IMG/VR virus record: IMGVR_UViG_3300037852_000247
Location: 1 to 64,000 of that record
Direction: 5' to 3' (one strand)
From: a virus
Lineage: Duplodnaviria > Heunggongvirae > Uroviricota > Caudoviricetes
Length of the DNA: 64,000 nucleotides
Part shown: positions 1 to 64,000 of the stretch, piece by piece
How positions within the stretch are numbered: the first letter of the stretch is position 1
Layout: each line of letters starts with the position of its first letter
Notes under the pieces: generated by a model
Databases searched by the model: none
What the model saw: the letters and a program-made list of their open reading frames with translations, nothing else
What the model was told of the DNA's origin: nothing
Program-made: the position numbers and the translations under genes

Positions 1-69
1 TGAGCAACACAAGGCCGGCGCAAAACGCAATCGGGCGGAGCATGGCTTCTCGGCGGGTGGCGAGCACGG

Positions 70-297
70 TCATGGCCCCATCTCCTCGGCGGTGATCGGT
101 GGCGGCGGCAGGGGCATCCAATAAGTGGCAGTTGCGTTCAAACCAATGATTGTTGTTTTGGTATGCCCCATCTCCCACATCGTGGTACCGTCGCTGAACT
201 CTCGCCATTCGCCGACCGCAACATCGCCTGTGCAGGCGTAGAGCAGGATTTTCTCCCCGGTGCGGGGCGCTGTATCTATCGTTTGCCATTCGGTCAT
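70..297 (-). CDS. Small conserved prophage protein with W-Q-x-I-D-T-A-P-x-x-G motif (DUF551-like)
   Basis: 75-aa ORF MTEWQTIDTAPRTGEKILLY... The WQ.I.TAP..G motif is typical of a small phage-associated protein family. Product assigned from memory of the motif only. Confidence 0.45.
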   Translation of the reverse strand: MTEWQTIDTAPRTGEKILLYACTGDVAVGEWREFSDGTTMWEMGHTKTTIIGLNATATYWMPLPPPPITAEEMGP

Positions 298-677
298 TGC
301 TCCACCTCCTCAGCCGTGATCGGCGTGTAGTGCGCTAGAGGCACCCTCGCGTCATCCTCCGCAGCCGCCTGAAGCAGTAATCGGCGGGTGCGCATGAGCA
401 CCTCAGCCGCGCGTAAACGATAATTGGGGAAACCGTCATCAAGCAGGCCCATGGCCTCCTCGATCTGGCCGAGCGCCAATGCGATATTTTTCATGGCAAA
501 TCCTTGTACCTCCGTGATGTGCATCACCTGTCCCTCCACTCTATCTCGATTTCGTGGAACGAGATCCGAGATGAGATCCAGTGGAGAACGGCTATGATCT
601 TTTTTTTCATGGCAGATCCTTGACGCGGCCCGTCGGGTCTGCGCCAAGCGGGGAAGTTGCCGCGGGAAACCGCGCAC
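294..677 (-). CDS. Hypothetical protein, leftward operon
   Basis: 127-aa ORF that overlaps the neighbouring gene by 4 nt, so it sits in a tightly packed minus-strand operon. Confidence 0.4.
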   Translation of the reverse strand: MRGFPRQLPRLAQTRRAASRICHEKKDHSRSPLDLISDLVPRNRDRVEGQVMHITEVQGFAMKNIALALGQIEEAMGLLDDGFPNYRLRAAEVLMRTRRLLLQAAAEDDARVPLAHYTPITAEEVEQ

Positions 678-717
678 GTCATGGCAGGTCCCTTATTATA
701 GCGTTTCGGGGTCGATA

Positions 718-984
718 TCATTCTAGGTCCCGATAAGTGATCCGGTGTCGAATCTTCCACGCCGCCACCTCGCTGATCCCAAACTCTCGCGCGAGTTCGG
801 TAACGTTGCTGCGGGCTAGCGCCGCGCTGATCCCAAACTGTCGCGCGAGCTCGGTAACGCTGCCGCGGGTTAGCGCCGCCCGAATTCTAGCGACCTGTTC
901 GAACGTCAGTTTCCGCCGCGTCCGGGAGCGGGGCTTGCCTGGGTGAGCAGCGAGATATTTTTCGAGTGGGGTTGTCGCGGTCAT
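718..984 (-). CDS. HTH DNA-binding protein with internal tandem duplication
   Basis: 88 aa. The segment SVTELARQFGISAALAR is followed by its near-copy SNVTELAREFGISEVAAW. The DNA at 781-880 is a ~51-bp tandem repeat. Confidence 0.5.
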   Translation of the reverse strand: MTATTPLEKYLAAHPGKPRSRTRRKLTFEQVARIRAALTRGSVTELARQFGISAALARSNVTELAREFGISEVAAWKIRHRITYRDLE

Positions 985-1069
985 GCTCAGATCACCGCGC
1001 AGATGATTGCGGCCATGTAGGCCGTGACGGCTAGCGCCGCAATGACGAACGCGACGTAGATTACGCGCT

Positions 1070-1282
1070 TCATGCGGCGGCCTCGCTGGCGGGTGCTTCG
1101 CAATGCTCGCAGGTTTCGCTTCGGGCTACACGATCCTCTGAGCCAGCGGCGTAGCCAGCAAAATAATCAGATCGCTGGAATGGATGGCGCGTCTCGTCGG
1201 GAGCTATCGCGCGCTGGCCGTCGATGCCGTCGTGATAGCCTTGCTGCCAGAACCAATTGTGTTCGGGGTCGATCTCTCGCAT
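1070..1282 (-). CDS. Hypothetical protein (start at internal Met, coupled to upstream gene)
   Basis: The MREIDPEHN start codon at 1282-1280 overlaps the stop of the upstream ORF by 1 nt. The longer ORF from 1336 is less likely. Confidence 0.3.
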   Translation of the reverse strand: MREIDPEHNWFWQQGYHDGIDGQRAIAPDETRHPFQRSDYFAGYAAGSEDRVARSETCEHCEAPASEAAA

Positions 1283-1628
1283 CACGCGTTCCTCCGTTGG
1301 CAGTGCCAGTAGCAGAAGCGGTTGTCGCGACACCAATCGGCGTCAGGGCAGCCGGCCGGATGCATGTGTACGTCGGCTGGGATGCCGGTTCCTGTGCGGG
1401 GTTGCCGGCTGCTTTTCGGGACTACGTAGAGCCGTTGTGGCGCCTTCGGATCTTTCGAGTTATCGTGTTGGGCCATTGCTGCGCAGCGCGACCGCTCTGC
1501 CTCAATCGCCTCAGCGATTTGCACGGCCACAAAAGACAGCCCGTCAGCGCTAGTTCGGCTATCGAGATAATGGGTCAGAAACAGCCGCCATTCGTCGGCG
1601 TTCGTTCCCTGTGGCCTCGCGGCCATCA
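1282..1628 (-). CDS. Hypothetical protein
   Basis: The MAARPQGTNADEWRLF start at 1628 abuts the stop of ORF 1626..1922. The upstream extension to 1812 would overlap that gene. Confidence 0.35.
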
Positions 1629-1922
1629 CGCGGCCCTCCCGCGCCAACCCGGCACCGAGGTGTCGATGCCGCGGGTCTCCGCGATGTTCAGGCGTCTGTA
1701 TTGCTTTATGGCCCGGCGAAGGTGGTGCCGGGCGCGGGGAAGGGAGAGCCCGCGGATTCGCGTGCACCGGCAATAGTAGAACCAGCATTCGAAAAGGTTT
1801 CTCTGTGCCCACCCGAGGCGGTCAATGTATTGGAGGTGCCCGTCGCGCATGACCTCCCATGCCAGCCGCTCTGCCTCACCGGCAGCGGCAAGCTCTGCGC
1901 CGGCATCATCGATCGCGCTCAT
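1626..1922 (-). CDS. Hypothetical protein
   Basis: 98-aa ORF with no recognisable motif. Confidence 0.4.
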   Translation of the reverse strand: MSAIDDAGAELAAAGEAERLAWEVMRDGHLQYIDRLGWAQRNLFECWFYYCRCTRIRGLSLPRARHHLRRAIKQYRRLNIAETRGIDTSVPGWRGRAA

Positions 1923-2122
1923 TGTGACGACTCCGCTTCCGCGATCAGCGCGGCGAGCTCGGCCTGCATGTGCCGCAGGTCAGTGAGGTACGCGCGCAGC
2001 GTCGGGGCGCGTTCCTCATCGCGATCCTCGGCGTCATCAAAGACGCGCGCCAGATACGCGGCATCGCTCCGGAGGTTTCGAGCGGAGCAACACAAATCGA
2101 TCATGTCGGCTTCGGTCGTCAT
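1919..2122 (-). CDS. Hypothetical small acidic protein
   Basis: 67-aa ORF coupled to its neighbour by a 4-nt overlap. Confidence 0.4.
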   Translation of the reverse strand: MTTEADMIDLCCSARNLRSDAAYLARVFDDAEDRDEERAPTLRAYLTDLRHMQAELAALIAEAESSQ

Positions 2123-2224
2123 CGGCTGCTCTCCCTTCGATCGGGTTTAATGGGGGGGGATGTCCAGGCCAGCCGGGCGCTTTAATGCGCTTATCCGGCC
2201 AGTCTGGATGTCAGATGTTGCGGG

Positions 2225-2455
2225 TTAGAAGCAGGTAACGGTAACGCCGTCGTTTACACACACGTTACCGTTGTTGTTGCCGTTGCCGCTGCCGCTGCTC
2301 CCACCGCTGCCGTTTCCGGTACCGTTGCCGGTGCCATTGCCGAGGAAGCTTCCGATGCTGTTGAACATGTCCGTAAACCAGTCCGCCCTCGCCTGGTTTG
2401 GTGCGGCGACGGTCATTCCCAGCAGGAACAGCCCGCCAATCAATGCCTTTGTCAT
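2225..2455 (-). CDS. Small secreted Gly/Asn-rich peptide (bacteriocin-like)
   Basis: 76 aa. N-terminal signal peptide MTKALIGGLFLLGMTVAAPNQARA, then GNGTGNGTGNGSGGSSGSGNGNNNGN repeats and a C-terminal C-x-N-D-G-V-T-V-T-C-F. An AT-rich promoter region follows at 2460-2660. Confidence 0.5.
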   Translation of the reverse strand: MTKALIGGLFLLGMTVAAPNQARADWFTDMFNSIGSFLGNGTGNGTGNGSGGSSGSGNGNNNGNVCVNDGVTVTCF

Positions 2456-3040
2456 GTTTGCTCTCTCTCTAAATCCGATCGGGTTGATCGTGAGGGGAGC
2501 TTAATCGGTCAGTTTTCCTAAAGCAACCAAAAAATAGGAAAATTTTCCGATTTTTTATGCAAGGCCAAAATTTGCCCGAAATCTTAGCGACTTCTTGGCT
2601 TGCCCATGCGGTATCAAGCAGCCTAAAAGCGGCGCCCGCACATTGATAAAAGGGGTGGATGATAGATGGCCCTGACGCCTGCAGAACGCCGATTCTCTCG
2701 ATTTATCCACGAAGTTAGCACGCCATCCGACAATAAATTCAATGGGGTGGGGGGCCAGGTCATCATCGCCGTCGTTCTGGCCGGCGCGGCGGCGGTCGTC
2801 GCTTCCTATGGCTACGGGCACTCTCCGATGCTCCCAGAGGGACACAGTTTGCCCGCGATGGCGTTCTTCCCGGCGATTGTTGCGGCGAGCCGTTTTGGGC
2901 GGCCGACATCCTGGATCTGCGCTGCGACTCTTCTGCTTATCGAGGCTCTCTACCTTCCTTCGCGAGGGCCGCTGGGGTTTGAGGCAGAATTCGTGCCTTG
3001 GTACATCGAATGTGCCCTTGCACTTTGCGCGGTGGCGATT

Positions 3041-3484
3041 CTATCGTCGGGTCGGCGAGAACCCCATGCCCCGGATAAGGGCGTCAGCCAAGGCAAGCGC
3101 CTCGGCATCATCAGGAATCGGTTGCCCATCCTCTTTGCGTTCGGAGAGAATATCGTAAAACAGCGCCGTCGCCTGGCAGACAACCAGGGCTCGACCGTCT
3201 GTCCGCCGCGGGACCTTCTTTTCGGCCACCATCAACGCCATTCGTAGCAGCTCGACGTCGACTCGCGGGGTAGACTGAACCCCGATCGCCTCCGCCAGCG
3301 TCCAATCGAGGGCGCGCGCTATCGACGCGATGCTGTCCATCCGGCGCGCCCGGCCGGGCACCTTTCGGATAAGGCTATCGTCCAGGCCAGCCTCGCGCAG
3401 CAACGCGCTCTCCGCTTTGCCGAGCTCGGCCACACGGCGATGCACTCGCTTGAGAAATGCCTCCTCGGACCACTCGGCAGTCAT
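3041..3484 (-). CDS. Phage repressor-like XRE-family HTH protein
   Basis: HTH segment LREAGLDDSLIRKVPGRARRMDSIASIARALDWTLAEAIG. The MTAEW start at 3484 was chosen so the gene does not run into the divergent promoter region. Confidence 0.55.
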   Translation of the reverse strand: MTAEWSEEAFLKRVHRRVAELGKAESALLREAGLDDSLIRKVPGRARRMDSIASIARALDWTLAEAIGVQSTPRVDVELLRMALMVAEKKVPRRTDGRALVVCQATALFYDILSERKEDGQPIPDDAEALALADALIRGMGFSPTRR

Positions 3485-3572
3485 ACGCGAAGAATCGCGC
3501 GTAGGAAAATTTTCCGGTATCGGTGAATTCGCCCGCTTGACATAGGATAGTTTGCCTATAAAGTGGGGCGTT
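3485..3572. promoter_or_regulatory. Divergent promoter/operator region (lysogeny switch-like)
   Basis: About 90-bp gap between the leftward repressor and the rightward genes. It contains TTGACA..TATAAA-like hexamers and a perfect 12-bp palindrome GGAAAATTTTCC (3504-3515). The same palindrome recurs at 2537-2548 upstream of the secreted-peptide gene. Confidence 0.4.
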
Positions 3573-3848
3573 ATGGTTCCCTCAGAGGCGCTCAAATTAC
3601 TGGCCCGGCTGTACCTGGATCACACAGGCAGAACGGCCTTTAACCTCGGCTATCGCTCCGGCATGGGCGGGAAATTCTTCCAGCTCGTGTTGGCTGGAAA
3701 AGGCTATCACTCGGATAGCGGCGACAAGGCGATGCTCTGGTTCTCCGCAAATTGGCCTGCCGATCTGCCGTGGCCGCAGTCGATTCCGAAACTCGCCATA
3801 CCCGCCCAGACGATCCCCGTCGCTGCCGCTGATGAGGACGTAGCCTGA
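3573..3848 (+). CDS. Hypothetical first rightward early protein
   Basis: ATG at 3573 preceded by GTGGGG. The ORF-track start at 3552 lies inside the promoter. Confidence 0.4.
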   Translation: MVPSEALKLLARLYLDHTGRTAFNLGYRSGMGGKFFQLVLAGKGYHSDSGDKAMLWFSANWPADLPWPQSIPKLAIPAQTIPVAAADEDVA

Positions 3849-4030
3849 TGCCGAGCCCGCCAGAATTCCGCATCATCGGGTCCCGCGCGCCGTTCGGCCG
3901 CAAGGGCACCCGGTCGAAATGGCTGTGGCGCTGCGCCGGTCCCGATCATGTCAGTTGGCTGATTACATTGACAAACGGTGAGACGCTGGGGCCGTTCGAC
4001 GATCCCACCGCCGCGCAGTCGTGGCTTTAA
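3848..4030 (+). CDS. Hypothetical protein
   Basis: 60-aa ORF coupled to the upstream gene. Confidence 0.3.
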   Translation: MPSPPEFRIIGSRAPFGRKGTRSKWLWRCAGPDHVSWLITLTNGETLGPFDDPTAAQSWL

Positions 4031-4413
4031 TGGCGCGGTCGGCAATGATTTCTCGATTCCTCGCTGCAGCGAACCGGCACCTGCGCGCCTTCTGGCAGCG
4101 CATCCCTCGCCGACGAAGTTTGCGGCCGCAGCATTGGGTGTTTGAAGGCAGCCACATTAATCGTCGCGTCCTTCCAATTATTCTGGCTCCGATGATTGCC
4201 CACAATGAACGCCAACAGAGGGCACAGCAAAAGCTCGCCGAGGTCCTCGCGGCCAGATCGACCCCGTTCGAGATCGCGAGAACTCTCACCGCCTGTTGGC
4301 GATATTCCATCGGCGATGACGATGGCGCTGCCTACGGCTTGGTAGAGCATGGCGTCGAATTATGGGAGTTGATCAAGCAAGCAGTCGAATTCGAGCGGAA
4401 CTGTGCGCAATGA
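4021..4413 (+). CDS. Hypothetical protein
   Basis: 130-aa ORF. Confidence 0.4.
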   Translation: MALMARSAMISRFLAAANRHLRAFWQRIPRRRSLRPQHWVFEGSHINRRVLPIILAPMIAHNERQQRAQQKLAEVLAARSTPFEIARTLTACWRYSIGDDDGAAYGLVEHGVELWELIKQAVEFERNCAQ

Positions 4414-4586
4414 TGCCAGCCCGCTCCATTCCAGTTAGCCTCGCCATGGGCAATCCTGCCCGCCCGATTTCCCGTCAGGCATGGCGAGGCCGGGGGCGCT
4501 ACTGCAAGGATCCCCGCAGTAGCGCCCCCTCTCATACGGCACTGGCGGGGGAGACCAGCACCGTCACGAGCTTGTGGCGGTAGGCG

Positions 4587-5090
4587 ATGGCCGCAATTCG
4601 CCTTCCCTGTGGATTGATTGCCCTCGTCGATGAGGAGGACTTCGACCGGGTCGCGCAAATCAAATGGCACGCTAAGCCTTCTAAGAAGCGTCTCGTCTAT
4701 GCCGTTCATCGAATTCGTGCGCCCGGCGGCGTTCAGCGTCAACTTCTTATGCATCGTTTCATTCTCGGCGTACCACCAGAGATCTTGGTTGATCATCGGG
4801 ACGGCAATGGCCTGAATAATCGGCGTCTGAATCTTCGCGAATGCACAAACGCCCAAAACGCAGCGAACAGAAAACGACTCGGGCAATGCCTAAAGGGCGT
4901 GTGGCGCACGGAGTCCGGTAAATACAGCGCACGAATCTCACATCTAGGCCAAAGAACCTTTCTGGGAACCTTTGATTCGGAAATCGCGGCGGCATTCGCA
5001 TACGATGCGGCCGCACAAAGACTGTTCGGCGAATTTGCGAAATTAAATTTCCCAGACAATCATTTCGGAGAGGTCGATGCTGCCGCATGA
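4587..5090 (+). CDS. HNH endonuclease with C-terminal AP2 DNA-binding domain (homing-endonuclease-like)
   Basis: HNH motif LMHRFILG...VDHRDGNGLNNRRLNLRECTNAQN, followed by the AP2-like segment GKYSARISHLGQRTFLGTFDSEIAAAFAYDAAAQRLFGEFAKLNF. Confidence 0.7.
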   Translation: MAAIRLPCGLIALVDEEDFDRVAQIKWHAKPSKKRLVYAVHRIRAPGGVQRQLLMHRFILGVPPEILVDHRDGNGLNNRRLNLRECTNAQNAANRKRLGQCLKGVWRTESGKYSARISHLGQRTFLGTFDSEIAAAFAYDAAAQRLFGEFAKLNFPDNHFGEVDAAA

Positions 5091-5284
5091 CCTGTCCGTC
5101 CGAGTTCGGGCGATCGTATGGGGGAAGGAAGCGCGGCTGCGCTTCCTTGGTGTGGCGCGGTGTCGTGCTGCTCGAGCGACTGACCGAGGTCTGGGGGAAA
5201 AGGCGACTTCGGCCAATCCGCGCCCGCCAATGCAAGCCTCCTCTTTCACGATCCATTCACGACTTTTTCACGATTCGAAGGGCG

Positions 5285-5785
5285 ATGACTAGTGATCTGA
5301 AGGGCAACGCCTTTGCATATGAGGGCAATGATTTTGCAGGGAACGCTGCCTTCGCGCTCGATTTCCTCGTTGCTCAGCGCATTGCCGAGCAGAATCGCGA
5401 TAAGGCGGTCGCCCGCATGTTTGGCGTTTCGTTGCGCATGGCTAAATATCTGCGCGAAGGCAAACACTGGACTGTCAACCGGCTATCAACGGCGAGCGCG
5501 TTGCTTGGCCGGGATTTCGACGTGTTGGTCATCGTGCCGCTGCGCTGCGGAATTGCTCCGGAGGAAATTCACGATCGCATCGACGAAGTTAAAAATCAGA
5601 TCGAAGATGAAATCGTGCTTCTGCGGAGTGAAGTCCGGGATGGGTTTTCTCAGATCATGCGTTTCCTTGGTGCTCTTGTACATGGCGAGGCAGATCCTGC
5701 GTTTCTCGCGCAGGACGGCGCCGCCACGCAGGAACCGGTGGTGGCTCAACCATTAATCGCGGCGCACATCAGAAACGAGGCGTGA
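5285..5785 (+). CDS. Hypothetical regulatory protein (HTH-like segment)
   Basis: Start at internal ATG 5285 (MTSDLKGN). Contains AVARMFGVSLRMAKYLREGK. Confidence 0.4.
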   Translation: MTSDLKGNAFAYEGNDFAGNAAFALDFLVAQRIAEQNRDKAVARMFGVSLRMAKYLREGKHWTVNRLSTASALLGRDFDVLVIVPLRCGIAPEEIHDRIDEVKNQIEDEIVLLRSEVRDGFSQIMRFLGALVHGEADPAFLAQDGAATQEPVVAQPLIAAHIRNEA

Positions 5786-5850
5786 TTCGATGGCTGCTGC
5801 TCCGCTTCCGGATCTGGCGGGCGCTGCGAAGGTAGCGGAGGACGAGCCGC

Positions 5851-6102
5851 ATGGCTGAGCGCGTCCCGACTCCGATAGTGCCGGAATGGCGGCTGATCCG
5901 ACGGGAACGAGACGGGCAGCCGGCGCATGTTCTGCTGACCGCAGAAGGTCATTTCATTTGGTGTCCCGGCAAGTCCTGGGAGTTGCCACCGGGTTGGGCG
6001 TGGGGAGGTGATCCCGAACCGGGCGCGGCATATTCAAGGCACCCCGATCTTCTGATCGCCCAAGCCATGTCGAAGATAGCGGAGGACGAGCCCTATGGCT
6101 GA
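5851..6102 (+). CDS. Hypothetical small protein
   Basis: 83-aa ORF overlapping the next gene. Confidence 0.3.
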   Translation: MAERVPTPIVPEWRLIRRERDGQPAHVLLTAEGHFIWCPGKSWELPPGWAWGGDPEPGAAYSRHPDLLIAQAMSKIAEDEPYG

Positions 6103-6325
6103 ACCTCCGAAGTGGCGGAATGCCGAGAAATCGATCCTTGAAATGGCTCGCCGATGTTATCCGTCGGCGACGGAGCGCGCCGCACTACGTGGCGGACTCG
6201 GAGACGCGGCCTGTCTCTGTGACGCGATAGCTAACGAACTTCCAAAAAACGAAGCTGCCATCGCCAAGCTATGCGCTGACGCGATTTGGACAATGAGAAG
6301 CAAGGTGCAGGTGCCGCATGACTGA
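6095..6325 (+). CDS. Hypothetical small protein
   Basis: 76-aa ORF in a chain of 8-nt overlaps. Confidence 0.3.
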   Translation: MAEPPKWRNAEKSILEMARRCYPSATERAALRGGLGDAACLCDAIANELPKNEAAIAKLCADAIWTMRSKVQVPHD

Positions 6326-6620
6326 GCATGGCGCTGGTGATGGGATTGTGTTCCGCGGCCCCCATGCCCGCCCCGGTGATGAGGCGCGCGCGACCTACGC
6401 CACCGTTGCACTCCGCCGCGCAGCGGTTCCTATCCTCGACCGCTACGGCGGCACCGCGCTCATTGACGCGCTGATTTCGGTTTGGCTCGATCTCAACCTC
6501 ACCGCCTCCGGAGTCTCGAACACCGACGAAATGTTGCGCCAGCTGCGGCGGGATCTGCCAAAATTCGCCGCCGCCCATCGGGCAAAGAACGCGAAACCGC
6601 AGGGAAAGCTCGATGGCTGA
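6318..6620 (+). CDS. Hypothetical small protein
   Basis: 100-aa ORF in the same chain of overlapping genes. Confidence 0.35.
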   Translation: MTEHGAGDGIVFRGPHARPGDEARATYATVALRRAAVPILDRYGGTALIDALISVWLDLNLTASGVSNTDEMLRQLRRDLPKFAAAHRAKNAKPQGKLDG

Positions 6621-6873
6621 GCGCGCCCTGCCCGCAGGTATGACCCCGCGCCTTCTGTCGCGCGAGGCCGCAGCGACCTATTGCGGGATTTCGCCCAACC
6701 ATTTTGATGAACACCTCGCCGAGGCGGTCCCGCCGGTCTTCATTGGTCGCCGGAGGCTTTGGGACGTCAAGGCGCTAGACCGCTGGCTTGATGCGCAATC
6801 GGGCCTCGCCCACTCTGTCGATTCTAGGTCGATGGAGGAGAGGCTCAATGGAGATCAAGGTGCGCGGCGTTAA
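6613..6873 (+). CDS. AlpA/excisionase-like HTH protein
   Basis: REAAATYCGISPNHFDEHL...PVFIGRRRLWDVKALDRWLD, typical of AlpA/Xis-type DNA-binding proteins. Sits immediately upstream of int. Confidence 0.6.
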   Translation: MAERALPAGMTPRLLSREAAATYCGISPNHFDEHLAEAVPPVFIGRRRLWDVKALDRWLDAQSGLAHSVDSRSMEERLNGDQGARR

Positions 6874-8014
6874 AGTCTATCGCAGCCGCGGGAAGGTTTA
6901 TGCCTATCACCGCAAGACGGGTAAGCGCATTCGCGCGCCGTTCGGGACTGCGGTATTCCTGGCCGAGGTCGAGCGGCTCAATGGCGCCCAACCGGTCGCT
7001 CCCAGCCCCGGCTCATTGGGCGGGCTCATTGCTGCGTATCGGCGGTCGCCGGAGTTCCTTGAGCTGGCCCCGCGGACCCGGTCCGACTACCAGAAGGTGT
7101 TCGACTACCTGCGACCGCTCGACGGCGATGCGCTGTTCGAGATCACGTCGGCCTATGTGATCGACGTCCGCGACGCGGCGTTCCGGTCGCACAAGCGACG
7201 GTTCGCGAATTACGTGCTCGCGGTACTGCGGCTGCTCCTCAAATGGGGCGCAGTGCGCGATCTGGTCGAGACAAACCAAGCTGCCGCGGTGCCGAAGCTG
7301 CGGCGGCCGCGGAACATGGCCCCCGCTAACCGGCCGTGGACGGATGCCGAATATGAAGCCGTTATCTCAGCCGCTTCCGGTGGCATCAAAATCGCCATCG
7401 CTCTCGGTCGCTTCACGGGCATTCCGGAGGGCGACATGGTCCGGTTGCCGAGATCCGCCTACGACGGCAATTGGATAAGCTGGCGCCGCGGCAAGACCGG
7501 CAACCCGGTCGACCTGCCGGCGCATCCCGAACTCAAGGCGATCCTCGACGAACGAAAAATTTTAGAGATCCCTGACCCCGCCATGCCGGGAGCTAGCCTG
7601 ATTTTAGATCGAGGCGATGCGGAACCGGATGCACCCCGTAGCTCAACGGAAGAGCGCTCGTCGACCGAGACGAGAGATGGGGGTTCAAATCCCCCCGGGT
7701 TTGCGCCAATCGAGGCGATGACGATCGTCGCCGGTGTGAAGGGTCGGCCGTACACCGAGAGCGGCTTCCGCGCGGGTTTCTTCAAGCTGATCAAATCGCT
7801 GCGTGAGCAGGGTCTCGTGGGGCCGCGCCTGACATTCCAGGGACTCCGCACCACCGCCGCCACGGCGCTCGCCGAGGCCGGGTGCAGCACGCAGACGATC
7901 ATGTCCGTTACCGGGCACAGCACCGAGGCGATGGTGGCCCACTATACCAGGCAAGCCAACCGGAAAAACCAAGCCGTTGCTGCGGTCGAGAAACTGAGGC
8001 CGAGGAAGACATGA
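6848..8014 (+). CDS. int: Tyrosine integrase (phage integrase family) with in-frame insertion
   Basis: GGAGGAG RBS precedes the ATG at 6848. The N-terminal arm-type domain is MEIKVRGVKVYRSRGKVYAYHRKTGKRIRAPFG. Box II and the catalytic Tyr are FQGLRTTAATALAEAG...IMSVTGHSTEAMVAHYTR. About 50 extra residues (7565-7720) sit between the box I region and the downstream conserved block. Confidence 0.85.
   Translation: MEIKVRGVKVYRSRGKVYAYHRKTGKRIRAPFGTAVFLAEVERLNGAQPVAPSPGSLGGLIAAYRRSPEFLELAPRTRSDYQKVFDYLRPLDGDALFEITSAYVIDVRDAAFRSHKRRFANYVLAVLRLLLKWGAVRDLVETNQAAAVPKLRRPRNMAPANRPWTDAEYEAVISAASGGIKIAIALGRFTGIPEGDMVRLPRSAYDGNWISWRRGKTGNPVDLPAHPELKAILDERKILEIPDPAMPGASLILDRGDAEPDAPRSSTEERSSTETRDGGSNPPGFAPIEAMTIVAGVKGRPYTESGFRAGFFKLIKSLREQGLVGPRLTFQGLRTTAATALAEAGCSTQTIMSVTGHSTEAMVAHYTRQANRKNQAVAAVEKLRPRKT
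7620..7708 (+). other. tRNA-like element embedded in frame in int, flanked by 12-bp direct repeats
   Basis: GTAGCTCAACGGAAGAGCG is a D-arm consensus and GGGGGTTCAAATCCCCC is a T-arm. The anticodon-like stem is CTCGTC/GACGAG with a 6-nt loop. The element ends in GCGCCA. ATCGAGGCGATG occurs at 7608-7619 and again at 7709-7720. Confidence 0.45.
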
Positions 8015-8317
8015 GCGAACCGAACGAGATCAGCGAACTCTATGAGCATCGCCATGCTCTTTTCATTGCTTTGTGCCGGCAGCTTCCATCGTGGGCGTGG
8101 CGCTCAAGGCTCCATTCTGACGGCACGATGTTCAACGGGTGCTTCATTATGGGGCTCGGCGAAAATCCTGGCGACCAAGTGAGCTATTACCTGCCCATCC
8201 AGCTTTGGGATCAAACCGATTTTGCGAAGACGCTAGATCGCGCACCCAAATTGGATGGGCACTCGCCCTACGACGCGATCGAGAGGTTGTATTCGATATG
8301 ACAACCAGGTGGCCAGG

Positions 8318-8608
8318 ATGACAGATGATCGCAAGAGCGCAGAATTTCTTGCCGACGGAGCCGGCTTGGCTTCGTACCCTTACGTTCGCGAGGCGTGGAT
8401 AAAGGCGTGCCTCGAGGTGCTCCTAAATGCCCGCAAGGAATCGCGGGAACCGCTGATCATGGTCAGCGATCTCCCAGAGCCGATCCGCCATCACGCAATG
8501 GACACCCTAGCATCGGTCGCGCAGTCGATCCGAGCGGCTTATTGCTGGGGGTTACACCCAACCAGCAATGAGCAGGTGAACGATCCCGAACGGCGGTCGC
8601 GAAGCTGA
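8318..8608 (+). CDS. Hypothetical protein
   Basis: MTDDRKSAEF start inside ORF 8255..8608. Confidence 0.3.
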   Translation: MTDDRKSAEFLADGAGLASYPYVREAWIKACLEVLLNARKESREPLIMVSDLPEPIRHHAMDTLASVAQSIRAAYCWGLHPTSNEQVNDPERRSRS

Positions 8609-8621
8609 GGCCGAGGACACT

Positions 8622-9170
8622 GTGCTAAGCCTTGCTCCATGCTCGCTCGAAGAGGCGAATGCGTTCGTGGCATTGCATCATCGACACCATCACCCGACGC
8701 CAGTAGCCAAATTTTCGATCATGGCCGTCTATGGTGGCCGCGCTGTTGGCGTGGTGATTGTCGGGATGCCGAAGGCGAGAATGGCTATGGATGGCTGGAC
8801 GCTTGAAGTGACGCGGTTAGCCACCGATGGCACTCGCAACGCCTGTTCGTTCCTCCTAGGGGCCGCTCGTCGGGCGGCGTTTGCGATCGGCTACAGTCGA
8901 ATACTTACTTACACGCTGTCGGAAGAGGGCGGCGCTAGCTTGCGCGCAGCAGGATTCCGTGGAGAGGCGACGATCCGAGGCGAATCGTGGATGCGGCGCT
9001 CTGAATACGGCGGACGCTTTAGTGACGACCGGAATCCGATCGGAGACAAGACGCGATGGAGCGCTGGCGTCAAGTGCGAGTTGCGTCCGCCGCGAATTTC
9101 GACTGGTGAACCGTCTCGGCAAGCGTCTTTGCCGCTGGAAGTGTCTAGCGGCATAGTCACAGGTGTCTAA
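8622..9170 (+). CDS. GNAT-like acetyltransferase-fold protein (tentative)
   Basis: LLGAARRAAFAIGYSRILTYTLSEEGGASLRAAGF resembles the GNAT motif A (R-x-x-G-x-A ... LY..GF). The HHRHHHP segment is unusual. Confidence 0.3.
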   Translation: MLSLAPCSLEEANAFVALHHRHHHPTPVAKFSIMAVYGGRAVGVVIVGMPKARMAMDGWTLEVTRLATDGTRNACSFLLGAARRAAFAIGYSRILTYTLSEEGGASLRAAGFRGEATIRGESWMRRSEYGGRFSDDRNPIGDKTRWSAGVKCELRPPRISTGEPSRQASLPLEVSSGIVTGV

Positions 9171-9348
9171 CGCATGATGGCGCGCTATCCTAACCCATTG
9201 AAATCGCGTCCGTACGGACCGGCATTGCGCCGCAGAAAAACGGACCACCAGTCGGCTGCTCCACGTTGTAATTTCAATAGGCCTTATCCGCAAAAGCGTC
9301 TAACGCGCTCTATTGCGACCCGCGGAGTTCTGCCAAGGGGGCGCGGTG

Positions 9349-10239
9349 ATGTCTAGCGCAAAACCGCTCGCGATCGACCTCTATTGCGGCCTTGGTGGTT
9401 GGGCCGAAGGCCTGCTCGCAGAGGGCTTCGATGTCATCGGATTCGATATCGAGCGGCATCGGTACCCAGCGCGCGATCTGTCGGCTTCCGATGGAACGAA
9501 GATCAGGCAGAGTGGAGTAGACTTCAACCATCCGCGGGTCGGGAGCAGCGCGAACCGATCATTCAATTATGCGAACGAGCGTGCGGTCCGCGATGCGCCG
9601 CTGACCGGTGGATGGATCGAGTATCCCGGCCATCTCGTCATACAGGACGTGCGCACGCTGCGCGGCTCTCAGTTCAAGGACGCGGCGCTGATCGTCGCAT
9701 CGCCGCCATGCCAAGCGTACAGCTATCGGGCAATGCCGTGGAAGCGAGCAAAGGCGTTGCCGCCACCTGACAACACGCTTTTCGAGACATGCTTCCGCAT
9801 TCAGCGCGAGGCGTCGGGGGCATCCGGACATCACGTCCCCCTAATTGTCGAGAATGTTCGCGGCGCGCAGCCATTTGTCGGTCGCGCACGGTGGAATTTT
9901 GGATCGTTCTACCTCTGGGGAGACGTGCCAGCTTTGATGCCGATCACATTCAAAGGCCAGAAACTCCCTGGCTTCCGGTTCGACGGCAGCGGTCGATCGT
10001 TTCAATCCGAGTCTGTCACGAGAAAGAACAACGGCGTATGGACAAATCCCGATGAGGATGCTGGCATCAAGCATCAGGAATCTGGCCACGCATGGTATCG
10101 CACAGGGCACGGCCAGCTGCCGTCCTCATCCTCGCGGCGCAAAGCCGCAAGCGCCATGATCGCCAAGATACCGCAACCGCTCAGCCGGCATATTGCAGCG
10201 GTCTTTCGCACACCGCCAGCGGGGCGCGGCGATGCCTAG
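9349..10239 (+). CDS. DNA (cytosine-5)-methyltransferase
   Basis: Motif I LYCGLGGW, motif IV PPCQAYS, ENV motif. The start at 9349 lies inside a copy of the junction motif. The protein C-terminus ends PPAGRGDA like the downstream cassette proteins. Confidence 0.8.
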   Translation: MSSAKPLAIDLYCGLGGWAEGLLAEGFDVIGFDIERHRYPARDLSASDGTKIRQSGVDFNHPRVGSSANRSFNYANERAVRDAPLTGGWIEYPGHLVIQDVRTLRGSQFKDAALIVASPPCQAYSYRAMPWKRAKALPPPDNTLFETCFRIQREASGASGHHVPLIVENVRGAQPFVGRARWNFGSFYLWGDVPALMPITFKGQKLPGFRFDGSGRSFQSESVTRKNNGVWTNPDEDAGIKHQESGHAWYRTGHGQLPSSSSRRKAASAMIAKIPQPLSRHIAAVFRTPPAGRGDA

Positions 10240-10429
10240 AGATTTGACGGATTTCCACTTCCTGCTTACGGGCTGCAATGACGAGCAGGCCGACGGCGAA
10301 ATAGACCTGGAGGAGTTTCAATTGGTCTTTCTTCCCCACCTCAAGCAGATACGGATCAATCTGACAGGCGAGCAGGTTGCGCAACTTCAGAAATGGCCGT
10401 CAGCGATGAGCCGGCGCGGCGAAGCCTAG
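10229..10429 (+). CDS. Cassette protein with EF-hand-like loop
   Basis: MPRDLTDFHFLLTGCNDEQADGEIDLEEF..., where DEQADGEIDLEE fits D-x-x-x-D-G-x-I-x-x-x-E. Ends in a degenerate junction motif (RRGEA). Confidence 0.4.
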   Translation, partial: AMPRDLTDFHFLLTGCNDEQADGEIDLEEFQLVFLPHLKQIRINLTGEQVAQLQKWPSAMSRRGEA

Positions 10430-10450
10430 CGTTTTGCGAAGGATAGGCGG

Positions 10451-10672
10451 ATGAACACACTCTATTGCTCGTTCTGCGGGAAGGCCGAACACGAGGTGTT
10501 CTATATCGTAGAGGCACCGGTGCGACAGGGGATTTGCGACGAGTGCGTGGTGCTGGCCAGCGACATAATCCAAACTCAACGCGCCAAGGTTGCGCGCGGC
10601 GAGCCAGTTCGCCGTCATTACCGCACACTTGCGGAGTTTCGCGCCTCGCCAGCGGGGCGCGGCGATGCCTAG
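10451..10672 (+). CDS. Standalone ClpX-type C4 zinc-finger protein
   Basis: MNTLYCSFCGKAEHEVFYIVEAPVRQGICDECVVLASDIIQ matches the ClpX N-terminal zinc-binding domain (LYCSFCGK...ICDECV). Ends ...SPAGRGDA. Confidence 0.65.
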   Translation: MNTLYCSFCGKAEHEVFYIVEAPVRQGICDECVVLASDIIQTQRAKVARGEPVRRHYRTLAEFRASPAGRGDA

Positions 10673-10841
10673 CGAGCGCGATCACCTTCACTGCAGTGAG
10701 ATGTGCGAACACCCGCAACCATTCTGTGTCGGCGAACTCATTCTGTGCGGGCTTTGTTTTTACTTCCGAGATCGAATCACGCCGATGGTGGAGTGCTCTC
10801 GGGATTATTGCGGTGAGCCAGCGGGGCGCGGCGATGCCTAA
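10665..10841 (+). CDS. Cassette Cys-rich small protein
   Basis: MPSERDHLHCSEMCEHPQPFCVGELILCGLCFYF...CSRDYCGEPAGRGDA, 58 aa. Confidence 0.45.
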   Translation: MPSERDHLHCSEMCEHPQPFCVGELILCGLCFYFRDRITPMVECSRDYCGEPAGRGDA

Positions 10842-11007
10842 AGATCGCTGGGTGATCGAGTTAATTCTGGACGATCCAGAGGAGGCGCGTCTGGCGTATG
10901 ACGCGATCGAAAAGCTGCTTGTTGAGATGGGCGAGATCGGGACGCTTTGGTTCTATCGCCGGACTCGCAACCCGCTCCCACCGCTAGCGGAGCGCGGCGA
11001 TGCCTAA
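10838..11007 (+). CDS. Cassette small protein
   Basis: MPKDRWVIELILDDPEEARLAYDAIEKLL...PLAERGDA. Confidence 0.4.
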
Positions 11008-11266
11008 GCACAAAAGTTACGGCTGCTACGAAAAAACGGCGCGAGTGTTGGTCAAAGAATTTTTGACGGCTCGGTTTCCCGGAGACGCCTCTTGGCGTGA
11101 AATGATGGCCGAAATAAAGGAACGGAAATTGACGCAAATTTCGGTCGACGACGCTCTCCTGACATTATCGGCTAGTAAGGAGGCGGAAATTGTCGATAGC
11201 CAAGCAAAATTCAAACGTGATTGGCGCTGGCGCGCAATACCGCCAGCGGGGCGCGGCGATGCGTAG
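11000..11266 (+). CDS. Cassette small protein
   Basis: MPKHKSYGCYEKTARVLVKEFL...PPAGRGDA, 88 aa. Confidence 0.45.
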   Translation: MPKHKSYGCYEKTARVLVKEFLTARFPGDASWREMMAEIKERKLTQISVDDALLTLSASKEAEIVDSQAKFKRDWRWRAIPPAGRGDA

Positions 11267-11489
11267 CGTTTCACAGGCTACCGGCGTGCCGTGCATCTAT
11301 CCTGCACCTTCTGATCGAGGAAAGCCGTACATCGTGAGGGTTATGATCAACAAGAAACTCTACACGGTAGGGACCTTTGTCACAGTCGAGGACGCCGTTG
11401 TGGCTCTCGCGGAGTTCCGTCTCGCTAATCCTCGACCAGCGATCCGGCGCAGTCCCGTTACTGGAAGATATGAGCGAATCTATGACTGA
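11259..11489 (+). CDS. Cassette AP2-like DNA-binding protein
   Basis: GKPYIVRVMINKKLYTVGTFVTVEDAVVALAEFRLAN resembles an AP2/integrase-type DNA-binding domain. Confidence 0.45.
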   Translation: MRSVSQATGVPCIYPAPSDRGKPYIVRVMINKKLYTVGTFVTVEDAVVALAEFRLANPRPAIRRSPVTGRYERIYD

Positions 11490-11505
11490 CCAGAGGGGCG
11501 CGGCG

Positions 11506-11742
11506 ATGCCTAGCCCACCGGACGGGAAGGAGATCTGGGCACAACCTGAGCCATCAGACGCTATGGTCTGGGCAATTTGCCCCTACATCACTCGCCGCAA
11601 TCTCGAACTTTGCAACCGCTGCCCGAAGTGGGAATGGGACGCTCGTGGTGAATCGGACGTCCAACGCGGCTGCTACGGAATGGCCGCTGAGGCCTGTCGG
11701 ATCGTTTTTGCGATGCAGCGGCGAGAGGTGCACGGTGTGTGA
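11506..11742 (+). CDS. Cassette Cys-containing small protein
   Basis: MPSPPDGKEIWAQPEP...CPYITRRNLELCNRCPKWEW..., 78 aa. Confidence 0.4.
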   Translation: MPSPPDGKEIWAQPEPSDAMVWAICPYITRRNLELCNRCPKWEWDARGESDVQRGCYGMAAEACRIVFAMQRREVHGV

Positions 11743-11759
11743 ACAAGCGGGGCGCGGCG

Positions 11760-12011
11760 ATGCCTAATGCTTTGAAAGAAGCGGATACTCTACTGCCAGA
11801 CGATCTGGCGGACTGGGTCTCAAAACTATCCGAAGTATTGACGCCGCTTGATTGGGCAGAACAAGCCTTAGATTATGCCCAAGTAAAGCATAGCCGACGG
11901 CCCTTCTTACGCCCACACCTAGCGCGGGCTATTACTGAGGCACAAGAGGCCGCCGTGAAAAGGGCATCACGTCCTAAACCGGAACCGCCAGCGGAGCGCG
12001 GCGATGCCTAG
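11760..12011 (+). CDS. Cassette small protein
   Basis: MPNALKEADTLLPDDLADW...PPAERGDA. Confidence 0.45.
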   Translation: MPNALKEADTLLPDDLADWVSKLSEVLTPLDWAEQALDYAQVKHSRRPFLRPHLARAITEAQEAAVKRASRPKPEPPAERGDA

Positions 12012-12189
12012 CGATGCGCTGATCACTGCCGAGGCTACCGAACGCCTTGCGCGTCTGCGCGCCGGGATGGTGGACGAGATTTCGCGGCAACAGAAAATGC
12101 TGAACGCCCTTCGCGCAAGACTATCGGGCGTGGATGCCGTGATTTCGGTAGTGGAGTGTGTACCGCCAGCGGAGCGCGGCGATGCCTAG
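12004..12189 (+). CDS. Cassette small coiled-coil protein
   Basis: MPSDALITAEATERLARLRAG...PPAERGDA. Its 3' 70 bp (12105-12175) are duplicated at 12366-12435. Confidence 0.45.
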   Translation: MPSDALITAEATERLARLRAGMVDEISRQQKMLNALRARLSGVDAVISVVECVPPAERGDA

Positions 12190-12400
12190 CGCAAAACGGC
12201 GGCGACCGCCAATCGTCAAACCGGTGGCCGCTGCATCGAAATATCCCTGCACGCAATGCGGAGGGGATGCTCTTGTTGGCTTTGTCGCGAATAAGCCTGG
12301 AGATTGGTACGGCAAGATCAATGTCGGCGAAAGGCTTTGTACTGGTTGCTTCGTGAGGCTAGCGCCCTTCGCGCAAGACTATTGGGCGTGGATGCCGTGA
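12182..12400 (+). CDS. Cassette Cys-rich zinc-ribbon-like protein
   Basis: MPSAKRRRPPIVKP...YPCTQCGGD...CTGCFVRLAP. Followed by the duplicated 3' fragment of the previous cassette. Confidence 0.4.
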   Translation: MPSAKRRRPPIVKPVAAASKYPCTQCGGDALVGFVANKPGDWYGKINVGERLCTGCFVRLAPFAQDYWAWMP

Positions 12401-12439
12401 TTTCGGTAGTGGAGTGTGTACCGCCAGCGGGGCGCGGCG

Positions 12440-12628
12440 ATGCCTAGCGTAAAAACGCGCGAGCAGGCTCGCATTCGGATGGAGAGATTCTATGCAAAGC
12501 GAGCAATTCACCGTGGCGTGCGCTGCTACGTATGTATGAAGCCCACTCACGGCTATTTCCGCTGTCTGAGTTGCCGCCGAAAGCTCAACTCGCGGCGTAT
12601 GGATAAGAAGGGGCGCGGCGATGGATAG
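12440..12628 (+). CDS. Cassette Cys-rich small protein
   Basis: MPSVKTREQARIRMERFYAKR...CYVCMKPTHGYFRCLSCRRK...KKGRGDG. Confidence 0.4.
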   Translation: MPSVKTREQARIRMERFYAKRAIHRGVRCYVCMKPTHGYFRCLSCRRKLNSRRMDKKGRGDG

Positions 12629-12839
12629 CGATGAGATCAGCTTCGACCCGCCGTTGCCCCTGCCTCTCGACGAGACGGCCGGGCGGCTATTTGATCGGCT
12701 GTGTCGGGCTCACGCAGCCCTGCTTAAAGCCCAAGCTGCGCTCAACCCGTTGTCCGGGTTTTTGCGGAAACGGCCGCCGAAAATGGAGCGCTATCTCGAA
12801 AGCGTGAGGCAAGAAATTCGGGAGGCTATGCGTGACTGA
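12621..12839 (+). CDS. Cassette small protein
   Basis: MDSDEISFDPPLPLPLDETAGRLFDRLCRAHAALLK... Confidence 0.4.
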   Translation: MDSDEISFDPPLPLPLDETAGRLFDRLCRAHAALLKAQAALNPLSGFLRKRPPKMERYLESVRQEIREAMRD

Positions 12840-12877
12840 AACATTGCCTGACCATACGACAGCAGCGGGGCGCGGCG

Positions 12878-13069
12878 ATGGCTAGGTCAGGAATCCACCG
12901 TCATGTCTGGGACGAAGTGTCGTATGGCGCGCAGGGGTGGTTTTTTTGCCCCTACTGCAAGGCGGTGCGCGCGCCTTCCGGGAGGATATTTCATGAGAGC
13001 AAGACCATCCGTGAGATTGACGGCGTAACCATCAATGACAATCCGCTAGCGGGGCGCGGCGATGCCTAG
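12878..13069 (+). CDS. Cassette Cys-containing small protein
   Basis: MARSGIHRHVWDEVSYGAQGWFFCPYCKAVRAP...PLAGRGDA. Confidence 0.4.
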   Translation: MARSGIHRHVWDEVSYGAQGWFFCPYCKAVRAPSGRIFHESKTIREIDGVTINDNPLAGRGDA

Positions 13070-13102
13070 CGATTTAAGCCAATCACACTGAGGGGGAAAG
13101 AA

Positions 13103-13744
13103 ATGCCGAGAGGTGCTGAATTTTCGATCAAGGCCGACTACGCCCAGCTGGTCTCGCCATTCGCGTCAAACGACAAGACGCGGTGGAATCTGAACGGCTT
13201 CTACGTCCAACGGCACCCGTCGGGCGGTGCGGTGATCGTTGCCACCGACGGCCGATCTCTGGCCGTCTTCTACGACCAGTTCGGCGAGGTCAAGGCGCCC
13301 GCCATCGTCCGCCTTCACAAAACCACCCTGGCGGCGTGCGCTGAGGATTGCACGCTGGTGCTGACCGGCGATCGCGCCGGCGTCTACCAGATGTGGAACA
13401 AGGAGACCGGCGAGGGCATCCTCGTTGCGGGACAGGATCAAGCCGTTATCGAGGGCGACTTCCCGGATTGGCGCTTGCTGATCCCACCGGTTCCGGCCGA
13501 GACCGTACCAGCGACATTCGCGTTCACCGAACTGAAGAAGTTCGACAAGGTCAGGCAGTTCGGTTCCAAAATCGCGGCGCTACGTATCTTAGCTGAGTCA
13601 TCAAGTGGGCCCGCCATCGTTCTGACCAAGCGCGACGATTTCCTCGGCGTGATCATGCCAGTCCCCGGCATCGCCGACGAAAACCGGATGCCGCATTGGA
13701 TGCCGCGGCCGAACGTGGGGCCGTCGGCAGCGGCGGCGGAATGA
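13103..13744 (+). CDS. DNA polymerase III beta-clamp-like single-domain protein
   Basis: KTRWNLNGFYVQRHPSGGAVIVATDGRSLAV resembles the DnaN motifs TRYYLNG...ATDGHRLA. GAGGGGGAAAG RBS upstream. Confidence 0.45.
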   Translation: MPRGAEFSIKADYAQLVSPFASNDKTRWNLNGFYVQRHPSGGAVIVATDGRSLAVFYDQFGEVKAPAIVRLHKTTLAACAEDCTLVLTGDRAGVYQMWNKETGEGILVAGQDQAVIEGDFPDWRLLIPPVPAETVPATFAFTELKKFDKVRQFGSKIAALRILAESSSGPAIVLTKRDDFLGVIMPVPGIADENRMPHWMPRPNVGPSAAAAE

Positions 13745-14151
13745 CATTCTACCCCATCACGCCAATGGCCGCACCTAGACTCACGAATCGGGATCGCTGG
13801 AAGAAGCGTCCCGTAGTGCTGGAATATTTCGCGTTCCGTGACGAGGTCGCAGCTAGGCGCGTCTCGCTGCCGATACCATCGAAAATCATCTTCTGGATGC
13901 CAATACCACCGTCCTGGTCCAAGAAGAAACAGCGAGACGCTGATTCCGCTCCTCATGAGCAGACGCCGGATATTGACAACCTCCTAAAGGCTCTCATGGA
14001 GGCAGTCTTCCGCGACAAGGACGCGATCGTCTGGTCTGTGTGGCCCGAGAAGCGATGGAGTAGCAAGCCCGGGATCGAGGTTCTCCCGATCATGACCTCT
14101 TCGCTTACGACCGCCACGCTCGCCGACGTGTGGCCGGGGGTACCGCTATGA
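13741..14151 (+). CDS. rusA: RusA-family Holliday junction resolvase
   Basis: APRLTNRDRWKKRP...PPSWSKKK...PHEQTPDIDNLLKALMEAVF...DAIVW matches RusA family signatures. Confidence 0.7.
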   Translation: MTFYPITPMAAPRLTNRDRWKKRPVVLEYFAFRDEVAARRVSLPIPSKIIFWMPIPPSWSKKKQRDADSAPHEQTPDIDNLLKALMEAVFRDKDAIVWSVWPEKRWSSKPGIEVLPIMTSSLTTATLADVWPGVPL

Positions 14152-14462
14152 GCGTCGTCGACTGGTCTGGGCGTCGCGAGCCGTGGCGCCGCGTCGGCAG
14201 CGAATTTTGCAGGATTCTTCCAGCGCTTGTTCGTGGTGATCCAGTCCCGCAGCCGCATGAAGCCGCTCGGCCTCGAACCCACGCACAGGTCACATGGATC
14301 ATCGAGCGACGAATGGAAATGGGTCTCTCGCAGCGCGAATTAGCGCGACGAGTTGGCTGTTGGCAGGCGGAAATAAGCCGCATCGAGAGAGGTGAGCGCC
14401 AGCCATCGCAAGCCATGCATGAGCGGCTCGCTGCGGTATTGCTGCCGGAGCCGCCGCCGTGA
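14148..14462 (+). CDS. XRE-family HTH regulator
   Basis: GLSQRELARRVGCWQAEISRIERGERQPS. Confidence 0.6.
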   Translation: MSVVDWSGRREPWRRVGSEFCRILPALVRGDPVPQPHEAARPRTHAQVTWIIERRMEMGLSQRELARRVGCWQAEISRIERGERQPSQAMHERLAAVLLPEPPP

Positions 14463-14827
14463 CCGACCTCTTCGACTGGCGCGAAGGAGCCGCCCTCCGC
14501 GATCGCGGCATGGCCCTCGCTGAGGCCGCCCAGGAGCGCAAAGCGCCCGGCTGGAGCGACCGCGCCTACGCCGCAATCGACCACGTCGCGCACGCCCAGC
14601 CTACCGTGCACATCGATCCAGTGCGGCAGGTCTTCCGCGAAGAGCCTCCAACGCACCCGCGCGCATGGGGCGCGGTCTGGACCCGCGCGATCAAGGCCGG
14701 CCTGATCGAGCCGACAGGCATGGTCAGCAAGACGACCGATCCGCGCAAGCACGGCCATCCATGCCCCGTCTACCGGTCTCTTGTCTACAACAGCCCGGCC
14801 CGGGAGGTGGCCGCAACCCAGAGATGA
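14459..14827 (+). CDS. Hypothetical protein
   Basis: 122-aa ORF coupled to the upstream gene. Confidence 0.4.
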   Translation: MTDLFDWREGAALRDRGMALAEAAQERKAPGWSDRAYAAIDHVAHAQPTVHIDPVRQVFREEPPTHPRAWGAVWTRAIKAGLIEPTGMVSKTTDPRKHGHPCPVYRSLVYNSPAREVAATQR

Positions 14828-14990
14828 GCAGCCCCGGCATGGGGGACTGTGCCGGGGCCGCCGACGCGCATCGACCAGCTACCAGTTAGGGGGACGTTAA
14901 CATGATCGCCGGTTCAAACCGCCGATATAATCGAAATTTGTTTCTTTTTCAAGACACTAGCGGCGGCGCGCTCGCGCGGAGGGTGCGGGC

Positions 14991-15809
14991 ATGATGGAAG
15001 AGAGCGATCTTAAAATCCGGCGGGTCGATTGGTATTTCGACGAGTGGCTTGCCGGCACCGCTAGACTCGATGCCGTAGAACGCGGCGTCTATGTGACCAT
15101 CTGCAATCTGATTTACAGTCATGGAGGGCCCATCGAGAGCGAGGGGTTGGCAAGCCTTTGTGGGTGTCATGGGAACAGCTTTCGGAGGGCAATGGACCGA
15201 CTGAAAAAGCTCGGGAAAATCATCGAAAACGGTTCGGAAATCAGCGTTAAACGCTGCGGAAAAGAGATTGAAAAGGCTAGGATTCGCCTCGGAAAAGCCA
15301 AAGAAAACGGTCGGAAAAGCGGTGGTCGCCCTAATAAAATCAATGGTGTAGCAAAACCGCCGGGTTATTGCCAAGAAAAGCTCCCGGGCGCGTCCTTCAA
15401 CCTACAACCACCAACCTATAAAGATTCAGAAGCTAACGCTTCTGCCGCCGCTGACGCGACGGCGGAGACGCGCGACCCGGTCAAAATCTTGTGGAGCAGA
15501 GGCTTGGCGCTCTTGCTCGGTGCGCAATGCACGGGTGCACGAGCGAGACGGACGATCGGCCTTTGGCGGAAGGAATTCGGTGATGCGGCTGCAATGGCCG
15601 CCATCGTTGCTTGTGAGCAGGAAGCAGCGAGTGACCCGGTGTCGTTTATCGCTGGATGTCTTCAAAACTCTCGGAAAGGAGCGAACGGATATGGACGACG
15701 AAATCTTGCGGACGACAGGATGCGAGCTGGTCTCCAGGCCATCATTGATGCCGATCGAGAGGAAGATCTCCTCAGCAGAGAAGGCCTTAATGGCCGCTAC
15801 GACGCGTGA
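14991..15809 (+). CDS. DUF1376 (YdaU-like) replication-associated protein
   Basis: The N-terminal block VDWYFDEWLAGTARLDAVERGVYVTICNLIYSHGGPI is characteristic of the DUF1376 family found next to prophage replication genes. Confidence 0.6.
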   Translation: MMEESDLKIRRVDWYFDEWLAGTARLDAVERGVYVTICNLIYSHGGPIESEGLASLCGCHGNSFRRAMDRLKKLGKIIENGSEISVKRCGKEIEKARIRLGKAKENGRKSGGRPNKINGVAKPPGYCQEKLPGASFNLQPPTYKDSEANASAAADATAETRDPVKILWSRGLALLLGAQCTGARARRTIGLWRKEFGDAAAMAAIVACEQEAASDPVSFIAGCLQNSRKGANGYGRRNLADDRMRAGLQAIIDADREEDLLSREGLNGRYDA

Positions 15810-16281
15810 AATCAGACATGCGCTGGCCCCCATATTGGCGCTGAATCTGGCTAATCCGCCACCCGATTGGGGTTTGGCACAGCCCATTTACGTGGAGATC
15901 CTCAAGGATCTTCCGATTGATCTCATTCAGGCCGCGGTAATGAATCACATTTCCACTTCTGAATGGTTCCCAAAGCCGGCTCAGATCAGAGCGCTCGCAA
16001 TCGAGCGTCTCGATCATCGGCGCGCAGAACTTAGTTACTGGCGAGAGCAAAAAGAGGAAGCGACGCAGCCGACCGCATTGCAGCCGACTGACGAAGACCT
16101 GGAGACCGTGGATGCGCTCATGAGCGCAGAGTTTGGCGATCGACGCAGCGCGGAGCGGCGCGAGAGACCACTGCCGGCGGAAGTGACCGAGGCCGTTAAG
16201 CGGGCGGCGAAAGCGCTGAAAACTTTCCGCTTGCCTGACGAGGATAATCCTGTGGTGCAGGAATGGCTGCGCCAAATGTAA
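15791..16281 (+). CDS. Hypothetical replication-module protein
   Basis: MAATTREIRHALAP... start overlaps the stop of the previous gene. Confidence 0.4.
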
Positions 16282-16288
16282 GCGCCGA

Positions 16289-16504
16289 TTGGCGGAGGAT
16301 TTATGCCAAAAGGGCTACGGCATGAAGGCTACAGGCCCCCTCACCGTCTTCTGCCCGAAGTGTGGCGCGCGCCCGGGCGAGCCCTGCATCAGCACAAACA
16401 TGCCACCCGACTCGTACCATTCGATGCGCCGGGTCGTGGCGCACAACACCGAGAGCGATGACGCCAAGCGGAAACGCATTACGCAGGAGATGCTCAAGCC
16501 GTGA
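16289..16504 (+). CDS. Small zinc-ribbon protein
   Basis: CPKCGARPGEPC. Confidence 0.35.
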   Translation: MAEDLCQKGYGMKATGPLTVFCPKCGARPGEPCISTNMPPDSYHSMRRVVAHNTESDDAKRKRITQEMLKP

Positions 16505-16695
16505 GCCCGCAAGCAAACATAATGGCTAGGCAAGCGATCGACGAAGCGGCAAGCGCCATTCAAAGTCTCGCCCGCGCCTTCACCGATGGCCGCACGCCAA
16601 ATGCCGTGCGCAATGATTTGGAGCGCGCGCGCGAACGGCTGACTGCTGCGATCGAGAACGTGACCATTGCACAGGAGATAATGCTCAAGCTATGA
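16501..16695 (+). CDS. Hypothetical small helical protein
   Basis: 64-aa ORF coupled to its neighbours. Confidence 0.35.
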   Translation: MSPQANIMARQAIDEAASAIQSLARAFTDGRTPNAVRNDLERARERLTAAIENVTIAQEIMLKL

Positions 16696-17879
16696 TTATT
16701 CGATTGTTTCTAACCGCATTGACGCTGATCGGGGCAGGTGTGCTGCGCACCTTCGCTTACCCGATCGGAGCAATCGGCGCCGGCCGCGCGGCTGGTGGCC
16801 AGATGTCGAGCAGTGATGCGATCTCCACCGATTCGATCGTCACGATGCACTTCTACAGCAGTATCGGCGCCATAATCTGGATCGTCGCGGCTGTGCTGAT
16901 CTTCTGGATTTGGTGGAAGCATCTCAAGCGTGGCTGGGCGGCGCTATTAGCCGGCATGTTGGTAATGATTGTTGCCGGGCAGGCTCCCGCTTTCTACAGC
17001 GCGACGGACGTGACCGAGGCCTATGGCATCCTGCCGAACCACACGGCCTTCTGGGTGCCGGGAACCGGGGACACGAAGAACAATCAATCCCAGACCGAGT
17101 CCGAGGAGTTTCTGAGATCCAATAAGGTCGCTGGGAAGTTCTTCATCATCCCGCACGTGAAGCTATCGGGATCGACGTACATGGGTTGGGATAAGTACAT
17201 CCCGACCGGACGGCTCATTGTCGTCGACCGAGCGCCGTTCTTTCACGAGTGGACCAAGGCGGGTCGGGGAACCGATGCACAATCTGATCAATCCTTTCCG
17301 TGCCATTCGAAGGACAACATCGAGGTCTCGGCGGAGATGTCGCTGGCGTCCAGCGTCACCGAGGATAACGCCGCCAGGTTTCTCTTTTACTTTGGTGTCA
17401 ACCCACCGAGCGGCGATCCGGCGACACCCGAGGTGATTTTCACTTCCGTGTACCAGGGACGCACGCTCGCCCAGGTCATGGGGAGTTGGGGGCGCGGTGA
17501 GATCCAGAGCCGCGTCTGCCGTCACGTCAACGCCTACACGATCGAGGAGTTGGCACGCCACGGCAATGATATCCTGAATCAGATTCAGGACGAGGCGAAG
17601 ACATTTTTCGCTGGCTTCGGTATCACCATCGAGTACGTCGGATGGGCCGGCGGGTTCGGCTATCCGAAGGAGGTCAGGGACGCGATCAACACGCGCTTCG
17701 CCGCGGAACACATAGCGCCGGTCATCGAAACGTTGCGAGAGAAGGCGACTATCGACGCGATCAGCGGGTGGGATCGGCATTTGCCTGGAAGCGTGACGCT
17801 GCTTGGCGGAATCAGTAGCTGGGTCACGGATTTTTTAGGAATGGCCAAGACACCACCGCAGGCAGTAGCGAAACCATAA
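16692..17879 (+). CDS. Membrane protein with SPFH/band-7-like domain
   Basis: Three N-terminal hydrophobic helices, then FFIIPHVKLSGSTYMGW...EVSAEMSLASSV...TIEELARHGNDILNQIQDEAKTFFAGFGITIEYVGW, consistent with an SPFH fold. Tentative. Confidence 0.4.
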   Translation: MIIRLFLTALTLIGAGVLRTFAYPIGAIGAGRAAGGQMSSSDAISTDSIVTMHFYSSIGAIIWIVAAVLIFWIWWKHLKRGWAALLAGMLVMIVAGQAPAFYSATDVTEAYGILPNHTAFWVPGTGDTKNNQSQTESEEFLRSNKVAGKFFIIPHVKLSGSTYMGWDKYIPTGRLIVVDRAPFFHEWTKAGRGTDAQSDQSFPCHSKDNIEVSAEMSLASSVTEDNAARFLFYFGVNPPSGDPATPEVIFTSVYQGRTLAQVMGSWGRGEIQSRVCRHVNAYTIEELARHGNDILNQIQDEAKTFFAGFGITIEYVGWAGGFGYPKEVRDAINTRFAAEHIAPVIETLREKATIDAISGWDRHLPGSVTLLGGISSWVTDFLGMAKTPPQAVAKP

Positions 17880-17897
17880 ACTGGGAGTTTTAAGTTA

Positions 17898-19148
17898 GTG
17901 CCAAAAAACCAGCCAACCCCAATGCAATACTCGCTCGCGGCCCGCATCGCGCGCCGCCGGGAGGCACTCGCGAGGCGTCTAGTGGACCTCCGCGAGAGCC
18001 AGCGGCAGGTGGTGCAGGATATCGAGGATCTCGCGAACGAAATCGCCCGTCTCGACACTGACAAGGAGCTGGCCGCTGAATTGGCGGTTCGCTACCCGGA
18101 CGAGATCGCGGCGGAACTGCCGAAAAAGCGCGCCCCGAATAGCCGACCGACGCCCAGGCGGCCGGTGCCGAGCGGGCGGCCGTGGACGCCGGAGGAAGAG
18201 GCGGCGGTCATGGCGGGTGATCCGAAGGACGACAAGGCGCTGGCGGTGCAGCTTGATCGCAAGCCGGACAGCATCGTGAAGCGACGGCGCTTGATCCTGC
18301 GCGCCGGGCGGCCCTTTGCAGCGGATAGAACGCCCGATTCGGCCGAGGTTGCGGATGCTGAACGGTTCGACGAGGCGTTGCCGCAGCGCATGGACGAGCT
18401 TGCGCGAGTCACGAGCCCGCCAATGAGCGACGAGCAAAGGACCGACATGAACCGCGCGGTACAACGCGGTACACAGACGATCAATTCGCCGCGCGCAGCG
18501 GAAGCGGACGAGCCCATCGACGCTGATCCTGTAGCTCAACCGGATAGAGCGCTGGCGTCCGGTGCGCATGGCTCCGGCGGCGGTGGCGGCGGTGGCTGCG
18601 AATCTCGGCAGGATCGCCAGAACAACAGGTTGACTACGGCCGCCGAAAGCAGCGATGTGGGGGCTGGCGTCATTGAACAGCTACCCGAGCGGGCGGAGGT
18701 CGATGACCAGGAGAGAAAACCCCCGGAGGCCAATTTGCAGGCTGATGATGGGGCTGGAATCTCTAGTGAGACCAATGCCCGGCTAGCGTCCGGCGGAGGA
18801 CGCCGCTCCTGGGCCCATGGTGAAGACGACGGGCAGACGCGGGCAAGCGCCGCGGAAACGGGTGGAATCCCCGCCCAGGCCACCCCAGAAGCGGCGGGAG
18901 AGCCCGTCGAACCGCTTATGCACCCGGCCTGGACGAACGCTCCCGGACCATCACGTTCAGAAACACCGGGAAATATTGAACCCGTCAATGCGTCGGCGAG
19001 CATATTAGCCCGCGAGGCCGAGCTCGAGGCGCTCGATCGATTCGAGGCCGAGCACGGCGTCACCACGTGCCCGGCGCCAGGATCCGCCGAATTGGCGGCG
19101 CTCCCGATGCTGAGCAGGGCCTACATGGGGCGCAAGTGGAGCAGGTAG
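17898..19148 (+). CDS. Large low-complexity/disordered protein
   Basis: 416 aa, with a coiled-coil N-terminus, a GGGGGGG tract and Pro/Ala/Glu-rich segments. The alternative ATG at 17922 is equally plausible. Confidence 0.45.
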   Translation: MPKNQPTPMQYSLAARIARRREALARRLVDLRESQRQVVQDIEDLANEIARLDTDKELAAELAVRYPDEIAAELPKKRAPNSRPTPRRPVPSGRPWTPEEEAAVMAGDPKDDKALAVQLDRKPDSIVKRRRLILRAGRPFAADRTPDSAEVADAERFDEALPQRMDELARVTSPPMSDEQRTDMNRAVQRGTQTINSPRAAEADEPIDADPVAQPDRALASGAHGSGGGGGGGCESRQDRQNNRLTTAAESSDVGAGVIEQLPERAEVDDQERKPPEANLQADDGAGISSETNARLASGGGRRSWAHGEDDGQTRASAAETGGIPAQATPEAAGEPVEPLMHPAWTNAPGPSRSETPGNIEPVNASASILAREAELEALDRFEAEHGVTTCPAPGSAELAALPMLSRAYMGRKWSR

Positions 19149-19277
19149 GCGATGAGCGATGAATGGCCAGAAATGTGGTTCCGGTGGATTATGATTACGG
19201 TCCTTAGCAGCGGTCTAGCAGGCCTCGGAATCGGCCTCATTCTTGCCCTGACAAGGTGTAAATGACCGAGACAGACC

Positions 19278-19505
19278 TTGAGACTCTCGGATAGGGAGGG
19301 TGCGGATATGCTGTATCAGATCGTGTGGATGACCTGGGAGGTTCCGAAATCCGATACTCATGACGAGTGGCGCTCGCTGAACGTCGAGGAACCCTACGTC
19401 ACCGGATGGATATCGCGAATTACAGGTCGACGAGCGATGGTGGCTACCACGACGCCGAGGACGCGGGGCGATAATATCGCCGCTCCTCGCGATCCTCTCC
19501 TTTAG
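19278..19505 (+). CDS. Hypothetical small protein
   Basis: 75-aa ORF. Confidence 0.25.
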   Translation: MRLSDREGADMLYQIVWMTWEVPKSDTHDEWRSLNVEEPYVTGWISRITGRRAMVATTTPRTRGDNIAAPRDPLL

Positions 19506-19508
19506 GCT

Positions 19509-19803
19509 TCACCGCGCGTCGTCGCCGTCACCATTGCCATGATGATTCCTCGCGAGCTTACGGATGGCGGCGGCGCGGTCTTCGATCTCCGCCGACCAGA
19601 TTTCCAATAATATGGCGCGTGCTTCTGGTTCCGGGGTCGAGTCGATCAGGGCGTCCCATTTTGCGGTTTCGCGAGAGCGGAGGCGACGGTGCCTGGCGCG
19701 GGCCGCCCTGACGATTTGATCGGATCGTCGCGGGCTGATTGGCCGGTTCCCGGTCGCCCATCGGTGGATCAATCGCTCGTCGACCTGTAATTCGCGATGC
19801 ATA
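19509..19803 (-). CDS. Hypothetical DNA-binding-like protein
   Basis: MHRELQVDERLIHRWATGNRPISPRRSD. The start was placed at an internal Met. Confidence 0.35.
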
Positions 19804-19969
19804 GCCGCCTTCCACCTCGGGCCGAACAAATATCGCCCGAAATTGGCAAGACTAGATGGTGAAAGCCTGAAAATAGGTCGTAATCGGACGTTGTCCATGA
19901 TTCCTTTAATTAAGCCTGGACTCCCCGCACCAACATGCTTTTCTCTCGAACGTATTTCTGAAAACATTG

Positions 19970-20198
19970 GTTGTTGTCAAGACGTTGATGCGCCGATTTT
20001 TGAGGGATGGCGCCATCTTGGGTTTGATAAGCGGTGCACCGGCGAGAGGGTTGCGCGGCAGGGGGGATAACCCTCTGGCTGGCAGGTCGTGCCGCAATAG
20101 TTGCATAAAAGTTGTTAAGTATTCAAAGTATTTTTTTGACGGTTATTGGACGGTTATTTGTACGCTAGAAGTATATTCTTGACGACCGGGAGTATTTC
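19970..20198. promoter_or_regulatory. AT-rich intergenic regulatory region with direct repeats
   Basis: GC content drops sharply. Direct repeat TTGACGGTTATTGGACGGTTATTTG. Inverted repeat GCGGCAGGGGGGATAACCCTCTGGCTGGCAGGTCGTGCCGC. Possibly a module boundary. Confidence 0.4.
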
Positions 20199-20888
20199 AT
20201 GCTAGAGCCCGGCTCACACAATTCACCGCTGGAAATATGCCCGCTGCCGAAAACGCGCGTCGCGCTTCGCAGGTCGCTTGCATTGAAGTCGAAGCGCCGC
20301 GGGTCTAAACGTAAAGCGGGGCCGCGGTACCCCAACGGACAACTTCGGCATCGCCATGCGGTTGAGGACCCGGGCAGGCCGACCCCTCAGCGATTCCGGC
20401 ATGGCGCCGTCGCCAGACTCGAGAAGCCCATAGCCGACGACGACGGCAGGCCAGTGCGGCCATATCGCGCCGCCAGCTTTCTTTCTGAACTCGAGGCCGC
20501 CGGCCTTATCGACCCCAGGACCGGCAAGCCGATCGACAAGAAGACATGGGCGGAGATGCGCGCCACCGCCGAAGACTTCCGCGCACAGTTCTACAAGGCA
20601 AAATTAGACCGGCTGGGCGCCGCCCAATTGGTGCGCAGCGCCCACTCGACCGGAACAGCCCTGCCGCCTCCCCGCGTCGAGGACGCGCGCGTATCCGTGT
20701 GGCGATCGATCTGCGCGGTCGGCGGCCTCGCGTCGCTGGGTGGTTCGTGCCTGTGGCACGTCATCGGCTTCGAATGCGATTTGGCCAGCTGGGCGCCACC
20801 AGGATGGATCGGACGCGGGATCACCGTCTCGGAGGCCCAGGACATTTTGATTTCAACCCTGGCCACGCTGACGGAGCACCATCGATGA
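20199..20888 (+). CDS. Hypothetical protein
   Basis: 229-aa ORF with a basic N-terminus. Confidence 0.4.
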   Translation: MLEPGSHNSPLEICPLPKTRVALRRSLALKSKRRGSKRKAGPRYPNGQLRHRHAVEDPGRPTPQRFRHGAVARLEKPIADDDGRPVRPYRAASFLSELEAAGLIDPRTGKPIDKKTWAEMRATAEDFRAQFYKAKLDRLGAAQLVRSAHSTGTALPPPRVEDARVSVWRSICAVGGLASLGGSCLWHVIGFECDLASWAPPGWIGRGITVSEAQDILISTLATLTEHHR

Positions 20889-21895
20889 TTCAGTCCATCT
20901 GCCTGCTGGGATCTTTCCGGGTTTGCGCGGATCCATCGGTCACGATCCCGAAGAAAGGCAAGGCGCTGCTGGCATTGCTGGCGATAGCCGCGCTTGACGG
21001 CGATGGGATGAGCCGGCACCAGCTGGCGAAGATGCTGTGGCCTTACCTGGATTACCACCAGGCCCGCCACCGCCTGCGCCACTGCCTAATGGAGTTGCGC
21101 AAGGAGATGCGCGCGGAGGCCGTCAAAACTCTCATCACTGATTTAGTCGATTGCCGCGCCGATGTATCAACGGACGTCGCCGATTTTGCGCGGCTGGAGA
21201 AATCCAACAACCAGCATGACCTCGAACTGGCCGCGAATCTCTACCGCGGCGATATGCTGGGTGATTTATGGATCAAGTCGGAGCCGTTCCGCGAGTGGCT
21301 CACTCTCGAGCAGGAGATGTGGCGGGTGCGGGCGATGAAGGTGCTGGTGCGGCTTTCCGGAATTGCCCGTGACAATGCCGATCACCCTGTCGCGATTGCC
21401 GCCGCCCGACGCCTAGTGCAGATCGACCCGCTCAACGAGGACAACCAGCGGCTATTGATCGTGACCCTCGATACCGCCGGACAGCACGGCGAAGCGAAGC
21501 GACAATATCGCCGCTGCCGCAAGACGCTCAAGGAGGAATTGGGCATCGATCCCGACCCCGAAACGAGAGACCTCGCCGAGCGGCTGTTTACCGTCAAGAA
21601 TATTCAGCAGGCCAAGCCCGTCGAGATGATTTGGGCGGTCGAACGGGCGGAGGAGATTCGCGATAATCTGGACCACAGTGCCAGCCTAGTCGAAGCCTTG
21701 CGCATCGACCGCGAAGTGATGGCGAAAGTGCTGTCGCACCTGGAACAGATCATCGACACGAAGCATGTCGGCATGAAGTCGCTCGAACGGATGCGCGACG
21801 CGATCAAACACCGTTTGGGGGACGAGCATCTCGCCACCGCGCCCCGGCATCGCCCGCAATCAAACGGCGAGGTGGGCGTCGAGGTGAGGGCCTAA
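20885..21895 (+). CDS. SARP-family transcriptional activator (winged-helix + BTAD)
   Basis: LLGSFRVCADPSVTIPKKGKALLALLAIAALDGDGMSRHQLAKMLW is an OmpR-type winged helix. LYRGDMLGDLWIKSEPFREWLTLEQEMWRVRAMKVLVRL is BTAD-like. Confidence 0.6.
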   Translation: MIQSICLLGSFRVCADPSVTIPKKGKALLALLAIAALDGDGMSRHQLAKMLWPYLDYHQARHRLRHCLMELRKEMRAEAVKTLITDLVDCRADVSTDVADFARLEKSNNQHDLELAANLYRGDMLGDLWIKSEPFREWLTLEQEMWRVRAMKVLVRLSGIARDNADHPVAIAAARRLVQIDPLNEDNQRLLIVTLDTAGQHGEAKRQYRRCRKTLKEELGIDPDPETRDLAERLFTVKNIQQAKPVEMIWAVERAEEIRDNLDHSASLVEALRIDREVMAKVLSHLEQIIDTKHVGMKSLERMRDAIKHRLGDEHLATAPRHRPQSNGEVGVEVRA

Positions 21896-21907
21896 CCGGC
21901 GATCATC

Positions 21908-22102
21908 GTGGGATGGCTCTTCCTAGGGTATATCTCGTTTGGCGCAGGGGTCGTGGCCATGGCGCTGATCGATCACCCGAAGGGACGCGAATGGTTTCTG
22001 GTGCCGTTCGCTTTGGTCTGCTGGCCGTTTGCCCTTGTAGTATGGCATCGATGCCGCGGACCGCTCGATCGATCTGAACCTCCCGAATCCAACCGTCGAT
22101 AA
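21908..22102 (+). CDS. Small membrane protein
   Basis: Two hydrophobic helices. Confidence 0.35.
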   Translation: MGWLFLGYISFGAGVVAMALIDHPKGREWFLVPFALVCWPFALVVWHRCRGPLDRSEPPESNRR

Positions 22103-22152
22103 TAGAGATTATCGGTGGTTGGGAGTGAGGGGCAAAGTACGGTGGGGAGCCC

Positions 22153-22455
22153 ATGAAACAAGCCGTCCGAGAGAACCGCCTGGGCAAGGTCCGCGTAGCC
22201 GAATGCATGCTCGACCAGGCTCCGAAGATGGCGTGGCTGCGCTCCCGGATGGACGTGTTTGAAGAACTCCACGACGCCAACAATGGCTGGGTCTGGTTTG
22301 TCGGCTATGCGCCGGAGTTCGATGCGCTTGAGCTTGGGGAACAGGCACCGGAGTACGATGCGGTCTTAACTTACGAGATCATCGATGACCCGCCGCCGCC
22401 CCTGCTGACCTTCCGACGTCGCGAGCCCTGGGAAGTTCGCTCTAAATTAACGTAA
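22153..22455 (+). CDS. Hypothetical protein
   Basis: 100-aa ORF. Confidence 0.4.
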   Translation: MKQAVRENRLGKVRVAECMLDQAPKMAWLRSRMDVFEELHDANNGWVWFVGYAPEFDALELGEQAPEYDAVLTYEIIDDPPPPLLTFRRREPWEVRSKLT

Positions 22456-22473
22456 TCTCGCAGGGAGGCGGCC

Positions 22474-23556
22474 ATGGCGACTTTGCCGGTGCCGCTGACC
22501 AGATGGGAAATCAGCCGGGAAATCGGCAAATCGGCCGATCTCGGCCGAACGGCGGCCGAATTCGCGCGGCACTCGCGCGCGCCGGCGACCGAGAGCGCTT
22601 ACGCCTCGGATTGGGCCGATTTTTCCTTCTGGTGCGAGTCCGCCGGGCTCATCCCGCTGCCGGCCGCGCCGGTGACGATCGGCGCTTATCTCTCAGATCG
22701 CTCGGGCATCCTCAAGGTCTCCACCCTCAATCGCCGGCTGGCGGCGATCACCGCAATGCATCGGCTCGGCGGTCATGGCCTCGATGGCAAGCACCCCGCG
22801 ATTGCGTTGGTGCTGGCCGGCATCCGGCGGACCTATGGCACCCGGCAGGTTGCGAAGCGGGCGCTGCTGACCGAGGACCTCCGGCGCATCGTTCGAAAGC
22901 TGCGGGTCGAGCGGCCTGGCGGCTGCCGCGATCGCGCGGTGCTGTTGGTCGCCTTTGGTGCTGCGCTGCGCCGCTCCGAGCTGATCGCGCTCGACCGCGA
23001 CGACATCACCATCACCCAGGCTGGCCTGACGATCCTGGTGCGCCGGTCGAAAACCGACCAGGAAGGGCAAGGCCGCGAGATCGGGATTCCGCGGTCGCGT
23101 AAATCGACGACCTGTCCGGTGGCGGCGCTCGAAGCCTGGCTGGAGTTGACTGGGGGGGGCGGAAAATCCCCCCAGTCGGAAACCCCGGAATTTTCCGGTG
23201 AACGAATCATCAACGGGAAACCTCCGAATGAAACCTCCGACACCGGGAAATCTTCCGGAGGTTTCCCGACACCGCTCTTCACCCGGGTCGACCACGGCAG
23301 GATTACCGCCGACCGGCTGACCGGCCGGGCTGTCGCGGAGATCGTCAAGCGGGCCGCAAAGCGGGTCGGCATCGACCCCTCGAAGGTCGCCGGGCACAGT
23401 CTGCGCAGCGGCTTCGCCACCAGCGCCGCACGCGGCGGAGCGAGCCTCGCCGACATCATGGCCCAGACCGGGCACAAAAATAGCGATGTTGCGATGCGGT
23501 ATGTGCAGCGCGGCAAAATCCTGCAGAACCCCGCCTCGAAGGCTGTTCGGCTATGA
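22474..23556 (+). CDS. Second tyrosine recombinase/integrase with in-frame structured insertion
   Basis: N-terminal SAM-like domain ESAYASDWADFSFWCESAGL. Box I ALRRSELIALDRDDI. Box II and catalytic Tyr HSLRSGFATSAARGG...GHKNSDVAMRYVQ. About 39 extra residues are encoded by 23150-23270. Confidence 0.8.
   Translation: MATLPVPLTRWEISREIGKSADLGRTAAEFARHSRAPATESAYASDWADFSFWCESAGLIPLPAAPVTIGAYLSDRSGILKVSTLNRRLAAITAMHRLGGHGLDGKHPAIALVLAGIRRTYGTRQVAKRALLTEDLRRIVRKLRVERPGGCRDRAVLLVAFGAALRRSELIALDRDDITITQAGLTILVRRSKTDQEGQGREIGIPRSRKSTTCPVAALEAWLELTGGGGKSPQSETPEFSGERIINGKPPNETSDTGKSSGGFPTPLFTRVDHGRITADRLTGRAVAEIVKRAAKRVGIDPSKVAGHSLRSGFATSAARGGASLADIMAQTGHKNSDVAMRYVQRGKILQNPASKAVRL
23150..23270 (+). repeat. 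Hairpin-rich element embedded in frame in the second integrase
   Basis: GGGGGGGGCGGAAAATCCCCCC hairpin and CCGGAATTTTCCGG hairpin. Perfect 12-bp inverted repeat GGGAAACCTCCG (23215-23226) / CGGAGGTTTCCC (23256-23267). Internal direct repeat GAAACCTCCGA x2. Confidence 0.55.
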
Positions 23557-23795
23557 ACCTCGCGACGCTTGCGGCCCCCGCTGACGGTATGAGCGGCGGC
23601 TGCGCCTATCTGATCGACGACGCGGCGGGGCGACACGACTGCGGCGCGTTGCGGCGACCGTGCTCGCCTTATTGCGCGGAGCACCATGCGATCTGCCACG
23701 TGGTGATCGGCAGCCGGAGCGAGACCCGAAAGCTCTGGTGGTTCGAATATTTGGCCGACAAGGCTGGCAAGGGTCGTCTCCCGCTGGGTCATTGA
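23553..23795 (+). CDS. Hypothetical Cys/His-containing small protein
   Basis: CAYLID...CSPYCAEHHAICH. Confidence 0.35.
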   Translation: MNLATLAAPADGMSGGCAYLIDDAAGRHDCGALRRPCSPYCAEHHAICHVVIGSRSETRKLWWFEYLADKAGKGRLPLGH

Positions 23796-23832
23796 GCGGC
23801 GCGCCTTAACGTTCATCAGCGGAGGGTTTCAC

Positions 23833-24138
23833 GTGAACCAATCACCCGAACCTGCCCGCATCATGCCGTTGTTCGATGAGGACGAGCTCGAGCTCGCGGT
23901 CGAGTTTGGGGCCGCCCGCAGCTGCGCCCTGGTGCGCGAGTTGATGCGTGTCGCGCCCCAAAACATTATCCCGCCGCGCTATCTGCAGTGGACGCCGCGC
24001 CTGTCGGAGGGGGTCTTTGTGCTCACCGATCGCGCCGCTTTTCTGGTGGCGCCGGAGGACGTGGACGAATTCTGCCCCACTTTAGAGATGATGATCAGGG
24101 GGGAGTTGCGCGACGGGGAGGTACAAGGGAATTGCTGA
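23833..24138 (+). CDS. Hypothetical protein
   Basis: 101-aa ORF. Confidence 0.4.
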   Translation: MNQSPEPARIMPLFDEDELELAVEFGAARSCALVRELMRVAPQNIIPPRYLQWTPRLSEGVFVLTDRAAFLVAPEDVDEFCPTLEMMIRGELRDGEVQGNC

Positions 24139-24363
24139 TTGTCCGCGCATCCCGCTCCCGTTGAGTCCACCAAGCCGCGGCGGTCGCCGGGCTATTACGT
24201 CCTTCAAGTCCTCACTACCACCGGGAACGGGGATCCCGGAATCGTCTCCGTGACTGCCGGTCCATTCATCGAATTCGGCAACGCCTGGTACTCCGCCGGC
24301 GCGATCCGCCGGATCTATCCGGATCGAATCTTCATCGCCGCGGAAATGTTCTGAGGATCCAAA

Positions 24364-24735
24364 ATGCCGCTCGACCCTGAAATAAAGCGCCTGCGCAAAC
24401 TCTCGCCCGCGGCGCTCGCCGACGAGGCTGGTGCGCTGAAGGCGCGGACTGAGGCCATCAAGGATGAGGCGATCCGGCGCGGCCTGAAGAAGGCCGAGGG
24501 GCAATTCTGGAAGCTGGCCCTAACCCCACCCGGGCAGTCGAACCGCACCGACAAGAGCCGGCTGCTGGCGGTGCTGGGCATCTCCGAGAGCGAATACCTG
24601 ACGCGCTTCACCACCCCGACGCAGACCGATTGGGTGATGCGGTGCACGGCGAGGAAGGTGCTGCGAGCGGCGGCGTCGGCGTGGGCGGCGAAGGCGGTGG
24701 AGGCAAAGGCGCGGCGTGAGCCGAGAGCGCTTTGA
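24364..24735 (+). CDS. Hypothetical protein
   Basis: 123-aa ORF. GCGCTTTGAAT is repeated twice directly downstream (24728-24757). Confidence 0.4.
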   Translation: MPLDPEIKRLRKLSPAALADEAGALKARTEAIKDEAIRRGLKKAEGQFWKLALTPPGQSNRTDKSRLLAVLGISESEYLTRFTTPTQTDWVMRCTARKVLRAAASAWAAKAVEAKARREPRAL

Positions 24736-24778
24736 ATAGCTCGGGCGCTTTGAATTAAATCAAACATGGGAATAATCA

Positions 24779-26173
24779 ATGGCGCGAGGCGGAGCGCGGG
24801 TTGGAGCGGGTCGGAAGGCCCAAAAAAGGCCCAACACTTCCCCCGTGTCGCGCGCCCGCGCGCCCGCGCGCGAGTCGGACGGAAATCAAAGGCCGTGGCC
24901 GGCCGACAAGGTCGAGCGATGGTTGATCGATCGGTTGATCCCATACGCTCGAAATGCTCGCACTCATAGCGACGAGCAGGTAGCGCAGATCGCGACCTCG
25001 ATCCGCGAATTTGGCTTCACCAACCCGGTGCTCGTTGACGAAGCGGGTACGCTGATCGCCGGGCATGGCCGTGTGCTCGGGGCGCACCAGCTTGGCATTA
25101 CCGATGTGCCGACGATGGTGGCGCGCGGGTGGACGCCGGCGCAAATCCAGGCTTACCGGCTCGCCGACAACAAGCTGGCGCTCAACGCCGGGTGGGACCC
25201 GGAATTGCTTCGGCTTGAGCTCGGAGAGCTGAAGCTCGGCGGCTTTGATTTATCGCTGACCGGGTTTGGCGAGCTCGAACTCAAAGACATCATGGCCGAG
25301 CGGACCGAGGGGCTTACCGACCCCGACGACACGCCCGCGGTGCCCGAGCATCCGGTCTCGGTGGCGGGCGATTTGTGGATCCTCGGGCGGCATCGTCTCC
25401 TCTGCGGCGACAGCACGGTCGCGACGGACGTTGAGCGCGTGCTCGGCGGCGTCGAGCCGCACCTGATGGTCACCGACCCGCCTTATGGGCTCAATTACGA
25501 CGCTAATTGGCGGAACGAGGTTGAGAAGCTCAACTTTCGGACGCGCGGAACTTCCGCCACCGGGCCAGTGCTTAACGACGACAGGTCTGACTGGACCGAA
25601 GCGTGGGCTCTATTCCCTGGAGAAGTTACGTATGTTTGGTGCGCCTCGCTCCAGTGTCCCGCTGTTGCCGCGCATCTTAGACAATGTGGATTTGAACCTC
25701 GCAATTTGATCATATGGGCAAAAAGCAGCCTCGTGGTCAGCCGCGGCCACTATCATCCGCAGCACGAAACCTGCTGGTATTCGGTTCGCAAAGGCAAAAC
25801 AGGACATTGGACGGGCGATCGAAAACAATCGACGCTTTGGCAAATCGTCAAGTCAAATAAGCTGGAGACCGGGCACTCGACGCAAAAGCCGGTCGAGTGC
25901 ATGCGCCGGCCGATCGAGAATAACTCCTCATCCGGCCAGGCGGTCTATGAGCCTTTCTGTGGTAGTGGGACAACGATAATCGCGGCCGCGATGACCGGCC
26001 GCGCTTGCCACGCTATCGAACTCAGCCCGCAATATGTCGACGTCGGCGTCAAGCGCTGGCAGGACTTCACGGGCGAGGCCGCGGTGCTAGAGGGCGACGG
26101 CCGCACCTTCGACCAGATCGCCGCTGAGCGGCAGCCTCAAGCGGCTACGTCCGAGGCTGCAGATGCCGCGTGA
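24779..26173 (+). CDS. ParB-like nuclease domain fused to DNA methyltransferase (N6/N4 type)
   Basis: ParB-N domain RLIPYARNARTHSDEQVAQIATSIREFGFTNPVLVD...GHGRV. Methyltransferase motif IV DPPY and motif I FCGSGTT. The first ~22 nt (ATGGCGCGAGGCGGAGCGCG) are identical to the start of terS at 27608. Confidence 0.8.
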   Translation: MARGGARVGAGRKAQKRPNTSPVSRARAPARESDGNQRPWPADKVERWLIDRLIPYARNARTHSDEQVAQIATSIREFGFTNPVLVDEAGTLIAGHGRVLGAHQLGITDVPTMVARGWTPAQIQAYRLADNKLALNAGWDPELLRLELGELKLGGFDLSLTGFGELELKDIMAERTEGLTDPDDTPAVPEHPVSVAGDLWILGRHRLLCGDSTVATDVERVLGGVEPHLMVTDPPYGLNYDANWRNEVEKLNFRTRGTSATGPVLNDDRSDWTEAWALFPGEVTYVWCASLQCPAVAAHLRQCGFEPRNLIIWAKSSLVVSRGHYHPQHETCWYSVRKGKTGHWTGDRKQSTLWQIVKSNKLETGHSTQKPVECMRRPIENNSSSGQAVYEPFCGSGTTIIAAAMTGRACHAIELSPQYVDVGVKRWQDFTGEAAVLEGDGRTFDQIAAERQPQAATSEAADAA

Positions 26174-27177
26174 GCGGCAAGCAGCCGATCCCGGTATTGC
26201 TTGAGCATCTTGGCGTAGCTGTTGATGCCCTTGACGTGGAAGTTGAGCACCGCGTCCCAGTCGCCCGCAAGCGCAGACTTCTCAAGCTGGTCGAACCGCT
26301 TTTGGTATTGCAGCTGATTCGCCTTTGAAGTGATGATCGGCTTGGCGGGCATCTCGCCCCGCGCGGCCATGGCGTCGAGTTGGGTGTTCTTGCTCGGCTT
26401 GCGGTCGCCCGACGGCGCGGCCCGCGGCTTGCGCTCGGGCTTTGCCGCTGGCGCAATAGTCGACATATCCGGGGTCCAGCTCGCCCACTCCTCATCCGTT
26501 GCCAGCGTCAGGTTCCTGAACTCGAACATCGCCGACGGCGTTCGCGGTGCGGCGGCAGTGAGGTGCACGCGGACATGCCGGGCGTCGACCCGATAGTCGA
26601 CAACGCCGAGGCTCCTCTTACGCTTGCCGACTTGCACAATGACCTGAGTGCCGGGCGGGAAACGGTCGGGCATATCTCCCTCTCCATCCGAAGGGGTGGT
26701 GATCGGTTCCGCAGGGGCTTCTGCGGCATCATCAGATTCGCGCTCTTCCTCTGCAGTAGCAAGATCTGCTTCAGTCTCGACGGGCCCGGCCATCTTCTGC
26801 CGGCGCGCGGCATCGGCAGCCAAAAGTCGATCGCGATAACCGAGAGGGTTCTCCGCCTCGGCGGCTTCGAACTCCCGGGCGAGGCCGACGCCAATACCGA
26901 ATCCCCTTCTATAAGCGAGATTCGGGCCGACGAATTCGGCGGTCGACGTCGCAATCTCCTCCTCGACCCACTCGGTGGTGGGGACTTCCTCCGTGCCCCC
27001 TTTGCGATGCCAGCTGATTTCAAACCGGCCGCTCGGGCGCTCCTTAATGCCGTAATCAATGCTCGGCGCCGTGCCGTCGGCGATTGCCTTCTCGGCGGCG
27101 CGCTTCGCGTTCGAGCGAGACGAAAACGTCGTTTCCTTTGGTGCTTTAGCCACGCTCAATTCCTCTCGTTCAACCAC
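26137..27177 (-). CDS. Hypothetical acidic protein (convergent to methyltransferase)
   Basis: 346-aa minus-strand ORF with Glu/Asp/Ala-rich segments. The reading frame looks protein-like, but the start is uncertain. Confidence 0.4.
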   Translation of the reverse strand: MVEREELSVAKAPKETTFSSRSNAKRAAEKAIADGTAPSIDYGIKERPSGRFEISWHRKGGTEEVPTTEWVEEEIATSTAEFVGPNLAYRRGFGIGVGLAREFEAAEAENPLGYRDRLLAADAARRQKMAGPVETEADLATAEEERESDDAAEAPAEPITTPSDGEGDMPDRFPPGTQVIVQVGKRKRSLGVVDYRVDARHVRVHLTAAAPRTPSAMFEFRNLTLATDEEWASWTPDMSTIAPAAKPERKPRAAPSGDRKPSKNTQLDAMAARGEMPAKPIITSKANQLQYQKRFDQLEKSALAGDWDAVLNFHVKGINSYAKMLKQYRDRLLAAHAASAASDVAA

Positions 27178-27383
27178 TTGCGCATAAAGGCAGCTTGGTT
27201 CGCAGTCAGCTTGCCAGCCTTCAAATCCCGTTCAATCTTCGCGAGTGTCATCTCACTCTCCACTCCATTGGTTTCTCCTATTGACGACAGCCCCACAGAC
27301 GCTCCGCGTGGCGCGGAAGTCCACTGGAATTTTCGTCGGCCGCCTGTGTCATAGTCTAGCGTGCGAGTGGCGTCTTTTTTCAT
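27156..27383 (-). CDS. Hypothetical small protein
   Basis: 75-aa ORF. Its C-terminus reads KLTANQAAFMRKWLNERN. Confidence 0.3.
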   Translation of the reverse strand: MKKDATRTLDYDTGGRRKFQWTSAPRGASVGLSSIGETNGVESEMTLAKIERDLKAGKLTANQAAFMRKWLNERN

Positions 27384-27607
27384 TCACTTGCCTCCGGGCA
27401 CCACTCCTCGTGTGGCCCGGTGTCATCATCGGACATTCCCCCACATTCTGGGCATGCTTCTGCCGTGATTAGCTTCAACGCGAGCTTTGACAGTCTTCTG
27501 ATGTCAAACCCCAACACGTCGCCATCCTGACAAAGTGGCGCAGCACACATGCAGATTTTTCTTTGCGGTCGATTAGCGACTTTTTGAAACGACGCAATGG
27601 AATTTGA

Positions 27608-28171
27608 ATGGCGCGAGGCGGAGCGCGATCCGGTGCTGGGCGCCCAAAGCAATCGGCTACCCCGAAAGCTGGCGCGCCGAGAGGCGGAGCGCGGGAAGGC
27701 GCGGGCCGGCCAATGAGCAAGAAATTCGCGCCCACAGCCGACCAACGCGGCAATGTCGAGGCAATGAGCGGCTTCGGTATTTCCCAGGAAGAAATCTGCC
27801 GAGTGATCATCAATCCCGAAACCGGCAAGCCGATCGACAGGAAGACCCTGGAGCTGCATTTCTCCGACGAGATCGAAACCGGCTACATCAAAGCCAATGC
27901 CACAGTCGGCCGCATAGCCTACGCCACGATCACCGCCGCCCCCGGCGGCATCCCAGACAACCACGGCCGCGTCGAGCTCACCAAATTTTGGCTGGCCAGG
28001 CGAATGGGTTGGAAAGAGACCAACGTGCACGAGCACAAAAGCGAGATTGACAGTGCTTCCTCAGCTCGAGAAGTTGTCACGGGCCTCATCGCTCGCCTCT
28101 CTTCTGCCCGAAGAGCAGGCAGCGGTAATAGCTCAGATGACGGATCGGGAACTGGAGGAACTCCGGTATGA
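27608..28171 (+). CDS. terS: Terminase small subunit (P27-like)
   Basis: The MARGGARSGAGRPK N-terminal motif is typical of P27-family small terminases. Sits immediately upstream of terL. Confidence 0.65.
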   Translation: MARGGARSGAGRPKQSATPKAGAPRGGAREGAGRPMSKKFAPTADQRGNVEAMSGFGISQEEICRVIINPETGKPIDRKTLELHFSDEIETGYIKANATVGRIAYATITAAPGGIPDNHGRVELTKFWLARRMGWKETNVHEHKSEIDSASSAREVVTGLIARLSSARRAGSGNSSDDGSGTGGTPV

Positions 28172-29567
28172 ATGGCCCTACTGGGCGCGAGATGAGCAGC
28201 TCCAGCCTGCGGGCGACTGGCGAGTCTGGCTCTATCTTGCAGGACGAGGTTCGGGCAAGACTCGGAGCGGCGCCGAATGGGTCCGCGCCCAAGTCGCCGC
28301 CGGCCGTCGTCGCATCGCCCTGGTCGCCCCGACGGCGGCCGATGCGCGCGACGTTATCGTCGAAGGTGAAAGCGGCATCCTTGCAGTTTCTCCGGCCGTA
28401 GACCGACCGCACTACGAGCCGTCCAAGCGGCGGCTGACCTGGCCCAACGGCGCGATCGCCACGACGTTCTCGGCCGACGAACCGGAGCGGCTCCGCGGCC
28501 CGCAGCACGACGCCGCCTGGTGCGACGAGTTGGGGGCCTGGCGGTACCCCGAGGCCTGGGACATGCTGATGTTCGGGTTGCGCCTCGGCGACGACCCGCG
28601 GGTCATGGTCACCACCACACCAAGGCCGACCAAGCTCATCAAAGACCTCGTCGCCGATCCCACCGTCGCCATCAGCCGCGGCAGCACATACGAGAACCGC
28701 GCCAATCTAGCCGGCGCGTTCCTCCAGCAGATCGTCAAGAAATACGAGGGCACCCGCCTCGGCCGCCAGGAGCTCAACGCCGAGCTGCTCGACGACGTGC
28801 CGGGCGCGCTGTGGAACCGCGCCCTCCTCGAGGCGGCGCGGCCGCCCATCGGATTCGTGCTTCCCGATCTGGTGCGCGTCGTTGTCGCCATCGATCCGGC
28901 GGTGAGCTCGGGCGAGGATTCCGACGAGACCGGCATCATCGTCGCCGGCAAGGATAAGAACAGCCGCGGCTATGTATTGGCCGACCTTTCGGGGCGTTAC
29001 ACGCCGATCGAATGGGCCCGCATCGCCGTCGCCGCCTATAAGAACCACGGTGCCGACAGGATCGTCGCCGAGGTCAACAACGGCGGCGAGATGGTCGAGG
29101 CCACGCTCCGCGTCGTCGACGACAACGTCGCTTATACCGCAGTGCACGCGACCCGCGGCAAGGTGGTGCGCGCCGAGCCGGTCTCGGCGCTCTACGAACA
29201 GGGCCGCATCCGGCATATGGGCGCGTTCACCGTGCTCGAAGATCAGATGTGCGAGTTCACGCCGGACCTCGACCGCTCGAAGCCAAAGCGCGATCCGATG
29301 GACCCATCGAGCCTCGGCATGGGCGGCGCTCGCTCCTCGCCGGACCGCGCCGATGCGCTGGTGTGGGCCTTCACCGAGATCCTCGTCGAGGAGATCGCCT
29401 CCTGGGGCATCTACGAAGTCACCCGGCGCAAGGCCGAGGCTCTGGTCAAAGAGCGGCTGGCGGCGGTGGAGGCAGGTCGGCCCAAGTCGGAGCCCGCGCC
29501 CGGATCCCAGGAATACCAAGCACTCCATCCGGAGTGGAAGCCGCAGGACGGGGGGGAGTCCTATTGA
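28047..29567 (+). CDS. terL: Terminase large subunit
   Basis: Walker A YLAGRGSGKTRSGAEW, ATPase core motif WCDELGAW, and a nuclease-domain acidic region. The true start is probably the internal Met at 28137. Confidence 0.85.
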   Translation: MTVLPQLEKLSRASSLASLLPEEQAAVIAQMTDRELEELRYEWPYWARDEQLQPAGDWRVWLYLAGRGSGKTRSGAEWVRAQVAAGRRRIALVAPTAADARDVIVEGESGILAVSPAVDRPHYEPSKRRLTWPNGAIATTFSADEPERLRGPQHDAAWCDELGAWRYPEAWDMLMFGLRLGDDPRVMVTTTPRPTKLIKDLVADPTVAISRGSTYENRANLAGAFLQQIVKKYEGTRLGRQELNAELLDDVPGALWNRALLEAARPPIGFVLPDLVRVVVAIDPAVSSGEDSDETGIIVAGKDKNSRGYVLADLSGRYTPIEWARIAVAAYKNHGADRIVAEVNNGGEMVEATLRVVDDNVAYTAVHATRGKVVRAEPVSALYEQGRIRHMGAFTVLEDQMCEFTPDLDRSKPKRDPMDPSSLGMGGARSSPDRADALVWAFTEILVEEIASWGIYEVTRRKAEALVKERLAAVEAGRPKSEPAPGSQEYQALHPEWKPQDGGESY

Positions 29568-29773
29568 TCCGCAGGTGGCCCCCGGTCATCGCCGAATCCC
29601 ATCGCCTTGTAGCAGTCATCGCACACCATGCCGCACTCGTCTTCACTAAAGCCCTGAAAGGTTTCGGCTAGCTCAGCACTAGCTTCCTCATCCGACCAAC
29701 CCTTATCGAATACACCTTCGCATACCTCACAGCGGTATTGGTTTGGACCAACGACTATTTTTCCGTCCGTCAT
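29561..29773 (-). CDS. Small zinc-ribbon protein
   Basis: MTDGKIVVGPNQYRCEVCEGVFDKGW...CGMVCDDCYKAMGF. Lies between two copies of the terL 3' end. Confidence 0.4.
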   Translation of the reverse strand: MTDGKIVVGPNQYRCEVCEGVFDKGWSDEEASAELAETFQGFSEDECGMVCDDCYKAMGFGDDRGPPADQ

Positions 29774-29786
29774 GTGTATCTCCCGT

Positions 29787-29993
29787 TCACTGGTTGGAAG
29801 TCCGAGCCGGCTGGATCTCAAGAATACCAGGCGCTGCATCCGGAATGGAAGCCACAGGATGGCGGGGAGTCCTATTGACGACTGTTGCCTTCGGGCACCA
29901 CTCCTCATGTGGCCCGGTGTCATCGTCGGGCAGTCCGCCGCATTCCGGGCAAATTAATTCTTCAGGCTCATAATCCTGACAGCCGCAAATCAT
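29787..29993 (-). CDS. Small Cys-rich protein
   Basis: MICGCQDYEPEELICPECGGLPDDDTGPHEEWCPKAT. A C-terminal fragment of a paralog is encoded at 27385-27470. Confidence 0.4.
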   Translation of the reverse strand: MICGCQDYEPEELICPECGGLPDDDTGPHEEWCPKATVVNRTPRHPVASIPDAAPGILEIQPARTSNQ

Positions 29994-30157
29994 TGGAGTG
30001 CCTCTCGCAAGGCGTCGGAATTGCGAACCCGGGTGACGTAGGCGATGGCAGCGGTGAAGTGCCGATTGCTGGTGCCGCCCGCGATCATGTTTACGAGTTC
30101 GAGAAACAGCTTGTTCATAGTGTCACCTCCTCGCGAATCCCGTCGATGTTGATGTGG

Positions 30158-30310
30158 TCACGACGCGAGGGCCAACGCAGTGATAAACGCGGCCCATGAG
30201 ACTCCAGCAGCCGCACAGAGGCGCCAGCCGCCGAGAGCCATTCCCACGCCACCAAAGAAGACTCCGCCTATAAAGCCGATCATTGAAAGGAGCGTCTGAT
30301 ATACCGTCAT
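30158..30310 (-). CDS. Small membrane protein
   Basis: MTVYQTLLSMIGFIGGVFFGGVGMALGGWRLCAAAGVSWAAFITALALAS, two TM helices. Confidence 0.3.
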   Translation of the reverse strand: MTVYQTLLSMIGFIGGVFFGGVGMALGGWRLCAAAGVSWAAFITALALAS

Positions 30311-30448
30311 TAATTCCTCCTCGCTTTGGTTAGCTCCTGCTCTTTCGTCGTTCGCTTCTGAAGACAAGATAATGCGACTGTCGCACACATGCAAGCGGTA
30401 AAGACGACCTAGCTTGCGATTGTCGCGTATGAGCCCCACATATGCTGC

Positions 30449-30688
30449 ATGACGGCGGCGGAACTCGTTGCGCTTCGTGAGCGCCTCGGTTGGTCAAAGC
30501 GCGAAACGGCGCGGCGGCTCGATATTTCGGTCTCGCGCCTAGCCGATTACGAGGCTGGTCAGACGCGCGGCCCGCAGACGAGACCGGCACCAATCCCTAG
30601 AGTCGTCGAGCTCGCATTGTGGGCCTTGGAGCACGGCGCACCGCTTTCCTTTATGAGATCACGCGACGATGGCGGGAAGAGCGGCTGA
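30449..30688 (+). CDS. XRE-family HTH regulator
   Basis: LVALRERLGWSKRETARRLDISVSRLADYEAG. Confidence 0.6.
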   Translation: MTAAELVALRERLGWSKRETARRLDISVSRLADYEAGQTRGPQTRPAPIPRVVELALWALEHGAPLSFMRSRDDGGKSG

Positions 30689-30899
30689 CGACTTCGCGGC
30701 GATCCGCGCCGCGACGATGCGCCTCAAGTTCGAGCGGTTCGGCTGCAATGTCAGGAAGGGCCTGTCACCCAGCGACTGCTGGTGCTACCACGGCGCGGCT
30801 GACGGCAGCACGCCCAGCGACTGCTGGTGCTATCGGGCCGCCGTCGATGGCTCTACTCCTCCTTGTCCGCAGCCTGAAACTGAAGCGAAGGTTGTTTAG
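30669..30899 (+). CDS. Hypothetical protein with 16-aa tandem repeat
   Basis: SPSDCWCYHGAADGST / PSDCWCYRAAVDGSTP. About 48-bp tandem DNA repeat at 30760-30860. Confidence 0.35.
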   Translation: MAGRAADDFAAIRAATMRLKFERFGCNVRKGLSPSDCWCYHGAADGSTPSDCWCYRAAVDGSTPPCPQPETEAKVV

Positions 30900-30918
30900 G
30901 CTGGACCACCTGCTCGCA

Positions 30919-31212
30919 TTATTGCCACATGCCCAAATGTTTCTGTGCGTTGTTCAAATCTTTTTGTTTTTCAGCAACTCCTTGGTTTATACTGTCAAGT
31001 CGCACCTTCCAATATTCTTGCATGCATATTTTGACTTGATCTGGAGATAATTCTGTCCACATAGGATAATGTTTAGTGTTACTATCCCCATTGGGGTAAT
31101 AGTAAGATTCACCCTTAGAGTTCCAGTAAGGACATGGTTCAGTGACATCATTGGCATGAACCGAAGATCCACACAGCATACCAAGCACTGAACAAACCAA
31201 CCGAATTTTCAT
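30919..31212 (-). CDS. Secreted protein encoded on a low-GC moron
   Basis: Signal peptide MKIRLVCSVLGMLCGSSVHA. The surrounding 30.9-31.26 kb is markedly AT-rich compared with its flanks. Confidence 0.5.
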   Translation of the reverse strand: MKIRLVCSVLGMLCGSSVHANDVTEPCPYWNSKGESYYYPNGDSNTKHYPMWTELSPDQVKICMQEYWKVRLDSINQGVAEKQKDLNNAQKHLGMWQ

Positions 31213-31266
31213 AACCTTATTCCCCTTACATTGCCTCTAACCTACCACATTTCCGAGGGGTAGCCC

Positions 31267-33042
31267 ATGCCCGCACCCGGCACCGGCGGCGTCCAGACAT
31301 CGCTGGTCGGCACCGTGCAAGGCATGATGGCGCGCGCGCGAGCCGCGTTCCGCGGCAAGCCGACGCCGGGCGCAACGATCCAAAGTCCAGGCGTCAACCC
31401 GCCGGACCTGACGCAGTTTAGCGATACCTTTGAGCCGTCGGGTGGTCTGTTCGCTCCCGGCTATCCGCTGCCACCGGTCGAGCCTGAACGGCTGCGCGCG
31501 CTCGACTATCCCGTCGGGTACAACTACATCTACACGCCGCGCTCATACGAACCCATTGGGTTCGCCGAATTGCGCGCGCTGGCGCAAAACCACGACATCA
31601 CCCGGCTCTGCATTGAGACACGCAAGGATCAGATCGAGGCCCTCCAGTGGTCGATCAAACCGCGGGATGAGCGCAACCCGAAAGCTGGCGCCGAGAAGCG
31701 GTCCGACGCGCTGACCGAGTTTTGGATGTGCCCCGACGGCAACAACGACTTTGCGACTTGGCTCCGGATTTTACTCGAAGACGTGCTCGTACTTGATGCG
31801 GCAACACTGGAGGTCCGCAAAAATCGCGGAGGCGACATCATTGCGCTGGACATTATTGACGGCAGCACGATCAAGGTGCTGATCGACACCACTGGGCGCC
31901 GGCCCGCTCCTCCCGCACCTGCCTTTGAGCAGATCATCCATGGCCGGCCTTGGGTGCTCACCGAGGATGGCCGCGTCAGCACCAATGCCAAAGCAGACCG
32001 TTCGATCTTCGCCGACCAGCTTATTTACGTGCCGCGCAATCCGCGGCCACACAAGTTGTACGGCTATTCTCCTGTCGAGCAGATCATGCTCACGATCAAT
32101 ATCGGTATTCGCAGGCAGATTATGCAGTTGCAACATTTCACGGAGGGCAATCTACCGCCGGGAATGGCTACGGGCGCAAAAGATTGGAGCCCGGATCAAA
32201 CTGCGAAATACCAGGAGTGGTTTGATTCATATTACGCCGGCAATACCGGCAACCGGACGAAAATGATCTGGGGGCCGGCCGAGGCGAAATACATTCCATT
32301 CAAGGAAGCGCCGTACAAAGACGATTTCGACGAGTGGCTGACGCGCGTCGTGTGTTACGCCTTTTCATTGCCGCCATCCTGGGCTGTAAAACAGATGAAC
32401 CGCGCAACCGCGGGTACAGCGCAAGAAGTTGCGATCGAAGAAGGACTTGCCCCAATAATGGGGTACGTCAAGCGGATGATCGACAACGTCATCCAGCGCC
32501 GCATGGGCAACCCCGACCTCGAGTTCTCCTGGAAAGACGAGCGACCGGTCGACCCGGCAGACCAGGCGAAAATCTTCGACATTTACATCAAGAACGGGAC
32601 TTACGTGCAGGACGAGGTGCGCGACAAGCTGGGCGATGACCCGCTCCCCGATGGCGTCGGTGCCCAGCCGATGATTATCACCGCGAGCGGTCCGGTCCTG
32701 CTGAAAAATCTCGAGGCGCTGGGCGAGTTGAGTTTGAACCCACCCCAGCCGACGCTAACGCCGAGCTCGGGCCCGGCGGCCGGCAAAGGTGGGCCCGAGG
32801 GCAAGGCGGCGCCTCGAAAGGGCGCTGCCAAACCCTCCGGAAAAACCCCGGCCAAGAGCAAAGCGAATGGAAAGACCGCCGCCAGCCTCGGCCAGCCTAT
32901 CGGACGTGATCAAGGTTACGCGCCAGCCGACCCTCCACGCGGCGCAGAAGCGGTTCGCCTCGCGATTGCACGCCTTGCTACGCGACCTGGCGCACCAGAC
33001 GGCGCGGGCACTCGGCCCGCAGATCAGGCTCCACGGCCGTAG
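31267..33042 (+). CDS. Phage portal protein
   Basis: 591 aa, directly downstream of the terminase. Conserved portal-like core (YNYIYTPRSYEPIGFAELRALAQNHDITRLCIETRKDQI...). Low-complexity K/A/P-rich C-terminus. Confidence 0.7.
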   Translation: MPAPGTGGVQTSLVGTVQGMMARARAAFRGKPTPGATIQSPGVNPPDLTQFSDTFEPSGGLFAPGYPLPPVEPERLRALDYPVGYNYIYTPRSYEPIGFAELRALAQNHDITRLCIETRKDQIEALQWSIKPRDERNPKAGAEKRSDALTEFWMCPDGNNDFATWLRILLEDVLVLDAATLEVRKNRGGDIIALDIIDGSTIKVLIDTTGRRPAPPAPAFEQIIHGRPWVLTEDGRVSTNAKADRSIFADQLIYVPRNPRPHKLYGYSPVEQIMLTINIGIRRQIMQLQHFTEGNLPPGMATGAKDWSPDQTAKYQEWFDSYYAGNTGNRTKMIWGPAEAKYIPFKEAPYKDDFDEWLTRVVCYAFSLPPSWAVKQMNRATAGTAQEVAIEEGLAPIMGYVKRMIDNVIQRRMGNPDLEFSWKDERPVDPADQAKIFDIYIKNGTYVQDEVRDKLGDDPLPDGVGAQPMIITASGPVLLKNLEALGELSLNPPQPTLTPSSGPAAGKGGPEGKAAPRKGAAKPSGKTPAKSKANGKTAASLGQPIGRDQGYAPADPPRGAEAVRLAIARLATRPGAPDGAGTRPADQAPRP

Positions 33043-33907
33043 CGCGACCAAGACCGCGTCACTTTTTGCCGCCTCATTTGAGGACGCAAAAAGTGACGCG
33101 CTCGGGAAGGCCGACGACGATCCTGTCCACCCTTTACCAGGTACTTTCCCAAGTACCGACGATGACGACGAGGATGACGACGACGAGGACGACGACGCGG
33201 TCGCTCAGCAGCGGCGGCACGATGGCTTCCTCGCGACGGCCGCGCTGATCCTTGCCGGCGCCCCGATCGGCGACTGGCAGACCCTACGCACGCCGGCGAC
33301 CGAGGAGCTCGAAGAGACTTACGCCGGCAGCGCTCGCGGGACCCTCAGGCTGCTCGGGTTCGACGGGCCGGACACGACGGTCAACCAGGCGCGCGAGCAG
33401 TTCAGCTTGCCGCCGGTCGACGAGCCCGCCGACGACCAGCTGGCCTCGGCGATCGGCGACCAAATGGACCGCGCGGCCGCGGCCTGGGCGCGCGAGAACG
33501 CCGGCGAGCTCGTCGGCCAGCTCGAGGAGTCGACCCGCGGCATGCTTGCCGAGGACGTCGCCCAGGCCATCGAAGAGGGCTGGACCGATGCCCAGCTTGC
33601 CGAACACCTTGCGGACAACTACGCCTTCAGCGAGACTCGGGCCGAGCGCATCGCACAAAACGAGCTCGCCGTCGCCAAGCGGGCGGGCGAGCGGATCGCG
33701 ATCGGCGAAAGCAATGTCGCCACCGGCTACGTCTGGGTAACCGCGGGCGATGACCAGGTCGAGGATGATTGTCTGGAAAACGAGGACGCCAGCCCGATCG
33801 ATATCGACGAAGAGTTCCCGAATGGGGACGATCCACATGTTGGGTGTAGATGCTCGATCGCGCCCTGGTTAGAGCCGCTCGACGACAGTGAGGATGAAGA
33901 CGAATGA
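32789..33907 (+). CDS. Head morphogenesis protein (Mu gpF / SPP1 gp7 family)
   Basis: C-terminal signature ERIAQNELAVAKRAGERIAIGESNVATGYVWVTAGDDQVEDDCLENEDASPIDIDEEFPNGDDPHVGCRCSI. The start is uncertain. Overlaps the portal ORF by ~250 nt in another frame. Confidence 0.7.
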   Translation: MGPRARRRLERALPNPPEKPRPRAKRMERPPPASASLSDVIKVTRQPTLHAAQKRFASRLHALLRDLAHQTARALGPQIRLHGRSATKTASLFAASFEDAKSDALGKADDDPVHPLPGTFPSTDDDDEDDDDEDDDAVAQQRRHDGFLATAALILAGAPIGDWQTLRTPATEELEETYAGSARGTLRLLGFDGPDTTVNQAREQFSLPPVDEPADDQLASAIGDQMDRAAAAWARENAGELVGQLEESTRGMLAEDVAQAIEEGWTDAQLAEHLADNYAFSETRAERIAQNELAVAKRAGERIAIGESNVATGYVWVTAGDDQVEDDCLENEDASPIDIDEEFPNGDDPHVGCRCSIAPWLEPLDDSEDEDE

Positions 33908-34085
33908 TCGGCAGATTCCTTTGCTGGCTTGGCTGGCATCAGACTCAGTGGGTTTCCGCTAATAATGTTTGGTTCTTTGAGCAGTGCACTCGTCCCGGCT
34001 GTATTTGGCGAAGTCGACCGTTCGCTCCTACCATCGGCGGTCTTGTGATAAGGCCAAACGGACTAAAATCCCCACTGGAGAAATC

Positions 34086-34673
34086 ATGACGACATTCACG
34101 ATCGGGCTCGGCGAGACCATCGTCATCCCCGCGCGCACGGTCGAGGAGCATCTCCACGACCTGCGGCGCACGCGTGGGCTTGCGGCGACCAACCACCTGA
34201 AGAACGGCGACAAGGCGAAGATCCTGCGTGCCTATGCGAAACCGCCCGGTCAGTCCTGTATTTCGATCGAGGTTTCGGACACCCAAGTCAAAGTTATCGC
34301 GATGGTGCTGCAGCATAAGGATCAGGATGGCAATGTCCTCGACCCGCCGTTAGACGTGACCGAGCGTGGGTACGCCGTCGTCGACATCATCGACGAGATC
34401 AGCGAGCCCTGGGGCGACGACCACGATATCTACGTCGTGCGCCAGCCCCAGCTCAAGGCACCGGCAACGGGGCATGTGACGCATTCTGACCCTCCTGGCC
34501 TTGGCGATGGGCCAAATCTCGTCGAATTAGCGAGAGATGCTAGCGACGAGAAAGTCAACAAACTCTTCGATCAGATCGAGGCTGACAACGCCGGTGCGCC
34601 AGTTAAGGAGGCAGCGCCGGCGGCCGCCAAAGCGACCGCGCCAGCGCCGATCGAGGTCAAGGCCGATCTGTAG
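34086..34673 (+). CDS. Hypothetical head-associated protein (scaffold/decoration candidate)
   Basis: 195 aa, acidic, with an Ala/Pro-rich tail. The 3' end is tandemly duplicated at 34644-34718. Confidence 0.4.
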   Translation: MTTFTIGLGETIVIPARTVEEHLHDLRRTRGLAATNHLKNGDKAKILRAYAKPPGQSCISIEVSDTQVKVIAMVLQHKDQDGNVLDPPLDVTERGYAVVDIIDEISEPWGDDHDIYVVRQPQLKAPATGHVTHSDPPGLGDGPNLVELARDASDEKVNKLFDQIEADNAGAPVKEAAPAAAKATAPAPIEVKADL

Positions 34674-34684
34674 GCCACTCTTCG

Positions 34685-34918
34685 CTAACGCCGATCGAGG
34701 TCAAGGCCGATCTGTAGTCTTATCAATGCCTCGCCGGGTATAGCGTTTCGCGTCTTCCGAATTCTCTTAACAAGCCGATATGAGCCGTAGCCTACGAGGG
34801 ACCAGAAGATAATCGGAGTGCCAAGAAGCAGCATCCCAGCCCAAGCCGGGATATCGAATCCGTCCATTTTCGGTTCGCCGCTCACCGCGGCGTCAATTTC
34901 CAACGTCTCATCGCTCAT
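34685..34918 (-). CDS. Small membrane protein (moron)
   Basis: Hydrophobic helix GMLLLGTPIIFWSLVGYG. Lower-GC patch. Confidence 0.35.
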   Translation of the reverse strand: MSDETLEIDAAVSGEPKMDGFDIPAWAGMLLLGTPIIFWSLVGYGSYRLVKRIRKTRNAIPGEALIRLQIGLDLDRR

Positions 34919-34942
34919 TGGCTGGCTCTCTCGTCATTGTGA

Positions 34943-35236
34943 TCAAGGGGCTCCCCTAAGCTTGGGGTTAGGGCCGAGTCCGCTAGGCCCTGTTATACCG
35001 TAAGGTGCTATATCGTCTTCTGGCAGTATGACTTGTTGGCCGTCTCGTTTGAGTATCACAAGATTACCGTTCCTAAGATCCGTGACTACACTAGCGAGCT
35101 CCAATGGCTGGCCTGCTTTATCGCCAGTTAGAGTTTGCCAAGGCATGCTTGGATTCAGGTTCTCAGAAGGGATTAGTACTTCGTATCCCGCTGGCCAAGG
35201 TTTCCATCCGCATTTTGGGCAAGTCATCGTTATCAT
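34943..35236 (-). CDS. Hypothetical protein (moron)
   Basis: Lower-GC minus-strand gene inside a rightward structural operon. Confidence 0.35.
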   Translation of the reverse strand: MITMTCPKCGWKPWPAGYEVLIPSENLNPSMPWQTLTGDKAGQPLELASVVTDLRNGNLVILKRDGQQVILPEDDIAPYGITGPSGLGPNPKLRGAP

Positions 35237-35284
35237 TAGCCAGACGCCTTTCGCTCCAGTTGTCCCGTTGAAGGATATTACACC

Positions 35285-36319
35285 ATGTCGGTCTTGAAAT
35301 CGCAGTTAAGAATTTATGGGAGCGCCTCGATGCCCGACATCGATGGTACCACGACAGGCGGCGCTTTTACTCCATCCAATAAGGTCGTGTTCGCCGACGT
35401 CACCCCGACCGGGTTCGTCGATTACGTGTCGGAGAACTCAGGCGATACGGCGGTCGTTCTGACCGTCTCAGGGCGCGATTCCACTGGCGTCATTCAGACC
35501 GAGGCCAAGACCCTCACCGGCACTACGAAAGTGGCCGGCGCGCAATCGTTCGAGCGATTACTGAAGGTCGTCGCGTCCGGCACCGGCGCGGCGGGAACGA
35601 CCGCAGTATTGTCCCACACCGCAGTGATCGCCGCGCACACAGCCGTAACCGGATCGGCGGCGACAGCCACCCTGGACGCGACGGTGACCCTGCAATCTGG
35701 CGACGGTGCGGCGGTTGCGGCGGGCCAAATCTTTCGCCCGACCAACAACCTGCCGGCAGGCGTCAATTTCCAGCTGCGCGAAATCATCAGCATCTCCGGC
35801 GATGTCGTGTCGGTCAGCGCGGATTGGGCGATCGTCCCGACCGTGGCGACGACCTATGACATCTACCAGGGCATGCTGCTCGACAAATTGCCGAACCTGA
35901 TCACCCAGGTGCGCCGGCCGTTCTACAATGCGGCCGCGGACGTGAGCGGCGGATCGACCCGGAGCTTCCACGAGAAGGTCTTTGCCGTCGACAACAACAC
36001 GGTCACAGCACTCACCGTCGCGAACATCATCAAGCAGGTCGACCCGTCATCAGGCACATTGAATTTCGCGCTGACGAACGTGCTCAACGACCTCAGCACG
36101 ATCGCCACGCGGCAGACCGTCCCGTCCGTCGCAATCACGGCGTTCTCGTCCGGCGCTGCGCCGCAGACCCTTCCCGTTCCGTCACCGCAGAACCTGCCTT
36201 CTGGCGGGGCACCAAACGCCGCCGGCGCACAGGGTATTTGGTTGCAGCTCGTGCTGACTGCGGGGCTCGCGCCGGCGAAAACCTCGTTTACAATGCGCGT
36301 GAGCGGCCAGACCACGTAA
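35285..36319 (+). CDS. Putative major capsid/structural protein
   Basis: 344 aa, Thr/Ala/Val-rich. Assigned only from its position after the portal, gpF and scaffold-like genes. No motif recognised. Confidence 0.3.
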   Translation: MSVLKSQLRIYGSASMPDIDGTTTGGAFTPSNKVVFADVTPTGFVDYVSENSGDTAVVLTVSGRDSTGVIQTEAKTLTGTTKVAGAQSFERLLKVVASGTGAAGTTAVLSHTAVIAAHTAVTGSAATATLDATVTLQSGDGAAVAAGQIFRPTNNLPAGVNFQLREIISISGDVVSVSADWAIVPTVATTYDIYQGMLLDKLPNLITQVRRPFYNAAADVSGGSTRSFHEKVFAVDNNTVTALTVANIIKQVDPSSGTLNFALTNVLNDLSTIATRQTVPSVAITAFSSGAAPQTLPVPSPQNLPSGGAPNAAGAQGIWLQLVLTAGLAPAKTSFTMRVSGQTT

Positions 36320-36340
36320 CACTGCGGATCAGCCGCTGCC

Positions 36341-37384
36341 GTGACGCAAGTCATCATCACCTCCGGCACAACGTGGCCCGGTGGGGTTCCGACCGATTGG
36401 AACGACGCGAATAACACAATAGAAGCTATCGGTGGCGGCGGAGCTGGAGCTGGAGGCAATGTCGGCGGGGGTGGGGGTGGTGGCGAATACCGTAAGCTAA
36501 CCAATGTCACAGCAGCCACTCTGGGCGGCCTTGGCGCTGCAGTGGCTCTTACGATAGGCTCCGGAGGAACATGCGCGAGCGGCACGACAAATGGTACTGC
36601 CGGCGGGAATACGACACTCCACTCGACATTGCTAATCGCAGTCGGCGGTGGCGGCGGCAATGCTGGAACCGGCGGAGCAGGCGGGTCGGGCGGTACTGGC
36701 ACTGTAGGACATAACGGCGGGACTGGCGGCAATAACGTTTCCGGGGCAGAGGCCGGCGGTGGCGGTGCCGGCGGACCGAATGGCGTGGGTGGCGCCGGCG
36801 CCACAGGTCTTTCCGGCTCTGAGCAAGGCGGCGGCGGCGGCGGCGCGGCGGATGGCGGCGCGGCCGGTAATAACGGAGCTGCGCAAGCAGGCGGTACTGG
36901 CGGAACGGCCTTCGATAGCACGGCCGGCGGTACGGGTGGAGCTGCGGGGTCTAACGGCGGCGCGACGGACGGCGGCCCGGGCGGCACTGGTGCTCATGGC
37001 TCCGGAGGCGGTGGCGGCGGGGGCGCCACCGACTCAGGCTCAGGCATCCTATCCGGCCCAGGCGGCCCCGGAGGTACTGGCGTAAATTGGACAACGGCCG
37101 GAGCTGGCGGCGGCGGTGGCGCCGGTGGCGTAATCATCAACGGCGCGGCCAACGTAGCTGCGAAAACCGGCGGAGCCGGCGGTCTTTATGGCGGCGGCGG
37201 CGGTGCCGGCGCCTATGGCGGAGCCGTTCAAGCCCCGGGCGGCGCCGGTGGGCAGGGCATCATCGTCATCACCTATACGCCCGCGACCGGCGGCACAGTC
37301 TTTTCGGATAACGGCGGCAGGTTTGATCTGTCGCTGACGGTGCGCAGCGGCAATGAGCGGCAGCGCACGGTGTGGTGGAGTTGA
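36341..37384 (+). CDS. Glycine-rich protein
   Basis: 347 aa, more than 40% Gly in GGxGG repeats. Ends LTVRSGNERQRTVWWS, which is encoded by the conserved 3' motif. Confidence 0.5.
   Translation: MTQVIITSGTTWPGGVPTDWNDANNTIEAIGGGGAGAGGNVGGGGGGGEYRKLTNVTAATLGGLGAAVALTIGSGGTCASGTTNGTAGGNTTLHSTLLIAVGGGGGNAGTGGAGGSGGTGTVGHNGGTGGNNVSGAEAGGGGAGGPNGVGGAGATGLSGSEQGGGGGGAADGGAAGNNGAAQAGGTGGTAFDSTAGGTGGAAGSNGGATDGGPGGTGAHGSGGGGGGGATDSGSGILSGPGGPGGTGVNWTTAGAGGGGGAGGVIINGAANVAAKTGGAGGLYGGGGGAGAYGGAVQAPGGAGGQGIIVITYTPATGGTVFSDNGGRFDLSLTVRSGNERQRTVWWS
37340..37376 (+). repeat. Conserved gene-end motif, copy 1 (GTGCGCAGCGGCAATGAGCGGCAGCGCACGGTGTGG)
   Basis: Also at 38033-38068 (GTGCGCAGCGGCAATGAGCGGCGGCGCACGATGTGG) and, in its 22-nt core, at 40147-40174. 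GTGCGC...GCGCAC forms a stem. Confidence 0.7.
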
Positions 37385-38146
37385 GTGGCCCAAGTTTGGT
37401 CCGCTACGCACATCAACTCACATTTGAGTGGGGGCGGTACCATCACGGTCACGATGGGCGCGACGAATACGAGTTGTGCCGGTTTTGGATCCGAAGGGGT
37501 TACCGTAGGTAAATTCTACTGGGAAACGTCCGTTACGTCGTCTTCATTTGCCAATAACTGCATTCAGGGCATAGGCAACACGGGATCATCGGCTGCTGAC
37601 TTCCAATACATTGGTGTAGGACCAGATACTTGTGGAGTGTTCGGTACTGGTACAGCAAGTGACTTCTATTATAATGCCGGTCTCGTATGGGCATCTAGTA
37701 CATTTGTAGTGGTGTCAGGCGACAGAATAGGACACGCTCTTGATTTGGTGAACGGTCTATATTGGATTGAGGATATTACTTTGGCAAGCGGGTGGTATGG
37801 GTCGTCTGGGAGCGTTACCGGCAATCCAGCGACCCAAAACAACGGATTCGTTCTGTTATCAGGAATTACGGCTAATCCGGTCGTTCCAGCTCTTTCTTTA
37901 AAGAACAGTGGCGATGTCGGAAATGGGTATTTTCTCCCAGCCTTATGGCTGGGGACGCCGCCCAGCGGGTTTGTAGCGCTTTCCCACCCGGTCTTTTTGG
38001 ATTCTGGCGTCGGATGCGATCAGTCGTTGGCCGTGCGCAGCGGCAATGAGCGGCGGCGCACGATGTGGACAGCGTCATTTCTAACAGATGAATCTACCGG
38101 CAATGTTCTGACCGATGAATCTACCGGCAACCGATTGACGCAATAA
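37385..38146 (+). CDS. Hypothetical structural protein (low-GC)
   Basis: 253 aa. Ends LAVRSGNERRRTMWTASFLTDESTGNVLTDESTGNRLTQ, with the same 3' motif and a terminal 8-aa tandem repeat. Confidence 0.45.
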   Translation: MAQVWSATHINSHLSGGGTITVTMGATNTSCAGFGSEGVTVGKFYWETSVTSSSFANNCIQGIGNTGSSAADFQYIGVGPDTCGVFGTGTASDFYYNAGLVWASSTFVVVSGDRIGHALDLVNGLYWIEDITLASGWYGSSGSVTGNPATQNNGFVLLSGITANPVVPALSLKNSGDVGNGYFLPALWLGTPPSGFVALSHPVFLDSGVGCDQSLAVRSGNERRRTMWTASFLTDESTGNVLTDESTGNRLTQ

Positions 38147-40149
38147 TGCGCTTATATGTCATCACATTATCCCTAATGGTCGCATGGGCATCGGCTGCCA
38201 AGGCTGATGTAAGCTTCCCTGCTTATCTGACTGGGAAAACCGCTGCATCAGTCCCATTGACCAATCAATGCATCCCGATCGTCAATGCAGCCGGCACAGC
38301 AACGACTAAGCTTTGTTCGAACTATGCCACTGCAATTGGCGCGGCAGCTCTTAGTGCTAATTCTCCGGTTTATGTCACAACCGCTGGCGCGATCGGCGAC
38401 GGTTCTTCTCACCCGGCATGCACGGCGCTCGGGCTGGCTAATCTCACGGCGCTGCAAGCCTATTCTAAGAATGGCTATTCCTACTCGTTTGCTACCTCTT
38501 GCACGAACGAGTTGGACTGGCTCGCAGCGCAGGCGGTCATCAACGCGGGCAAGGATGTCTTCTATCCTGCCGGAACCTATCTTAATGATCAACAGATTGT
38601 TCTGCCTAACGCCAGCGAGGGGCCCGGCACAGGCGCTATCAGTATATTTGGTGTCTCCAGCTCCACATCAGTCTTGTCGTGGCCGACCGATCTTGGAACC
38701 GCAAAAGCCGGGATAGTTTGCGGCACTCCAGCGACAAGTATATGCGCCGGGACAATCCAACACTTAGGTATGACGGGTCCGGCAGCGGCGGGATATTATG
38801 CAACCCACCTGGGCAGCCAAGTCGCCAGCATGGACGGTTTCCTCTGGGGAGGACGCCGGCAGGTCAACGATCTGTTCATTACCGGGTTCAACAAGTGCAT
38901 CAGCATGCGCGGCGACCAAACAGTGCTCACCGCTCTCCATACAGTCAATTGTACTTATGGGATGTATCTCGACGATCCAAACTCTACCAACTTCGGCAAT
39001 ATCCACATCGTAAAGGCAATCCTGGAGCAAAGCTCGCGCGCCGCAATTGGCATGAGCCACGCCGCCCACCTTGATTACTACACGTTTGAAAGTTTGTGCG
39101 CCTGCGTTGCCCCGTTCGGCATTTTGAAGGAAATGGGCGGCGCGACAGACCATCCTCACATTACCCACGGCACCGTGTTCATAAACTCTCAATTCGAGAA
39201 CCTGGGGAATGGCGTGATCGGGGATGATGTCGCCGGAGCCACACGCTACGGAGTTGACTATGAGAGCACATGGATAGAGACCGAGTTCCTATGGAACGCG
39301 ACGTATCGATGGTCGGCGCTCAACAAAGATGGAATATTCAATCTCTACCAGTCATTTCTGATGAAATTTAATGGTTTTGCCGAACCGGGTCTCTGGGTTC
39401 CAGGCACGACAGGCATATTCAACATTCAATTCGTCACGCAAGCCAAGATGGTTGGCGACTGCACTACCCTGCGGGCAAATGCCGCCACGGCGAGCTTGCC
39501 GTTTTCGGCCTTCACTCAATCTAGCGGCCAATGGGTCTGCGAGCAGCCTGGACAAGCGGCTCTTGATGTTGGGCAGAGTTTCAGTACGCAATACGCTTTC
39601 GGAAACAGCGGCTTACCAGGATACAGCGGCTCCTATTGGGTTAGTAGCCTCGCCGCCGCCTCCTCCGCGAGCTTGCAATTCACGGGATTACCTACGGCGT
39701 ATGCTAGGCTGGCTCTAAATTGCACGGGGTTAGTGCCCAGCATTGCCGGTTCTGGGATCAGTGTCAATGTCGGCGAGGGTGGGGGGCCGACTTGGGAGAC
39801 AACCGCCCATTACACGGTGCTTGAAACACATTATGGCACAACGAGTACCGGATCTGCGCTAGGTTCCAAATCGCTTGTGGCGACCGATGCTTTTAACGGT
39901 TGGGGAGGCAATCTATCTACAACGGTGCCCTTAGCTTTCCGCATGTATATAGATAATGTGGCGTCATCCAGTATAAATAAGTGGTTGCATTGGAACCTAG
40001 CGGTCGGGGACAATGACGGCTCGGCGTGGCACGCTGATGGTAAATCGTTCTGGAACAACGACACCAATCCGATTACTGGAATAGAGCTGGTACCATCAGC
40101 AGGAACCATCGCATCCGGGAAATGCGCGTTGAGCGCGATCGAGGATTGA
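38146..40149 (+). CDS. Secreted right-handed beta-helix (pectate-lyase-like) protein; depolymerase/tailspike candidate
   Basis: Signal peptide MRLYVITLSLMVAWASAAKA. YVTTAGAIGDGSSHPACTAL resembles the Pectate_lyase_3 N-terminal motif. 667 aa. Confidence 0.55.
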   Translation: MRLYVITLSLMVAWASAAKADVSFPAYLTGKTAASVPLTNQCIPIVNAAGTATTKLCSNYATAIGAAALSANSPVYVTTAGAIGDGSSHPACTALGLANLTALQAYSKNGYSYSFATSCTNELDWLAAQAVINAGKDVFYPAGTYLNDQQIVLPNASEGPGTGAISIFGVSSSTSVLSWPTDLGTAKAGIVCGTPATSICAGTIQHLGMTGPAAAGYYATHLGSQVASMDGFLWGGRRQVNDLFITGFNKCISMRGDQTVLTALHTVNCTYGMYLDDPNSTNFGNIHIVKAILEQSSRAAIGMSHAAHLDYYTFESLCACVAPFGILKEMGGATDHPHITHGTVFINSQFENLGNGVIGDDVAGATRYGVDYESTWIETEFLWNATYRWSALNKDGIFNLYQSFLMKFNGFAEPGLWVPGTTGIFNIQFVTQAKMVGDCTTLRANAATASLPFSAFTQSSGQWVCEQPGQAALDVGQSFSTQYAFGNSGLPGYSGSYWVSSLAAASSASLQFTGLPTAYARLALNCTGLVPSIAGSGISVNVGEGGGPTWETTAHYTVLETHYGTTSTGSALGSKSLVATDAFNGWGGNLSTTVPLAFRMYIDNVASSSINKWLHWNLAVGDNDGSAWHADGKSFWNNDTNPITGIELVPSAGTIASGKCALSAIED

Positions 40150-40180
40150 TGAGCGGCGGCGCAACAGTGTGGGGTCCCTG

Positions 40181-40462
40181 ATGGCAGACTCGACCGTACA
40201 GGTCCCGCCGATCCCAATAGGCGGAACAAACCAGGTCATGGACACGAGCGCGCTAACGCGCGCCGACGGCAATAACACCGTTGTCAATCGAGGACGCTAC
40301 GTTCTCGGCGACCCCGTAAACCCGACATCATTCGCGGCCGTCACGCCCACAGGCGAGGTCGCTGTAATTACGAGATTGAGAAATATCGAGGCGCAGTTGG
40401 CACGCGTTGCGCGGCTGTTGGAAATACTCGCCGACACCGAAGTGCCTCTAGGTTCGGCTTGA
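40181..40462 (+). CDS. Hypothetical small structural protein
   Basis: ATG at 40181, directly after copy 3 of the gene-end motif. Confidence 0.4.
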   Translation: MADSTVQVPPIPIGGTNQVMDTSALTRADGNNTVVNRGRYVLGDPVNPTSFAAVTPTGEVAVITRLRNIEAQLARVARLLEILADTEVPLGSA

Positions 40463-40477
40463 GCAAGGGAAACGCGC

Positions 40478-41161
40478 ATGGACGTCATAGTTAATGGATT
40501 TGGTTCGAGCAGCAATGTGCCCGCCCAAGTCGATCCGTCGACAGCCGCAATTCGAACCACACAACGGCCGACGGAATGGGTGCAAGGCTCCGTTATTGGA
40601 GGTCATTATAAAGCGGGAGCGCAGACCGGGACGATGGCCGCCGGCATTGCTTCCGCGGCGCAAGTGTTTCAGGTTCGATGGGCCGATCCAGTCAAGCTAT
40701 TTATTCTGAAAAGACTGATTGTGCAATGCGCGACCGGCACCGGGTTTGCGGCGGTCTCGCTAGGTGCACCCCTCGAACTGATCCTTGGGCACGGTTCGAC
40801 GGCCAACGGGTCTGGTGGAGCGGTATTAGCGATTACTGGAAGCTCGAACAAGCTCCGTCCCCTCATGGCGGCATCAGGCTTTGCCACGTCGGGTGAGGTC
40901 CGTATAGCCACCACGGGCGCGCTCACCGCAGCCACGGGGCAGGTGCTGGAACCGGTCGCAATCGCGGAATGCTTGGGCGCGCCGAATGCTACATTGGCTC
41001 AATCGCCGCAGATGACTCTGTTCGATTCTACGGATTCTGGTGGACATGAGTTGGTCCTCAATTCGGGCGATACGCTCGCGGTGCGTACCCTTAACCCGGC
41101 GGCGACCGGTACTTGGTTCGCTTGCTTCCACCTGAAATGGGTTGAGGCCGTGAGCCTCTGA
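40478..41161 (+). CDS. Hypothetical structural protein
   Basis: 227-aa beta-rich protein. Confidence 0.45.
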   Translation: MDVIVNGFGSSSNVPAQVDPSTAAIRTTQRPTEWVQGSVIGGHYKAGAQTGTMAAGIASAAQVFQVRWADPVKLFILKRLIVQCATGTGFAAVSLGAPLELILGHGSTANGSGGAVLAITGSSNKLRPLMAASGFATSGEVRIATTGALTAATGQVLEPVAIAECLGAPNATLAQSPQMTLFDSTDSGGHELVLNSGDTLAVRTLNPAATGTWFACFHLKWVEAVSL

Positions 41162-41171
41162 TGAGCTAAAT

Positions 41172-43718
41172 GTGCTGGTCTTCTGGGAGTTCTTCCTAAA
41201 ACCGGTCTCGCAAGGAGAGATCTCTATTGATTTCGGCACTCACGTAGCTGTAAGCGCCGATTCAGTATCACCGATCGCTCCCGGACTGGAGGCGTTTGAG
41301 CCAGATACGCCGGTTGAATTTGGATCGTCCGTCCAGCCGGACGGGGCGATAGCCGATGAGGTGTCTCTCGTCGTGCGGAATGACCCCGTTGAACCGATCG
41401 AATGGACGGGGGGAAGTCCATCATTAACTCTCGACTCAATAATACCGGTCGAAAATGCGCTGACTATGCGGTCCGACGGCGGCACCCCTGAAGACGCCCG
41501 CGCAACGTCGAGCCGCGATCAAATAACTCCGGCCGAATTCGGCCTATCGGTCTCGCGAGATCATGCGATACCGGATGAGGCGGGTTTAACGACACGCTCG
41601 GACCCGGCAATCCCGGACGAAGCGGCTGGCACAGCGCAAAGCTCCGGCATTCTCCCGATCGACGCCGGTCTATCGGCTCGTAATGATGCGGGGGCACCGG
41701 ACGAAGCTGCCGCGGCGAGACAGAACGATGCCGCAACCCCCGAAGAGAGCGCGGAGACACCCCGCAGCGACCCGAACACTCCGGTGGACTGGCGCGGCTC
41801 GCCGTTCGCCGACAGCCGCATCCTGGAGGACTGGGCCAGCGCTACCGTTGTCGAGAACAGCCCGATTCCTGAGGAATTCGGCCTTTCCGCCCGGAACGAC
41901 GGCGGCGCTGCCGATGAAACGGGCGGAGGCCAGCGCTCGGACCCGGCGATTCCAGATGAATCCGGGGGCGCGGCCCGTAGCGATGGCGCGATACCAATCG
42001 AGGAGGCTCTGTCGCTCAGGAACGACAGTATCGTCCCGGTGGAGTTCGTCGCCTCTGCTGCCTCCGTTACCGGCGATAGCAAGGTCCCGATCGAAATGGG
42101 GCTTGCGGCGCGCTCGGATCCGAGCAGCCCAATCGACGCGGGCTTATCGGTGCGCAACGACGGAGCGACGCCAGCTGAGTTGGCCGCCGCTCGACAAAGC
42201 GATGCCACAACCCCGGAAGAGAGCGCGGAGACGCCCCGCAGCGACCCGAATACTCCGGTGGAATGGCGGGGTTCACCGACCAGTGATGGCCGCATTCCGC
42301 TGGAGGCTGGCCTTTCGTTCCTGACCAATGCGGCTTCGCCGATCGAAGCCGGTCTTTCGGTCCGGTCGGATCCGGCGACGCCCATCGAGCCTGGTGAGGG
42401 CGTACAGAACGGGCCCGCGATACCGGCAGAGTGGCGCGGTTCGCCGACTGCCGACAGCGGTGTTCCCATCGAGGCTGGTCTCGCGGTTAGAAGCGACGCC
42501 GTCGATCCTGACGAAGCTGGTCTCGCGGTTCGGGATGATGCCGGCGACCCGATCGAATTTGCTGCGGTGCAGCGAAGCGATGGCCGGCCGCCGATCGAGT
42601 GGCAGGGCCAGGTGCCGGTCACTCTCGACAGCAACATGCCGCTCGATCAGGCGGGCAATCCCGCGCAGGGCGGCGGCATCCCCGATGAATGGTCCGGCGC
42701 GCGGACCGGCGACCAGGGCGAGCCGGTCGAAGTTGCGGCAACCAGGCTAAACGATGCGCGCGATCCGGCGGATGTTGCAGCCGGCGCGCGGACCGATGGC
42801 CCTTCCCCGGTCGAGATCGCGGAGACGGTCGCTGATAACGGGATCATTCCGGAATATAACCTTGGCAGCATAACCGCCAGCGGGGTTTCACCGGACGAAG
42901 CCGGGCTCAGCGTTCGCGCCGATGGCAGCGGAGCCGACGAGATCGCGCTAAGCGCTCGTTCGGAAGGCGCCGAGCCGGCCGCGATCGCCGAGACGGTGCC
43001 GGGCGACGGAAAGTCACCGGTCGAGTGGCAGGGCCAAGTCCCGATCACCCTCGACTCCAACATCCCGCTCGACCACCTGGAAACCCTCTCCGGAGGCCCT
43101 GCAAGCCCCATCGAGATGGGGATGCGCCAAACCTCGGACGGATCGGAGAACGCAGACAGAGGCCTCTCCGCGCGCGGCGACGGGGCATCCCAGACCGAAG
43201 CCGCGGTGACGGTCGCGGGCGACGGCAAACAACCGATCGCGATAGGCGCCGTCATCTCCGCGGATGGCGGCACACGGATCGAGCTCGCCATCGCGGTGGT
43301 CAGCTCCGCGGGCGGGCCGATCGAACATCTTTCCGCCGTTGCCGGCGATGCGAGTCTTCCGATCAACTTCGTGCTGGTCGTTTCGAGTGACGATAGCCCT
43401 CCGGAGGAATGGGCCGTTTATCTCTTCGGAGACGACGCGGTCCAGATCGAGCATTTGCTCGCGACCGGCGCGATGGTATTTTCTGATTCCACGGTGCAGA
43501 TCGAGCATCTGCTCCAGACCCCATCGAACGTCTTTTCCGACTCGGCTATTCCGCTCGACTTCACGGAGTCGTTTTTTACTTTCGTGGTCTCGCGCACCGG
43601 AAGAGAGAGCAGCGGCCGCCTGCTCGTGCCCCAACGAAATCTTCGTATGTTATCTGGCGAGCCGCGCGAGCGGGTTCTTAAAGCATTGAGACGGCTGCGT
43701 CTCATCACGCCTCGTTAG
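41172..43718 (+). CDS. Large protein of ~60 degenerate 11-aa repeats
   Basis: 848 aa. The repeat unit is like SPIEAGLSVRSD / IPDEAGLAVRDD, periodically interrupted by TPVEWRGSP. The ~120-aa C-terminal domain is non-repetitive. Confidence 0.5.
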   Translation: MLVFWEFFLKPVSQGEISIDFGTHVAVSADSVSPIAPGLEAFEPDTPVEFGSSVQPDGAIADEVSLVVRNDPVEPIEWTGGSPSLTLDSIIPVENALTMRSDGGTPEDARATSSRDQITPAEFGLSVSRDHAIPDEAGLTTRSDPAIPDEAAGTAQSSGILPIDAGLSARNDAGAPDEAAAARQNDAATPEESAETPRSDPNTPVDWRGSPFADSRILEDWASATVVENSPIPEEFGLSARNDGGAADETGGGQRSDPAIPDESGGAARSDGAIPIEEALSLRNDSIVPVEFVASAASVTGDSKVPIEMGLAARSDPSSPIDAGLSVRNDGATPAELAAARQSDATTPEESAETPRSDPNTPVEWRGSPTSDGRIPLEAGLSFLTNAASPIEAGLSVRSDPATPIEPGEGVQNGPAIPAEWRGSPTADSGVPIEAGLAVRSDAVDPDEAGLAVRDDAGDPIEFAAVQRSDGRPPIEWQGQVPVTLDSNMPLDQAGNPAQGGGIPDEWSGARTGDQGEPVEVAATRLNDARDPADVAAGARTDGPSPVEIAETVADNGIIPEYNLGSITASGVSPDEAGLSVRADGSGADEIALSARSEGAEPAAIAETVPGDGKSPVEWQGQVPITLDSNIPLDHLETLSGGPASPIEMGMRQTSDGSENADRGLSARGDGASQTEAAVTVAGDGKQPIAIGAVISADGGTRIELAIAVVSSAGGPIEHLSAVAGDASLPINFVLVVSSDDSPPEEWAVYLFGDDAVQIEHLLATGAMVFSDSTVQIEHLLQTPSNVFSDSAIPLDFTESFFTFVVSRTGRESSGRLLVPQRNLRMLSGEPRERVLKALRRLRLITPR

Positions 43719-44055
43719 TATCCGCTTTTATAAGAGCGAGGATTTCCAATGCTATCCCGTGCGCCGACACAACATACATACCAGTGTGTTGGGAGATAAT
43801 CTCCGCAATTCGATCAACTAAACCGGCGGTACGGGGCAGCGCTTCCGTAGCGCGCCGCTCGGTTTCCTCTGATGTGGCTTGCGGGTGAGTTTCGCCGGAA
43901 CTCGCCACATTTGCTTTCATCTTTACCGCGTACATAGCTCGATAGACCAGCTCCGCCCAATACCCCTCGCTCGCGGTAAGCGTCTCAAAGCCGCAAAGTA
44001 CGCTTGCTCCAGCCTCGATCATCTCCGGAGTGATCTCTGGCTCCTCGTTATCCAT
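43705..44055 (-). CDS. Hypothetical protein (moron)
   Basis: Starts MDNEEPE. Its upstream leader is duplicated at 44240-44279. Confidence 0.35.
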   Translation of the reverse strand: MDNEEPEITPEMIEAGASVLCGFETLTASEGYWAELVYRAMYAVKMKANVASSGETHPQATSEETERRATEALPRTAGLVDRIAEIISQHTGMYVVSAHGIALEILALIKADTNEA

Positions 44056-44088
44056 GCGGCTCTCCCGATAGGTTGTCGCTGGACTGTG

Positions 44089-44250
44089 TTACATCAGCGT
44101 AGAGATCATCCCGGCACTGATGAGCACTATGATCGTTATAACCATCACGATCAAGGTACCGTCGCCGGTCTTGAACGGCTCATCCTTTGGCAACCGCAGT
44201 GGCTCCTTGGGCTGCATCTCCTCACGCCTCGCTGAGGGTGCGTTATCCAT
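44089..44250 (-). CDS. Small membrane protein (moron)
   Basis: MDNAPSARREEMQPKEPLRLPKDEPFKTGDGTLIVMVITIIVLISAGMISTLM. Has the same leader as the previous gene. Confidence 0.3.
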   Translation of the reverse strand: MDNAPSARREEMQPKEPLRLPKDEPFKTGDGTLIVMVITIIVLISAGMISTLM

Positions 44251-44305
44251 ACGACTCTCCCAATAGGTTATCGCTGGAATATATACTCGTTGAACAGGTG
44301 CGGCA

Positions 44306-44680
44306 ATGCGGACAGCGCAGCCCTTCAGTAAGATCCAAGTTGGTGAAGTTGACAATTTCGGCTTCGATTTCTCAGACGACATGGGAGCCGCGATAATGCT
44401 CTCGACGAGCTGGGCCTGCATGCTCTCGAAACTGCAGACCGTAATAGACCCGAACCCGCAATCTCGGGTCATCGGCTTGCCGTCGGTGCAGACCACGATA
44501 CAGAAGCAGGTCGGCGGCGTATTACAACCGGTCAATGGCTGGTTTTCCGTGGCTCGGATCGGCGGCATGCCGGCGACGGCCGCGGGTGGGGTCTATGTGC
44601 TTGAAGCGACGGCCAACCTGTCGGATGGCCGAATCTTGAAACTGAGCAGCACGGTCGAATGTGTGGCGGCGGGGTGCTAA
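44306..44680 (+). CDS. Hypothetical protein
   Basis: 124-aa ORF. Confidence 0.35.
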   Translation: MRTAQPFSKIQVGEVDNFGFDFSDDMGAAIMLSTSWACMLSKLQTVIDPNPQSRVIGLPSVQTTIQKQVGGVLQPVNGWFSVARIGGMPATAAGGVYVLEATANLSDGRILKLSSTVECVAAGC

Positions 44681-44861
44681 CGGTCCCGCTGCATCGCTTC
44701 ATCTGACCATCTTGAATAGACCCAATATTTCCGCCCGTACCACACAGGCAGGTTCATCTCGCAGAGAAGTTTTTCTATGGAGATTCTGACGCGATTCCGA
44801 ACGTCCGGGTCCTCAAAAGACAGGATAATGTCGTGCCATTCTGTCGTCTGCTCAGGTGTTA

Positions 44862-45191
44862 TCACGTCTCGTTCTCGCGCGCTTCCTGACGCCATTCCGT
44901 GACACGACAATCGCCATCTGGGGTCACTGGCAGGTCTGGGTCTTCCCAAATCGCCTCTCTTATCGAGAGCGTGTGAATTTGCACCTTTTGCCCATCATTC
45001 CTGATCTCTGCGCCGCAGATATCGTAGCATCGTCCGGTGCGCGCCGGATCTCGCTTTAACACCTCAAGGCGGCCGTCGTAATAGGCTGGCTCCCGAGACA
45101 CAAAATGTATGTCGATGTTGCCAACGCAAGCCTCAATTTCACCCGTTGGGTCGGCTTCCTGAAGTCGACGGATCAATTCCTTGACCTTCAT
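44862..45191 (-). CDS. Hypothetical protein (moron cluster 44.7-45.4 kb)
   Basis: 109 aa. Its neighbours 44677..44949 and 45194..45409 are also minus-strand and lower-GC. Confidence 0.35.
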   Translation of the reverse strand: MKVKELIRRLQEADPTGEIEACVGNIDIHFVSREPAYYDGRLEVLKRDPARTGRCYDICGAEIRNDGQKVQIHTLSIREAIWEDPDLPVTPDGDCRVTEWRQEARENET

Positions 45192-45444
45192 TTCTAAAGT
45201 TCCCGATGGATAACGGCACCCTGCTCTAGCCCCTCAGGATCCAGACTGTCGGCCGTCCGATCCCACGCGCCAGCATCAAAGCCAGCGACGCTGGTATGGT
45301 ACGTCCGACAATAATTTGCGTTGGTCCGGCATGCCCAGACTATGAAATCAGGTGCTGCCCCGCGGTAGAGTTGGCGAAGCACACGCTCTGGAACGATCCT
45401 TTGACTCATTTCACTCTAATCTCTCCGTTGGCAAGGCGGCAAGT

Positions 45445-45882
45445 ATGACACTATTAGTGAAGGATGCCAATTCTACGGCTCAGCCGATCTCGACGCAATC
45501 GGACGCTGCCGGCAACCTCGCGCCGGGGCACGTGCCGATGAGCGTGATTGCCGGGGTTGCGACGCCGATCAGCGCGGCCAATCCATTGCCGGTCCAAGTC
45601 GCCGAAGGCGCCGTGTCCGTTGACGGCAGCACCACGATCACGCTGTCGACCTCAGCGCAGACGCTCTTTGCCGGCGTCATTCCGACCATCGGATATCAGA
45701 TCGGCAATAATACAGCGGCAACGATTTGGGTCCGCGACACAGGCAGCCCCGCGGGCGACCATGCCGGCATGCCGGTAGCGGTCGGCGGGACTTATACGAC
45801 TCCGATCAACTATCGACCCGCCGGACCCGTGAGCATTTATGGCGGAGTTACAAGCTCAAATGTGGAGGCTCGAAGGTGGTGA
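45445..45882 (+). CDS. Hypothetical structural protein
   Basis: MTLLVKDANSTAQP... start at 45445. Confidence 0.4.
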   Translation: MTLLVKDANSTAQPISTQSDAAGNLAPGHVPMSVIAGVATPISAANPLPVQVAEGAVSVDGSTTITLSTSAQTLFAGVIPTIGYQIGNNTAATIWVRDTGSPAGDHAGMPVAVGGTYTTPINYRPAGPVSIYGGVTSSNVEARRW

Positions 45883-46018
45883 TCACGACCTTTGATCCAA
45901 AGTGCTATGAATTAGCAAAATTATATCTTCCCCAGGACGCCACGGAAGACCAAAAGAAAGAGCTGGCTCAAGCAATCCAGGACACAATCAACGAATTTAT
46001 TAGTGGGTTAGAAGGCTG

Positions 46019-46489
46019 ATGCGCGGGCTACAATACACCGGCAACGGTAAACTCGCCTATCATCCTCCACTCGACGAGGCGGAGGACACGGAGAGATTCT
46101 GCCCGCACTGCTATGGCTCGCTCGACAAGACGCGTGCGCCGACGATCTTGCCGCCGCCATGGTTCGACCATCAGAGGCGCGAAGTCATTATCGGCGACGA
46201 GCGGCGCAAGCTCGACCCTACGATGTTCCGGCTGTTGGTCATCTTCTGGGAGCGGCCCGACCGGCTGTTGTCGCACAGCATCCTAATGATTCTGCTCTAC
46301 CCGAACCCCGACACAGCCCCGCTCACTAAGTCCTTGGAAATCAATTTGTGTCGGCTGCGCAAGGCGCTGCTCGGCACGCCTTACTCCATCCTAAATCGCC
46401 ACGGCGAAGGGTACATTTTCACTGCCAAACCGCCGAACGCGCGCGAGATCGCCCGTAGAGCGAAGCGCGAGTTATCAGGGCATATTTAG
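46019..46489 (+). CDS. OmpR/PhoB-type winged-helix DNA-binding protein (ToxR/CadC-like, no receiver)
   Basis: LDPTMFRLLVIFWERPDRLLSHSILMILLYPN...SLEINLCRLRKAL...GEGYIF matches the trans_reg_C winged-helix pattern. N-terminal C-x-x-C-x15-C. Confidence 0.5.
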   Translation: MRGLQYTGNGKLAYHPPLDEAEDTERFCPHCYGSLDKTRAPTILPPPWFDHQRREVIIGDERRKLDPTMFRLLVIFWERPDRLLSHSILMILLYPNPDTAPLTKSLEINLCRLRKALLGTPYSILNRHGEGYIFTAKPPNAREIARRAKRELSGHI

Positions 46490-46649
46490 CTGGATTTCTG
46501 AGCGCGGTTTCGCTATCCTAGGAACGGTCGTGGTTCCAGAAAGGTTGCGCTCAGCCCTTTCAAATGGGATCAACCAAATCGACGGCTCGGCAGTGTCGGA
46601 AGCACGCCGGGCCGTCTTTGATTCAATTGCCCCTAAGCGAAGCGCGCGG

Positions 46650-46892
46650 TCATTTCAGATCTTGCGTGACATCCCTAAATGAAAATATATTCGGTCTATT
46701 GTACTCCTCATAGTTGCGCTTCTTCTCCTCCACAATAGCACAGAGTAGGGTGGTTGGATTCACTAGGCTCGTGTCCCACACGCAGACTCCGCCTCCGACC
46801 TCGTCTGACCAATAGCGGAAGCCCCCAACTCCGTTTGTTTCACGATAGAGGCTAGAGCCGTTTGGTAGGCGGCAAACTACGGTGGTGATCAT
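46650..46892 (-). CDS. Paralog array member 3 (conserved C-terminus ...RDVTQDLK)
   Basis: Shares a ~25-nt 3' end and a downstream junction with the two genes upstream. Confidence 0.4.
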   Translation of the reverse strand: MITTVVCRLPNGSSLYRETNGVGGFRYWSDEVGGGVCVWDTSLVNPTTLLCAIVEEKKRNYEEYNRPNIFSFRDVTQDLK

Positions 46893-46911
46893 TTCACTCT
46901 AATCTCCGCGG

Positions 46912-47361
46912 TCATTTCAGACCTCGCGCGACTTCCTCAATGAAGGCGCTATCGGCGTCGTTGTCCTGCGCCGGTGACGGAGGCAGTAGCCCTCGCCATC
47001 GTTCGCGCCATGCGGCCGTAATTTTCCCACAAGCATTGAATTCGGCCTCTGTGGCGGCGGGTTTTTCGGGGGCTCGTTCCGCACATAGCGCGTAGGCTCT
47101 CGCGAGCTTCTGGTCTGGCGTGAGCTCGACCGTGCCCGCGACGGTGGTAGAGAGCTGGATGCCCGGCGCTAGGATGACGGGGTCCCTTGCGGCAAATCCT
47201 TGCGCCCACGCTCCCGTAGAGGCGAACGCCAAGCCAACGCACGGCGAACAGACCGATGCCCTCCTCCAATCCGCGATAGAGGCGAGCGCGTCCAGCCCAA
47301 GAGCGACGATCAACATCCCAAGAGTGACGATCAACATCGGCCATAGAACAAATTTGGTCAT
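46912..47361 (-). CDS. Membrane-anchored paralog array member 2
   Basis: N-terminal TM helix. Core LTPDQKLARAYALC. Ends FIEEVARGLK. Confidence 0.45.
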   Translation of the reverse strand: MTKFVLWPMLIVTLGMLIVALGLDALASIADWRRASVCSPCVGLAFASTGAWAQGFAARDPVILAPGIQLSTTVAGTVELTPDQKLARAYALCAERAPEKPAATEAEFNACGKITAAWRERWRGLLPPSPAQDNDADSAFIEEVARGLK

Positions 47362-47377
47362 ATCCGTAGTCAGGTCA

Positions 47378-47830
47378 TCATTTCAGATCTCGCGCGACTT
47401 CGAAGATGAAGTCGCGATCGGCAGATATATCGTCTTGCGTTGGCGTCACCACTTCCCACGCGCGATCTATCGCTTGGCATGGCATCGTCAAATGCGGATC
47501 AACCCTTTCGCGGGGCAGCAACACGGGAGTCGCTTCCGAGAGTGGGCTCATGGGGTACGGGCGATGACACAGCGCGTAGGCTCTGGCGAGCTTCTGGTCG
47601 GGCGAGAGGTCGACCCGAAGCGGAATTGAGCCCTCATTCACAATGGCGACGCCAGTCCCGGGCTCCAAGCCCTTCGTAGCATTCCATACCGGCGGTTCTT
47701 GCGCCGCTGCGCCCGGACCAGCACCTTGGACGAAACCGCCGAAGTGATGGCGATGATACGCATCGTCTTGCGTCCACGCGTAAAGGATCACGACGAGCGC
47801 TATGCTAAACCCGAAGATGACGCATCTCAT
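47378..47830 (-). CDS. Membrane-anchored paralog array member 1
   Basis: N-terminal TM helix. Core LSPDQKLARAYALC. Ends FIFEVARDLK. Confidence 0.45.
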   Translation of the reverse strand: MRCVIFGFSIALVVILYAWTQDDAYHRHHFGGFVQGAGPGAAAQEPPVWNATKGLEPGTGVAIVNEGSIPLRVDLSPDQKLARAYALCHRPYPMSPLSEATPVLLPRERVDPHLTMPCQAIDRAWEVVTPTQDDISADRDFIFEVARDLK

Positions 47831-47832
47831 TC

Positions 47833-48492
47833 TTACCGGTTCGCCGCTAGCGTCCCAGACCCCGGAACCGATGCGGGCGCGACGACATCGACCTTATCCT
47901 CAGCCGTGACGGCCTTCTGGCCCTCAGTCGGCTCGTTGCCCATCAGCAAAGCAACGAACCTCGGCGTCCCGCCCTTGCCGTCGTCCTCGACGATCAAGTC
48001 CTGCTGGCGGCGGCCCGAGTGGCAATCGTACCCAATGACGTGGCTCGCCGAGCGCGTCTCGACCTCTTGTCCAGACGCATCGTAATAGCGGTCCACCACC
48101 TGATGATAGAGCGCATTCGGGGGGACATTCTGCGGCATCGTATAGGTAAAGCTGCTGCTGCCAACAACAATTGTCATCGTCTGTAGGGCAGGCTGGACCA
48201 CCCCAGAACTCCCGATGACCGCGCTTTGCGCCCAATTCGCAGGATATGCGTGCACGTCGACGGCAACCTGCGCCGACGCTTCCGCAGTTGCGCGGCGCCA
48301 GCGCTCCGCATCCTTGAGCGAGTTAGCGTAATAGCGGTCTACCTCCTGATCATAGGCTCCGCCAGCGGCGGATCTGCTCGCCGCCTGTGTTCCTGCGATT
48401 GAACCTGGCCACACTGACTGCGCCGCCGCTCCCAATCCTGCGCAGACCACAAACGCCGTCGCCGCACCTAGGTACCTAGGTAATTCCCGCAT
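47833..48492 (-). CDS. Secreted protein with internal repeat
   Basis: Signal peptide MRELPRYLGAATAFVVCAGLGAAAQS. Repeated QEVDRYYANSL / HQVVDRYYDASGQEV. Confidence 0.45.
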   Translation of the reverse strand: MRELPRYLGAATAFVVCAGLGAAAQSVWPGSIAGTQAASRSAAGGAYDQEVDRYYANSLKDAERWRRATAEASAQVAVDVHAYPANWAQSAVIGSSGVVQPALQTMTIVVGSSSFTYTMPQNVPPNALYHQVVDRYYDASGQEVETRSASHVIGYDCHSGRRQQDLIVEDDGKGGTPRFVALLMGNEPTEGQKAVTAEDKVDVVAPASVPGSGTLAANR

Positions 48493-48738
48493 GACTTTTC
48501 CCTTCCTCCTGAAGGTTAATCCCGTAGCACACCTTCCGCTTTGGCCAGGGCATGGCGAGACTTCTGGAGGAGCGCTGCGATGTCGGTCTCGACTCCACCA
48601 CTGGTTATCGTGGCGATCCAGTGAAACCTGTTGATCGTCCTCAGAACGTCCATGGACGTCTGCAGTGCAGACGTTAGCTCCAGTTCCCGCTCTGTCATCA
48701 CTGCCATCATTACTCGCTCCTGCGCAACTGATTTATGA

Positions 48739-49038
48739 TCACTTCGTAGGCGACATCGACATCACCCACTCGCGGCAACCCGCGATCTTCTCGCCCGTGC
48801 AGTCTTTCCACCACTGCAGCTGATCGGTAAGAGCGGCGATTTCGGCTTGTCGGCTCTGGTCGTTAAGTACGACCGATTCTTCGTAATGGCGGAGTGCCGT
48901 CTCGGCCAATTCGCGATCACCGTTCACCCTAGCGACAGCTTGCTGCTGCGCGGTGAGCGACTGAAGCTGTTGCGCAGTCTGGGCTAAGGCTACAGCTGGC
49001 AGAAACGAAAACACACCAACAACAAGATATTTCACCAA
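48739..49038 (-). CDS. Secreted coiled-coil protein (GTG start; spanin-like candidate)
   Basis: AGGTG RBS and GTG start. Signal peptide KYLVVGVFSFLPAVALAQ, then a coiled coil, then C-terminal CTGEKIAGC. Confidence 0.35.
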   Translation of the reverse strand: MVKYLVVGVFSFLPAVALAQTAQQLQSLTAQQQAVARVNGDRELAETALRHYEESVVLNDQSRQAEIAALTDQLQWWKDCTGEKIAGCREWVMSMSPTK

Positions 49039-49123
49039 GCACCTCCGAACGCTACCCGAGCCGATGAATTCGTAGCGATACGAAATACAAAAATCCAGGA
49101 TCATAGTCAAGGGAGCCGCCCGC

Positions 49124-52100
49124 ATGGTCAAATCAGGCTTTGCGGCCCTTTGCCTCGTCCTCCTCTTCCTCATTGCGGGGATAGACGGGAAAGCGCTCGC
49201 CCAAGGCGGGTTCACGCCCGGCCCGGGATTGACTTTGACATCGCCGATCCTGACAACGCCGACCATAAACGCCGGCGTCATGAATGGGACGTTCACCGGC
49301 GCGCCTTATTTTTCAGGCGGTCCGACGATCATCGGCGGGACTCTCATCAGCCCCACGATATCCGGCGCGACCATCAGCGGCACATTCTCCATCGCCACGT
49401 TAGGCGTTGCCGGCAACGCCTCGTTCGGCGCAGGAATAAAGTCAACCGCGCTCGCCAACGCTCCGATGCTGGGGACCGACGTGTCGGGAAATTTCCGGGC
49501 AATAACGCTCGGAACGGGCCTTTCGTTCGGCGGCGACGGCGTCACGCTCAATGTTTCATCCCCGCCCCCTTCGGTTGTCTGGCCTGCGCCGAACAGCCTC
49601 ATCATCTCGAACGGCACGAACTCACCCTCTGGGCTGACGCCCGTCAATAATTCTCTGCTCTACGCGAGCGGCAATGGCTGGCAGGGTCTCGCAGCCGCAG
49701 CGAGCTCCGTGCCCTGTTGGAATGCCTCCAGCATGCTGACGGCATGCTCACCGACCACGATGCAGACGACCCTGGGATACCTGACGGGCAACCAAACGAT
49801 CACCCTCGGCGGCGATTTCTCGGGCTCAGGCGCAACCTCGATTACAGGGACGGTCCTCAAGCTCAACGGCGTATTTGCCCCGGCAACGCCTGCGACGAAC
49901 ACGATTCCTTATGTCTCTTCGCCGAACCAATTCACCTACGGCAACGCCGCAACTATCCTGGGAGTCCTGGGCGTCCCGTTCTCGGTTCCCAATGGCGGCT
50001 CCGGCCTGGCGACTCTAACCGCGGGCGCGATCTACAAAGGCGCAGGTACGGCGAACATCGTCGCCTCTGGCCTATCGGATAGTGGTTCGGTAATTAGCAC
50101 ATCCGAGCCGTTCGATCTCACCAATCAGAGCCAAGTGATCGAGATCGCCAATGCGAGTTCGGTTGGCACCACGAACGGACTGCTGGCGAAGCTGACGGGT
50201 GCACCGTCTACGGCGCTCACGCTCCTGACGAGCGATACCGATGGAGCCCTCGGGGTTGTTCTCAGCGGGGGCGGGACGATCGGCAACGCACTGATCGTCA
50301 TCGGCGGTCAGGCGAATTGCTCGTTCGACGGGTCGACCACGGCTGATAATTGGGTCATACCAAGTTCCACCGCCGCCGGTAAATGTCACGATACCGGATC
50401 GGCCACCAGACCGGGCGGCTCGCAGGTGATCGGGCGCGTACTCACGACGAACGCGGGAGGCCCCGGCTCCTATGCGATGATCGTCAACCCCAGTTTTACG
50501 AATACGGCAGGCAGTCCTCCGACTTGGCCCGCGACCGGCAGCATTGTCGTTTCGAATACCACCAACACGCCAGCAGGCCTCGCGCCGGTCAACAACGATC
50601 TGGTCTATGGGACGGGCGGGGCGTGGGCGGCTCTCGCATCGGCAGCCAACTCGGTACTCTGCACGAACGGATCAAGTGTTCCGTCGCTATGCTCGGCGGC
50701 AACCACGCTGTCGCTCTTGGGCGCGCCGTGGTCGGTTTCCAACGGCGGATGGGGCCTCACCACTTTAATTTCCGGGGCGATCTATAGAGGCAACGGAACC
50801 AGCCCCCCTGCGGTCTCGGGCCTATCGGACAATGGCACTCTCGTCAGCACCAGCGAACCCTTCGACCTGACCACCAAGAGCGCCGCCTTTGAGGTCGCGA
50901 ATGCATCAAGCGGCGGCACGACCGTTGGGTTGATTGCAAAGATCTCCGCCGCCCCGTCCACAGCCCTGACGGTGCTCACCAGCGATACCGATGGCGCAGC
51001 TGGCATCGTCATCGGCGGCGGCGGTACTACTGGCAATGCGCAAATCGCTTTCCGTGGCCGGGCATTCTGCACGTTCGATGGCGCAACGACGGCCAGCCAT
51101 TACGTCACGATCAGCGGCAGCGTGGCCGGAAATTGCCATGACGGCGGAGCCGCTAGGCCGGCAGGCGCGCAATCGATCGGTCAGGTTCTAACGACTAACG
51201 CCTCGGGCGGTTCGTATGAGGTTGCCATCAGCCTCGGTTTCACGAATACGGCAGGCAGTCCTCCGACCTGGCCGGCGACCGGCGACATCGTTGTTTCGAA
51301 CAGCACCAACACCCCGGCAGGACTGGCGCCGGTGGCCAGCTCGGTGCCCTGCTGGAATGCCTCCAGCGTACTGTCGGCGTGTACATCGGCGGCGGCGCAG
51401 ACGATCCTGGGATACCTGACGGGCAACCAGACGATCACCCTAGGCGGCGATGCGGCAGGCTCCGGGACCACCTCGATCACGGTGTCGAATCTCAAGCTGA
51501 ATGGTGTTGCTTACCCAGCCTCGCCGGCGACCAATACGGTCCCGGTCATTACCACCTCAAACCAAGTCACGTATGAGACTGGCTCCGGGCTTGCGGCATT
51601 GACCGGCTTCGGCACGATGCTGACGCAGAACGCCAGCGCCGTCGCCATCACCGGCGGATCGATTATCGGGACGACGATCAACGGGCCCAGCAACACAATA
51701 ACCAACATCGGCAATGCGTCGTTGACGAATTCGAGCATGACCCTAGCCGGCCATAGCGTTTCCTTGGGCGGCACGCAGGCGTTTGCGATCGGCGATCTCT
51801 CGAACATCGGGGCAACAACGATTGTCGGCAATAACACCGGCATCGCCGGCGTCCCGCTTGCGCTGTCGACCGCGCAAGTGTCGGCGTTGCTCGGCCTCGG
51901 GACCATGGCCACGCAGAATGCCAGCGCCGTCGCTATCACCGGCGGGTCTATCATCGGCACAACGATCAATGGCCCGAGCAACACGATAACGAACATCGCC
52001 AACGCGTCGCTGACGAACTCCAGCATGACCCTAGCCGGGCATAGCGTCTCTTTGGGGGGCACGCAGGCGTTCGCGATTGGCGACCTGTCTACCATCGGGG

Positions 52101-55100
52101 CATCGACCATCGTCGGCAACAATACGGGCATAGCCGGTGTCCCGCTTGCGCTGTCGACCGCGCAAGTGTCGGCGTTGCTCGGCCTCGGCACCATGGCCAC
52201 GCAGAACGCCAGCGCCGTCGCTATCAGCGGCGGAACGGTCACGGGCACGACAATCAACGGCTCCAGCAACACGATAAGCAACATTGCAAATGCGTCGCTG
52301 ACGAACTCCAGCATGACCCTCGCTGGTCACAGCGTCTCTTTGGGGAGCACGCAGGCGTTTGCCATCGGCGACCTGTCTACCATCGGTGCGACGACCATCG
52401 TCGGAAACAATACCGGCGTCGCCGGCGTGCCATTGGCCCTGACAACCACGCAAATCAAGACGATGCTGGGCGAGGGCACCCTGGCCTCGCAAAACGCCAA
52501 TGCCCTGAATGTGACGGGCGTCACCGCGCTTACGGGTCTGCCGACATGCTCGGCAGCATCTGACGCGTGCCCGAAATCTTACATCGACGGCGCCGTTGTC
52601 GGTTCCGTTCTGCACCCCCAGGTGGCGGCTGCCACTCCTGCCGCGGTTCTACCGAACACGCCCGTCGCATCGGGGACCGGCCCTGGCAAAACCCTGACAT
52701 CAGCCACCAACACTGCCCTGGTTGTCGACGGATATACTGTCCTTCTCAACGACCGGGTGCTCGTTAAAGATCAAGCTGCCCCAGCCGATAACGGCATTTA
52801 CGCACAAACGACTCTTGGTGTTGGAGGCTCGGTCAAATGGGTGCTGACCCGCGCGACTGATTTTGACACAGCGGTGGCCGGCGAAGTTGCGCTCGGGGCT
52901 TATGTTTTCGTCGCCAATGGCACCGTGAACGTCGGCACGCAGTGGCAACTTGGCGCGCCGACGCCGGCCTCCATCACCGTCGACACGACCGCGTTGACCT
53001 TCAACAAATTAAATGCGTCATCGACACTGACCGCCGACGGGACGACCATCCAAAACATCGGCGGCACGATATCCGTGCTTCAGAATGGCGTGCTGAATGC
53101 GGTCACGGCAACCCCAAACTCGCTAATAGCGCGCGGCGCGTCGACCTGGGCAGGCGTCGCTCCCGTCAACAACGCGGTGCTCGTCACTAGTGGTGCTGGC
53201 GTTCCGAGCGAATCGACCGTCCTGCCGTCGGGCCTGACGATCCCGGGATATCTTACCGCCAATCAGACGATCACGCTGAGTGGAGCGACTACAGGCAGCG
53301 GTACGACCGCCATCACGACAGCTTTGGCCTCGGTCGCCGATGCGACATTGCTGGCGAACGTCTCCGGCGGTTCTGCGGCTCCGTCGGCAAATACTTTGAC
53401 TGCGATCATCGATCACGACATCGGCTCAACGGCAAATTCCCTGCTACAACGCGGCGCGTCGACCTGGGGATTAATGCCGGTTGTCAACAATGCCGTGGTC
53501 GTAACTAGTGGCACCGGCGTGGCGAGCGAATCCACGACGCTGCCTAGCGGTCTGACGATACCGGGATATCTAACCGGCAATCAGTCGATCACCGTAAGCG
53601 GTGCTGTTACCGGCAGCGGCACGACCGCCATTACGACCGCCCTAGCCTCGGTTGCCGACGCCACGCTGCTATCAAACATCTCCGGCGGTTCCGCGGCATC
53701 GTCGGCGAACACGCTGACCGCTGTCATCGACCACGACATCACAGCAACCGCAAATTCTCTATTGGCGCGCGGCGCCTCGACTTGGGCGGGCGTGGCGCCG
53801 GTCAACAATGCCGTACTCAGCACTAACGGGACGGGCGTCCCTAGCGAATCGACCACCTTGCCGTCAGGCCTGACCATCCCAGGGTATCTGACGGGCAATC
53901 AGACCATCACTATCAGCGGCGATTCCACAGGTTCCGGGGCAACCTCGATCACCCTCGCGAACACAAAAGTCAATGGGGTAGCCTATCCGGCCGCGCCTGC
54001 GACGAACACGATCCCTTACATCTCTTCGGCGAACCAGGTCACATACGGCAATGCAGCAACTATTCTGAGCCTGCTTGGAACCCCGTGGTCGGTTCCTAAT
54101 GGCGGAACGGGCCTTACGACCCTGACCTCCGGGGCAGTCTATAAGGGCAATGGCACCAGCGCCCCGACCGTCTCCGGCCTATCGGACAACGGTACTCTCG
54201 TCAGCACCAATGAGCCGCTCGATCTCACATCGAAAAGCGCTGCCATTGAGGTCCTGAATGCCGCGACCGGCGGCACGACGGCTGGCTTGATCGCGAAGTT
54301 GTCAGGCGCACCTTCGACGGCCCTCACGACACTCACGACCGATACCGATGGCGCGGTGGGTATCGTGATCGGCGGCGGCGGTACTACGGGCAATGCTCAG
54401 ATCGCTGTTGAGGGTCAAGCCCCATGCACGTTCGACGGCGGCACGACTGCCGGTCATTTTGTCTTGATCAGCGGCTCGGTCCCCGGGAATTGCCATGACG
54501 GCGGAGCTAGCCGGCCAGCCGGTGTGCAAACCATCGGACAAGTGCTGTCCACTAATGGTATAGGCGGGTCCTACCAAGTTCAGATCAATCTCGGGTTTAC
54601 GAACAGCGCGAATATCGGAGGAACGGTCAGCTCTGCGGGAACCTCCACGGTCAATAATATCCCGTTCTGGACGGGCCAAGCCACTCTGAGCAACACCGGC
54701 GTTCCCTTCGGCACCGTCGGGAACAATACCCTTGTTGAAACGGGCGGCGGCGGGACCATAGCAAATGCCCTGATCAGCGCACTGCCGCTCGCCAACTTGG
54801 CAACAATATCCGATGCGACGCTGCTCTCGAACGTTTCTGGCGCTTTGGCCGTGCCGTCGGCGAACACGCTGACCGCGATTATCGATCACGATATCAGCGC
54901 GACAGTGGGTGCGATCCCGGTGCGCGGAGCCTCGACCTGGGGCGGACTCAATCCAGTCGCCACCGTAGGATTTGTCTTAACAAACAATGGCGTAGGAGTC
55001 GCCCCGACATACCAAGCGCTACCCGCGCCGGTCATAAGTGGCATGACCATTGGCCAGGTGCCCGTAGCCGCAACCGCCACCACCATAACATCAAGCATCG

Positions 55101-56023
55101 CCTTCGGGACGACCGGGAATAACACACTCGTTGAAACGAGCGCTAGCGGGACCATAGCAAATGCCCTGATCAGCGCGCTGCCGCTCGCCAACCTCGCAAC
55201 AATGGCTGATGCGACGATACTTTCGAACGTCTCTGGCATCGGCGCTGTTCCATCGGCGAACACCCTGACCTCGATCATTAGCCACGATATTAGCTCGACG
55301 AGGGGCGCGCTCTTGGAGAATGGCGCGGCGGGATGGACGGGGCTTAATCCAAGCGCCACCGTCGGCTTTGTCTTGACGAGCAATGGGACGGGAGCCGATC
55401 CGACGTACCAAGCCCCCGCATCGGGAGGGATAAGCGGCCTCACCTCTGGTCAACTCGCGATCGCAGGAAGCGCGTCCACGCTGACCTCGAGTATCGCTTT
55501 CTCGAACGTTTCATCGGCCAATAAGATTGGGCAACTGAACGCAAGCGGCCTGTGGGACCCGGGAATGCTCCCCTTGGCGACGGCCGCGGCCTTCGGGGCG
55601 GTGAAGTGCGGGACCGGCACGACGTGCACCGCCGGGGTGATTTCCGCGTCGGGCGGCGGCGGCGGCAGCAGCGACACAGGGACAACTGGCATCGCTGCCG
55701 CAGGCGCGACCCTGGCAGCGGCTACCGATCTCACCACTCAGCAAAATTATGTCTCGTCCGGCGCAAATTGCACGCCGGCACAGTTTCAGAATGCTTGCGT
55801 CGGGACGGCGGCTGTGAGGTTCGATTCGGCGTTGATGGTGGCTTTCAATCACCTCTCCGTCTGCAATGAAGATCCGACAAATGCGTTGTTGGTTTACCCG
55901 GATACCACCGGTCACACCATCAATAACCAGGGTGCTGGAGTAGGCATTCCAGTCAATGCCAATCAATGTCTGCTTTTCTTCGTGAAAAGCTCGACGGCGC
56001 TTAGAACTGCAGGTGGCGGATGA
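49124..56023 (+). CDS. Giant (2299 aa) secreted repeat protein; fibre/adhesin-like
   Basis: Signal peptide MVKSGFAALCLVLLFLIAGIDGKALAQ. Extremely Thr/Gly/Asn/Ala/Ser-rich, with many N-x-S/T triplets. Recurring modules LTGNQTITLGGD, PWSVPNGG.GL.TLT.GA.YKG and IDHDI. Three ~100-aa tandem repeats at about 51.6-52.5 kb. Confidence 0.6.
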   Translation: MVKSGFAALCLVLLFLIAGIDGKALAQGGFTPGPGLTLTSPILTTPTINAGVMNGTFTGAPYFSGGPTIIGGTLISPTISGATISGTFSIATLGVAGNASFGAGIKSTALANAPMLGTDVSGNFRAITLGTGLSFGGDGVTLNVSSPPPSVVWPAPNSLIISNGTNSPSGLTPVNNSLLYASGNGWQGLAAAASSVPCWNASSMLTACSPTTMQTTLGYLTGNQTITLGGDFSGSGATSITGTVLKLNGVFAPATPATNTIPYVSSPNQFTYGNAATILGVLGVPFSVPNGGSGLATLTAGAIYKGAGTANIVASGLSDSGSVISTSEPFDLTNQSQVIEIANASSVGTTNGLLAKLTGAPSTALTLLTSDTDGALGVVLSGGGTIGNALIVIGGQANCSFDGSTTADNWVIPSSTAAGKCHDTGSATRPGGSQVIGRVLTTNAGGPGSYAMIVNPSFTNTAGSPPTWPATGSIVVSNTTNTPAGLAPVNNDLVYGTGGAWAALASAANSVLCTNGSSVPSLCSAATTLSLLGAPWSVSNGGWGLTTLISGAIYRGNGTSPPAVSGLSDNGTLVSTSEPFDLTTKSAAFEVANASSGGTTVGLIAKISAAPSTALTVLTSDTDGAAGIVIGGGGTTGNAQIAFRGRAFCTFDGATTASHYVTISGSVAGNCHDGGAARPAGAQSIGQVLTTNASGGSYEVAISLGFTNTAGSPPTWPATGDIVVSNSTNTPAGLAPVASSVPCWNASSVLSACTSAAAQTILGYLTGNQTITLGGDAAGSGTTSITVSNLKLNGVAYPASPATNTVPVITTSNQVTYETGSGLAALTGFGTMLTQNASAVAITGGSIIGTTINGPSNTITNIGNASLTNSSMTLAGHSVSLGGTQAFAIGDLSNIGATTIVGNNTGIAGVPLALSTAQVSALLGLGTMATQNASAVAITGGSIIGTTINGPSNTITNIANASLTNSSMTLAGHSVSLGGTQAFAIGDLSTIGASTIVGNNTGIAGVPLALSTAQVSALLGLGTMATQNASAVAISGGTVTGTTINGSSNTISNIANASLTNSSMTLAGHSVSLGSTQAFAIGDLSTIGATTIVGNNTGVAGVPLALTTTQIKTMLGEGTLASQNANALNVTGVTALTGLPTCSAASDACPKSYIDGAVVGSVLHPQVAAATPAAVLPNTPVASGTGPGKTLTSATNTALVVDGYTVLLNDRVLVKDQAAPADNGIYAQTTLGVGGSVKWVLTRATDFDTAVAGEVALGAYVFVANGTVNVGTQWQLGAPTPASITVDTTALTFNKLNASSTLTADGTTIQNIGGTISVLQNGVLNAVTATPNSLIARGASTWAGVAPVNNAVLVTSGAGVPSESTVLPSGLTIPGYLTANQTITLSGATTGSGTTAITTALASVADATLLANVSGGSAAPSANTLTAIIDHDIGSTANSLLQRGASTWGLMPVVNNAVVVTSGTGVASESTTLPSGLTIPGYLTGNQSITVSGAVTGSGTTAITTALASVADATLLSNISGGSAASSANTLTAVIDHDITATANSLLARGASTWAGVAPVNNAVLSTNGTGVPSESTTLPSGLTIPGYLTGNQTITISGDSTGSGATSITLANTKVNGVAYPAAPATNTIPYISSANQVTYGNAATILSLLGTPWSVPNGGTGLTTLTSGAVYKGNGTSAPTVSGLSDNGTLVSTNEPLDLTSKSAAIEVLNAATGGTTAGLIAKLSGAPSTALTTLTTDTDGAVGIVIGGGGTTGNAQIAVEGQAPCTFDGGTTAGHFVLISGSVPGNCHDGGASRPAGVQTIGQVLSTNGIGGSYQVQINLGFTNSANIGGTVSSAGTSTVNNIPFWTGQATLSNTGVPFGTVGNNTLVETGGGGTIANALISALPLANLATISDATLLSNVSGALAVPSANTLTAIIDHDISATVGAIPVRGASTWGGLNPVATVGFVLTNNGVGVAPTYQALPAPVISGMTIGQVPVAATATTITSSIAFGTTGNNTLVETSASGTIANALISALPLANLATMADATILSNVSGIGAVPSANTLTSIISHDISSTRGALLENGAAGWTGLNPSATVGFVLTSNGTGADPTYQAPASGGISGLTSGQLAIAGSASTLTSSIAFSNVSSANKIGQLNASGLWDPGMLPLATAAAFGAVKCGTGTTCTAGVISASGGGGGSSDTGTTGIAAAGATLAAATDLTTQQNYVSSGANCTPAQFQNACVGTAAVRFDSALMVAFNHLSVCNEDPTNALLVYPDTTGHTINNQGAGVGIPVNANQCLLFFVKSSTALRTAGGG

Positions 56024-57354
56024 TTTCGCTCATGACGCGATGCCTGCTTGTCCTCGGCCTGATTTTCGCCGTCTCGCCCGCGTTCGCTGATCAGGGCGCC
56101 CAGCGCACCACCTACGGCATGTCGCTCTCGTTGCAAGGGGAACTCCTCGACCTCGCTGCGCCGATTTGCTCGCCGGCCGCCGGTTCCTACAGCGTGGTGT
56201 ATCGCAACAGCATCGCGACCGGGTGCACCGGCAGATCCAGCGACGACTTCGCGATACTCCTATTCACTGGCAGCTCTCCCGCGACCTATACGATGCCGCA
56301 GAGCAAGGTGACGACTTTCACCGGGTCGATTTCCGGGACCACGCTGACCACTCCAGCGAACGCTGTCATAATCGGCTCCGTCATTACAGGCGTGGGGGTC
56401 CTCGACAATACTTACGTCACCGCCACCACAAACAGTACGACGTGGACCGTAAACAATTCGCAGACAGTGGCAAGCGAGACCCTCACCCAGTCGATCTTTC
56501 CGCCTGGACACGGCACCTGTATTAAGAGCGACACCTCTGCCACTGCGTTACTGACAGTTGCGGCTACCACATCGACGATCAGTGGTGCGGCAGGCGTTAG
56601 CGGCGCAACGGTTCCGATCAATCCCGGTGGGGAAGTGTGCCTGCAAGCCACCGCGAGCAATAATTACGAAGCGATGGGATATCTCCCAGGCGTCGGGCCG
56701 TCGGGCATCCAGGCTGTAGCTGGTGCATCTAATACCTGTGCTTCTACTGGCGGGGCTGGGGCTGCTTGCACAACCACCAACACTAACATGTCGGGGGTTG
56801 ATTTAATCGTTGGGTGCATCGGTTATTACAACGGCGCGTCAGGGACAAGTAACCCTTCAGATAGCCAAGGCAATACATACACACAGGTTTACTCTACGAA
56901 TCAAGCCGCCTTGGTTGGTACGCTATTCTTTAAGCAAGCCCCATCCGTTAGCGCCTCCATGACCTTTACCGCCAGCGCTACGGGTGGCGCTACCTATCCC
57001 GGCGCAGCCTTCCAGGGATTTTCCGGCTCTGTGGCAAGCCCGCTCGATCAATCCACAAACCCTGCCGCAACGGCGGTCACAGTAACAACGGTTTCGCCAG
57101 GATCTAAAACCCCGAGCCAAGCGAACGAACTCTTGGTGTCCTGTCTTGCGCGTGCTGCCGATCCCAGCAGCACCAGCGCCACCGCTATAGGATCACCATT
57201 TACGCTTGGGCCTAATATAGAAGTCAATGGCAACATCTCAGAGGGAGCCGCGCTGGGGTATCAGATCCAGGCTCCCGGGCCTACGGCGCAAAACCCGGCG
57301 TGGACCTGGACAGGAACTGCCGACGCAGTTGCTGGTCAGGCCACATTCAAATAA
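56020..57354 (+). CDS. Secreted Thr/Ser-rich protein (mosaic family member A)
   Basis: Signal peptide MISLMTRCLLVLGLIFAVSPAFA. The first ~690 nt are ~95% identical to 60368-61050. Confidence 0.5.
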   Translation: MISLMTRCLLVLGLIFAVSPAFADQGAQRTTYGMSLSLQGELLDLAAPICSPAAGSYSVVYRNSIATGCTGRSSDDFAILLFTGSSPATYTMPQSKVTTFTGSISGTTLTTPANAVIIGSVITGVGVLDNTYVTATTNSTTWTVNNSQTVASETLTQSIFPPGHGTCIKSDTSATALLTVAATTSTISGAAGVSGATVPINPGGEVCLQATASNNYEAMGYLPGVGPSGIQAVAGASNTCASTGGAGAACTTTNTNMSGVDLIVGCIGYYNGASGTSNPSDSQGNTYTQVYSTNQAALVGTLFFKQAPSVSASMTFTASATGGATYPGAAFQGFSGSVASPLDQSTNPAATAVTVTTVSPGSKTPSQANELLVSCLARAADPSSTSATAIGSPFTLGPNIEVNGNISEGAALGYQIQAPGPTAQNPAWTWTGTADAVAGQATFK

Positions 57355-57407
57355 TCCCCAAACACAATGCCGGTCTGGCCGGTGGCAACAACAACGAGCG
57401 TGCATTG

Positions 57408-58451
57408 ATGAGGTATCCCGTGAAAGCAATCTTCTTTTACTTCTGCATGATTACCGCGGCTGCTGCGCAGATCTCTACCACATCGCCGGACCTTCTAGTC
57501 ACGCCCGCGACGGGAGGGGGGTACGCGATCAACACGCGCAGCCCCATAATGGATCAAAGCAGCGCGGGCGGTCCCATCCTCGCAAGCGCAGCAGAGAATA
57601 CGATCAAGATCGGCGGGTTCCTGTACACGATCGCGCCAGCCGGGTCGGCTGGATTCGTGTCGGGGTGGACCACGCTGCTGATAAACGTATCCAAAACCGC
57701 AGCGACGCTCACGAGCACTAGCGTGTTCGAGGGAGCCGGCAACGCCAGCACAATATCGCTGTCTCCCGGCGATTGGGTGGCGCTGACGGCAGACGGTAGC
57801 AATTACCTGGCATTGAGCGGCCGATCGCTTGGGTCTCCAGGCGTGGCCCCCACGTTTTCTATAATTGGTCAAACATCCTGCGCCGGTTCTGGTTCCGCTG
57901 GGTGCAAAACCTCAGGGATCAATACGGCTGGCGCCAACTTGTACATTGTTGGCGCAACCAGTAATAATGGGGCCGCGCCTGGAGTTACCGATCTTAGTGG
58001 GGACACGTTTAGTACTGCTGTCACGGCGGCTACTTCCCCCGACTGCACAATCTACTATGTTGTAAACCCGGGCACGAATGCTGCAGAGACTTTCTCAACT
58101 GCGTCCCCTGTAACTACGCTCGGAGCGCTTGCAGTTAATATTGCATCTCCAGCCCTGGATGGGACGGGCGTTCACGCTACAGGGTCTAATGTAACGACCC
58201 AGCAGCCAGGTTCTATGACCCCGTCAGCCGCGACTGATCTAGCTGTAGCGATGGTTGGTTGGGCTGGCACGGGTACTATAACAGTCAATAGTGGGTTCAC
58301 TAGTTTCCAAAGCGGGGCGGGCTCGATCAATAATAATTTCGCTTCTCTGAGCGCCGAGTTACAGCCGACTGGGACGGGTGCTCTCAACCCCACTTTTGCT
58401 ACTAATGGCGGGGCGGATAGAGCCTCTGCTTGTATGGCGCTGTTCAAATGA
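57408..58451 (+). CDS. Secreted Thr/Ser/Ala-rich protein
   Basis: Signal peptide MRYPVKAIFFYFCMITAAAAQ. Lower-GC region. Confidence 0.45.
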   Translation: MRYPVKAIFFYFCMITAAAAQISTTSPDLLVTPATGGGYAINTRSPIMDQSSAGGPILASAAENTIKIGGFLYTIAPAGSAGFVSGWTTLLINVSKTAATLTSTSVFEGAGNASTISLSPGDWVALTADGSNYLALSGRSLGSPGVAPTFSIIGQTSCAGSGSAGCKTSGINTAGANLYIVGATSNNGAAPGVTDLSGDTFSTAVTAATSPDCTIYYVVNPGTNAAETFSTASPVTTLGALAVNIASPALDGTGVHATGSNVTTQQPGSMTPSAATDLAVAMVGWAGTGTITVNSGFTSFQSGAGSINNNFASLSAELQPTGTGALNPTFATNGGADRASACMALFK

Positions 58452-59746
58452 TCATCCGCATCGCCTGCCTACTATTTCTTGCGCTGATCGCCGCGACGGC
58501 GGCTTATGCGTTGACAAGTCCTCCACTTAATGTTCCGATCACTATCACCGGCGGTACCCCAACAGCGACCCTCACAGCCGACTCCACCTCGATTACGTCC
58601 GGCTCATCTACGACGCTTAGGTGGAGTTCGACGAACGCCTCGTCTTGTGTCTCTCCGGGTACGCTTGGGAACACAGCGGTACCAAGTTTTACGGGCGCAA
58701 CCTCAGGATCGGAATCGACCGGCGCTCTAACGGCAACTACTACTTACTCGGTTCAGTGCAGTACAGCGACTGCCTCGGTCACCGTGACGGTCACTGGTGG
58801 TGGAACCGCCCAGACCAGCGCCCTTATGGGCCTCTACGGCGGCGGCGGCGACAGCTCCTTCACCAACCGCCTTCCCGACCTCGCCATCGGCTATATCTAT
58901 TGCGACAACACCGCTACTGGTGGTGGCGGCTACCCAGGTTACGTCGCAATAGCCGTCGTGGATGGATCGCCCGGTACACCAGGCGCATCGTGTACTGATT
59001 GGAATACCGCCGCCAGCGGCGGCTACAACGGTATATACTCCAGTATCCTCAACAGCTATGCGGTGCCTAACGCATCAGGAATTTACGCATTTCGGGTCAA
59101 CTGGGAATGGGCAGGATGCGGCAACCCTCTTACCCCCTTTCCTTGCAACGGTAATCCAAACATTCCGACCGCGACTTGGGCAGCCGCGACATGTCAGCTA
59201 ATCAATACTATTCGTTCATTTCCGTCACTAGCGGGTATACCGATAGAAATTGACGCCCCCGCCACTACGGCGCAGCAGGCGGTCTGGCCCGGTTTCGGCT
59301 CGACTCCCGCATGTAGCAGCGGCCCAATCAACCTGACCGGCGCAGACATCTACTTTCAGCCCGCATATGACGGGCCAACGTCAGCCCAATCATGGAATGC
59401 GCAGCTTCCATATATGAGCGCGGTCACTGCCTGGGGTCAAGCGCGAGGAATTCCGCTGGCCTTCGGCGAATGGTGCAATGAATACACGGATATCCCGTTT
59501 TCAGGGGACGTTACGACCTCGCAGGATCTAGTCTCCAGATTCACCCAATGGATGAAACAGAACAACACGGTGATCCAGGCGTATTGGGATAGCAATCAGG
59601 CCGTTCCTAATGATTGTACGATAGCTAATGACCCCAACCGCAAAGCCGCGTACATCGCCGCCTATGGCAGCAGTCATTACACGGGCACCTACTTTACATC
59701 TCCACCATTCCACGCGTTTGGTGGGCTTCCAGGATTCGGCTATTAA
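58448..59746 (+). CDS. Secreted protein with Ig-like domain and putative glycoside-hydrolase-like domain (mosaic family member B)
   Basis: Signal peptide MIIRIACLLFLALIAATAAYA, identical to that of 59748. TATLTADSTSITSGSSTTLRWSSTNASSC looks Ig-like. The GIPLAFGEWCNEY and YWDSN regions suggest a glycosidase catalytic segment. Tentative. Confidence 0.45.
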   Translation: MIIRIACLLFLALIAATAAYALTSPPLNVPITITGGTPTATLTADSTSITSGSSTTLRWSSTNASSCVSPGTLGNTAVPSFTGATSGSESTGALTATTTYSVQCSTATASVTVTVTGGGTAQTSALMGLYGGGGDSSFTNRLPDLAIGYIYCDNTATGGGGYPGYVAIAVVDGSPGTPGASCTDWNTAASGGYNGIYSSILNSYAVPNASGIYAFRVNWEWAGCGNPLTPFPCNGNPNIPTATWAAATCQLINTIRSFPSLAGIPIEIDAPATTAQQAVWPGFGSTPACSSGPINLTGADIYFQPAYDGPTSAQSWNAQLPYMSAVTAWGQARGIPLAFGEWCNEYTDIPFSGDVTTSQDLVSRFTQWMKQNNTVIQAYWDSNQAVPNDCTIANDPNRKAAYIAAYGSSHYTGTYFTSPPFHAFGGLPGFGY

Positions 59747-59747
59747 G

Positions 59748-60359
59748 ATGATCATCCGCATCGCCTGCATACTATTTCTTGCGCTGATCGCCGCGACGGC
59801 GGCGTACGCGAAATCGCCCTTCTCTCCGCACGGCACCCAGGGGCCGTTTACTGCTCCGCCACCGTCCCTCTCGATCAGTGTTAATCCGACCAGCGTAACG
59901 GATCCGGCTACCACGCCCCAAGGAGCCAACCTGTCTTTTATCACAGTAACGGTGTCCGATGGCTCGCAGTTTCACGGAACAGTAGGGTTCGGAGGCACCG
60001 CGGGTGATGGTGGGGGTGTGTGCATCTTAGTTGCGGCGAGTACGACCTTGGCGGCTCCGACAGCTAACACCATGGTCGACTCGGATGGCACCTGGAGCTT
60101 TGGTCCCTCTAGTACGGGCAATGGCGGATATCCTCTGCAGCTGAACGGCACTCAGGTAGGCGGCGGGTTCGGGGTTCTGTTTGTTTCTTACAATGGCTTC
60201 ACTTATGCGGAAAACCTGCAAGGTGCCTGGTTTCAATGGAATGGCACCGGGTGGCCGTCCATCGCCGGCGATCCCCGCCCTCCTGGGTCTGGCGCCCTGG
60301 CGCTTGCGAAAATGGAACCGGCGGGCTCCTATAATTGCGGCATCGTGGCGACCCAATAG
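59748..60359 (+). CDS. Secreted protein (mosaic family member C)
   Basis: Its signal peptide is a DNA-level copy of that of 58448. The C-terminal ~160 aa are nearly identical to the C-terminus of 60368..61531. Confidence 0.5.
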   Translation: MIIRIACILFLALIAATAAYAKSPFSPHGTQGPFTAPPPSLSISVNPTSVTDPATTPQGANLSFITVTVSDGSQFHGTVGFGGTAGDGGGVCILVAASTTLAAPTANTMVDSDGTWSFGPSSTGNGGYPLQLNGTQVGGGFGVLFVSYNGFTYAENLQGAWFQWNGTGWPSIAGDPRPPGSGALALAKMEPAGSYNCGIVATQ

Positions 60360-60367
60360 ACTCGTTC

Positions 60368-61531
60368 ATGACACGATACCTGCTTGTCCTCGGTCTGATC
60401 TTCGCCATCTCGCCTGCGTTCGCTGATCAGGGCACCCAGCGCATCACCCCGGGCAGGTCGCTGTCGTTGCAGGGGGATCTCCTCGATCTCAACACGCCGA
60501 TCTGCTCGCCGGCCGCCGGTTCCTATAGCGTGGCGTACCGGAACAGCATCGCGACCGGGTGCACCGCCAGAGCCAGCGACGACTTCGCGACACTCCTGTT
60601 CACTGGCAGCTCTCCCGCGACCTATACAATGCCGCAGAGCAAGGTGACAACTTTCACCGGGTCGATCTCCGGGACCACGCTGACCACTCCCGCGAACGCT
60701 GTCATAATCGGCTCCGTTATTACTGGCGTCGGGGTCCTCGACAATACTTACGTCACTGCCACCACAAACAGCACGACGTGGACTGTAAACAATTCGCAGA
60801 CAGTGGCAAGCGAGACCCTCACCCAATCGGTCTTCCCGCCTGGACACGGTACCTGTATTAAGAGCGACACCTCTGCCACCGCGTTACTGACAGTTGCGGC
60901 TACCACATCGACGATCAGTGGTGCGGCAGGCGTTAGCGGCGCAACGGTTCCGATCAAGCCCGGTGGAGAGGTGTGCCTGCTAGCCACCGTGAGCAATAAT
61001 TACGAAGCGATGGGATATCTCCCAGGCGTGGCGCTGACCCTCGCGATTAGTCTTAATCCGGCAACCGCAACAGATCCGGCTAGTACGCCTACTGGAGCCA
61101 ATTTGTCTTTTATCACGGTAACGGTGTCAGACGGTTCGCAGTTCCACGGCACAGTCGCGTTCGGCGGCACCGCCGGTGATGGCGGAGGTGTTTGCGTCTT
61201 GGTCGGAGCGAGTACAACCCTGGCGGCTCCGACAGCCAATACTCTGGTCGACTCGGATGGCACCTGGAGCTTCGGCGCCACCCTTTCTGGCGCAGGCGGA
61301 TATCCTCTGCAGCTGAACGGCACTCAGGTAGGCGGCGGGTTCGGGGTCCTGTTTGTTTCTTACAACGGCTCCACTTATGCGGAGAACCTGCAAGGTGCCT
61401 GGTTTCAATGGAATGGCACCGGTTGGCCGTCCATAGCCGGCGACCCCCGGCCTCCTGGGTCTGGCGCCCTGGCGCTTGCGAAAATGGAACCGGCGGGCTC
61501 CTACAACTGCAGCATCGTGGCGACCCAATAA
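60368..61531 (+). CDS. Secreted chimeric protein (N-terminus of A + C-terminus of C)
   Basis: 60368-61050 is ~95% identical to 56020-56700. 61030-61531 is ~93% identical to 59860-60359. Confidence 0.5.
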   Translation: MTRYLLVLGLIFAISPAFADQGTQRITPGRSLSLQGDLLDLNTPICSPAAGSYSVAYRNSIATGCTARASDDFATLLFTGSSPATYTMPQSKVTTFTGSISGTTLTTPANAVIIGSVITGVGVLDNTYVTATTNSTTWTVNNSQTVASETLTQSVFPPGHGTCIKSDTSATALLTVAATTSTISGAAGVSGATVPIKPGGEVCLLATVSNNYEAMGYLPGVALTLAISLNPATATDPASTPTGANLSFITVTVSDGSQFHGTVAFGGTAGDGGGVCVLVGASTTLAAPTANTLVDSDGTWSFGATLSGAGGYPLQLNGTQVGGGFGVLFVSYNGSTYAENLQGAWFQWNGTGWPSIAGDPRPPGSGALALAKMEPAGSYNCSIVATQ

Positions 61532-61572
61532 GACGCTGCGAATGCCGCCCGGGTGAATCCAAGGCGTGAATC

Positions 61573-61597
61573 GGCCCCGGCAATCGTTACCGGGGCC
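61573..61597. terminator. Bidirectional hairpin between convergent genes
   Basis: GGCCCCGGCAATCGTTACCGGGGCC forms a perfect 8-bp stem. No strong U-tract follows. Confidence 0.35.
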
Positions 61598-61667
61598 GTC
61601 GCGTTATAAGACCTTCCTTAGGAATGAGGCATCACCTTCCTTTCGGGTTCGGGTAATCCGTTCGTTT

Positions 61668-62207
61668 TTATTGTGCTCGGAAGGGCGGTGTGAAGCCGTG
61701 CGACGTGGAATCGATCACTATAGCTGGGCTGGCTATGATGGTCTGTACGACGCTCGGGTCGCACGCGCCGGATCCATAGCTGGCTGAGTTAGCATTGAGC
61801 GTGATCTGCGTATTTGGATCTCCCTCCCACAGAGTCTTAGTGGCCTGTTCGTAGTTGGTCCGATCGGGTACCGGCCGTAAATAGAACGTCTCCATGTAGG
61901 CCTGACCGGAACAATTCTTAGAGGCGTACCAGAAGACGAAGTTATTGGCGAGTTCTTCTTGGGCGAATTCGATTGACACTATCCGGTCCTGATATCGTCG
62001 GGCCATCACACCCTCCCATAGCAACCGGCCGATAACCGTCCCCGTCGCATCCAGCACAACCACGGGAGCCAGCGCATTTTGTTGCGCGGCCATGGCGGGC
62101 AACGTCAGTCCCATTGCTGCGGCTAGGTCGAACGCATTTTGTTGCGCCGCCATGGCTGGCAATGTCAGCCCGATTACCGCGGTCAGCGCGAGCGCTGTTT
62201 GTTTCAT
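61668..62207 (-). CDS. Secreted protein with duplicated signal-peptide-proximal segment
   Basis: MKQTALALTAVIGLTLPAMAAQQNAFDLAAAMGLTLPAMAAQQNA. About 57-bp tandem duplication at 62095-62210. Confidence 0.45.
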   Translation of the reverse strand: MKQTALALTAVIGLTLPAMAAQQNAFDLAAAMGLTLPAMAAQQNALAPVVVLDATGTVIGRLLWEGVMARRYQDRIVSIEFAQEELANNFVFWYASKNCSGQAYMETFYLRPVPDRTNYEQATKTLWEGDPNTQITLNANSASYGSGACDPSVVQTIIASPAIVIDSTSHGFTPPFRAQ

Positions 62208-62628
62208 TCCTGTTTGCTTTCTTTTTAGCTGGGCATGATCGCCCACACGACTAGGCGCGCGTTCGGCGCGTCAATCAATAAAAAAGTGGTGCGCCTCTAA
62301 CGAATTTCTCCAATGCGTGGTGGCCAGGTCACTCCTATCCGCAGTTTACGGGAAGCACCCAGGATTTCACCCACTCCCATCGCGTTACCGCGGTGTAGGC
62401 GGCCGTATCCGAGCAAGCAACGATGTGATGAGCATCGAACCAATCGGCATACCAGAACAAGATGACAACGACCGCATATCCCGCAAGAGCACCTTTCAGA
62501 GCACTCATCCCTGTTCCTTTCGCGCAGTGCGCCTGTCCTTAGACCACTGACGCTTCTCTTTCAATAGCACTCGATCCGACCTCGACCCTGCCCTGCCGTT
62601 GCGCTGGGCAATTACAGGAGCATTGTCA

Positions 62629-63330
62629 ATGAGCACAACCAAGGTTATCGCAGTCCCGGGAGCGGCGGCCCTCGGTGCCTTCTCCGGCCCGTTCTCCGGC
62701 AGCGTCAACGCCGCGGCGATCGATAATACTTTCACCATCGACGTCCGCGATCTTTCCTTCGCAATGGGCCTGGGCTATGTCCAGGTCTATACGGACTCGC
62801 GCTTTTATCCGGCGACCCCGACCCCGGCCGCGGCCAGTGTCGCCGGCCTCGTTGCCTCGGTGGCGCTCGCCAATGGAGCTCTAACCCTTGTTGCGGCCGT
62901 CCCCGACGCGATGCGCCAGATCTTCATGCGGGTCGATCCGGGGACGACCGGGATCACGGCCGGTGTCTGTACGGTCACCTATAATGCCAATGATGGCACC
63001 GCCCCGCAGGTCGACATCCTGCAGCTCGCGACCCCGCTCTCGACGATCCTCAGCACGAACCTGAGCAAGGGCGTGCTCACCGTCGCCAGCGCGGTCGTTT
63101 CCGGCTTGGTGGGCGGCACGACCCCCAAGATCCAGTTCGGCACCACCGCGGCCCTCGCCGTACCGCTGCCGCCGGGTTCGGTCGATGTGACGATCCTCAA
63201 AGAGATCACGGACGGCGCCGACACCTCCGCAACCCTCGGCACACTTACGAATGCCGGGATTTGGACGCCTCATACGGTACCAAACGCCACACACACCTTC
63301 GGCGTCACCTATTCGACCCTCGCTCCCTAA
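62629..63330 (+). CDS. Hypothetical Thr/Ala/Val-rich protein
   Basis: ACAGGAG RBS 8 nt upstream of the ATG at 62629. 233 aa. Confidence 0.45.
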   Translation: MSTTKVIAVPGAAALGAFSGPFSGSVNAAAIDNTFTIDVRDLSFAMGLGYVQVYTDSRFYPATPTPAAASVAGLVASVALANGALTLVAAVPDAMRQIFMRVDPGTTGITAGVCTVTYNANDGTAPQVDILQLATPLSTILSTNLSKGVLTVASAVVSGLVGGTTPKIQFGTTAALAVPLPPGSVDVTILKEITDGADTSATLGTLTNAGIWTPHTVPNATHTFGVTYSTLAP

Positions 63331-63371
63331 GGGGGCAGGCCTTCTCCAGCAGCAGCAGCAAGGGGCTGGCG

Positions 63372-63596
63372 ATGTTAACGATCAAGCACGTGGAGTGCGA
63401 CGGCTACGAGAGCGTGCGTCAGGCGACCCACGTCGAACGCTGTCCGTGGAATGCGGACAACGGCGGGGTATTTGCCTACGGGGTGCCGGGGGAGGCGGAG
63501 CCCCTGCGCTTCGCCACCGGCAAGGTTTACGTCATGGGCGACGGCGGCAAGACCGTCGCCACATACAGCCTCGACTGCATACACCGCGAGAGATGA
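63372..63596 (+). CDS. Hypothetical small protein
   Basis: MLTIKHVECDGYESVRQ..., 74 aa. Confidence 0.35.
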   Translation: MLTIKHVECDGYESVRQATHVERCPWNADNGGVFAYGVPGEAEPLRFATGKVYVMGDGGKTVATYSLDCIHRER

Positions 63597-64000
63597 ATTC
63601 CGCGCTCGCCGCAGCCTTTAAGCGTCACGTCGCCGGCGATAGGGCAGCGGCGCTGCCCTATTACGAGGCCGGGCTGCGCCACGAGCCGGAAAATGCCAAC
63701 GCTTGGTCGAACTTGGCCGAGCTGCGCGCCCAGCTCGAGGAATACCCACGAGCGATCGCCTGTGCCGAGAGAGCGGTGGCTTTGGCGCCGGGCGACCCCA
63801 ACGCGGCCAAGAACCTCGGCATGATCCTGTGTCGTGCCGAGGCCTACGGCGAGGCCGAGGTATGGCTGGACCGGGCGGCGGCCCTGACCCCCGGCGGGTC
63901 GTGGTCGATCGCCCTCGATCGGGCCATCCTCTACTCCCGGACGGGACGTCTCGATGAGAGCGAGACGGAGTTTGTCGAGGCTCTCACCCGGGCTCCGAGC
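63593..64000 (+). CDS. TPR-repeat protein (5' part; probably host)
   Basis: Repeated 34-aa units with the A-x-x-x-Y-x-x-A-L...P...A-x-x-N-L-G pattern. The ATG overlaps the upstream stop (ATGA). Runs off the window. Confidence 0.55.
   Translation, partial: MNSALAAAFKRHVAGDRAAALPYYEAGLRHEPENANAWSNLAELRAQLEEYPRAIACAERAVALAPGDPNAAKNLGMILCRAEAYGEAEVWLDRAAALTPGGSWSIALDRAILYSRTGRLDESETEFVEALTRAPS

Follow-up and report, generated by a model that had tools for sequence, protein, structure and literature searches.

The window analysed here is a stretch of 64,000 nucleotides from a Caudoviricetes phage (IMG/VR record IMGVR_UViG_3300037852_000247), and its integrase-like gene, int, raises an unusual question: why does an open reading frame for a tyrosine recombinase run, without interruption, through DNA that resembles a tRNA? 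The initial annotation of the locus had offered two answers, an attachment core inside int similar to the intragenic attP of SSV1, or a miniature element that derives from a tRNA and is accommodated by a surface loop, in the manner of Rickettsia palindromic elements (RPEs). The genes and annotated fragments that bear on the question are the following.

6613–6873, + strand: excisionase-like HTH_17 gene, which overlaps the start of int and forms a xis-int module with it
6788–8014, + strand: longest form of the int ORF, from a TTG start at 6788, an open reading frame with no break
6848–8014, + strand: tyrosine-recombinase (integrase-like) ORF, 388 aa, open throughout the insert
7718–8014, + strand: C-terminal 98-aa fragment of int (P0129), the only part of int kept as a CDS by the IMG annotation

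A lineage-specific insertion in an intact integrase-like gene

The int ORF matches Pfam Phage_integrase and the structures of lambda Int, and it is continuous as initially described, uninterrupted from 6788 or 6848 to 8014. Its closest homologue, L001, shares 94% amino acid identity outside the insert, and dN/dS between the two genes is 0.14 overall and 0.04 downstream of the insert, so int is still under purifying selection. Alignment and comparison with the lambda Int structures revealed that in the clade to which int belongs the catalytic Arg of box I is replaced by Pro and the His of box II by Gln, and that the Lys, the second Arg, the His and the Tyr are retained. The gene order xis-int-WDGH is the same in P0001, P0128 and P0130 (∼94% identity), all of which are without the insert. 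Besides int, the phage encodes a second, canonical recombinase and an HNH-AP2 endonuclease; no transposase or reverse transcriptase was found in a Pfam scan of ∼40 ORFs of the window. In a distant member of the int family from Azospirillum, an intact int adjoins a tRNA-Phe gene, which is the classical layout. A second metagenome contig (L014) is 100% identical to the window over 18,014 bp, and int is intact on both contigs. The IMG annotation (locus L014) has no CDS across the N-terminal part of int; the likely cause is that the pipeline called a tRNA at this position and probably for that reason kept only the 98-aa tail.

The insert was defined by a protein alignment with 11 homologues and by a DNA alignment with the empty site of L001. 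Alignment with intact homologous integrases, which had been proposed at the outset as a way to delimit the extra sequence, placed it between the KTG beta-hairpin and box II and gave 47 additional codons, close to the first estimate of about 50. None of the close homologues (P0001–P0007, P0128, P0130 and the other aligned homologues) has these codons, and the flanks of int on both sides are precisely collinear with the homologues. The alignments indicate that the insert is a recent, lineage-specific insertion and not a feature of the integrase family. Its parts, together with the neighboring repeat copy in int, are listed below; L015 is a contig from a related phage that is described further on.

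7560–7700, + strand: lineage-specific insertion in int, net gain of 141 bp or 47 codons, with boundaries uncertain by a few nt, translation ILEIPDPAMPGASLILDRGDAEPDAPRSSTEERSSTETRDGGSNPPG
7560–7607, + strand: left segment of the insert, bounded by an 8-nt repeat, ATTTTAGA, at 7559–7566 and 7601–7608
7608–7619, + strand: left copy of the 12-nt repeat ATCGAGGCGATG, within the insert, read as (D)RGD
7620–7630, + strand: 11-nt spacer CGGAACCGGAT from the left repeat to the tRNA-like core, not conserved in L015
7631–7708, + strand: tRNA-like core, 78 nt, the 3′ part of the insert block, ending in GCGCCA
7709–7720, + strand: right copy of the 12-nt repeat ATCGAGGCGATG, ancestral int sequence coding for IEAM, also present at the empty site of L001

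The fraction of G and C at third codon positions (GC3) is 0.55 in the insert versus 0.78–0.82 elsewhere in int, and by this measure the codon usage of the insert is non-coding-like. In the AlphaFold model the inserted region is coil with pLDDT <50. The loop that received it is hypervariable in length among homologues, and unrelated inserts occupy the same loop in P0010, P0013, P0080 and P0099; those of P0010, which is large, and P0013 contain no tRNA-like sequence. The insertion site is thus predicted to be a disordered loop that tolerates inserts in several lineages. The left segment supplies the +40 nt that return the total insert to frame, and these left 48 nt of the insert are absent from the L015 copy. 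In a scan of a genome collection, the sole outside match of the left segment was an identical stretch of 22 nt in Agrobacterium sp. DSM 25558; no tRNA lies near it, and the match is probably due to chance. No further copy of the insert was found in the window (no match >12 nt), and no promoter-like site was found in the insert or before it.

The core of the insert is a complete but non-canonical tRNA cloverleaf

ARAGORN reported a tRNA-??? at 7632–7704, typed as tRNA-?(Gly|Arg) with a 4-base anticodon 'accg', so that neither isotype nor anticodon can be assigned. The covariance-model check that the initial annotation had suggested came out in favor of a tRNA-like sequence: Rfam RF00005 matched 7632–7703 with 45.1 bits (gathering score 29; E = 2e-6 over the whole window), whereas a genuine tRNA-Phe in L010, used for comparison, scored 70.4 bits. 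The core is the sole RNA-family match in the 64 kb, and ARAGORN, Rfam and a repeat search together identified one tRNA-like copy in 66 kb of phage.

The D-arm, the T-arm and the GCGCCA end are where they had first been reported, and the anticodon loop and the acceptor pairing are degenerate, as had also been reported. The D-arm, the T-arm and the nucleotides that form the elbow (U8, A14, G18G19, T54-Psi55-C56 and A58) are intact, as are the T-loop TTCAAAT and the G53-C61 pair. In the canonical register of the acceptor stem, five of the seven pairs form and two are C·U mismatches; alternatively, the stem can fold as a bulged helix in which the 5′ strand carries an extra C and the 3′ strand an extra TT. 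There are 8 nt in the anticodon loop (CGACCGAG), which has no U33, and 4 nt in the variable loop. The core therefore has neither the seven paired acceptor base pairs followed by 2 nt before the D-stem nor the 7-nt anticodon loop of a canonical tRNA. The RNA fold z-score of the region is −1.7. The only inverted repeat at the core is formed by the two strands of the acceptor stem.

A direct repeat brackets the tRNA-like part of the insert

The initial annotation had described the insert as flanked by 12-bp direct repeats. The repeats are exact at 7608–7619 and 7709–7720, but the insert as a whole is not enclosed by them: 48 nt of insert precede the left copy, which is situated 11 nt 5′ of the core, and the pair brackets only the tRNA-like part. 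In simulated sequences of 240 nt with the same composition, an exact repeat of at least 12 nt appeared in ∼0.3% of cases (P ∼0.003). The two copies are spaced by 101 nt, which is not a multiple of three, and are read in different frames; by itself the 101-nt unit would truncate Int at the TGA at 7718–7720. The repeats were also considered as the boundaries of the insert. Deletion between them removes 101 nt and shifts the frame, and they are therefore not the boundaries. The right junction is ambiguous over 6 nt, GCGCCA, which are common to the 3′ end of the core and to ancestral int. Models of aberrant excision and of mini-circle integration were rejected, since neither attL nor attR products would have the segments in this order.

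A second copy of the core lies in a different gene of a related phage

The key new result of the analysis is a second copy of the core at a different locus. It is located at positions 1062–1136 of L015, in another ORF of a related phage, is 91% identical to the core in int, and scores 39.4 bits with the Rfam tRNA model, above the threshold. The flanks of the L015 core are unrelated to those in int, and the neighboring gene that is common to both phages is 76% identical. The core follows a conserved N-terminal domain and is read through by the L015 ORF at 627–1295; the homologue of this host ORF in the window (17898–19148) is without the element. No integrase is visible on the 1.4-kb L015 contig. 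The repeat beside the L015 core (CATCCGATT / CATGCCGATT) is short, imperfect and without statistical significance. As for the reading frame at this second locus, the apparent in-frame state could reflect an ORF call that runs through an element lying after the conserved domain.

The extra C, the 8-nt anticodon loop and the 4-nt variable loop are common to both cores, which implies that their common ancestor was already non-canonical; ARAGORN again returned tRNA-?(Gly|Arg) with a 4-base anticodon for the L015 copy. The T-stems differ by a compensatory pair (GGGGG/CCCCC versus GGAGG/CCTCC). The acceptor strands form an 8-bp helix in the L015 core, and this helix is broken in the window core by the extra TT. 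The first 26 nt of the core are 96% identical to a phage tRNA-Thr(UGU) in L016, with the common start GCACCCCGTAGCTCAACGG. This tRNA-Thr is a normal-looking, intergenic gene of a related phage, and it is its acceptor 5′ strand and D-arm that match the core.

Searches for a parent tRNA and for further copies covered several collections. Seven patterns taken from the insert were scanned for exact matches in IMG/VR; six had none, and the remaining pattern found only the related phage tRNA-Thr. BLAST against cultured phages and plasmids gave only matches of ∼76% identity to tRNA-Thr and tRNA-Arg. Word-indexed protein searches with the sense and antisense insert peptides gave no match, whereas an exhaustive phmmer search retrieved P0132, the only protein in two protein collections that carries the insert peptide. 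A metagenome scan for the combined D-arm and T-arm pattern, which missed the window itself, returned only bacterial tRNA-Thr(UGU) genes of the tuf cluster, and these differ from the core in the acceptor and anticodon arms. Only two copies of the core are thus known, one per phage.

Origin of the insert

The explanation that we favor, with a probability of about one half, is that a small tRNA-derived sequence, either mobile or copied more than once, was inserted in frame and is tolerated. Since a related phage carries the same look-alike within a different gene, the sequence is probably a small passenger, mobile or copied repeatedly, rather than an attachment site. The core would be a copy of a defective tRNA-derived sequence that moves, or is repeatedly copied, among related alphaproteobacterial-type phages, and the insert would be a recent arrival in the integrase-like gene, standing outside the recombination machinery of that gene. 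The tRNA-like part may have entered by an event that duplicated 12 bp of the target or used these 12 bp as microhomology. The extra 40 nt upstream would then restore the frame after the 101-nt unit, which would fit selection for an intact ORF. The int copy would have survived because the insert amounts to 47 codons, the frame used contains no stop, and the site is a tolerant surface loop that is predicted to be disordered. The insert would be translated as a hydrophilic, unstructured linker, and the RNA shape of the core would have no required role in integration. The miniature-element idea of the initial annotation is partly supported, by the second locus, the variable loop and the preserved frame, but it is weakened by the existence of only two copies and by the lack of a mobilizing enzyme among the ORFs scanned. 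The difference between the 91% identity of the cores and the 76% identity of the neighboring gene, together with the compensatory T-stem pair, could also indicate a selected RNA, which would speak against a passenger.

That possibility is the likeliest of the competing explanations, although we consider it doubtful. The core would be a functional tRNA-like RNA gene nested in int and cut from the early transcript by RNase P and RNase Z; the released RNA would act, for example, as a decoy for tRNA-targeting defences or as an unusual decoder; alternatively, Int would be down-regulated by the cleavage as such. Both cores exceed the Rfam tRNA threshold, U8, A14, G18G19, the T-loop and G53-C61 are preserved, the 8-nt loop is conserved in both copies, and the normal-looking intergenic tRNA-Thr of the related phage has the same 5′ peculiarity, all of which agrees with an RNA gene, as do the high identity of the cores relative to the shared neighboring gene and the covariation in the T-stem. 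Yet both compensatory changes fall on synonymous third positions and are therefore also allowed by drift at the protein level. The acceptor stem, with the extra TT in the window, is not conserved between the cores, U33 is missing, the anticodon is unassignable, no promoter-like site is present in or before the insert, and the fold z-score is only −1.7. In addition, processing would destroy the int mRNA, yet int is under purifying selection.

Somewhat less likely again is a single capture event, in which a tRNA locus together with its 5′ flank would have served as filler in break repair or in aberrant excision. No mobility would be involved, and the L015 copy would be an independent capture from the same donor gene. 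The 6 nt shared at the right junction are expected of microhomology-mediated joining, the left 48 nt resemble unrelated filler, and an HNH-AP2 endonuclease is encoded by the phage. Two independent events would nevertheless have to take the same 78 nt, end at the tRNA boundaries and land in ORFs. The donor must itself have been non-canonical, since the defects are common to both cores, and simple capture of filler leaves the 12-nt repeat next to the core unexplained.

Very improbable is the SSV1-like (or Mx8-like) intragenic attP, in which the core would be the attachment core and integration would split int; intP of phage Mx8 is, besides the SSV-type integrases, a case of this kind. The attP reading was suggested by a tRNA-related sequence within an integrase ORF that adjoins an excisionase-like gene, and a distant member of the integrase family does target a tRNA gene. 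The proposal of the initial annotation is contradicted first by the absence of the insert from all close homologues. Furthermore, the core amounts to an entire cloverleaf whose 3′ acceptor strand is defective, and because its acceptor stem and anticodon loop are non-canonical it could not rebuild a normal host tRNA. The clade of int has Pro for the box I Arg and Gln for the box II His, the phage possesses a second, canonical recombinase, and no link between the L015 core and an integrase is visible. Both contigs carry an intact int, and two protein collections contained neither an N-terminal nor a C-terminal part of Int joined to the insert peptide. Self-splitting integrases are known only from archaea (PMC8371274). 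Finally, the probability that the insert is an artefact of assembly or annotation, for example a chimeric join, is negligible: the window is metagenomic and the IMG annotation is without the full int CDS, but the 18-kb identity with the second contig excludes an assembly artefact, the flanks of int are collinear with homologues on both sides, and the missing CDS is probably explained by the IMG tRNA call.

Comparison with known systems

Eukaryotic tRNA-derived SINEs are retroposed units that originate from tRNAs. The core is likewise a tRNA-derived, tRNA-sized unit with copies at unrelated sites, one of them bracketed by a 12-bp direct repeat, and its precise 3′ junction and untidy 5′ junction are similar to those produced by retroposition. 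It differs from SINEs in that the ORFs scanned in the window included no reverse transcriptase, an A-rich tail is missing, the known copies number only two, and the system is prokaryotic and viral.

RPE-type sequences are short (∼100–150 bp), non-coding-derived sequences that are located in frame within ORFs and translated as an extra peptide where the protein fold tolerates it (PMC10969869). The insert in int resembles RPEs and intragenic MITEs in being an in-frame, translated ORF insert at a site tolerated by the fold, with a second copy at an unrelated locus and with acceptor-stem strands that could serve as short terminal inverted repeats. In contrast to the tens of RPE copies per genome, however, there is one copy per phage and two are known in all, the sequence is a tRNA cloverleaf, the hosts are phages, and a candidate target duplication accompanies just one of the copies and fails to enclose the insert as a whole. 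The same review of MITEs contains the word 'tRNA' 0 times and mentions no tRNA-shaped element (PMC10969869).

Integrase genes of the SSV type contain the att site as a conserved segment that matches part of a host tRNA, and they are split by integration (PMC8371274). Int shares with these 'suicidal' integrases a tRNA-related sequence within the coding sequence of a tyrosine recombinase, but here the block is missing from close homologues, the cloverleaf is complete but defective, and the gene is intact. Degenerate tRNA sequences associated with an integrase are also found as pseudogenes or fragments at att sites; such remnants are partial (3′ halves), intergenic and located at prophage ends, whereas the core forms a full-length cloverleaf and occupies the interior of an intact gene. 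Phage-encoded tRNA genes are a further point of comparison, and in tRNA-dependent lysogeny a tRNA of the phage makes up for a host tRNA that integration has disrupted (PMC10865867). The present phage is also of the temperate type, with a full-length tRNA-like sequence near the integration module, and the acceptor 5′ strand recurs in a normal intergenic tRNA-Thr of a related phage. Known phage tRNA genes, however, are canonical, intergenic and assignable to an isotype, while the core lies within an ORF, its anticodon loop is 8 nt long, its acceptor stem contains mismatches, and it has no assignable isotype.

A bacterial 'suicidal' integrase with an internal attP would have been the first outside archaea, but the evidence is negative. 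A wider proposal, which we advance tentatively and with the odds against it, is that the core is the founding example of a tRNA-shaped mobile element of phages (an analogue of SINEs, or a MITE with the acceptor stem as terminal inverted repeats) that colonizes disordered regions of ORFs in frame, or else that the cloverleaf is kept because cutting of the int transcript by RNase P/RNase Z, or the released RNA, has a function. In-frame inserts of this kind would be largely invisible in protein databases, since the annotation pipeline apparently called a tRNA and dropped most of the int CDS. If the element is indeed mobile and tRNA-shaped, it would represent a new kind of small passenger DNA for phage genomes and one route by which disordered linkers arise in phage proteins.

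The integrase gene and its in-frame insert

The integrase-like gene of the window (int) is a continuous ORF, as the initial annotation had described it. Its coordinates are listed below with those of the other features discussed here.

Features of the window and of related contigs
6848–8014 (longest form from TTG 6788), + strand: int ORF, tyrosine recombinase, uninterrupted; matches Pfam Phage_integrase and aligns with lambda Int structures
4587–5090: ORF with an HNH_3 and an AP2 domain, a combination typical of phage homing endonucleases
22474–23556: second tyrosine recombinase, catalytic set complete (R, HxxR, H, Y)
L015 (1.4-kb contig from another JGI sample), 1062–1136: second copy of the tRNA-like core; ARAGORN tRNA-???, anticodon accg; Rfam 39.4 bits
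L016 (phage contig), 1144–1219: tRNA-Thr(UGU), intergenic and otherwise ordinary, with an extra C in the acceptor (GCACCCCG opposite CGGGTGC), as in the core
L012 (locus of the integrase homologue P0010), 3190–3390: unrelated insert DNA in the same integrase loop

Nearly all of the 316 int homologues found at E ≤ 0.001 are ∼340–355 aa long. Alignment with eleven of them, a comparison that the initial annotation had proposed, delimited an insert of 47 residues (annotated earlier as about 50 codons) between ...LKAILDER and APIEAM, which close homologues lack. Leaving the insert aside, the closest homologue (locus L001) is 94% identical in amino acid sequence, and its neighboring genes, the WDGH gene among them, are in the same order. 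Its empty site reads CTCGACGATCGTCAGACC followed directly by GCGCCAATCGAGGCGATG, and at the DNA level the window has 141 additional bases (∼7560–7700) ahead of the identical GCGCCAATCGAGGCGATG. The GC3 of the insert is 0.55, compared with 0.78–0.82 across the rest of int, a pattern that would be expected of DNA that had not evolved as coding sequence. The gene itself remains under constraint (dS of 0.22 and dN/dS of 0.14 relative to L001; dN/dS of 0.04 downstream of the insert).

The 12-mer ATCGAGGCGATG occurs exactly at 7608–7619 and 7709–7720. This repeat is longer than chance allows, as exact repeats of at least 12 nt arose in 0.28% of simulated 240-nt sequences of int-like composition. The copies are thus as first reported, but they do not both flank the insert: the left one lies 48 nt within it, with 11 nt between it and the tRNA-like core downstream. 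Because L001 has GCGCCAATCGAGGCGATG at its empty site, the right 12-mer belongs to the ancestral int; the right junction is ambiguous because the 6-nt GCGCCA is present both at the tRNA-like 3′ end and in the ancestral gene. The repeat points to duplication of the target or to a step guided by microhomology. The 12-mers delimit a unit of 101 nt, which is not a multiple of three and alone would lead to a TGA at 7718–7720; the remaining +40 nt (7560–7607) restores the frame. The only relative of the left 48 nt is a 22-nt exact identity (GATCCCTGACCCCGCCATGCCG; window 7567–7588) with an intergenic stretch of an ICE-like region in Agrobacterium sp. DSM 25558 (L002, 763–784), which is likely due to chance (expectation roughly 0.1).

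In the alignment with lambda Int, the insert lies after the KTG hairpin (K235) and ahead of the strand preceding box II. Unrelated extra sequence occupies the same loop in P0010 (∼52 aa) and P0013 (∼20 aa) and, in shorter form, in P0080 and P0099, so this loop is a hotspot for length change. The insert DNA of P0010 and P0013 (loci L012 and L013) was inspected and showed no tRNA likeness. AlphaFold predicts residues 238–302 as coil with pLDDT < 50, which lends weak support to a disordered loop, because the underlying alignment is shallow (mean pLDDT of 60). The window protein and its insert-free relatives P0001–P0006, P0128 and P0130 form a clade with Pro instead of the catalytic Arg of box I (lambda R212; residues TGIPEGD) and Gln in place of the box II His (lambda H308; residues FQGLR), both of which are retained in more distant homologues. 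This clade is nevertheless under purifying selection.

The tRNA-like core and its relatives

ARAGORN identified a single tRNA-like gene in the 64-kb window (7632–7704; tRNA-???, 4-base anticodon), and the covariance-model check suggested earlier agreed: the Rfam tRNA model scored 45.1 bits (gathering score of 29) and was the sole RNA family detected within the window. In the cloverleaf, the D-arm and T-arm noted initially are intact, as are the elbow nucleotides. The degeneracy ascribed to the anticodon loop and acceptor corresponds to an 8-nt loop without U33 and, in the canonical register, two C·U mismatches; the variable loop has 4 nt.

An exhaustive phmmer search of 1.84 billion representative proteins with the insert peptide returned one meaningful match, P0132 (APRSSTEEHSSTESRDGGSIPPGCAP versus APRSSTEERSSTETRDGGSNPPGFAP in the window), and one repeat-rich false positive. 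P0132 is encoded by L015, which belongs to a related phage: the Phage_zn_bind_8 gene of L015 has 76% DNA identity to window 16337–16504. Over 77 nt, the window and L015 cores have 91% identity; their flanks are unrelated. The L015 ORF that holds the core is homologous, in its N-terminal domain, to window ORF 17898–19148, which has no such core, so the core sits at different places in related phages. Three peculiarities recur in both cores, namely the extra C of GCACCCCG, a loop of 8 nt (CGACCGAG) and a variable loop of 4 nt; therefore, their shared ancestor was already non-canonical. They are separated by a compensatory T-stem pair (GGGGG/CCCCC versus GGAGG/CCTCC), both changes of which are also synonymous at third positions. 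The L015 core, unlike that of the window, has one anticodon-stem mismatch, and in the window an extra TT disrupts the 8-bp acceptor helix present in L015. IMG/VR contains a single occurrence of a 19-mer taken from the 5′ end of the core, in the tRNA-Thr(UGU) of the 44-kb contig L016; together with the shared extra C, this makes a phage tRNA-Thr-like gene the most likely source of the core.

Genomic context and annotation

The window, a tailed-phage genome or prophage, has genes for a large terminase, HK97-type portal, Mu F-like protein, RusA, methylases and a xis-int module. The int relatives from cultured phages all infect Alphaproteobacteria (identity ≤ 35%). The recombinase at 22474–23556 may be the working integrase of the phage. 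A scan of ∼40 window ORFs found neither a transposase nor a reverse transcriptase.

Elsewhere in the window, 14 copies of a ∼25–45-nt motif, CCAGCGGGGCGCGGCGATGCCTAG, are spaced 166–259 nt apart (10218–13077), each at a junction of small + strand ORFs with the stop TAG overlapping the next ATG; together these form a series of short early genes that share a conserved junction cassette. At 19412–19438 and 19772–19798, the arms of a perfect 27-nt inverted repeat enclose 333 nt; the segment could be invertible, or the structure could be regulatory. A 2299-aa ORF (49124–56023) with internal tandem repeats of 288–318 nt is followed by several paralogous ORFs (56020–61531) with segments 83–92% identical; neither it nor these ORFs matched Pfam.

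The full-length int protein is absent from the protein collection. Its last 98 residues correspond to the IMG 'integrase' P0129, present on two contigs of 93.7 and 33.5 kb. The second contig, L014, is 100% identical to window 1–18014 and carries the same tRNA-like call, so the insert is no assembly artefact. In L014, no CDS was called by IMG across the N-terminal 290 codons (L014 9156–10001, window 6873–7718). The pipeline apparently called a tRNA and then dropped the overlapping int CDS; proteins with such inserts are therefore absent from protein databases.

Nature of the insert

The core could conceivably be a functional tRNA-like RNA, as the elbow is intact, the T-stem change is compensatory and the core is more conserved than neighboring genes. 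However, the acceptor stem is defective and not conserved between copies, the anticodon is unassignable, a search for a promoter in or ahead of the insert found none, and processing would destroy the mRNA of int, a gene whose protein is under selection. Unlike the window core, phage tRNA genes are canonical and intergenic, those of tRNA-dependent lysogeny (PMC10865867) included. An SSV1-like intragenic attP, as initially proposed, is not supported, given that the block is absent from close homologues, int is intact on both contigs, the core could not rebuild a normal tRNA, a distant Azospirillum relative has the classical layout with int beside tRNA-Phe, the int clade has the box I and box II substitutions, a second, canonical recombinase is present, and no integrase adjoins the core in the 1.4-kb L015; self-splitting integrases are known in archaea only, according to a review (PMC8371274).

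The other initial proposal, a tRNA-derived miniature element tolerated in a loop, draws partial support from the in-frame position and from the second copy in a different ORF, the evidence comprising two copies of the core. In behavior, the nearest parallels are intragenic MITEs, Rickettsia palindromic elements among them, which are likewise translated after in-frame insertion (PMC10969869); the int insert differs in shape, copy number and phage setting, and the same review mentions no tRNA-shaped element. In summary, the best explanation of the insert is that int tolerates the in-frame presence of a small sequence of tRNA origin, one that either is mobile or was copied on more than one occasion.

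Follow-up and report, generated by a model that had tools for sequence, protein, structure and literature searches.

In ordinary translational coupling, stop and start codons overlap. In T4-type phages, small ORFs are shuffled by recombination between repeated regulatory cassettes (PMC2839356, PMC4122927). The promoter-early stem-loop (PeSL) combines a sigma-70 promoter with a terminator stem-loop, so that each gene forms its own transcription unit (Arbiol et al. 2010, PMC2839356; Comeau et al. 2014, PMC4122927). Start-associated sequences (SAS) were described for Cluster K mycobacteriophages (Pope et al. 2011, PMC3203893) and consist of GGGATAGGAGCCC, with a canonical AGGAG, located 3-7 bp before the start (PMC3203893). 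Furthermore, stoperators are spread genome-wide, at variable positions with respect to start codons, and exert their effect on the DNA via the repressor (PMC9283540).

The window analyzed here (the whole stretch of 64,000 nucleotides) contains an array of cassettes separated by copies of a short motif. The array resembles the T4-type PeSL in its dynamics and the SAS of Cluster K in its anatomy, is a member of neither and is not an integron. As for PeSL, the small and mostly orphan early genes of a hyperplastic region are each flanked by a short, repeated signal for expression; insertions, deletions and replacements between related phages are delimited by the repeats, whose proposed role is that of portable homology permitting modular shuffling. 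Unlike PeSL, the array repeat contains neither promoter nor stem-loop, represents a translation-start region within one putative operon, overlaps both coding frames so that residues are added to the proteins, and is derived from one leader at a single fixed locus; moreover, its host phage is uncultured, temperate, GC-rich and unrelated to T4.

The comparison with SAS made in the original prediction proved apt with respect to anatomy. Both elements are asymmetric repeats in one orientation, present in 11-19 copies and only in the non-structural part of the genome; both are located immediately at start codons, are strongly associated with ATG, at times overlap the upstream stop, precede genes of different families and are conserved beyond what rRNA pairing explains. 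However, the motif is unrelated to SAS in sequence, its Shine-Dalgarno-like part is weak, ATG and codon 2 belong to the repeat in a fixed register, the copies form one contiguous array (0 to 14 long between relatives), and extended SAS-like inverted repeats are missing. With ordinary coupling the array shares an 8-nt ATGNNTAG overlap, a dense small-gene operon and a shift by one frame per junction, whereas ordinary overlaps are not embedded in the same 17-31 nt, nor are they maintained between unrelated gene pairs or between phages.

Anatomy and conservation of the repeated motif

The leader of the early rightward operon aligned with the intergenic region between the integrase and clamp genes of L240, a related phage without array, and direct GTCTARCG repeats were observed in the leader region at 9143, 9165 and 9300. 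The sequence 3' of the last motif copy (ATTTAA..CTGAGGGGG) is likewise orthologous to the sequence 3' of the single L240 site. As judged from these alignments, the motif forms the 3' terminus of the early-operon leader. The clamp-like gene following the array served as anchor for locating syntenic arrays. The features of the locus are as follows.

9171-9334, + strand: early rightward operon leader, non-coding, no gene called by the JGI gene caller
9335-9358, + strand: motif copy 1 (AAGGGGGCGCGGTGATGTCTAGCG), leader 3' end, orthologous to the L240 single site
9349-10239, + strand: gene 1, C5 DNA methyltransferase (296 aa), starting at the copy 1 ATG (9349)
10218-10241, + strand: motif copy 2; ATG 10232 starts cassette 10232-10429 (65 aa)
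10408-10431, + strand: motif copy 3, decayed, with AAG replacing ATG and 2 further core changes
10451-10672, + strand: ClpX zinc-finger gene after copy 3, with its own ribosome-binding site and ATG at 10451
10651-10674, + strand: motif copy 4; ATG 10665 starts Cys-rich cassette 10665-10841 (58 aa)
10820-10843, + strand: motif copy 5; ATG 10834 starts cassette 10834-11007 (57 aa)
10986-11009, + strand: motif copy 6; ATG 11000 starts cassette 11000-11266 (88 aa)
11245-11268, + strand: motif copy 7; ATG 11259 starts cassette 11259-11489 (76 aa), which has its own TGA before the next motif
11492-11515, + strand: motif copy 8; ATG 11506 starts Cys-rich cassette 11506-11742 (78 aa)
11746-11769, + strand: motif copy 9; ATG 11760 starts cassette 11760-12011 (83 aa)
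11990-12013, + strand: motif copy 10; ATG 12004 starts cassette 12004-12189 (61 aa)
12105-12196, + strand: 92-bp direct repeat, first copy, comprising the 3' part of cassette 12004-12189 plus motif
12168-12191, + strand: motif copy 11; ATG 12182 starts cassette 12182-12400 (72 aa, zinc-ribbon-like)
12363-12454, + strand: 92-bp direct repeat, second copy, 96.7% identical to the first
12426-12449, + strand: motif copy 12; ATG 12440 starts cassette 12440-12628 (62 aa, zinc ribbon)
12607-12630, + strand: motif copy 13; ATG 12621 starts cassette 12621-12839 (72 aa), with its own TGA
12864-12887, + strand: motif copy 14; ATG 12878 starts cassette 12878-13069 (63 aa)
13048-13071, + strand: motif copy 15, the last; ATG 13062 starts only a 9-codon mini-ORF (13062-13091)
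13103-13744, + strand: first conserved gene after the array (213 aa), resembling the DNA polymerase III beta clamp, with its own strong ribosome-binding site

A search of the whole 64 kb for GGGCGCGGCGATGCCTA with up to three mismatches yielded 15 copies compared with 0.95 expected from shuffles, all on the + strand and within 9339-13068. Full motif copies start at 9335 and end at 13071, and neighboring copies are spaced 166-883 bp apart, in agreement with the fifteen copies at 170-900-bp intervals described originally. Since no further copy was found outside 9335-13071 in the 64 kb, the motif is not a generic gene junction of this genome. An assembly artefact was rejected, as the region is identical in the JGI contig and in two Logan assemblies; the same motif array was also present in five other independent sources.

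Each copy had been predicted to be read twice, as the tail of the upstream gene and as the start of the downstream gene. This overlap is real: the motif ATG starts the next ORF at 13 of the 15 window copies, as an ATGNCTAG overlap, and a TAG or TAA within the motif ends 10 of the 14 upstream window ORFs, generating the tail ..AGRGDA. It does not extend to every junction, with four upstream window ORFs stopping before the motif (at 11489, 11742, 12400 and 12839) and AAG instead of ATG in copy 3. Furthermore, junctions with an upstream stop 13-40 nt earlier still have an intact motif, as do first genes lacking any upstream ORF (the copy at 635 in the relative L218, window copy 1 and copy 1 of the relative L244). 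The sole copy with an unused ATG, 10408-10431, is the decayed one, and the gene that follows uses a ribosome-binding site of its own. The motif is tied to the start of the gene downstream of it; rather than being primarily a stop/start junction, as first proposed, it is start-associated and leader-derived, and the stop overlap, although frequent (a stop inside the motif ends 24/30 upstream ORFs in the window and relatives), is dispensable.

The alignment of motif copies that had been suggested was evaluated as information content per position, using 32 copies taken from six independent metagenome contigs. The 17-nt core, AGCGGGGCGCGGCGATG, is almost invariant, with 1.5-2 bits at each position, and the flanks CCGCC and NCTAGCG are only partially conserved. 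Wobble relaxation is absent from the core, third-codon positions of both reading frames being as invariant as the remaining positions, and 8/32 copies are intact though not translated as a tail. The register to the ATG is fixed in 32/32 copies, and in 28/32 the second codon reads NCT, encoding Pro, Ser, Ala or Thr. In the same phages, the neighboring conserved 213-aa gene shows only 73-82% nucleotide identity. Core differences between copies amounted to 1.66 within one array vs 1.09 between arrays; since likeness is no greater within arrays than between them, homogenization within genomes is not what keeps the core constant.

The invariant wobble positions and the intact untranslated copies support the original view that the conserved entity is the nucleic acid and not the peptide. 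Selection for a common C-terminal tag PPAGRGDA and/or the N-terminus MPS, for example as a degradation, sorting or processing signal, is accordingly hard to credit. It would fit the motif-encoded tail of 24/30 cassette proteins and the NCT bias of codon 2, given that Pro, Ser, Ala and Thr are small residues permitting removal of the initiator methionine. However, besides the wobble positions of the tail frame and the eight untranslated copies, the tail is missing from six cassettes, and its substitutions change the amino acid (GRGDA, ERGDA, GRGDG, GRGDV, GRSDG, GRGDD).

Pairing of the motif region with a generic 16S 3' tail, which may not be that of the host, was predicted at -6.0 kcal/mol, an ordinary value equalled by 28% of random 20-mers. 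The 14 invariant nt before the ATG, whose invariance such pairing does not explain, contain no strong Shine-Dalgarno sequence, so that their reader is probably more specific than the anti-Shine-Dalgarno sequence. A trans-acting RNA-binding protein of phage or host, or a small RNA, might bind AGCGGGGCGCGGCGAUG on the mRNA and switch all cassettes together, with shuffling as a by-product, akin to the proposal for SAS or to T4 RegA and Mu Com. This possibility overlaps the explanation preferred below, differing by factor binding as the selected function, and is regarded as rather unlikely. It would account for 17 invariant nt beyond the needs of a ribosome-binding site despite weak anti-Shine-Dalgarno pairing, for a linear sequence without conserved fold and for the fixed register; several small Cys-rich/zinc-finger proteins encoded in the array could bind RNA, and SAS share the anatomy. 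On the other hand, neither a candidate factor nor, in the 64 kb, an antisense partner exceeding chance was found, the array-less L240 retains just a degenerate copy in its leader, and the function of SAS is itself a proposal only.

Reading at the DNA level, i.e., an immunity repressor binding an asymmetric 14-17 bp site and silencing the array in lysogens, seems very improbable. The motif does recall the stoperators of Cluster A mycobacteriophages (PMC9283540), being asymmetric, of 13-mer scale (~14-17 bp), present in many copies at gene junctions and in a single orientation co-directional with transcription, and copy 1 lies in the leader, a possible place for an operator. Unlike stoperators, however, its copies are locked to the ATG and occupy only a 3.7-kb stretch of accessory genes; none occurs in the remainder of the operon or elsewhere in the 64 kb. 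Neither the fixed start-codon register nor the decay of the copy with an unused ATG is expected of a DNA-binding site, and site number rises in step with cassette number (0, 1, 7, 14).

Cassette content in the window and in related phages

Profile matches supported the predicted C5 methyltransferase (Pfam, E 7e-6) and ClpX zinc finger (E 4e-12). The EF-hand-like protein failed the cut-off (E 0.067), and the sole basis for an 'AP2-like' product was a match of cassette 11259-11489 to part of an HNH-endonuclease PHROG family (E 7e-6). For 11 of the 13 small cassettes, no matches were obtained in Pfam or PHROGs; a role in host takeover or anti-defence, as suggested originally, is a candidate one only. 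GC3 was 0.61 for cassettes vs 0.72-0.82 for core genes. No promoter-like or + strand terminator-like sites were found within the array, which is proposed to form one transcript. The best cultured relatives of the terminase include Brevundimonas and Roseobacter phages at ~52% identity, weakly hinting at the alphaproteobacterial prophage origin assumed originally.

Related phages carry 0, 1, 7 or 14 cassettes, mostly different small genes, as anticipated by the prediction that content varies between conserved junctions. In L240 the site is empty: the counterparts of the sequences 5' of window copy 1 and 3' of copy 15 adjoin each other there, linked through a single degenerate motif copy. L244 harbors one cassette between two copies of a 41-nt leader-end repeat and the relative L243 seven in the same position; arrays of other relatives comprise at least two and at least four cassettes. 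Among ~33 cassettes in total, only four pairs are common, each time with different neighbors. Cassette 12440-12628 shows 67% identity to the cassette that ends the array of L243. For the methyltransferase and two shared cassettes, homology starts and ends at the motif. The methyltransferase tail PPAGRGDA is encoded by the motif and absent from the other 119 homologues among the matches listed, and motif-less homologues of cassette 11506-11742 in other phages have a native N-terminus 10-14 aa longer.

The duplication noted originally as 70 bp is real and slightly longer (92 bp), and its copies bracket the 166-bp body of cassette 12182-12400, which extends into the duplicated tail of the preceding cassette. 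Upstream repeat boundaries range from 17 to 92 nt. Folding of the junctions, as had been proposed, revealed neither an attC-like nor a conserved fold at the motif; a small 7-bp hairpin is missing from 20-30% of motif copies without compensation.

These observations bear on the likeness to integrons, i.e., on a scheme with a recombinase integrating circular cassettes into the leader site and thereby recreating the motif on each side of every insertion. The array shares with integrons a fixed platform beside a tyrosine recombinase gene (always 0.2-1.3 kb upstream), co-oriented promoterless cassettes that depend for expression on a single promoter region upstream, relatives whose arrays are empty, short or long, and a large, mostly orphan cassette pool. 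Moreover, the direct repeats bracketing cassettes in L244 (41 nt) and the window (92 bp) are as Campbell-type insertion would leave them, and the GTCTARCG repeats of the leader end at the insertion point. However, the array junction lies 5' of each ORF and supplies the start codon, and paired inverted binding sites around a 6-8 bp spacer are missing. The integrases are ordinary phage integrases co-oriented with, not divergent from, the array; they belong to two very divergent groups (window vs L243/L244), and the window type also adjoins the empty site of L240. The variable repeat boundaries fit homologous rather than site-specific exchange. Given the missing attC-like fold and these integrases, the site-specific cassette-exchange site considered originally is unlikely, and the integron-like platform as a whole is improbable.

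Proposed role of the motif

We lean, with some reserve, towards the motif as a portable translation-start/coupling junction that also supplies homology for gain, loss and shuffling of cassettes. In this model, the element duplicates the terminal 25-40 nt of the early-operon leader, which comprise the ATG with one or two further codons and, before it, a weak ribosome-binding region, and has been propagated before each gene of an accessory array between leader and clamp-like gene. All cassettes would be carried on one transcript, each translated from its motif ATG. At ~80% of junctions the upstream ORF ends 5 nt past the ATG (ATGNCTAG), so that ribosomes can terminate and restart; both initiation at this ATG and the coupling are inferences.

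Because the same 17-31 nt stand on both sides of every cassette, general homologous recombination between copies, whether within one genome or among co-infecting relatives, could delete, insert or reshuffle cassettes. Against this explanation, repeats of 17-31 nt offer little length for RecA-type recombination, and among the ORFs tested RusA was found but no phage recombinase. Recombination would cover the shuffling of motif-bearing cassettes, not the first gain of two motif copies by a foreign gene. Furthermore, direct repeats should cause deletions, so that long arrays need selection to persist.

Under the proposed junction model, captured genes would lose their own N-terminus and often the stop codon, and gain MPS.. 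and ..PPAGRGDA. The occurrence of the same junction with so variable a number of mostly different genes indicates a swappable gene-cassette array, in which cassette exchange would leave expression intact.

Junction motif and gene array

Based on a search with GGGCGCGGCGATGCCTA allowing up to 3 mismatches, 15 copies of the junction motif were detected in 64 kb, versus 0.95 expected. All copies are located on the plus strand between 9339 and 13068, with a spacing of 166–883 bp between neighbors, and none was found in the other approximately 60 kb of the window. The repeated junction array put forward in the original prediction was thereby confirmed, and the motif, being confined to 3.7 kb, is not a generic feature. 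The ORF map comprises 14 genes in series, namely that of a C5 methyltransferase followed by 13 ORFs of 57–88 aa. The array region is identical in one JGI contig and two Logan assemblies, so that an assembly artefact was ruled out. The window is part of a 93.7-kb phage contig.

Features of the window (coordinates)
6788–8014: integrase
8622–9170: Mom-like protein, 182 aa, directly 5' of the leader (PHROG 'Mom-like DNA modification protein', E 8e-29)
9171–9334: non-coding leader
9335–13071: array
13103–13744: clamp-like gene (213 aa)
13741–14151: RusA
14991–15809: primosomal / replication-initiation-type protein (DUF1376)
15790–16281: protein with a weak helicase-loader match
22474–23556: second tyrosine integrase, 9 kb 3' of the array
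24779–26173: ParB-methylase (ParB-N6/N4)
28047–29567: terminase
31267–33042: portal

Regarding the wider genome, the nearest cultured relatives of the terminase (52–58% identical) belong to phages of Microcystis, Brevundimonas and Roseobacter. Three modification genes occur in this one phage, encoding the Mom-like protein, the C5 methylase and the ParB-N6/N4 methylase. The product of 13103–13744 has no Pfam match; it shows weak identity (~25–31%) to DNA polymerase III beta-clamp/processivity-factor proteins of Pseudomonas phages as well as a weak PHROG 947 match, and the family carries the label 'RusA-like' in PHROG 3007. The second integrase, a candidate for a second integration system, a resolvase or an invertase, adjoins a protein with a BTAD transcriptional-activator domain (20546–21895). 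Within the structural region, the 2299-aa ORF at 49124–56023 had no Pfam match at E ≤ 0.001, and the same applies to the large ORFs nearby, 38146–40149, 41172–43718 and 56020–61531.

The cassettes, i.e., the small genes between two motif copies, exhibit a coding-like composition (GC1 0.62, GC2 0.45, GC3 0.61), the GC3 of the phage core genes being higher (0.72–0.82). Pfam support among the array genes was limited to the methyltransferase and the ClpX-type zinc finger, both named in the original prediction; the EF-hand label proposed for another cassette was not retained, its Pfam score lying below threshold. PHROGs added one match only, a partial one to an HNH-endonuclease family at 11259–11489. 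Apart from the motif-encoded tails, no paralogy was observed among the cassettes. The duplication noticed earlier was recovered with a length of 92 bp (12105–12196 vs. 12363–12454, 96.7% identity).

The ATG within the motif serves as start codon in 13 of the 15 window copies, and a TAG or TAA located 5 bases past this ATG closes the upstream ORF at 10 of 14 window junctions. As in translationally coupled overlapping genes, upstream stop and downstream start overlap (ATGNCTAG, ATGNCTAA or ATGACTGA) at 24 of 30 junctions from the window and related arrays; the same number of upstream ORFs end at the motif-internal stop, so that a motif-encoded tail replaces their own terminus. At the remaining junctions, the upstream stop is located 13–40 nt farther 5'. 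Four upstream ORFs of the window end 5' of the motif (at 11489, 11742, 12400 and 12839), which is still intact there. Moreover, the first copy sits in non-coding leader DNA, and in the related metagenomic contig L218 one copy precedes the first gene, behind intergenic DNA without an upstream ORF. The copy at 10408–10431, the ATG of which is unused (AAG instead), carries further substitutions, and the ClpX-finger gene following it possesses its own ribosome-binding site and native N-terminus. Based on these intact copies without an overlapping upstream stop and the decay of the copy with the unused ATG, the motif is tied to the downstream gene start and not to the upstream stop.

Conservation was evaluated by aligning 32 copies, which come from the window, L105, L145, L218, L243 and L244, six contigs independent of one another. 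The core, spanning -14 to +3 (AGCGGGGCGCGGCGATG), holds 1.5–2.0 bits per position. Conservation extends to CTAG at +5 to +8 and, in part, to CCGCC at -19 to -15, position +4 being free to vary. Within the core, the third codon positions of the upstream frame vary no more than the remaining ones, in agreement with the earlier proposal that the conserved entity is the nucleic acid. The adjacent 213-aa gene is just 73–82% identical at the nucleotide level among the same phages; judged from these values, the core is constrained at the nucleotide level far beyond the local background. Homogenization within genomes was rejected as the cause of core constancy, since copies of one array are no closer to each other in the core than copies of separate arrays.

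From an empty site to 14 cassettes

Homologues of the 213-aa gene, the first conserved gene 3' of the array, yielded the decisive series of syntenic loci.

Syntenic loci and their cassettes
L240, L241 and L242: integrase, ~220 nt intergenic, 213-aa gene; 0 cassettes
L244 and L245: one 80-aa ORF with a copy of a 41-nt repeat on either side; 1 cassette
L243: syntenic array; 7 cassettes
Window: syntenic array; 14 cassettes

Cassette content thus differs between relatives at conserved junctions, as anticipated, with 0, 1, 7 or 14 cassettes at one locus. The intergenic region of the array-less relative L240 aligns with the window leader (9160–9358), and the L240 leader joins the sequence following the window's last copy (ATTTAA..CTGAGGGGG..ATG) via one degenerate copy, GGGCGCGGTTAGGGAATGTCTAGCG. 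It follows from this alignment and the single degenerate copy that the motif is the 3' terminus of the operon leader, the array being an expansion at that point.

Direct repeats of the type GTCTARCG were also observed 5' of the array (window 9143, 9165, 9300 and 9351; L240 3134, 3233 and 3286), the last one coinciding with the motif's 3' half (ATGTCTAGCG). They resemble sites bound by a protein on DNA, which may be operators or else arm-type sites of an integrase. Furthermore, a tRNA-like sequence (7632–7703; Rfam tRNA, 45 bits) is located in the integrase frame (ORF 6788–8014), for which ARAGORN gives a 4-base anticodon and marks two acceptor-stem mismatches. Compared to the close L240 integrase, the window integrase contains a 47-aa in-frame insertion holding this sequence, and the JGI gene caller reported only the C-terminal 98 aa of the ORF. 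The segment may represent either a tRNA copy related to attP or a mobile insertion of small size. A tRNA T-arm-like sequence (GGTTCGATTCC), not called as a tRNA by ARAGORN, occurs 3' of the L243 integrase (2240–2315) and, comparable to the window segment, possibly represents a partial tRNA at attP.

Screening of metagenomes with the 17-mer revealed at least two short contigs with true arrays among the matches listed (L105 and L145, 4 copies each, one of them cut by a contig end, and different cassettes), a figure that underestimates prevalence. Among the 120 methyltransferase homologues listed, the PPAGRGDA tail is present in the window methyltransferase only; one homologue, P0019 of contig L218, starts with MPS, and the motif lies 5' of its gene and of the gene before that.

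The exact 19-mer of the motif gave 0 matches in IMG/VR and only 9 single chance matches in GTDB species genomes, and a 17-mer from 5' of the ATG gave 14 single matches in GC-rich DNA of IMG/VR and no arrays. A nucleotide search of 50,697 phage records returned no match. Neither a comparable dispersed repeat nor cassette homologues were found in 80 IMG/VR loci with methyltransferase relatives (43–66% identity), the motif was absent from nearer methyltransferase relatives (65–76% identity), and searches of IMG/VR for relatives of the 213-aa gene, by single sequence and by profile, gave none. When dispersed 10-mers were surveyed across ~245 loci, the window stood far out together with its own copies (L010–L012) and no other locus did, the six copies of L243 ranking with coding repeats and GC-rich chance words. 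On this basis, the motif was rejected as a general trait of phages with this methyltransferase and of the remaining loci surveyed.

Two further loci deserve mention. In L223 (IMGVR_UViG_3300021090_000133), positions 181–203 hold a 23-nt motif match (CGCCAGCGGGGCGCGGCGATGCG) in an apparent coding sequence, where it would encode ..SPAGRGDA..; the surrounding frame suggests a putative C5 methyltransferase, and the match may be due to chance or give a hint as to where the motif sequence arose. In L235, an unrelated phage contig with a methyltransferase homologue, ATGTCACCCTT occurs five times (11939–12052) in or next to an HTH_36 gene at a spacing of ~21 nt, once 38 nt, which looks like a replication-origin iteron set.

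In total, approximately 33 motif-bounded cassettes were compiled, among which only four pairs are related, namely the methyltransferases (window 9349 and L218 819), window 11506 and L145 8, window 12440 and L243 4428, and, in part, L105 464 and L243 4124. Every shared cassette has different neighbors in its two arrays, and in DNA alignments the homology begins at one motif and stops at the next, the sequences outside being unrelated. Homologues of 11506–11742 in other phages are motif-less and reside in ordinary small-gene runs; their native N-terminus is 10–14 aa longer, the motif-bearing versions beginning with MPS.

Expression signals and known systems

No promoter-like site was predicted in 9171–13100, the surrounding 10 kb contain three, equal to the shuffle expectation, and no plus-strand terminator was found inside the array. 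Since internal promoter and terminator signals are lacking, the array would be expressed as a single transcript from the leader promoter region. A conserved RNA fold of the motif was not detected (folding z-scores -1.4 to +2.1), the consensus fold reaching -2.2 kcal/mol, with 3 pairs that show no covariation. The motif can form only a 7-bp GC hairpin (-9.6 kcal/mol), which 170 of 200 shuffled sequences equal in folding and the 5' arm of which is absent in 20–30% of the copies. Rfam identified only the tRNA-like element in the window, away from the motif, and the search for an antisense or complementary RNA source within the window remained at chance level.

Further candidate signals were rejected. 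A strong Shine-Dalgarno sequence is not supported by the pairing of -6.0 kcal/mol, computed against a generic 16S tail that may not be the host's, since 28% of random 20-mers pair equally well. For stand-alone phage genes, values of -8 to -12 kcal/mol are reached. A sigma-54-like GG-N10-GC core, judged by eye, agrees with 5 of 12 consensus positions and would place the transcription start after the ATG. Fusion of cassettes by +1 frameshifting at GCC-TAG was dismissed, since re-pairing of the tRNA would not be possible.

In anatomy, the motif is nearest to the start-associated sequences (SAS) of Cluster K mycobacteriophages (PMC3203893). Like these, it is asymmetric, has one orientation, is located at start codons, for the most part ATG, and occurs in the non-structural region only, all copies lying in the early region, ahead of the terminase (28047), with the ATG inside the motif. 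However, it is not a member, since sequence, spacing, host group and array organization all differ: the SAS consensus 5'-GGGATAGGAGCCC (≤2 mismatches) is not matched by AGCGGGGCGCGGCGATG and bears no resemblance to it, and the motif neither lies in the genome of a Cluster K mycobacteriophage nor matches any of the 50,697 phage records. The function of Cluster K SAS was still untested as of 2025.

In dynamics, the promoter-early stem-loop (PeSL) cassettes of T4-type phages, promoter-terminator units for which repeat-driven cassette exchange was demonstrated experimentally (PMC2839356, PMC4122927), are closest. In both systems, insertions, deletions and replacements between relatives are bounded by the repeats, here recognizable from the homology breaks at the motif. 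The PeSL repeat, however, is defined by a sigma-70-type early promoter and a stable stem-loop terminator, neither of which the motif contains. A further mark of PeSL cassettes is the excision of mini-circles by recombination from repeat to repeat.

Integrons, suggested as an analogue in the original prediction, share with the locus co-oriented, promoter-less cassettes varying in number and content on one platform. Unlike the motif, attC sites are imperfect inverted repeats folding into a hairpin with extrahelical bases at the cassette boundary. Moreover, integrons employ a dedicated IntI-type integrase, whereas two very divergent integrase groups occur here, as judged from integrase groups and neighborhood: the window and L240 have the same type, L243 and L244 a very divergent one. 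A tie of the motif to one integrase was therefore rejected, the window type also being found beside the empty site, and integron-like site-specific exchange is unlikely. The stoperators of Cluster A phages, at which the immunity repressor binds as a monomer and blocks elongation, share asymmetry and orientation with the motif but differ in their variable register (PMC9283540), and they are spread throughout the genome including promoters, in contrast to motif copies all within 3.7 kb.

The motif is thus a kind of repeated regulatory junction organizing phage accessory-gene regions. The proposal of a nucleic-acid element organizing exchangeable cassettes largely holds; 'start-associated junction derived from the leader' describes the element better, and site-specific exchange of the integron type is unlikely.

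Proposed cassette exchange and its implications

In the proposed mechanism, each cassette would be translated from the motif ATG, and at most junctions the upstream ribosome would terminate 5 nt past this ATG, a geometry suiting termination and reinitiation. As every cassette is bracketed by the same 17–31 nt (41–92 nt in apparently recent events), homologous exchange between copies could remove, add or rearrange cassettes, and a functional start would be restored each time. By analogy, the exchange logic would be the same as that of the PeSL cassettes. The 0/1/7/14 series, the shared cassettes in new contexts, the breaks at the motif and the 41- and 92-nt repeats fit the exchange model. Among the early-region ORFs tested, no phage recombinase was found.

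The model explains neither the invariance of the 14 nt 5' of the ATG nor how a foreign ORF first acquired a junction. The invariance of the core points to a putative specific reader, RNA-binding or DNA-binding, which represents the main rival or complement to the exchange model. A more far-reaching reading, to which we assign a low probability, regards the 17-mer as the site of a putative dedicated machine, the locus being a phage-borne gene-capture platform or the cassettes a one-factor translational regulon. In the gene-capture branch, foreign ORFs would be captured at a defined site of the leader, where they would receive a standard start signal. If true, platform or regulon would constitute a system without a described phage counterpart, the population behavior of which would be integron-like, but with a 5' junction providing the start codon.

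Small orphan early genes are abundant in phage genomes, and many of them are host-takeover or anti-defence factors; little is understood of how phages acquire and exchange these genes and keep them expressed. The locus offers an unusually clean natural series for this question, ranging from an empty site to 1, 7 and 14 cassettes, in which one portable translation-start sequence delimits the cassettes and would also express them. The architecture is both clean and rare and had not been described before; it extends known principles and does not break them. The idea that a repeated signal drives recombination, known for the T4-type promoter-terminator units, is extended to a translational signal and to temperate GC-rich phages, and the motif adds a second, independent example of start-associated sequences. 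Moreover, the architecture yields directly testable predictions, the 17-mer can be used as a probe to mine metagenomes for the cassette pool, and, if uniform coupled translation is true, it may provide a standard junction for synthetic operons.

Follow-up and report, generated by a model that had tools for sequence, protein, structure and literature searches.

The window analysed here, a 64,000-nucleotide stretch of viral DNA, is a temperate phage genome in which every annotated gene lies on the plus strand. Its landmarks are a tyrosine integrase (6788-8014, +), which matches the Pfam Phage_integrase profile over its C-terminus only, a large terminase (28047-29567, +) and a portal gene (31267-33042, +), and it also codes for a C5 DNA methyltransferase, RusA, an HTH regulator, a DUF1376 replication-type protein and an N6/N4 methyltransferase carrying a ParB-N domain. 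The relatives of the integrase are 25-30% identical and all come from Alphaproteobacteria, which gives a weak hint as to the host, and those of the terminase and portal are scattered across host groups. At 10451..10672 (+), an ATG-initiated open reading frame of 73 codons, followed by a TAG stop at 10670-10672, encodes a small protein (MNTLYCSFCGKAEHEVFYIVEAPVRQGICDECVVLASDIIQTQRAKVARGEPVRRHYRTLAEFRASPAGRGDA) that is identified by the ORF list and by Pfam profile PF06689 as a stand-alone ClpX-type zinc-binding domain (ZBD). An SD-like AAGGA motif, read directly from the sequence at 10439..10443 (+), lies 7 nt 5' of the ATG. The ZBD core (residues 5-41, the Pfam envelope; 10463..10573, +) consists of a beta-hairpin followed by a helix and contains four cysteine codons on the plus strand, C6 at 10466-8, C9 at 10475-7, C29 at 10535-7 and C32 at 10544-6. 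It is followed by a basic tail (residues 42-66, TQRAKVARGEPVRRHYRTLAEFRAS; 10574..10648, +) that a 12-sequence alignment marks as family-specific.

The ends of the gene are shaped by the repeats among which it sits. Its final 23 nt are a copy of a junction repeat (CAGCGGGGCGCGGCGATGCCTAG; 10650..10672, +) that codes for (P)AGRGDA and the stop, and inside which, at 10665 (+), lies the ATG that opens the following gene (10665-10841). The protein thus owes its seven C-terminal residues, PAGRGDA, to the repeat; they are common only to a 97%-identical relative, the other ten family members ending otherwise. On the upstream side, a degenerate copy (GGCGCGGCGAAGCCTAG; 10413..10429, +), in which the ATG has become AAG, ends the preceding 65-aa gene (10232-10429) and stops 22 nt before the ZBD gene. 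Because this repeat has lost its ATG, the ZBD gene begins at a separate ATG 22 nt downstream, and is therefore an exception in the array, with its own start and its own SD-like motif, whereas its neighbours start at the ATG of a repeat.

The array as a whole extends from 9340 to 13069 (+) and holds 15 copies of a repeat of about 27 nt (ccgCCAGCGGGGCGCGGCGATGCCTAGcg), all on the same strand, where none would be expected by chance; the sequence-only reading had placed the gene inside such an array, and there it is. Together the copies delimit the gene for the C5 DNA methyltransferase and 13 small ones (57-88 aa); the ZBD gene comes third in the array, and its neighbours are small Cys-rich proteins or an AP2-like DNA-binding protein. 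In each repeat a 7-nt spacer separates an SD-like GGGG from an ATG, which a TAG or TAA overlaps (GATGCCTAG), and in 13 of the 15 copies this ATG starts a gene that encodes 57-296 aa; the two exceptions are the copy at 10413, with AAG in place of ATG, and the last one, at 13053, whose ATG opens a frame of nine codons only. Since the repeat spans both a start and a stop, most array genes begin with MP(S/K/R/N) and many end with P(A/P)(G/E)RGDA. We read these repeats as standardised translation-initiation and coupling junctions within one operon. Folding revealed no RNA structure in the repeats beyond that of shuffled sequences (z between +0.6 and +1.2 in four of the five stretches folded, and -0.4 in the fifth), no Rfam match was obtained for them, and promoter and terminator counts between 6 and 15 kb were at chance level.

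The junction-repeat array is at least as unusual as the ZBD gene itself. We found the repeat nowhere in IMG/VR, and in genomes only as single chance matches in nine unrelated ones; the segment 9300-14200 likewise has no DNA similarity to known phages. Three metagenome contigs carry the same repeat between mostly different genes, a pattern that reads as mosaic exchange at the junctions across contigs. Integron gene cassettes were considered and rejected, as these are 27-nt direct repeats with no hairpin beyond that of shuffled controls and not the imperfect inverted repeats of attC sites, and the only integrase, 1.3 kb upstream, is a phage-type tyrosine integrase rather than an IntI. The closest known analogue is the start-associated sequence (SAS) of cluster K mycobacteriophages (Pope et al. 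2011, PMC3203893), a 13-bp element found at the ribosome-binding-site position before ATG starts. Both are short, asymmetric repeats in a single orientation that precede unrelated, non-structural genes, sit at the ribosome-binding-site position before an ATG, and sometimes include the upstream stop codon. The repeat of the window, however, is longer (about 27 nt against 13 bp), includes the start codon with an overlapping stop, adds the MP(S/K/R) N-termini and PAGRGDA C-termini to the proteins, and forms one contiguous run of 15 copies, and the host group differs as well. The likeness is one of function only, the two being unrelated in sequence.

As to the identity of the domain, the evidence is consistent across methods. 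PF06689 (zf-C4_ClpX) matches residues 5-41 with E=3.9e-12 and 46.3 bits, against a Pfam gathering score of 27 bits, over profile positions 2-38 of 39. The C4 pattern (C6, C9, C29 and C32) is invariant in 12 of 12 family members and has the spacing of ClpX ZBD zinc ligands, namely CxxC, 18-19 residues, CxxC. A phmmer search against all PDB chains returned ClpX entries only, with 1OVX first (E=8e-10) and 2DS5-8 at about 3e-9. An AlphaFold2 monomer model built on 12 homologues reached a mean pLDDT of 81.9, with strands at 19-22 and 26-29 and a helix at 30-48; the tail is modelled as an extension of this long helix, followed by a loop and a short helix at 60-65, with pLDDT of about 73-75. The best PDB matches of the model in Foldseek were the E. 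coli ClpX ZBD crystals 2DS5/6/7/8, with target-normalised TM of 0.74-0.79, rmsd of 1.6-1.9 A and 52-56% identity over about 40 residues, and the remaining PDB hits, GATA-type treble clefs included (rmsd up to 12 A), all had E>0.4. Profile search and predicted structure thus both bear out the proposal that the 73-aa product is a ClpX-type C4 zinc finger: as modelled, it is a C4 treble-clef ZBD, with zinc binding predicted.

It had also been proposed that the protein lacks any AAA+ module, and this holds. The NCBIfam ClpX equivalogs TIGR00382 and NF003745 score 33 and 27 bits, over the first 50 or so residues only, where their cut-offs are 359 and 371 bits. The frame ends at 73 aa, and it contains neither an AAA+ module (Walker A/B, pore loops) nor a ClpP-docking IGF loop. 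Full-length ClpX, run by tblastn against the whole window, aligned through its residues 17-71 at the ZBD ORF and nowhere else, and no other CxFC...CDEC motif occurs in any frame of the window. Neither ClpX nor ClpP is encoded by the phage itself, and any link to ClpX must therefore involve the host enzyme. PADLOC-DB v2 contains no family that matches the ZBD protein at E<=1.

A word-indexed search recovered 11 relatives of 61-78 aa, with 54-97% identity to the window protein and PF06689 as the sole domain in all of them. These small proteins come from phage early or accessory regions and form, with the window protein, a new subfamily; none turned up in the genome contigs that were scanned. Among seven family loci there are no conserved gene neighbours, and the 65-aa gene upstream is common only to the 97%-identical relative, but the relatives always lie in strings of small co-oriented genes, and in two long contigs, as in the window, the ZBD gene lies 1.6-2.4 kb downstream of a same-strand integrase. 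No junction repeats surround the six other family loci inspected for them, and the ZBD gene is hence independent of the array: it is an autonomous accessory gene that the window lineage recruited into it.

In the alignment of the 12 sequences, 23 columns are invariant, including YCSFCGKAE, the second CxxC within ICDEC, L35 and D38. In the tail, R44, A48 and R49 are invariant and Q43 nearly so, and G50 and E51 are found in at least 90% of the 12 sequences. That twelve homologues of constant size keep 23 positions unchanged is a mark of purifying selection on the family. We then compared columns among three groups, namely genuine full-length ClpX, other short viral ZBD ORFs, and the window family. 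In E. coli mature numbering, all three keep Y13, C14, S15, F16, C17, G18, K19, E23 and V24, as well as P31, I35, C36-C39, V40, L42, D45, I46 and I47. Substitutions particular to the window family are R25 to F (100%), K26 to Y (92%), A29 to E, F/Y34 to G (75%), C43 to A or V, and R48 and E50 to Q. In window numbering, F8 (E. coli F16) is invariant, position 39 (E. coli I46) is I in the window protein and V, I or L across the family, and Y5 and the helix hydrophobics L35 (L42) and I39/I40 (I46/I47) are kept. The family thus retains a hydrophobic side pocket of the F16/I46 type seen in ClpX, and with it a putative partner-binding site.

Set against the ClpX ZBD itself (E. coli residues 1-60; 1OVX, 2DS5-2DS8), the window protein shares the CxxC...CxxC site and the treble-clef hairpin and helix, but lacks the AAA+ ring, changes the hairpin surface from RKLIAG to FYIVEG, and carries one residue more in a loop, a conserved basic tail and a C-terminus encoded by the repeat. 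Its ZBD core shares 50-57% identity with genuine proteobacterial ClpX ZBDs; the figure for the window family against a real ClpX ZBD is 50-62%, compared with a median of 69% for viral short ZBDs, which puts the family at the diverged end of the latter. Both the FY/G change in the hairpin and the basic tail speak against a simple copy of the host specificity in this family.

Stand-alone fingers of this kind are far from being restricted to the window. The protein matches four PHROG families (12435, 6797, 20296 and 5259), and BFVD contains matching small structures of 57-65 aa. By tblastn, ZBD ORFs with 41-46% identity to it were found in phages Cr30, P88 and PP9W2. In the lambdoid Pseudomonas phage PP9W2 the ORF is a 65-aa protein of the nin region annotated as 'Clp protease' (ULG00183.1); in Caulobacter phage Cr30 the match reaches from an annotated CDS (AGS81055.1) into the unannotated stretch on its upstream side; in the P2-like Escherichia phage P88 the ZBD is at the C-terminus of a 110-aa protein (AIZ95127.1) encoded between replication and portal genes. 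A pattern-seeded scan of IMG/VR yielded 106 loci, of which 80 were kept, among them 13 full-length ClpX and about 58 distinct shorter ZBD sequences, two of which are full-length ClpX genes truncated where a contig stops. The truly short ORFs measure 53-330 aa by a longest-ORF estimate, with the finger at either end, and the IMG/VR matches are 34-59% identical to the window protein; some of the short ZBDs are 78-88% identical to genuine ClpX ZBDs. What the window family has in common with the other phage ZBD-only ORFs is a small size, a single ClpX-type finger and an early, nin or accessory location, but most of these keep the HEV(R/K)KLIAGP...F hairpin and are without the QRxRVARGEP...LAEFR tail. 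Phages, then, have acquired ZBD-only genes many times, and domain-only ClpX fingers are a class already catalogued in phage databases, though functionally blank: our search of the literature for stand-alone ClpX zinc fingers and for phage inhibitors or decoys of ClpX returned nothing relevant, and in the full-text literature we found no published function for any domain-only phage ClpX finger.

What could such a protein do? The reading we place first, tentatively and with less than even confidence, is that the free docking domain acts as a mimic or decoy, competing with the N-domains of host ClpX for adaptors or for N-domain-dependent substrates. Its premise has the backing of established knowledge. 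Among the adaptors and substrates that dock at the N-domain of ClpX are SspB, RssB, lambda O, MuA and FtsZ (PMC5415555; PMC7804408), in agreement with the docking role that the sequence-only reading had attributed to this domain for SspB, lambda O and MuA. The N-domain dimerises alone, and is needed for MuA, FtsZ and adaptors but dispensable for ssrA (PMC5415555). The hydrophobic side pocket used by lambda O, SspB, RssB and trigger factor is built, in E. coli, from F16 and I46, and lambda O degradation needs the ZBD (PMC7804408). The mimic reading would proceed as follows. The ZBD protein would be translated from a polycistronic accessory or early operon after the integrase, bind a single zinc ion as it folds and probably form a dimer, as the isolated E. 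coli ZBD does, the dimer then presenting a free copy of the docking surface for adaptors and substrates. The hexamer of host ClpX carries three ZBD dimers, with which this copy would compete, so that a chosen subset of phage or host proteins might be spared from ClpXP, and degradation of pore-recognised (ssrA-like) substrates would continue. The FY/G hairpin surface and the conserved basic tail may narrow or change the partner that is captured. In experiments by Wojtyra and colleagues in 2003, isolated ZBD supplied in trans reportedly inhibited the degradation of lambda O and MuA by ClpXP. Titration of ClpXP substrates or adaptors by a free copy, as had been suggested for this gene, is plausible on biochemical grounds; a stoichiometric decoy, for its part, would require high expression. 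The known partners of ClpX, moreover, may not bind the window protein, because its hairpin face differs (R25 to F, K26 to Y, F/Y34 to G).

The logic of such a factor would have precedents. Phage inhibitors of AAA+ proteases include lambda CIII, which acts on FtsH, and T4 PinA and T7 Gp4.5, which act on Lon, and IraD, IraM and IraP are anti-adaptors of RssB-ClpXP. These share with the proposed mechanism the idea of a small early protein that spares proteins from a host protease. They are, however, competing substrates or bind the protease or its adaptor directly, and have no sequence or fold kinship with the window protein, for which the mechanism proposed is a copy of the docking domain. On a broader scale, it is possible, though we would rate it as rather doubtful, that phages repeatedly capture the ClpX docking domain as a mimic, which either sequesters adaptors and substrates or caps the N-domains of ClpX; the window family would then be a specialised version for one particular partner.

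The divergence of hairpin and tail keeps two other explanations alive. The stronger is that the protein works independently of ClpX, as a small zinc finger in which a treble clef and an Arg-rich tail make up a generic protein- or nucleic-acid-binding module, for instance a small regulator of phage early functions, its likeness to ClpX reflecting common ancestry only. An exhaustive profile search gathered 14,646 cluster representatives, and the best 150 of these are mostly of non-ClpX architecture, with one to five ZBD copies and fusions to TPR, Hsp70 plus Sel1, sigma54-AAA+, S26 (signal) peptidase and glyoxalase-like domains. The ClpX-type finger is a general module, so homology alone gives no tie to ClpXP. 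The distinct hairpin surface of the family, its basic tail with invariant R44 and R49, and array neighbours that are themselves small Cys-rich or AP2-like proteins would all fit a ClpX-independent role. Against it, the core is still half or more identical to proteobacterial ClpX, with the pocket and helix residues kept, no treble-clef DNA-binding family scores (the GATA-type matches being those with E>0.4 noted above), and viral short ZBDs at 78-88% identity to ClpX, of which there are many, are more easily explained by mimicry. On balance we regard ClpX independence as unlikely, albeit a serious contender.

The second explanation is that the protein is a docking or hijacking factor, which would form a mixed dimer with the N-domain of host ClpX through the dimer helix and thereby either disable the adaptor site or, by means of its tail, bring a new target to ClpXP. 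The hydrophobic residues of the dimer helix are conserved (L35, I39 and I40, together with Y5), and the conserved, family-specific tail is without a counterpart in ClpX. The docking motif of SspB is LRVVK, which the tail segment [AG][RK]VAR may loosely resemble. The autonomous dimerisation of the ZBD (PMC5415555) would also favour a mixed dimer. ClpX ZBD dimers are, however, described as constitutive, and their subunit exchange may be slow; AlphaFold2 places RVAR inside helix 30-48, whereas docking peptides bind as a strand; and no conserved partner gene lies nearby. We consider this explanation improbable.

Even less credence is due to the idea that the gene, expressed from a prophage, protects the host, in the manner of a superinfection exclusion or defence system whose ClpX-like finger senses or blocks an incoming phage. 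The 110-aa ZBD protein of P88 is encoded in a variable region, between replication and portal genes, which is a known hotspot of prophage defence genes, and the window gene belongs to an integrase-proximal accessory array that also contains a DNA methyltransferase. Against such a role stand the lack of any match among PADLOC models, the lack of a conserved partner effector gene, and the fact that no separate promoter or terminator marks the ZBD gene off from the phage operon.

A further proposal concerned the tail, residues 44-66 of which might have been what is left of the linker and first AAA+ helix of ClpX. MAFFT set RTLAEFR over the ClpX segment (S/V)LD(D/Q)YV, and tblastn alignments to the clpX genes of Legionella and Ralstonia extended to residue 65-66. 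The proposal is unsupported: a tail-only HMM, tested on real post-ZBD ClpX segments and on 1,600 shuffles, scored the former no better than the latter, and there is no significant similarity between tail and linker. That the gene is a decaying, functionless fragment of a captured clpX 5' end is scarcely credible and largely refuted by conservation, for although only the first ClpX domain is present and MAFFT or tblastn can stretch the alignment into the linker, the open frame, all four cysteines and the 23 invariant residues persist in twelve homologues of 61-78 aa that come from differing phage contexts and have 54-72% overall identity, the tail resembles the linker no more than shuffled controls do, and the gene has its own ribosome-binding site.

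Several model phages have replication initiators, repressors and transposases that are under the control of ClpXP, and so are cell-cycle and stress regulators of the host and some toxin-antitoxin defence systems. Among the latter, CmdTAC is lost as a defence in a clpX deletion strain and relies on a C-terminal Ala-Ala degron (bioRxiv 10.1101/2024.02.24.581848); because of this type of degron, a ZBD decoy is not expected to block CmdTAC. If the protein turned out to act independently of ClpX, it would be an ordinary small zinc-finger ORF. If, on the other hand, the mimic reading is true, it would provide a genetically encoded tool with which the adaptor-dependent and the pore-dependent degradation by ClpXP could be told apart, and it would be the first described case of a virus reprogramming the substrate choice of ClpXP by copying its recognition module. 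Domain-only ClpX fingers are frequent in viral contigs and little studied, and a phage protein that edits the function of the ClpX N-domain, if such it is, would represent a new class of host-takeover or anti-defence factor.

The genes of the array are joined by a junction repeat of about 27 nt, ccgCCAGCGGGGCGCGGCGATGCCTAGcg, found in 15 copies between positions 9340 and 13069 of the window, all on the plus strand, and each copy carries a Shine-Dalgarno-like GGGG together with the ATG that opens the following gene and, overlapping that ATG, the stop codon of the preceding one. Because the repeat spans these start/stop junctions, the 14 array genes have common MP(S/K/R) starts, and many of them also have a common PAGRGDA end. 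No structure was seen for the junction-repeat RNA, and a comparison of the repeat with Rfam returned no match; its nearest analogue is provided by the start-associated sequences of mycobacteriophages.

Among the small array genes, the zinc-finger gene (10451-10672) is the only one with a Pfam domain. The products of genes 10665-10841, 12182-12400, 12440-12628 and 12878-13069 are small, rich in cysteine and carry paired CxxC motifs, and searches of these proteins against Pfam and PHROG gave no match. The array product of 11259-11489 matches only PHROG 99, an HNH endonuclease family, and there only over profile positions 213-257, an internal part that we read as AP2-like DNA-binding. The ClpX-type zinc finger itself is common outside ClpX, based on the best 150 of 14,646 cluster representatives from our profile search, where it occurs in tandem (2-5 copies per protein) and is fused to TPR, Hsp70 plus Sel1, sigma54-type AAA+, S26 signal peptidase and glyoxalase-like domains, as assigned by Pfam. 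As far as we could find, these tandem and fused non-ClpX architectures are uncharacterised.

Two DNA methyltransferases, both likely to serve anti-restriction functions, are encoded in the window: a C5 enzyme (9349-10239), whose gene opens at the first of the junction repeats, and one of N6/N4 type fused to a ParB-N domain (24779-26173). The 'tRNA-???' with a four-base anticodon called by ARAGORN at 7632-7704 on the plus strand lies within the integrase ORF, and this call is probably spurious. The large terminase gene ends in a 71-nt segment (29497-29567) that recurs 311 nt downstream, at 29808-29878 (85% identity), and is directly followed there by a second copy (29885-29951, 88%) of the 3' end (27388-27454) of the minus-strand ORF upstream of that gene, possibly as a remnant of module replacement or insertion around the terminase. 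Further along, a 2,299-aa ORF (49124-56023) holds several internal repeat families with periods of 288-750 nt, and the genes downstream (56020-61531) contain paralogous 300-nt segments (56026 and 60362, 89%; 59866 and 61038, 83%; 58439 and 59739, 92%). Together they probably form a repeat-rich tail-fibre or host-recognition region.

Within the array, a 97-nt duplication (12105-12201 and 12363-12459, 95% identity) that spans the 3' end of one cassette and the junction repeat left an out-of-frame remnant after gene 12182-12400, and looks like a recombination scar. The junction repeat is also present on three metagenome contigs, L097 (1-1241), L098 (1-1246) and L107, with 2-4 copies per contig. 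The genes flanking it on L097 are unrelated to those of the window; L098 has one cassette in common with the window (window 11499-11735, 85%) and L107 the C5 methyltransferase (85%). This occurrence of one repeat beside unrelated or only partly common genes suggests that related phages swap cassettes at the junction repeats.
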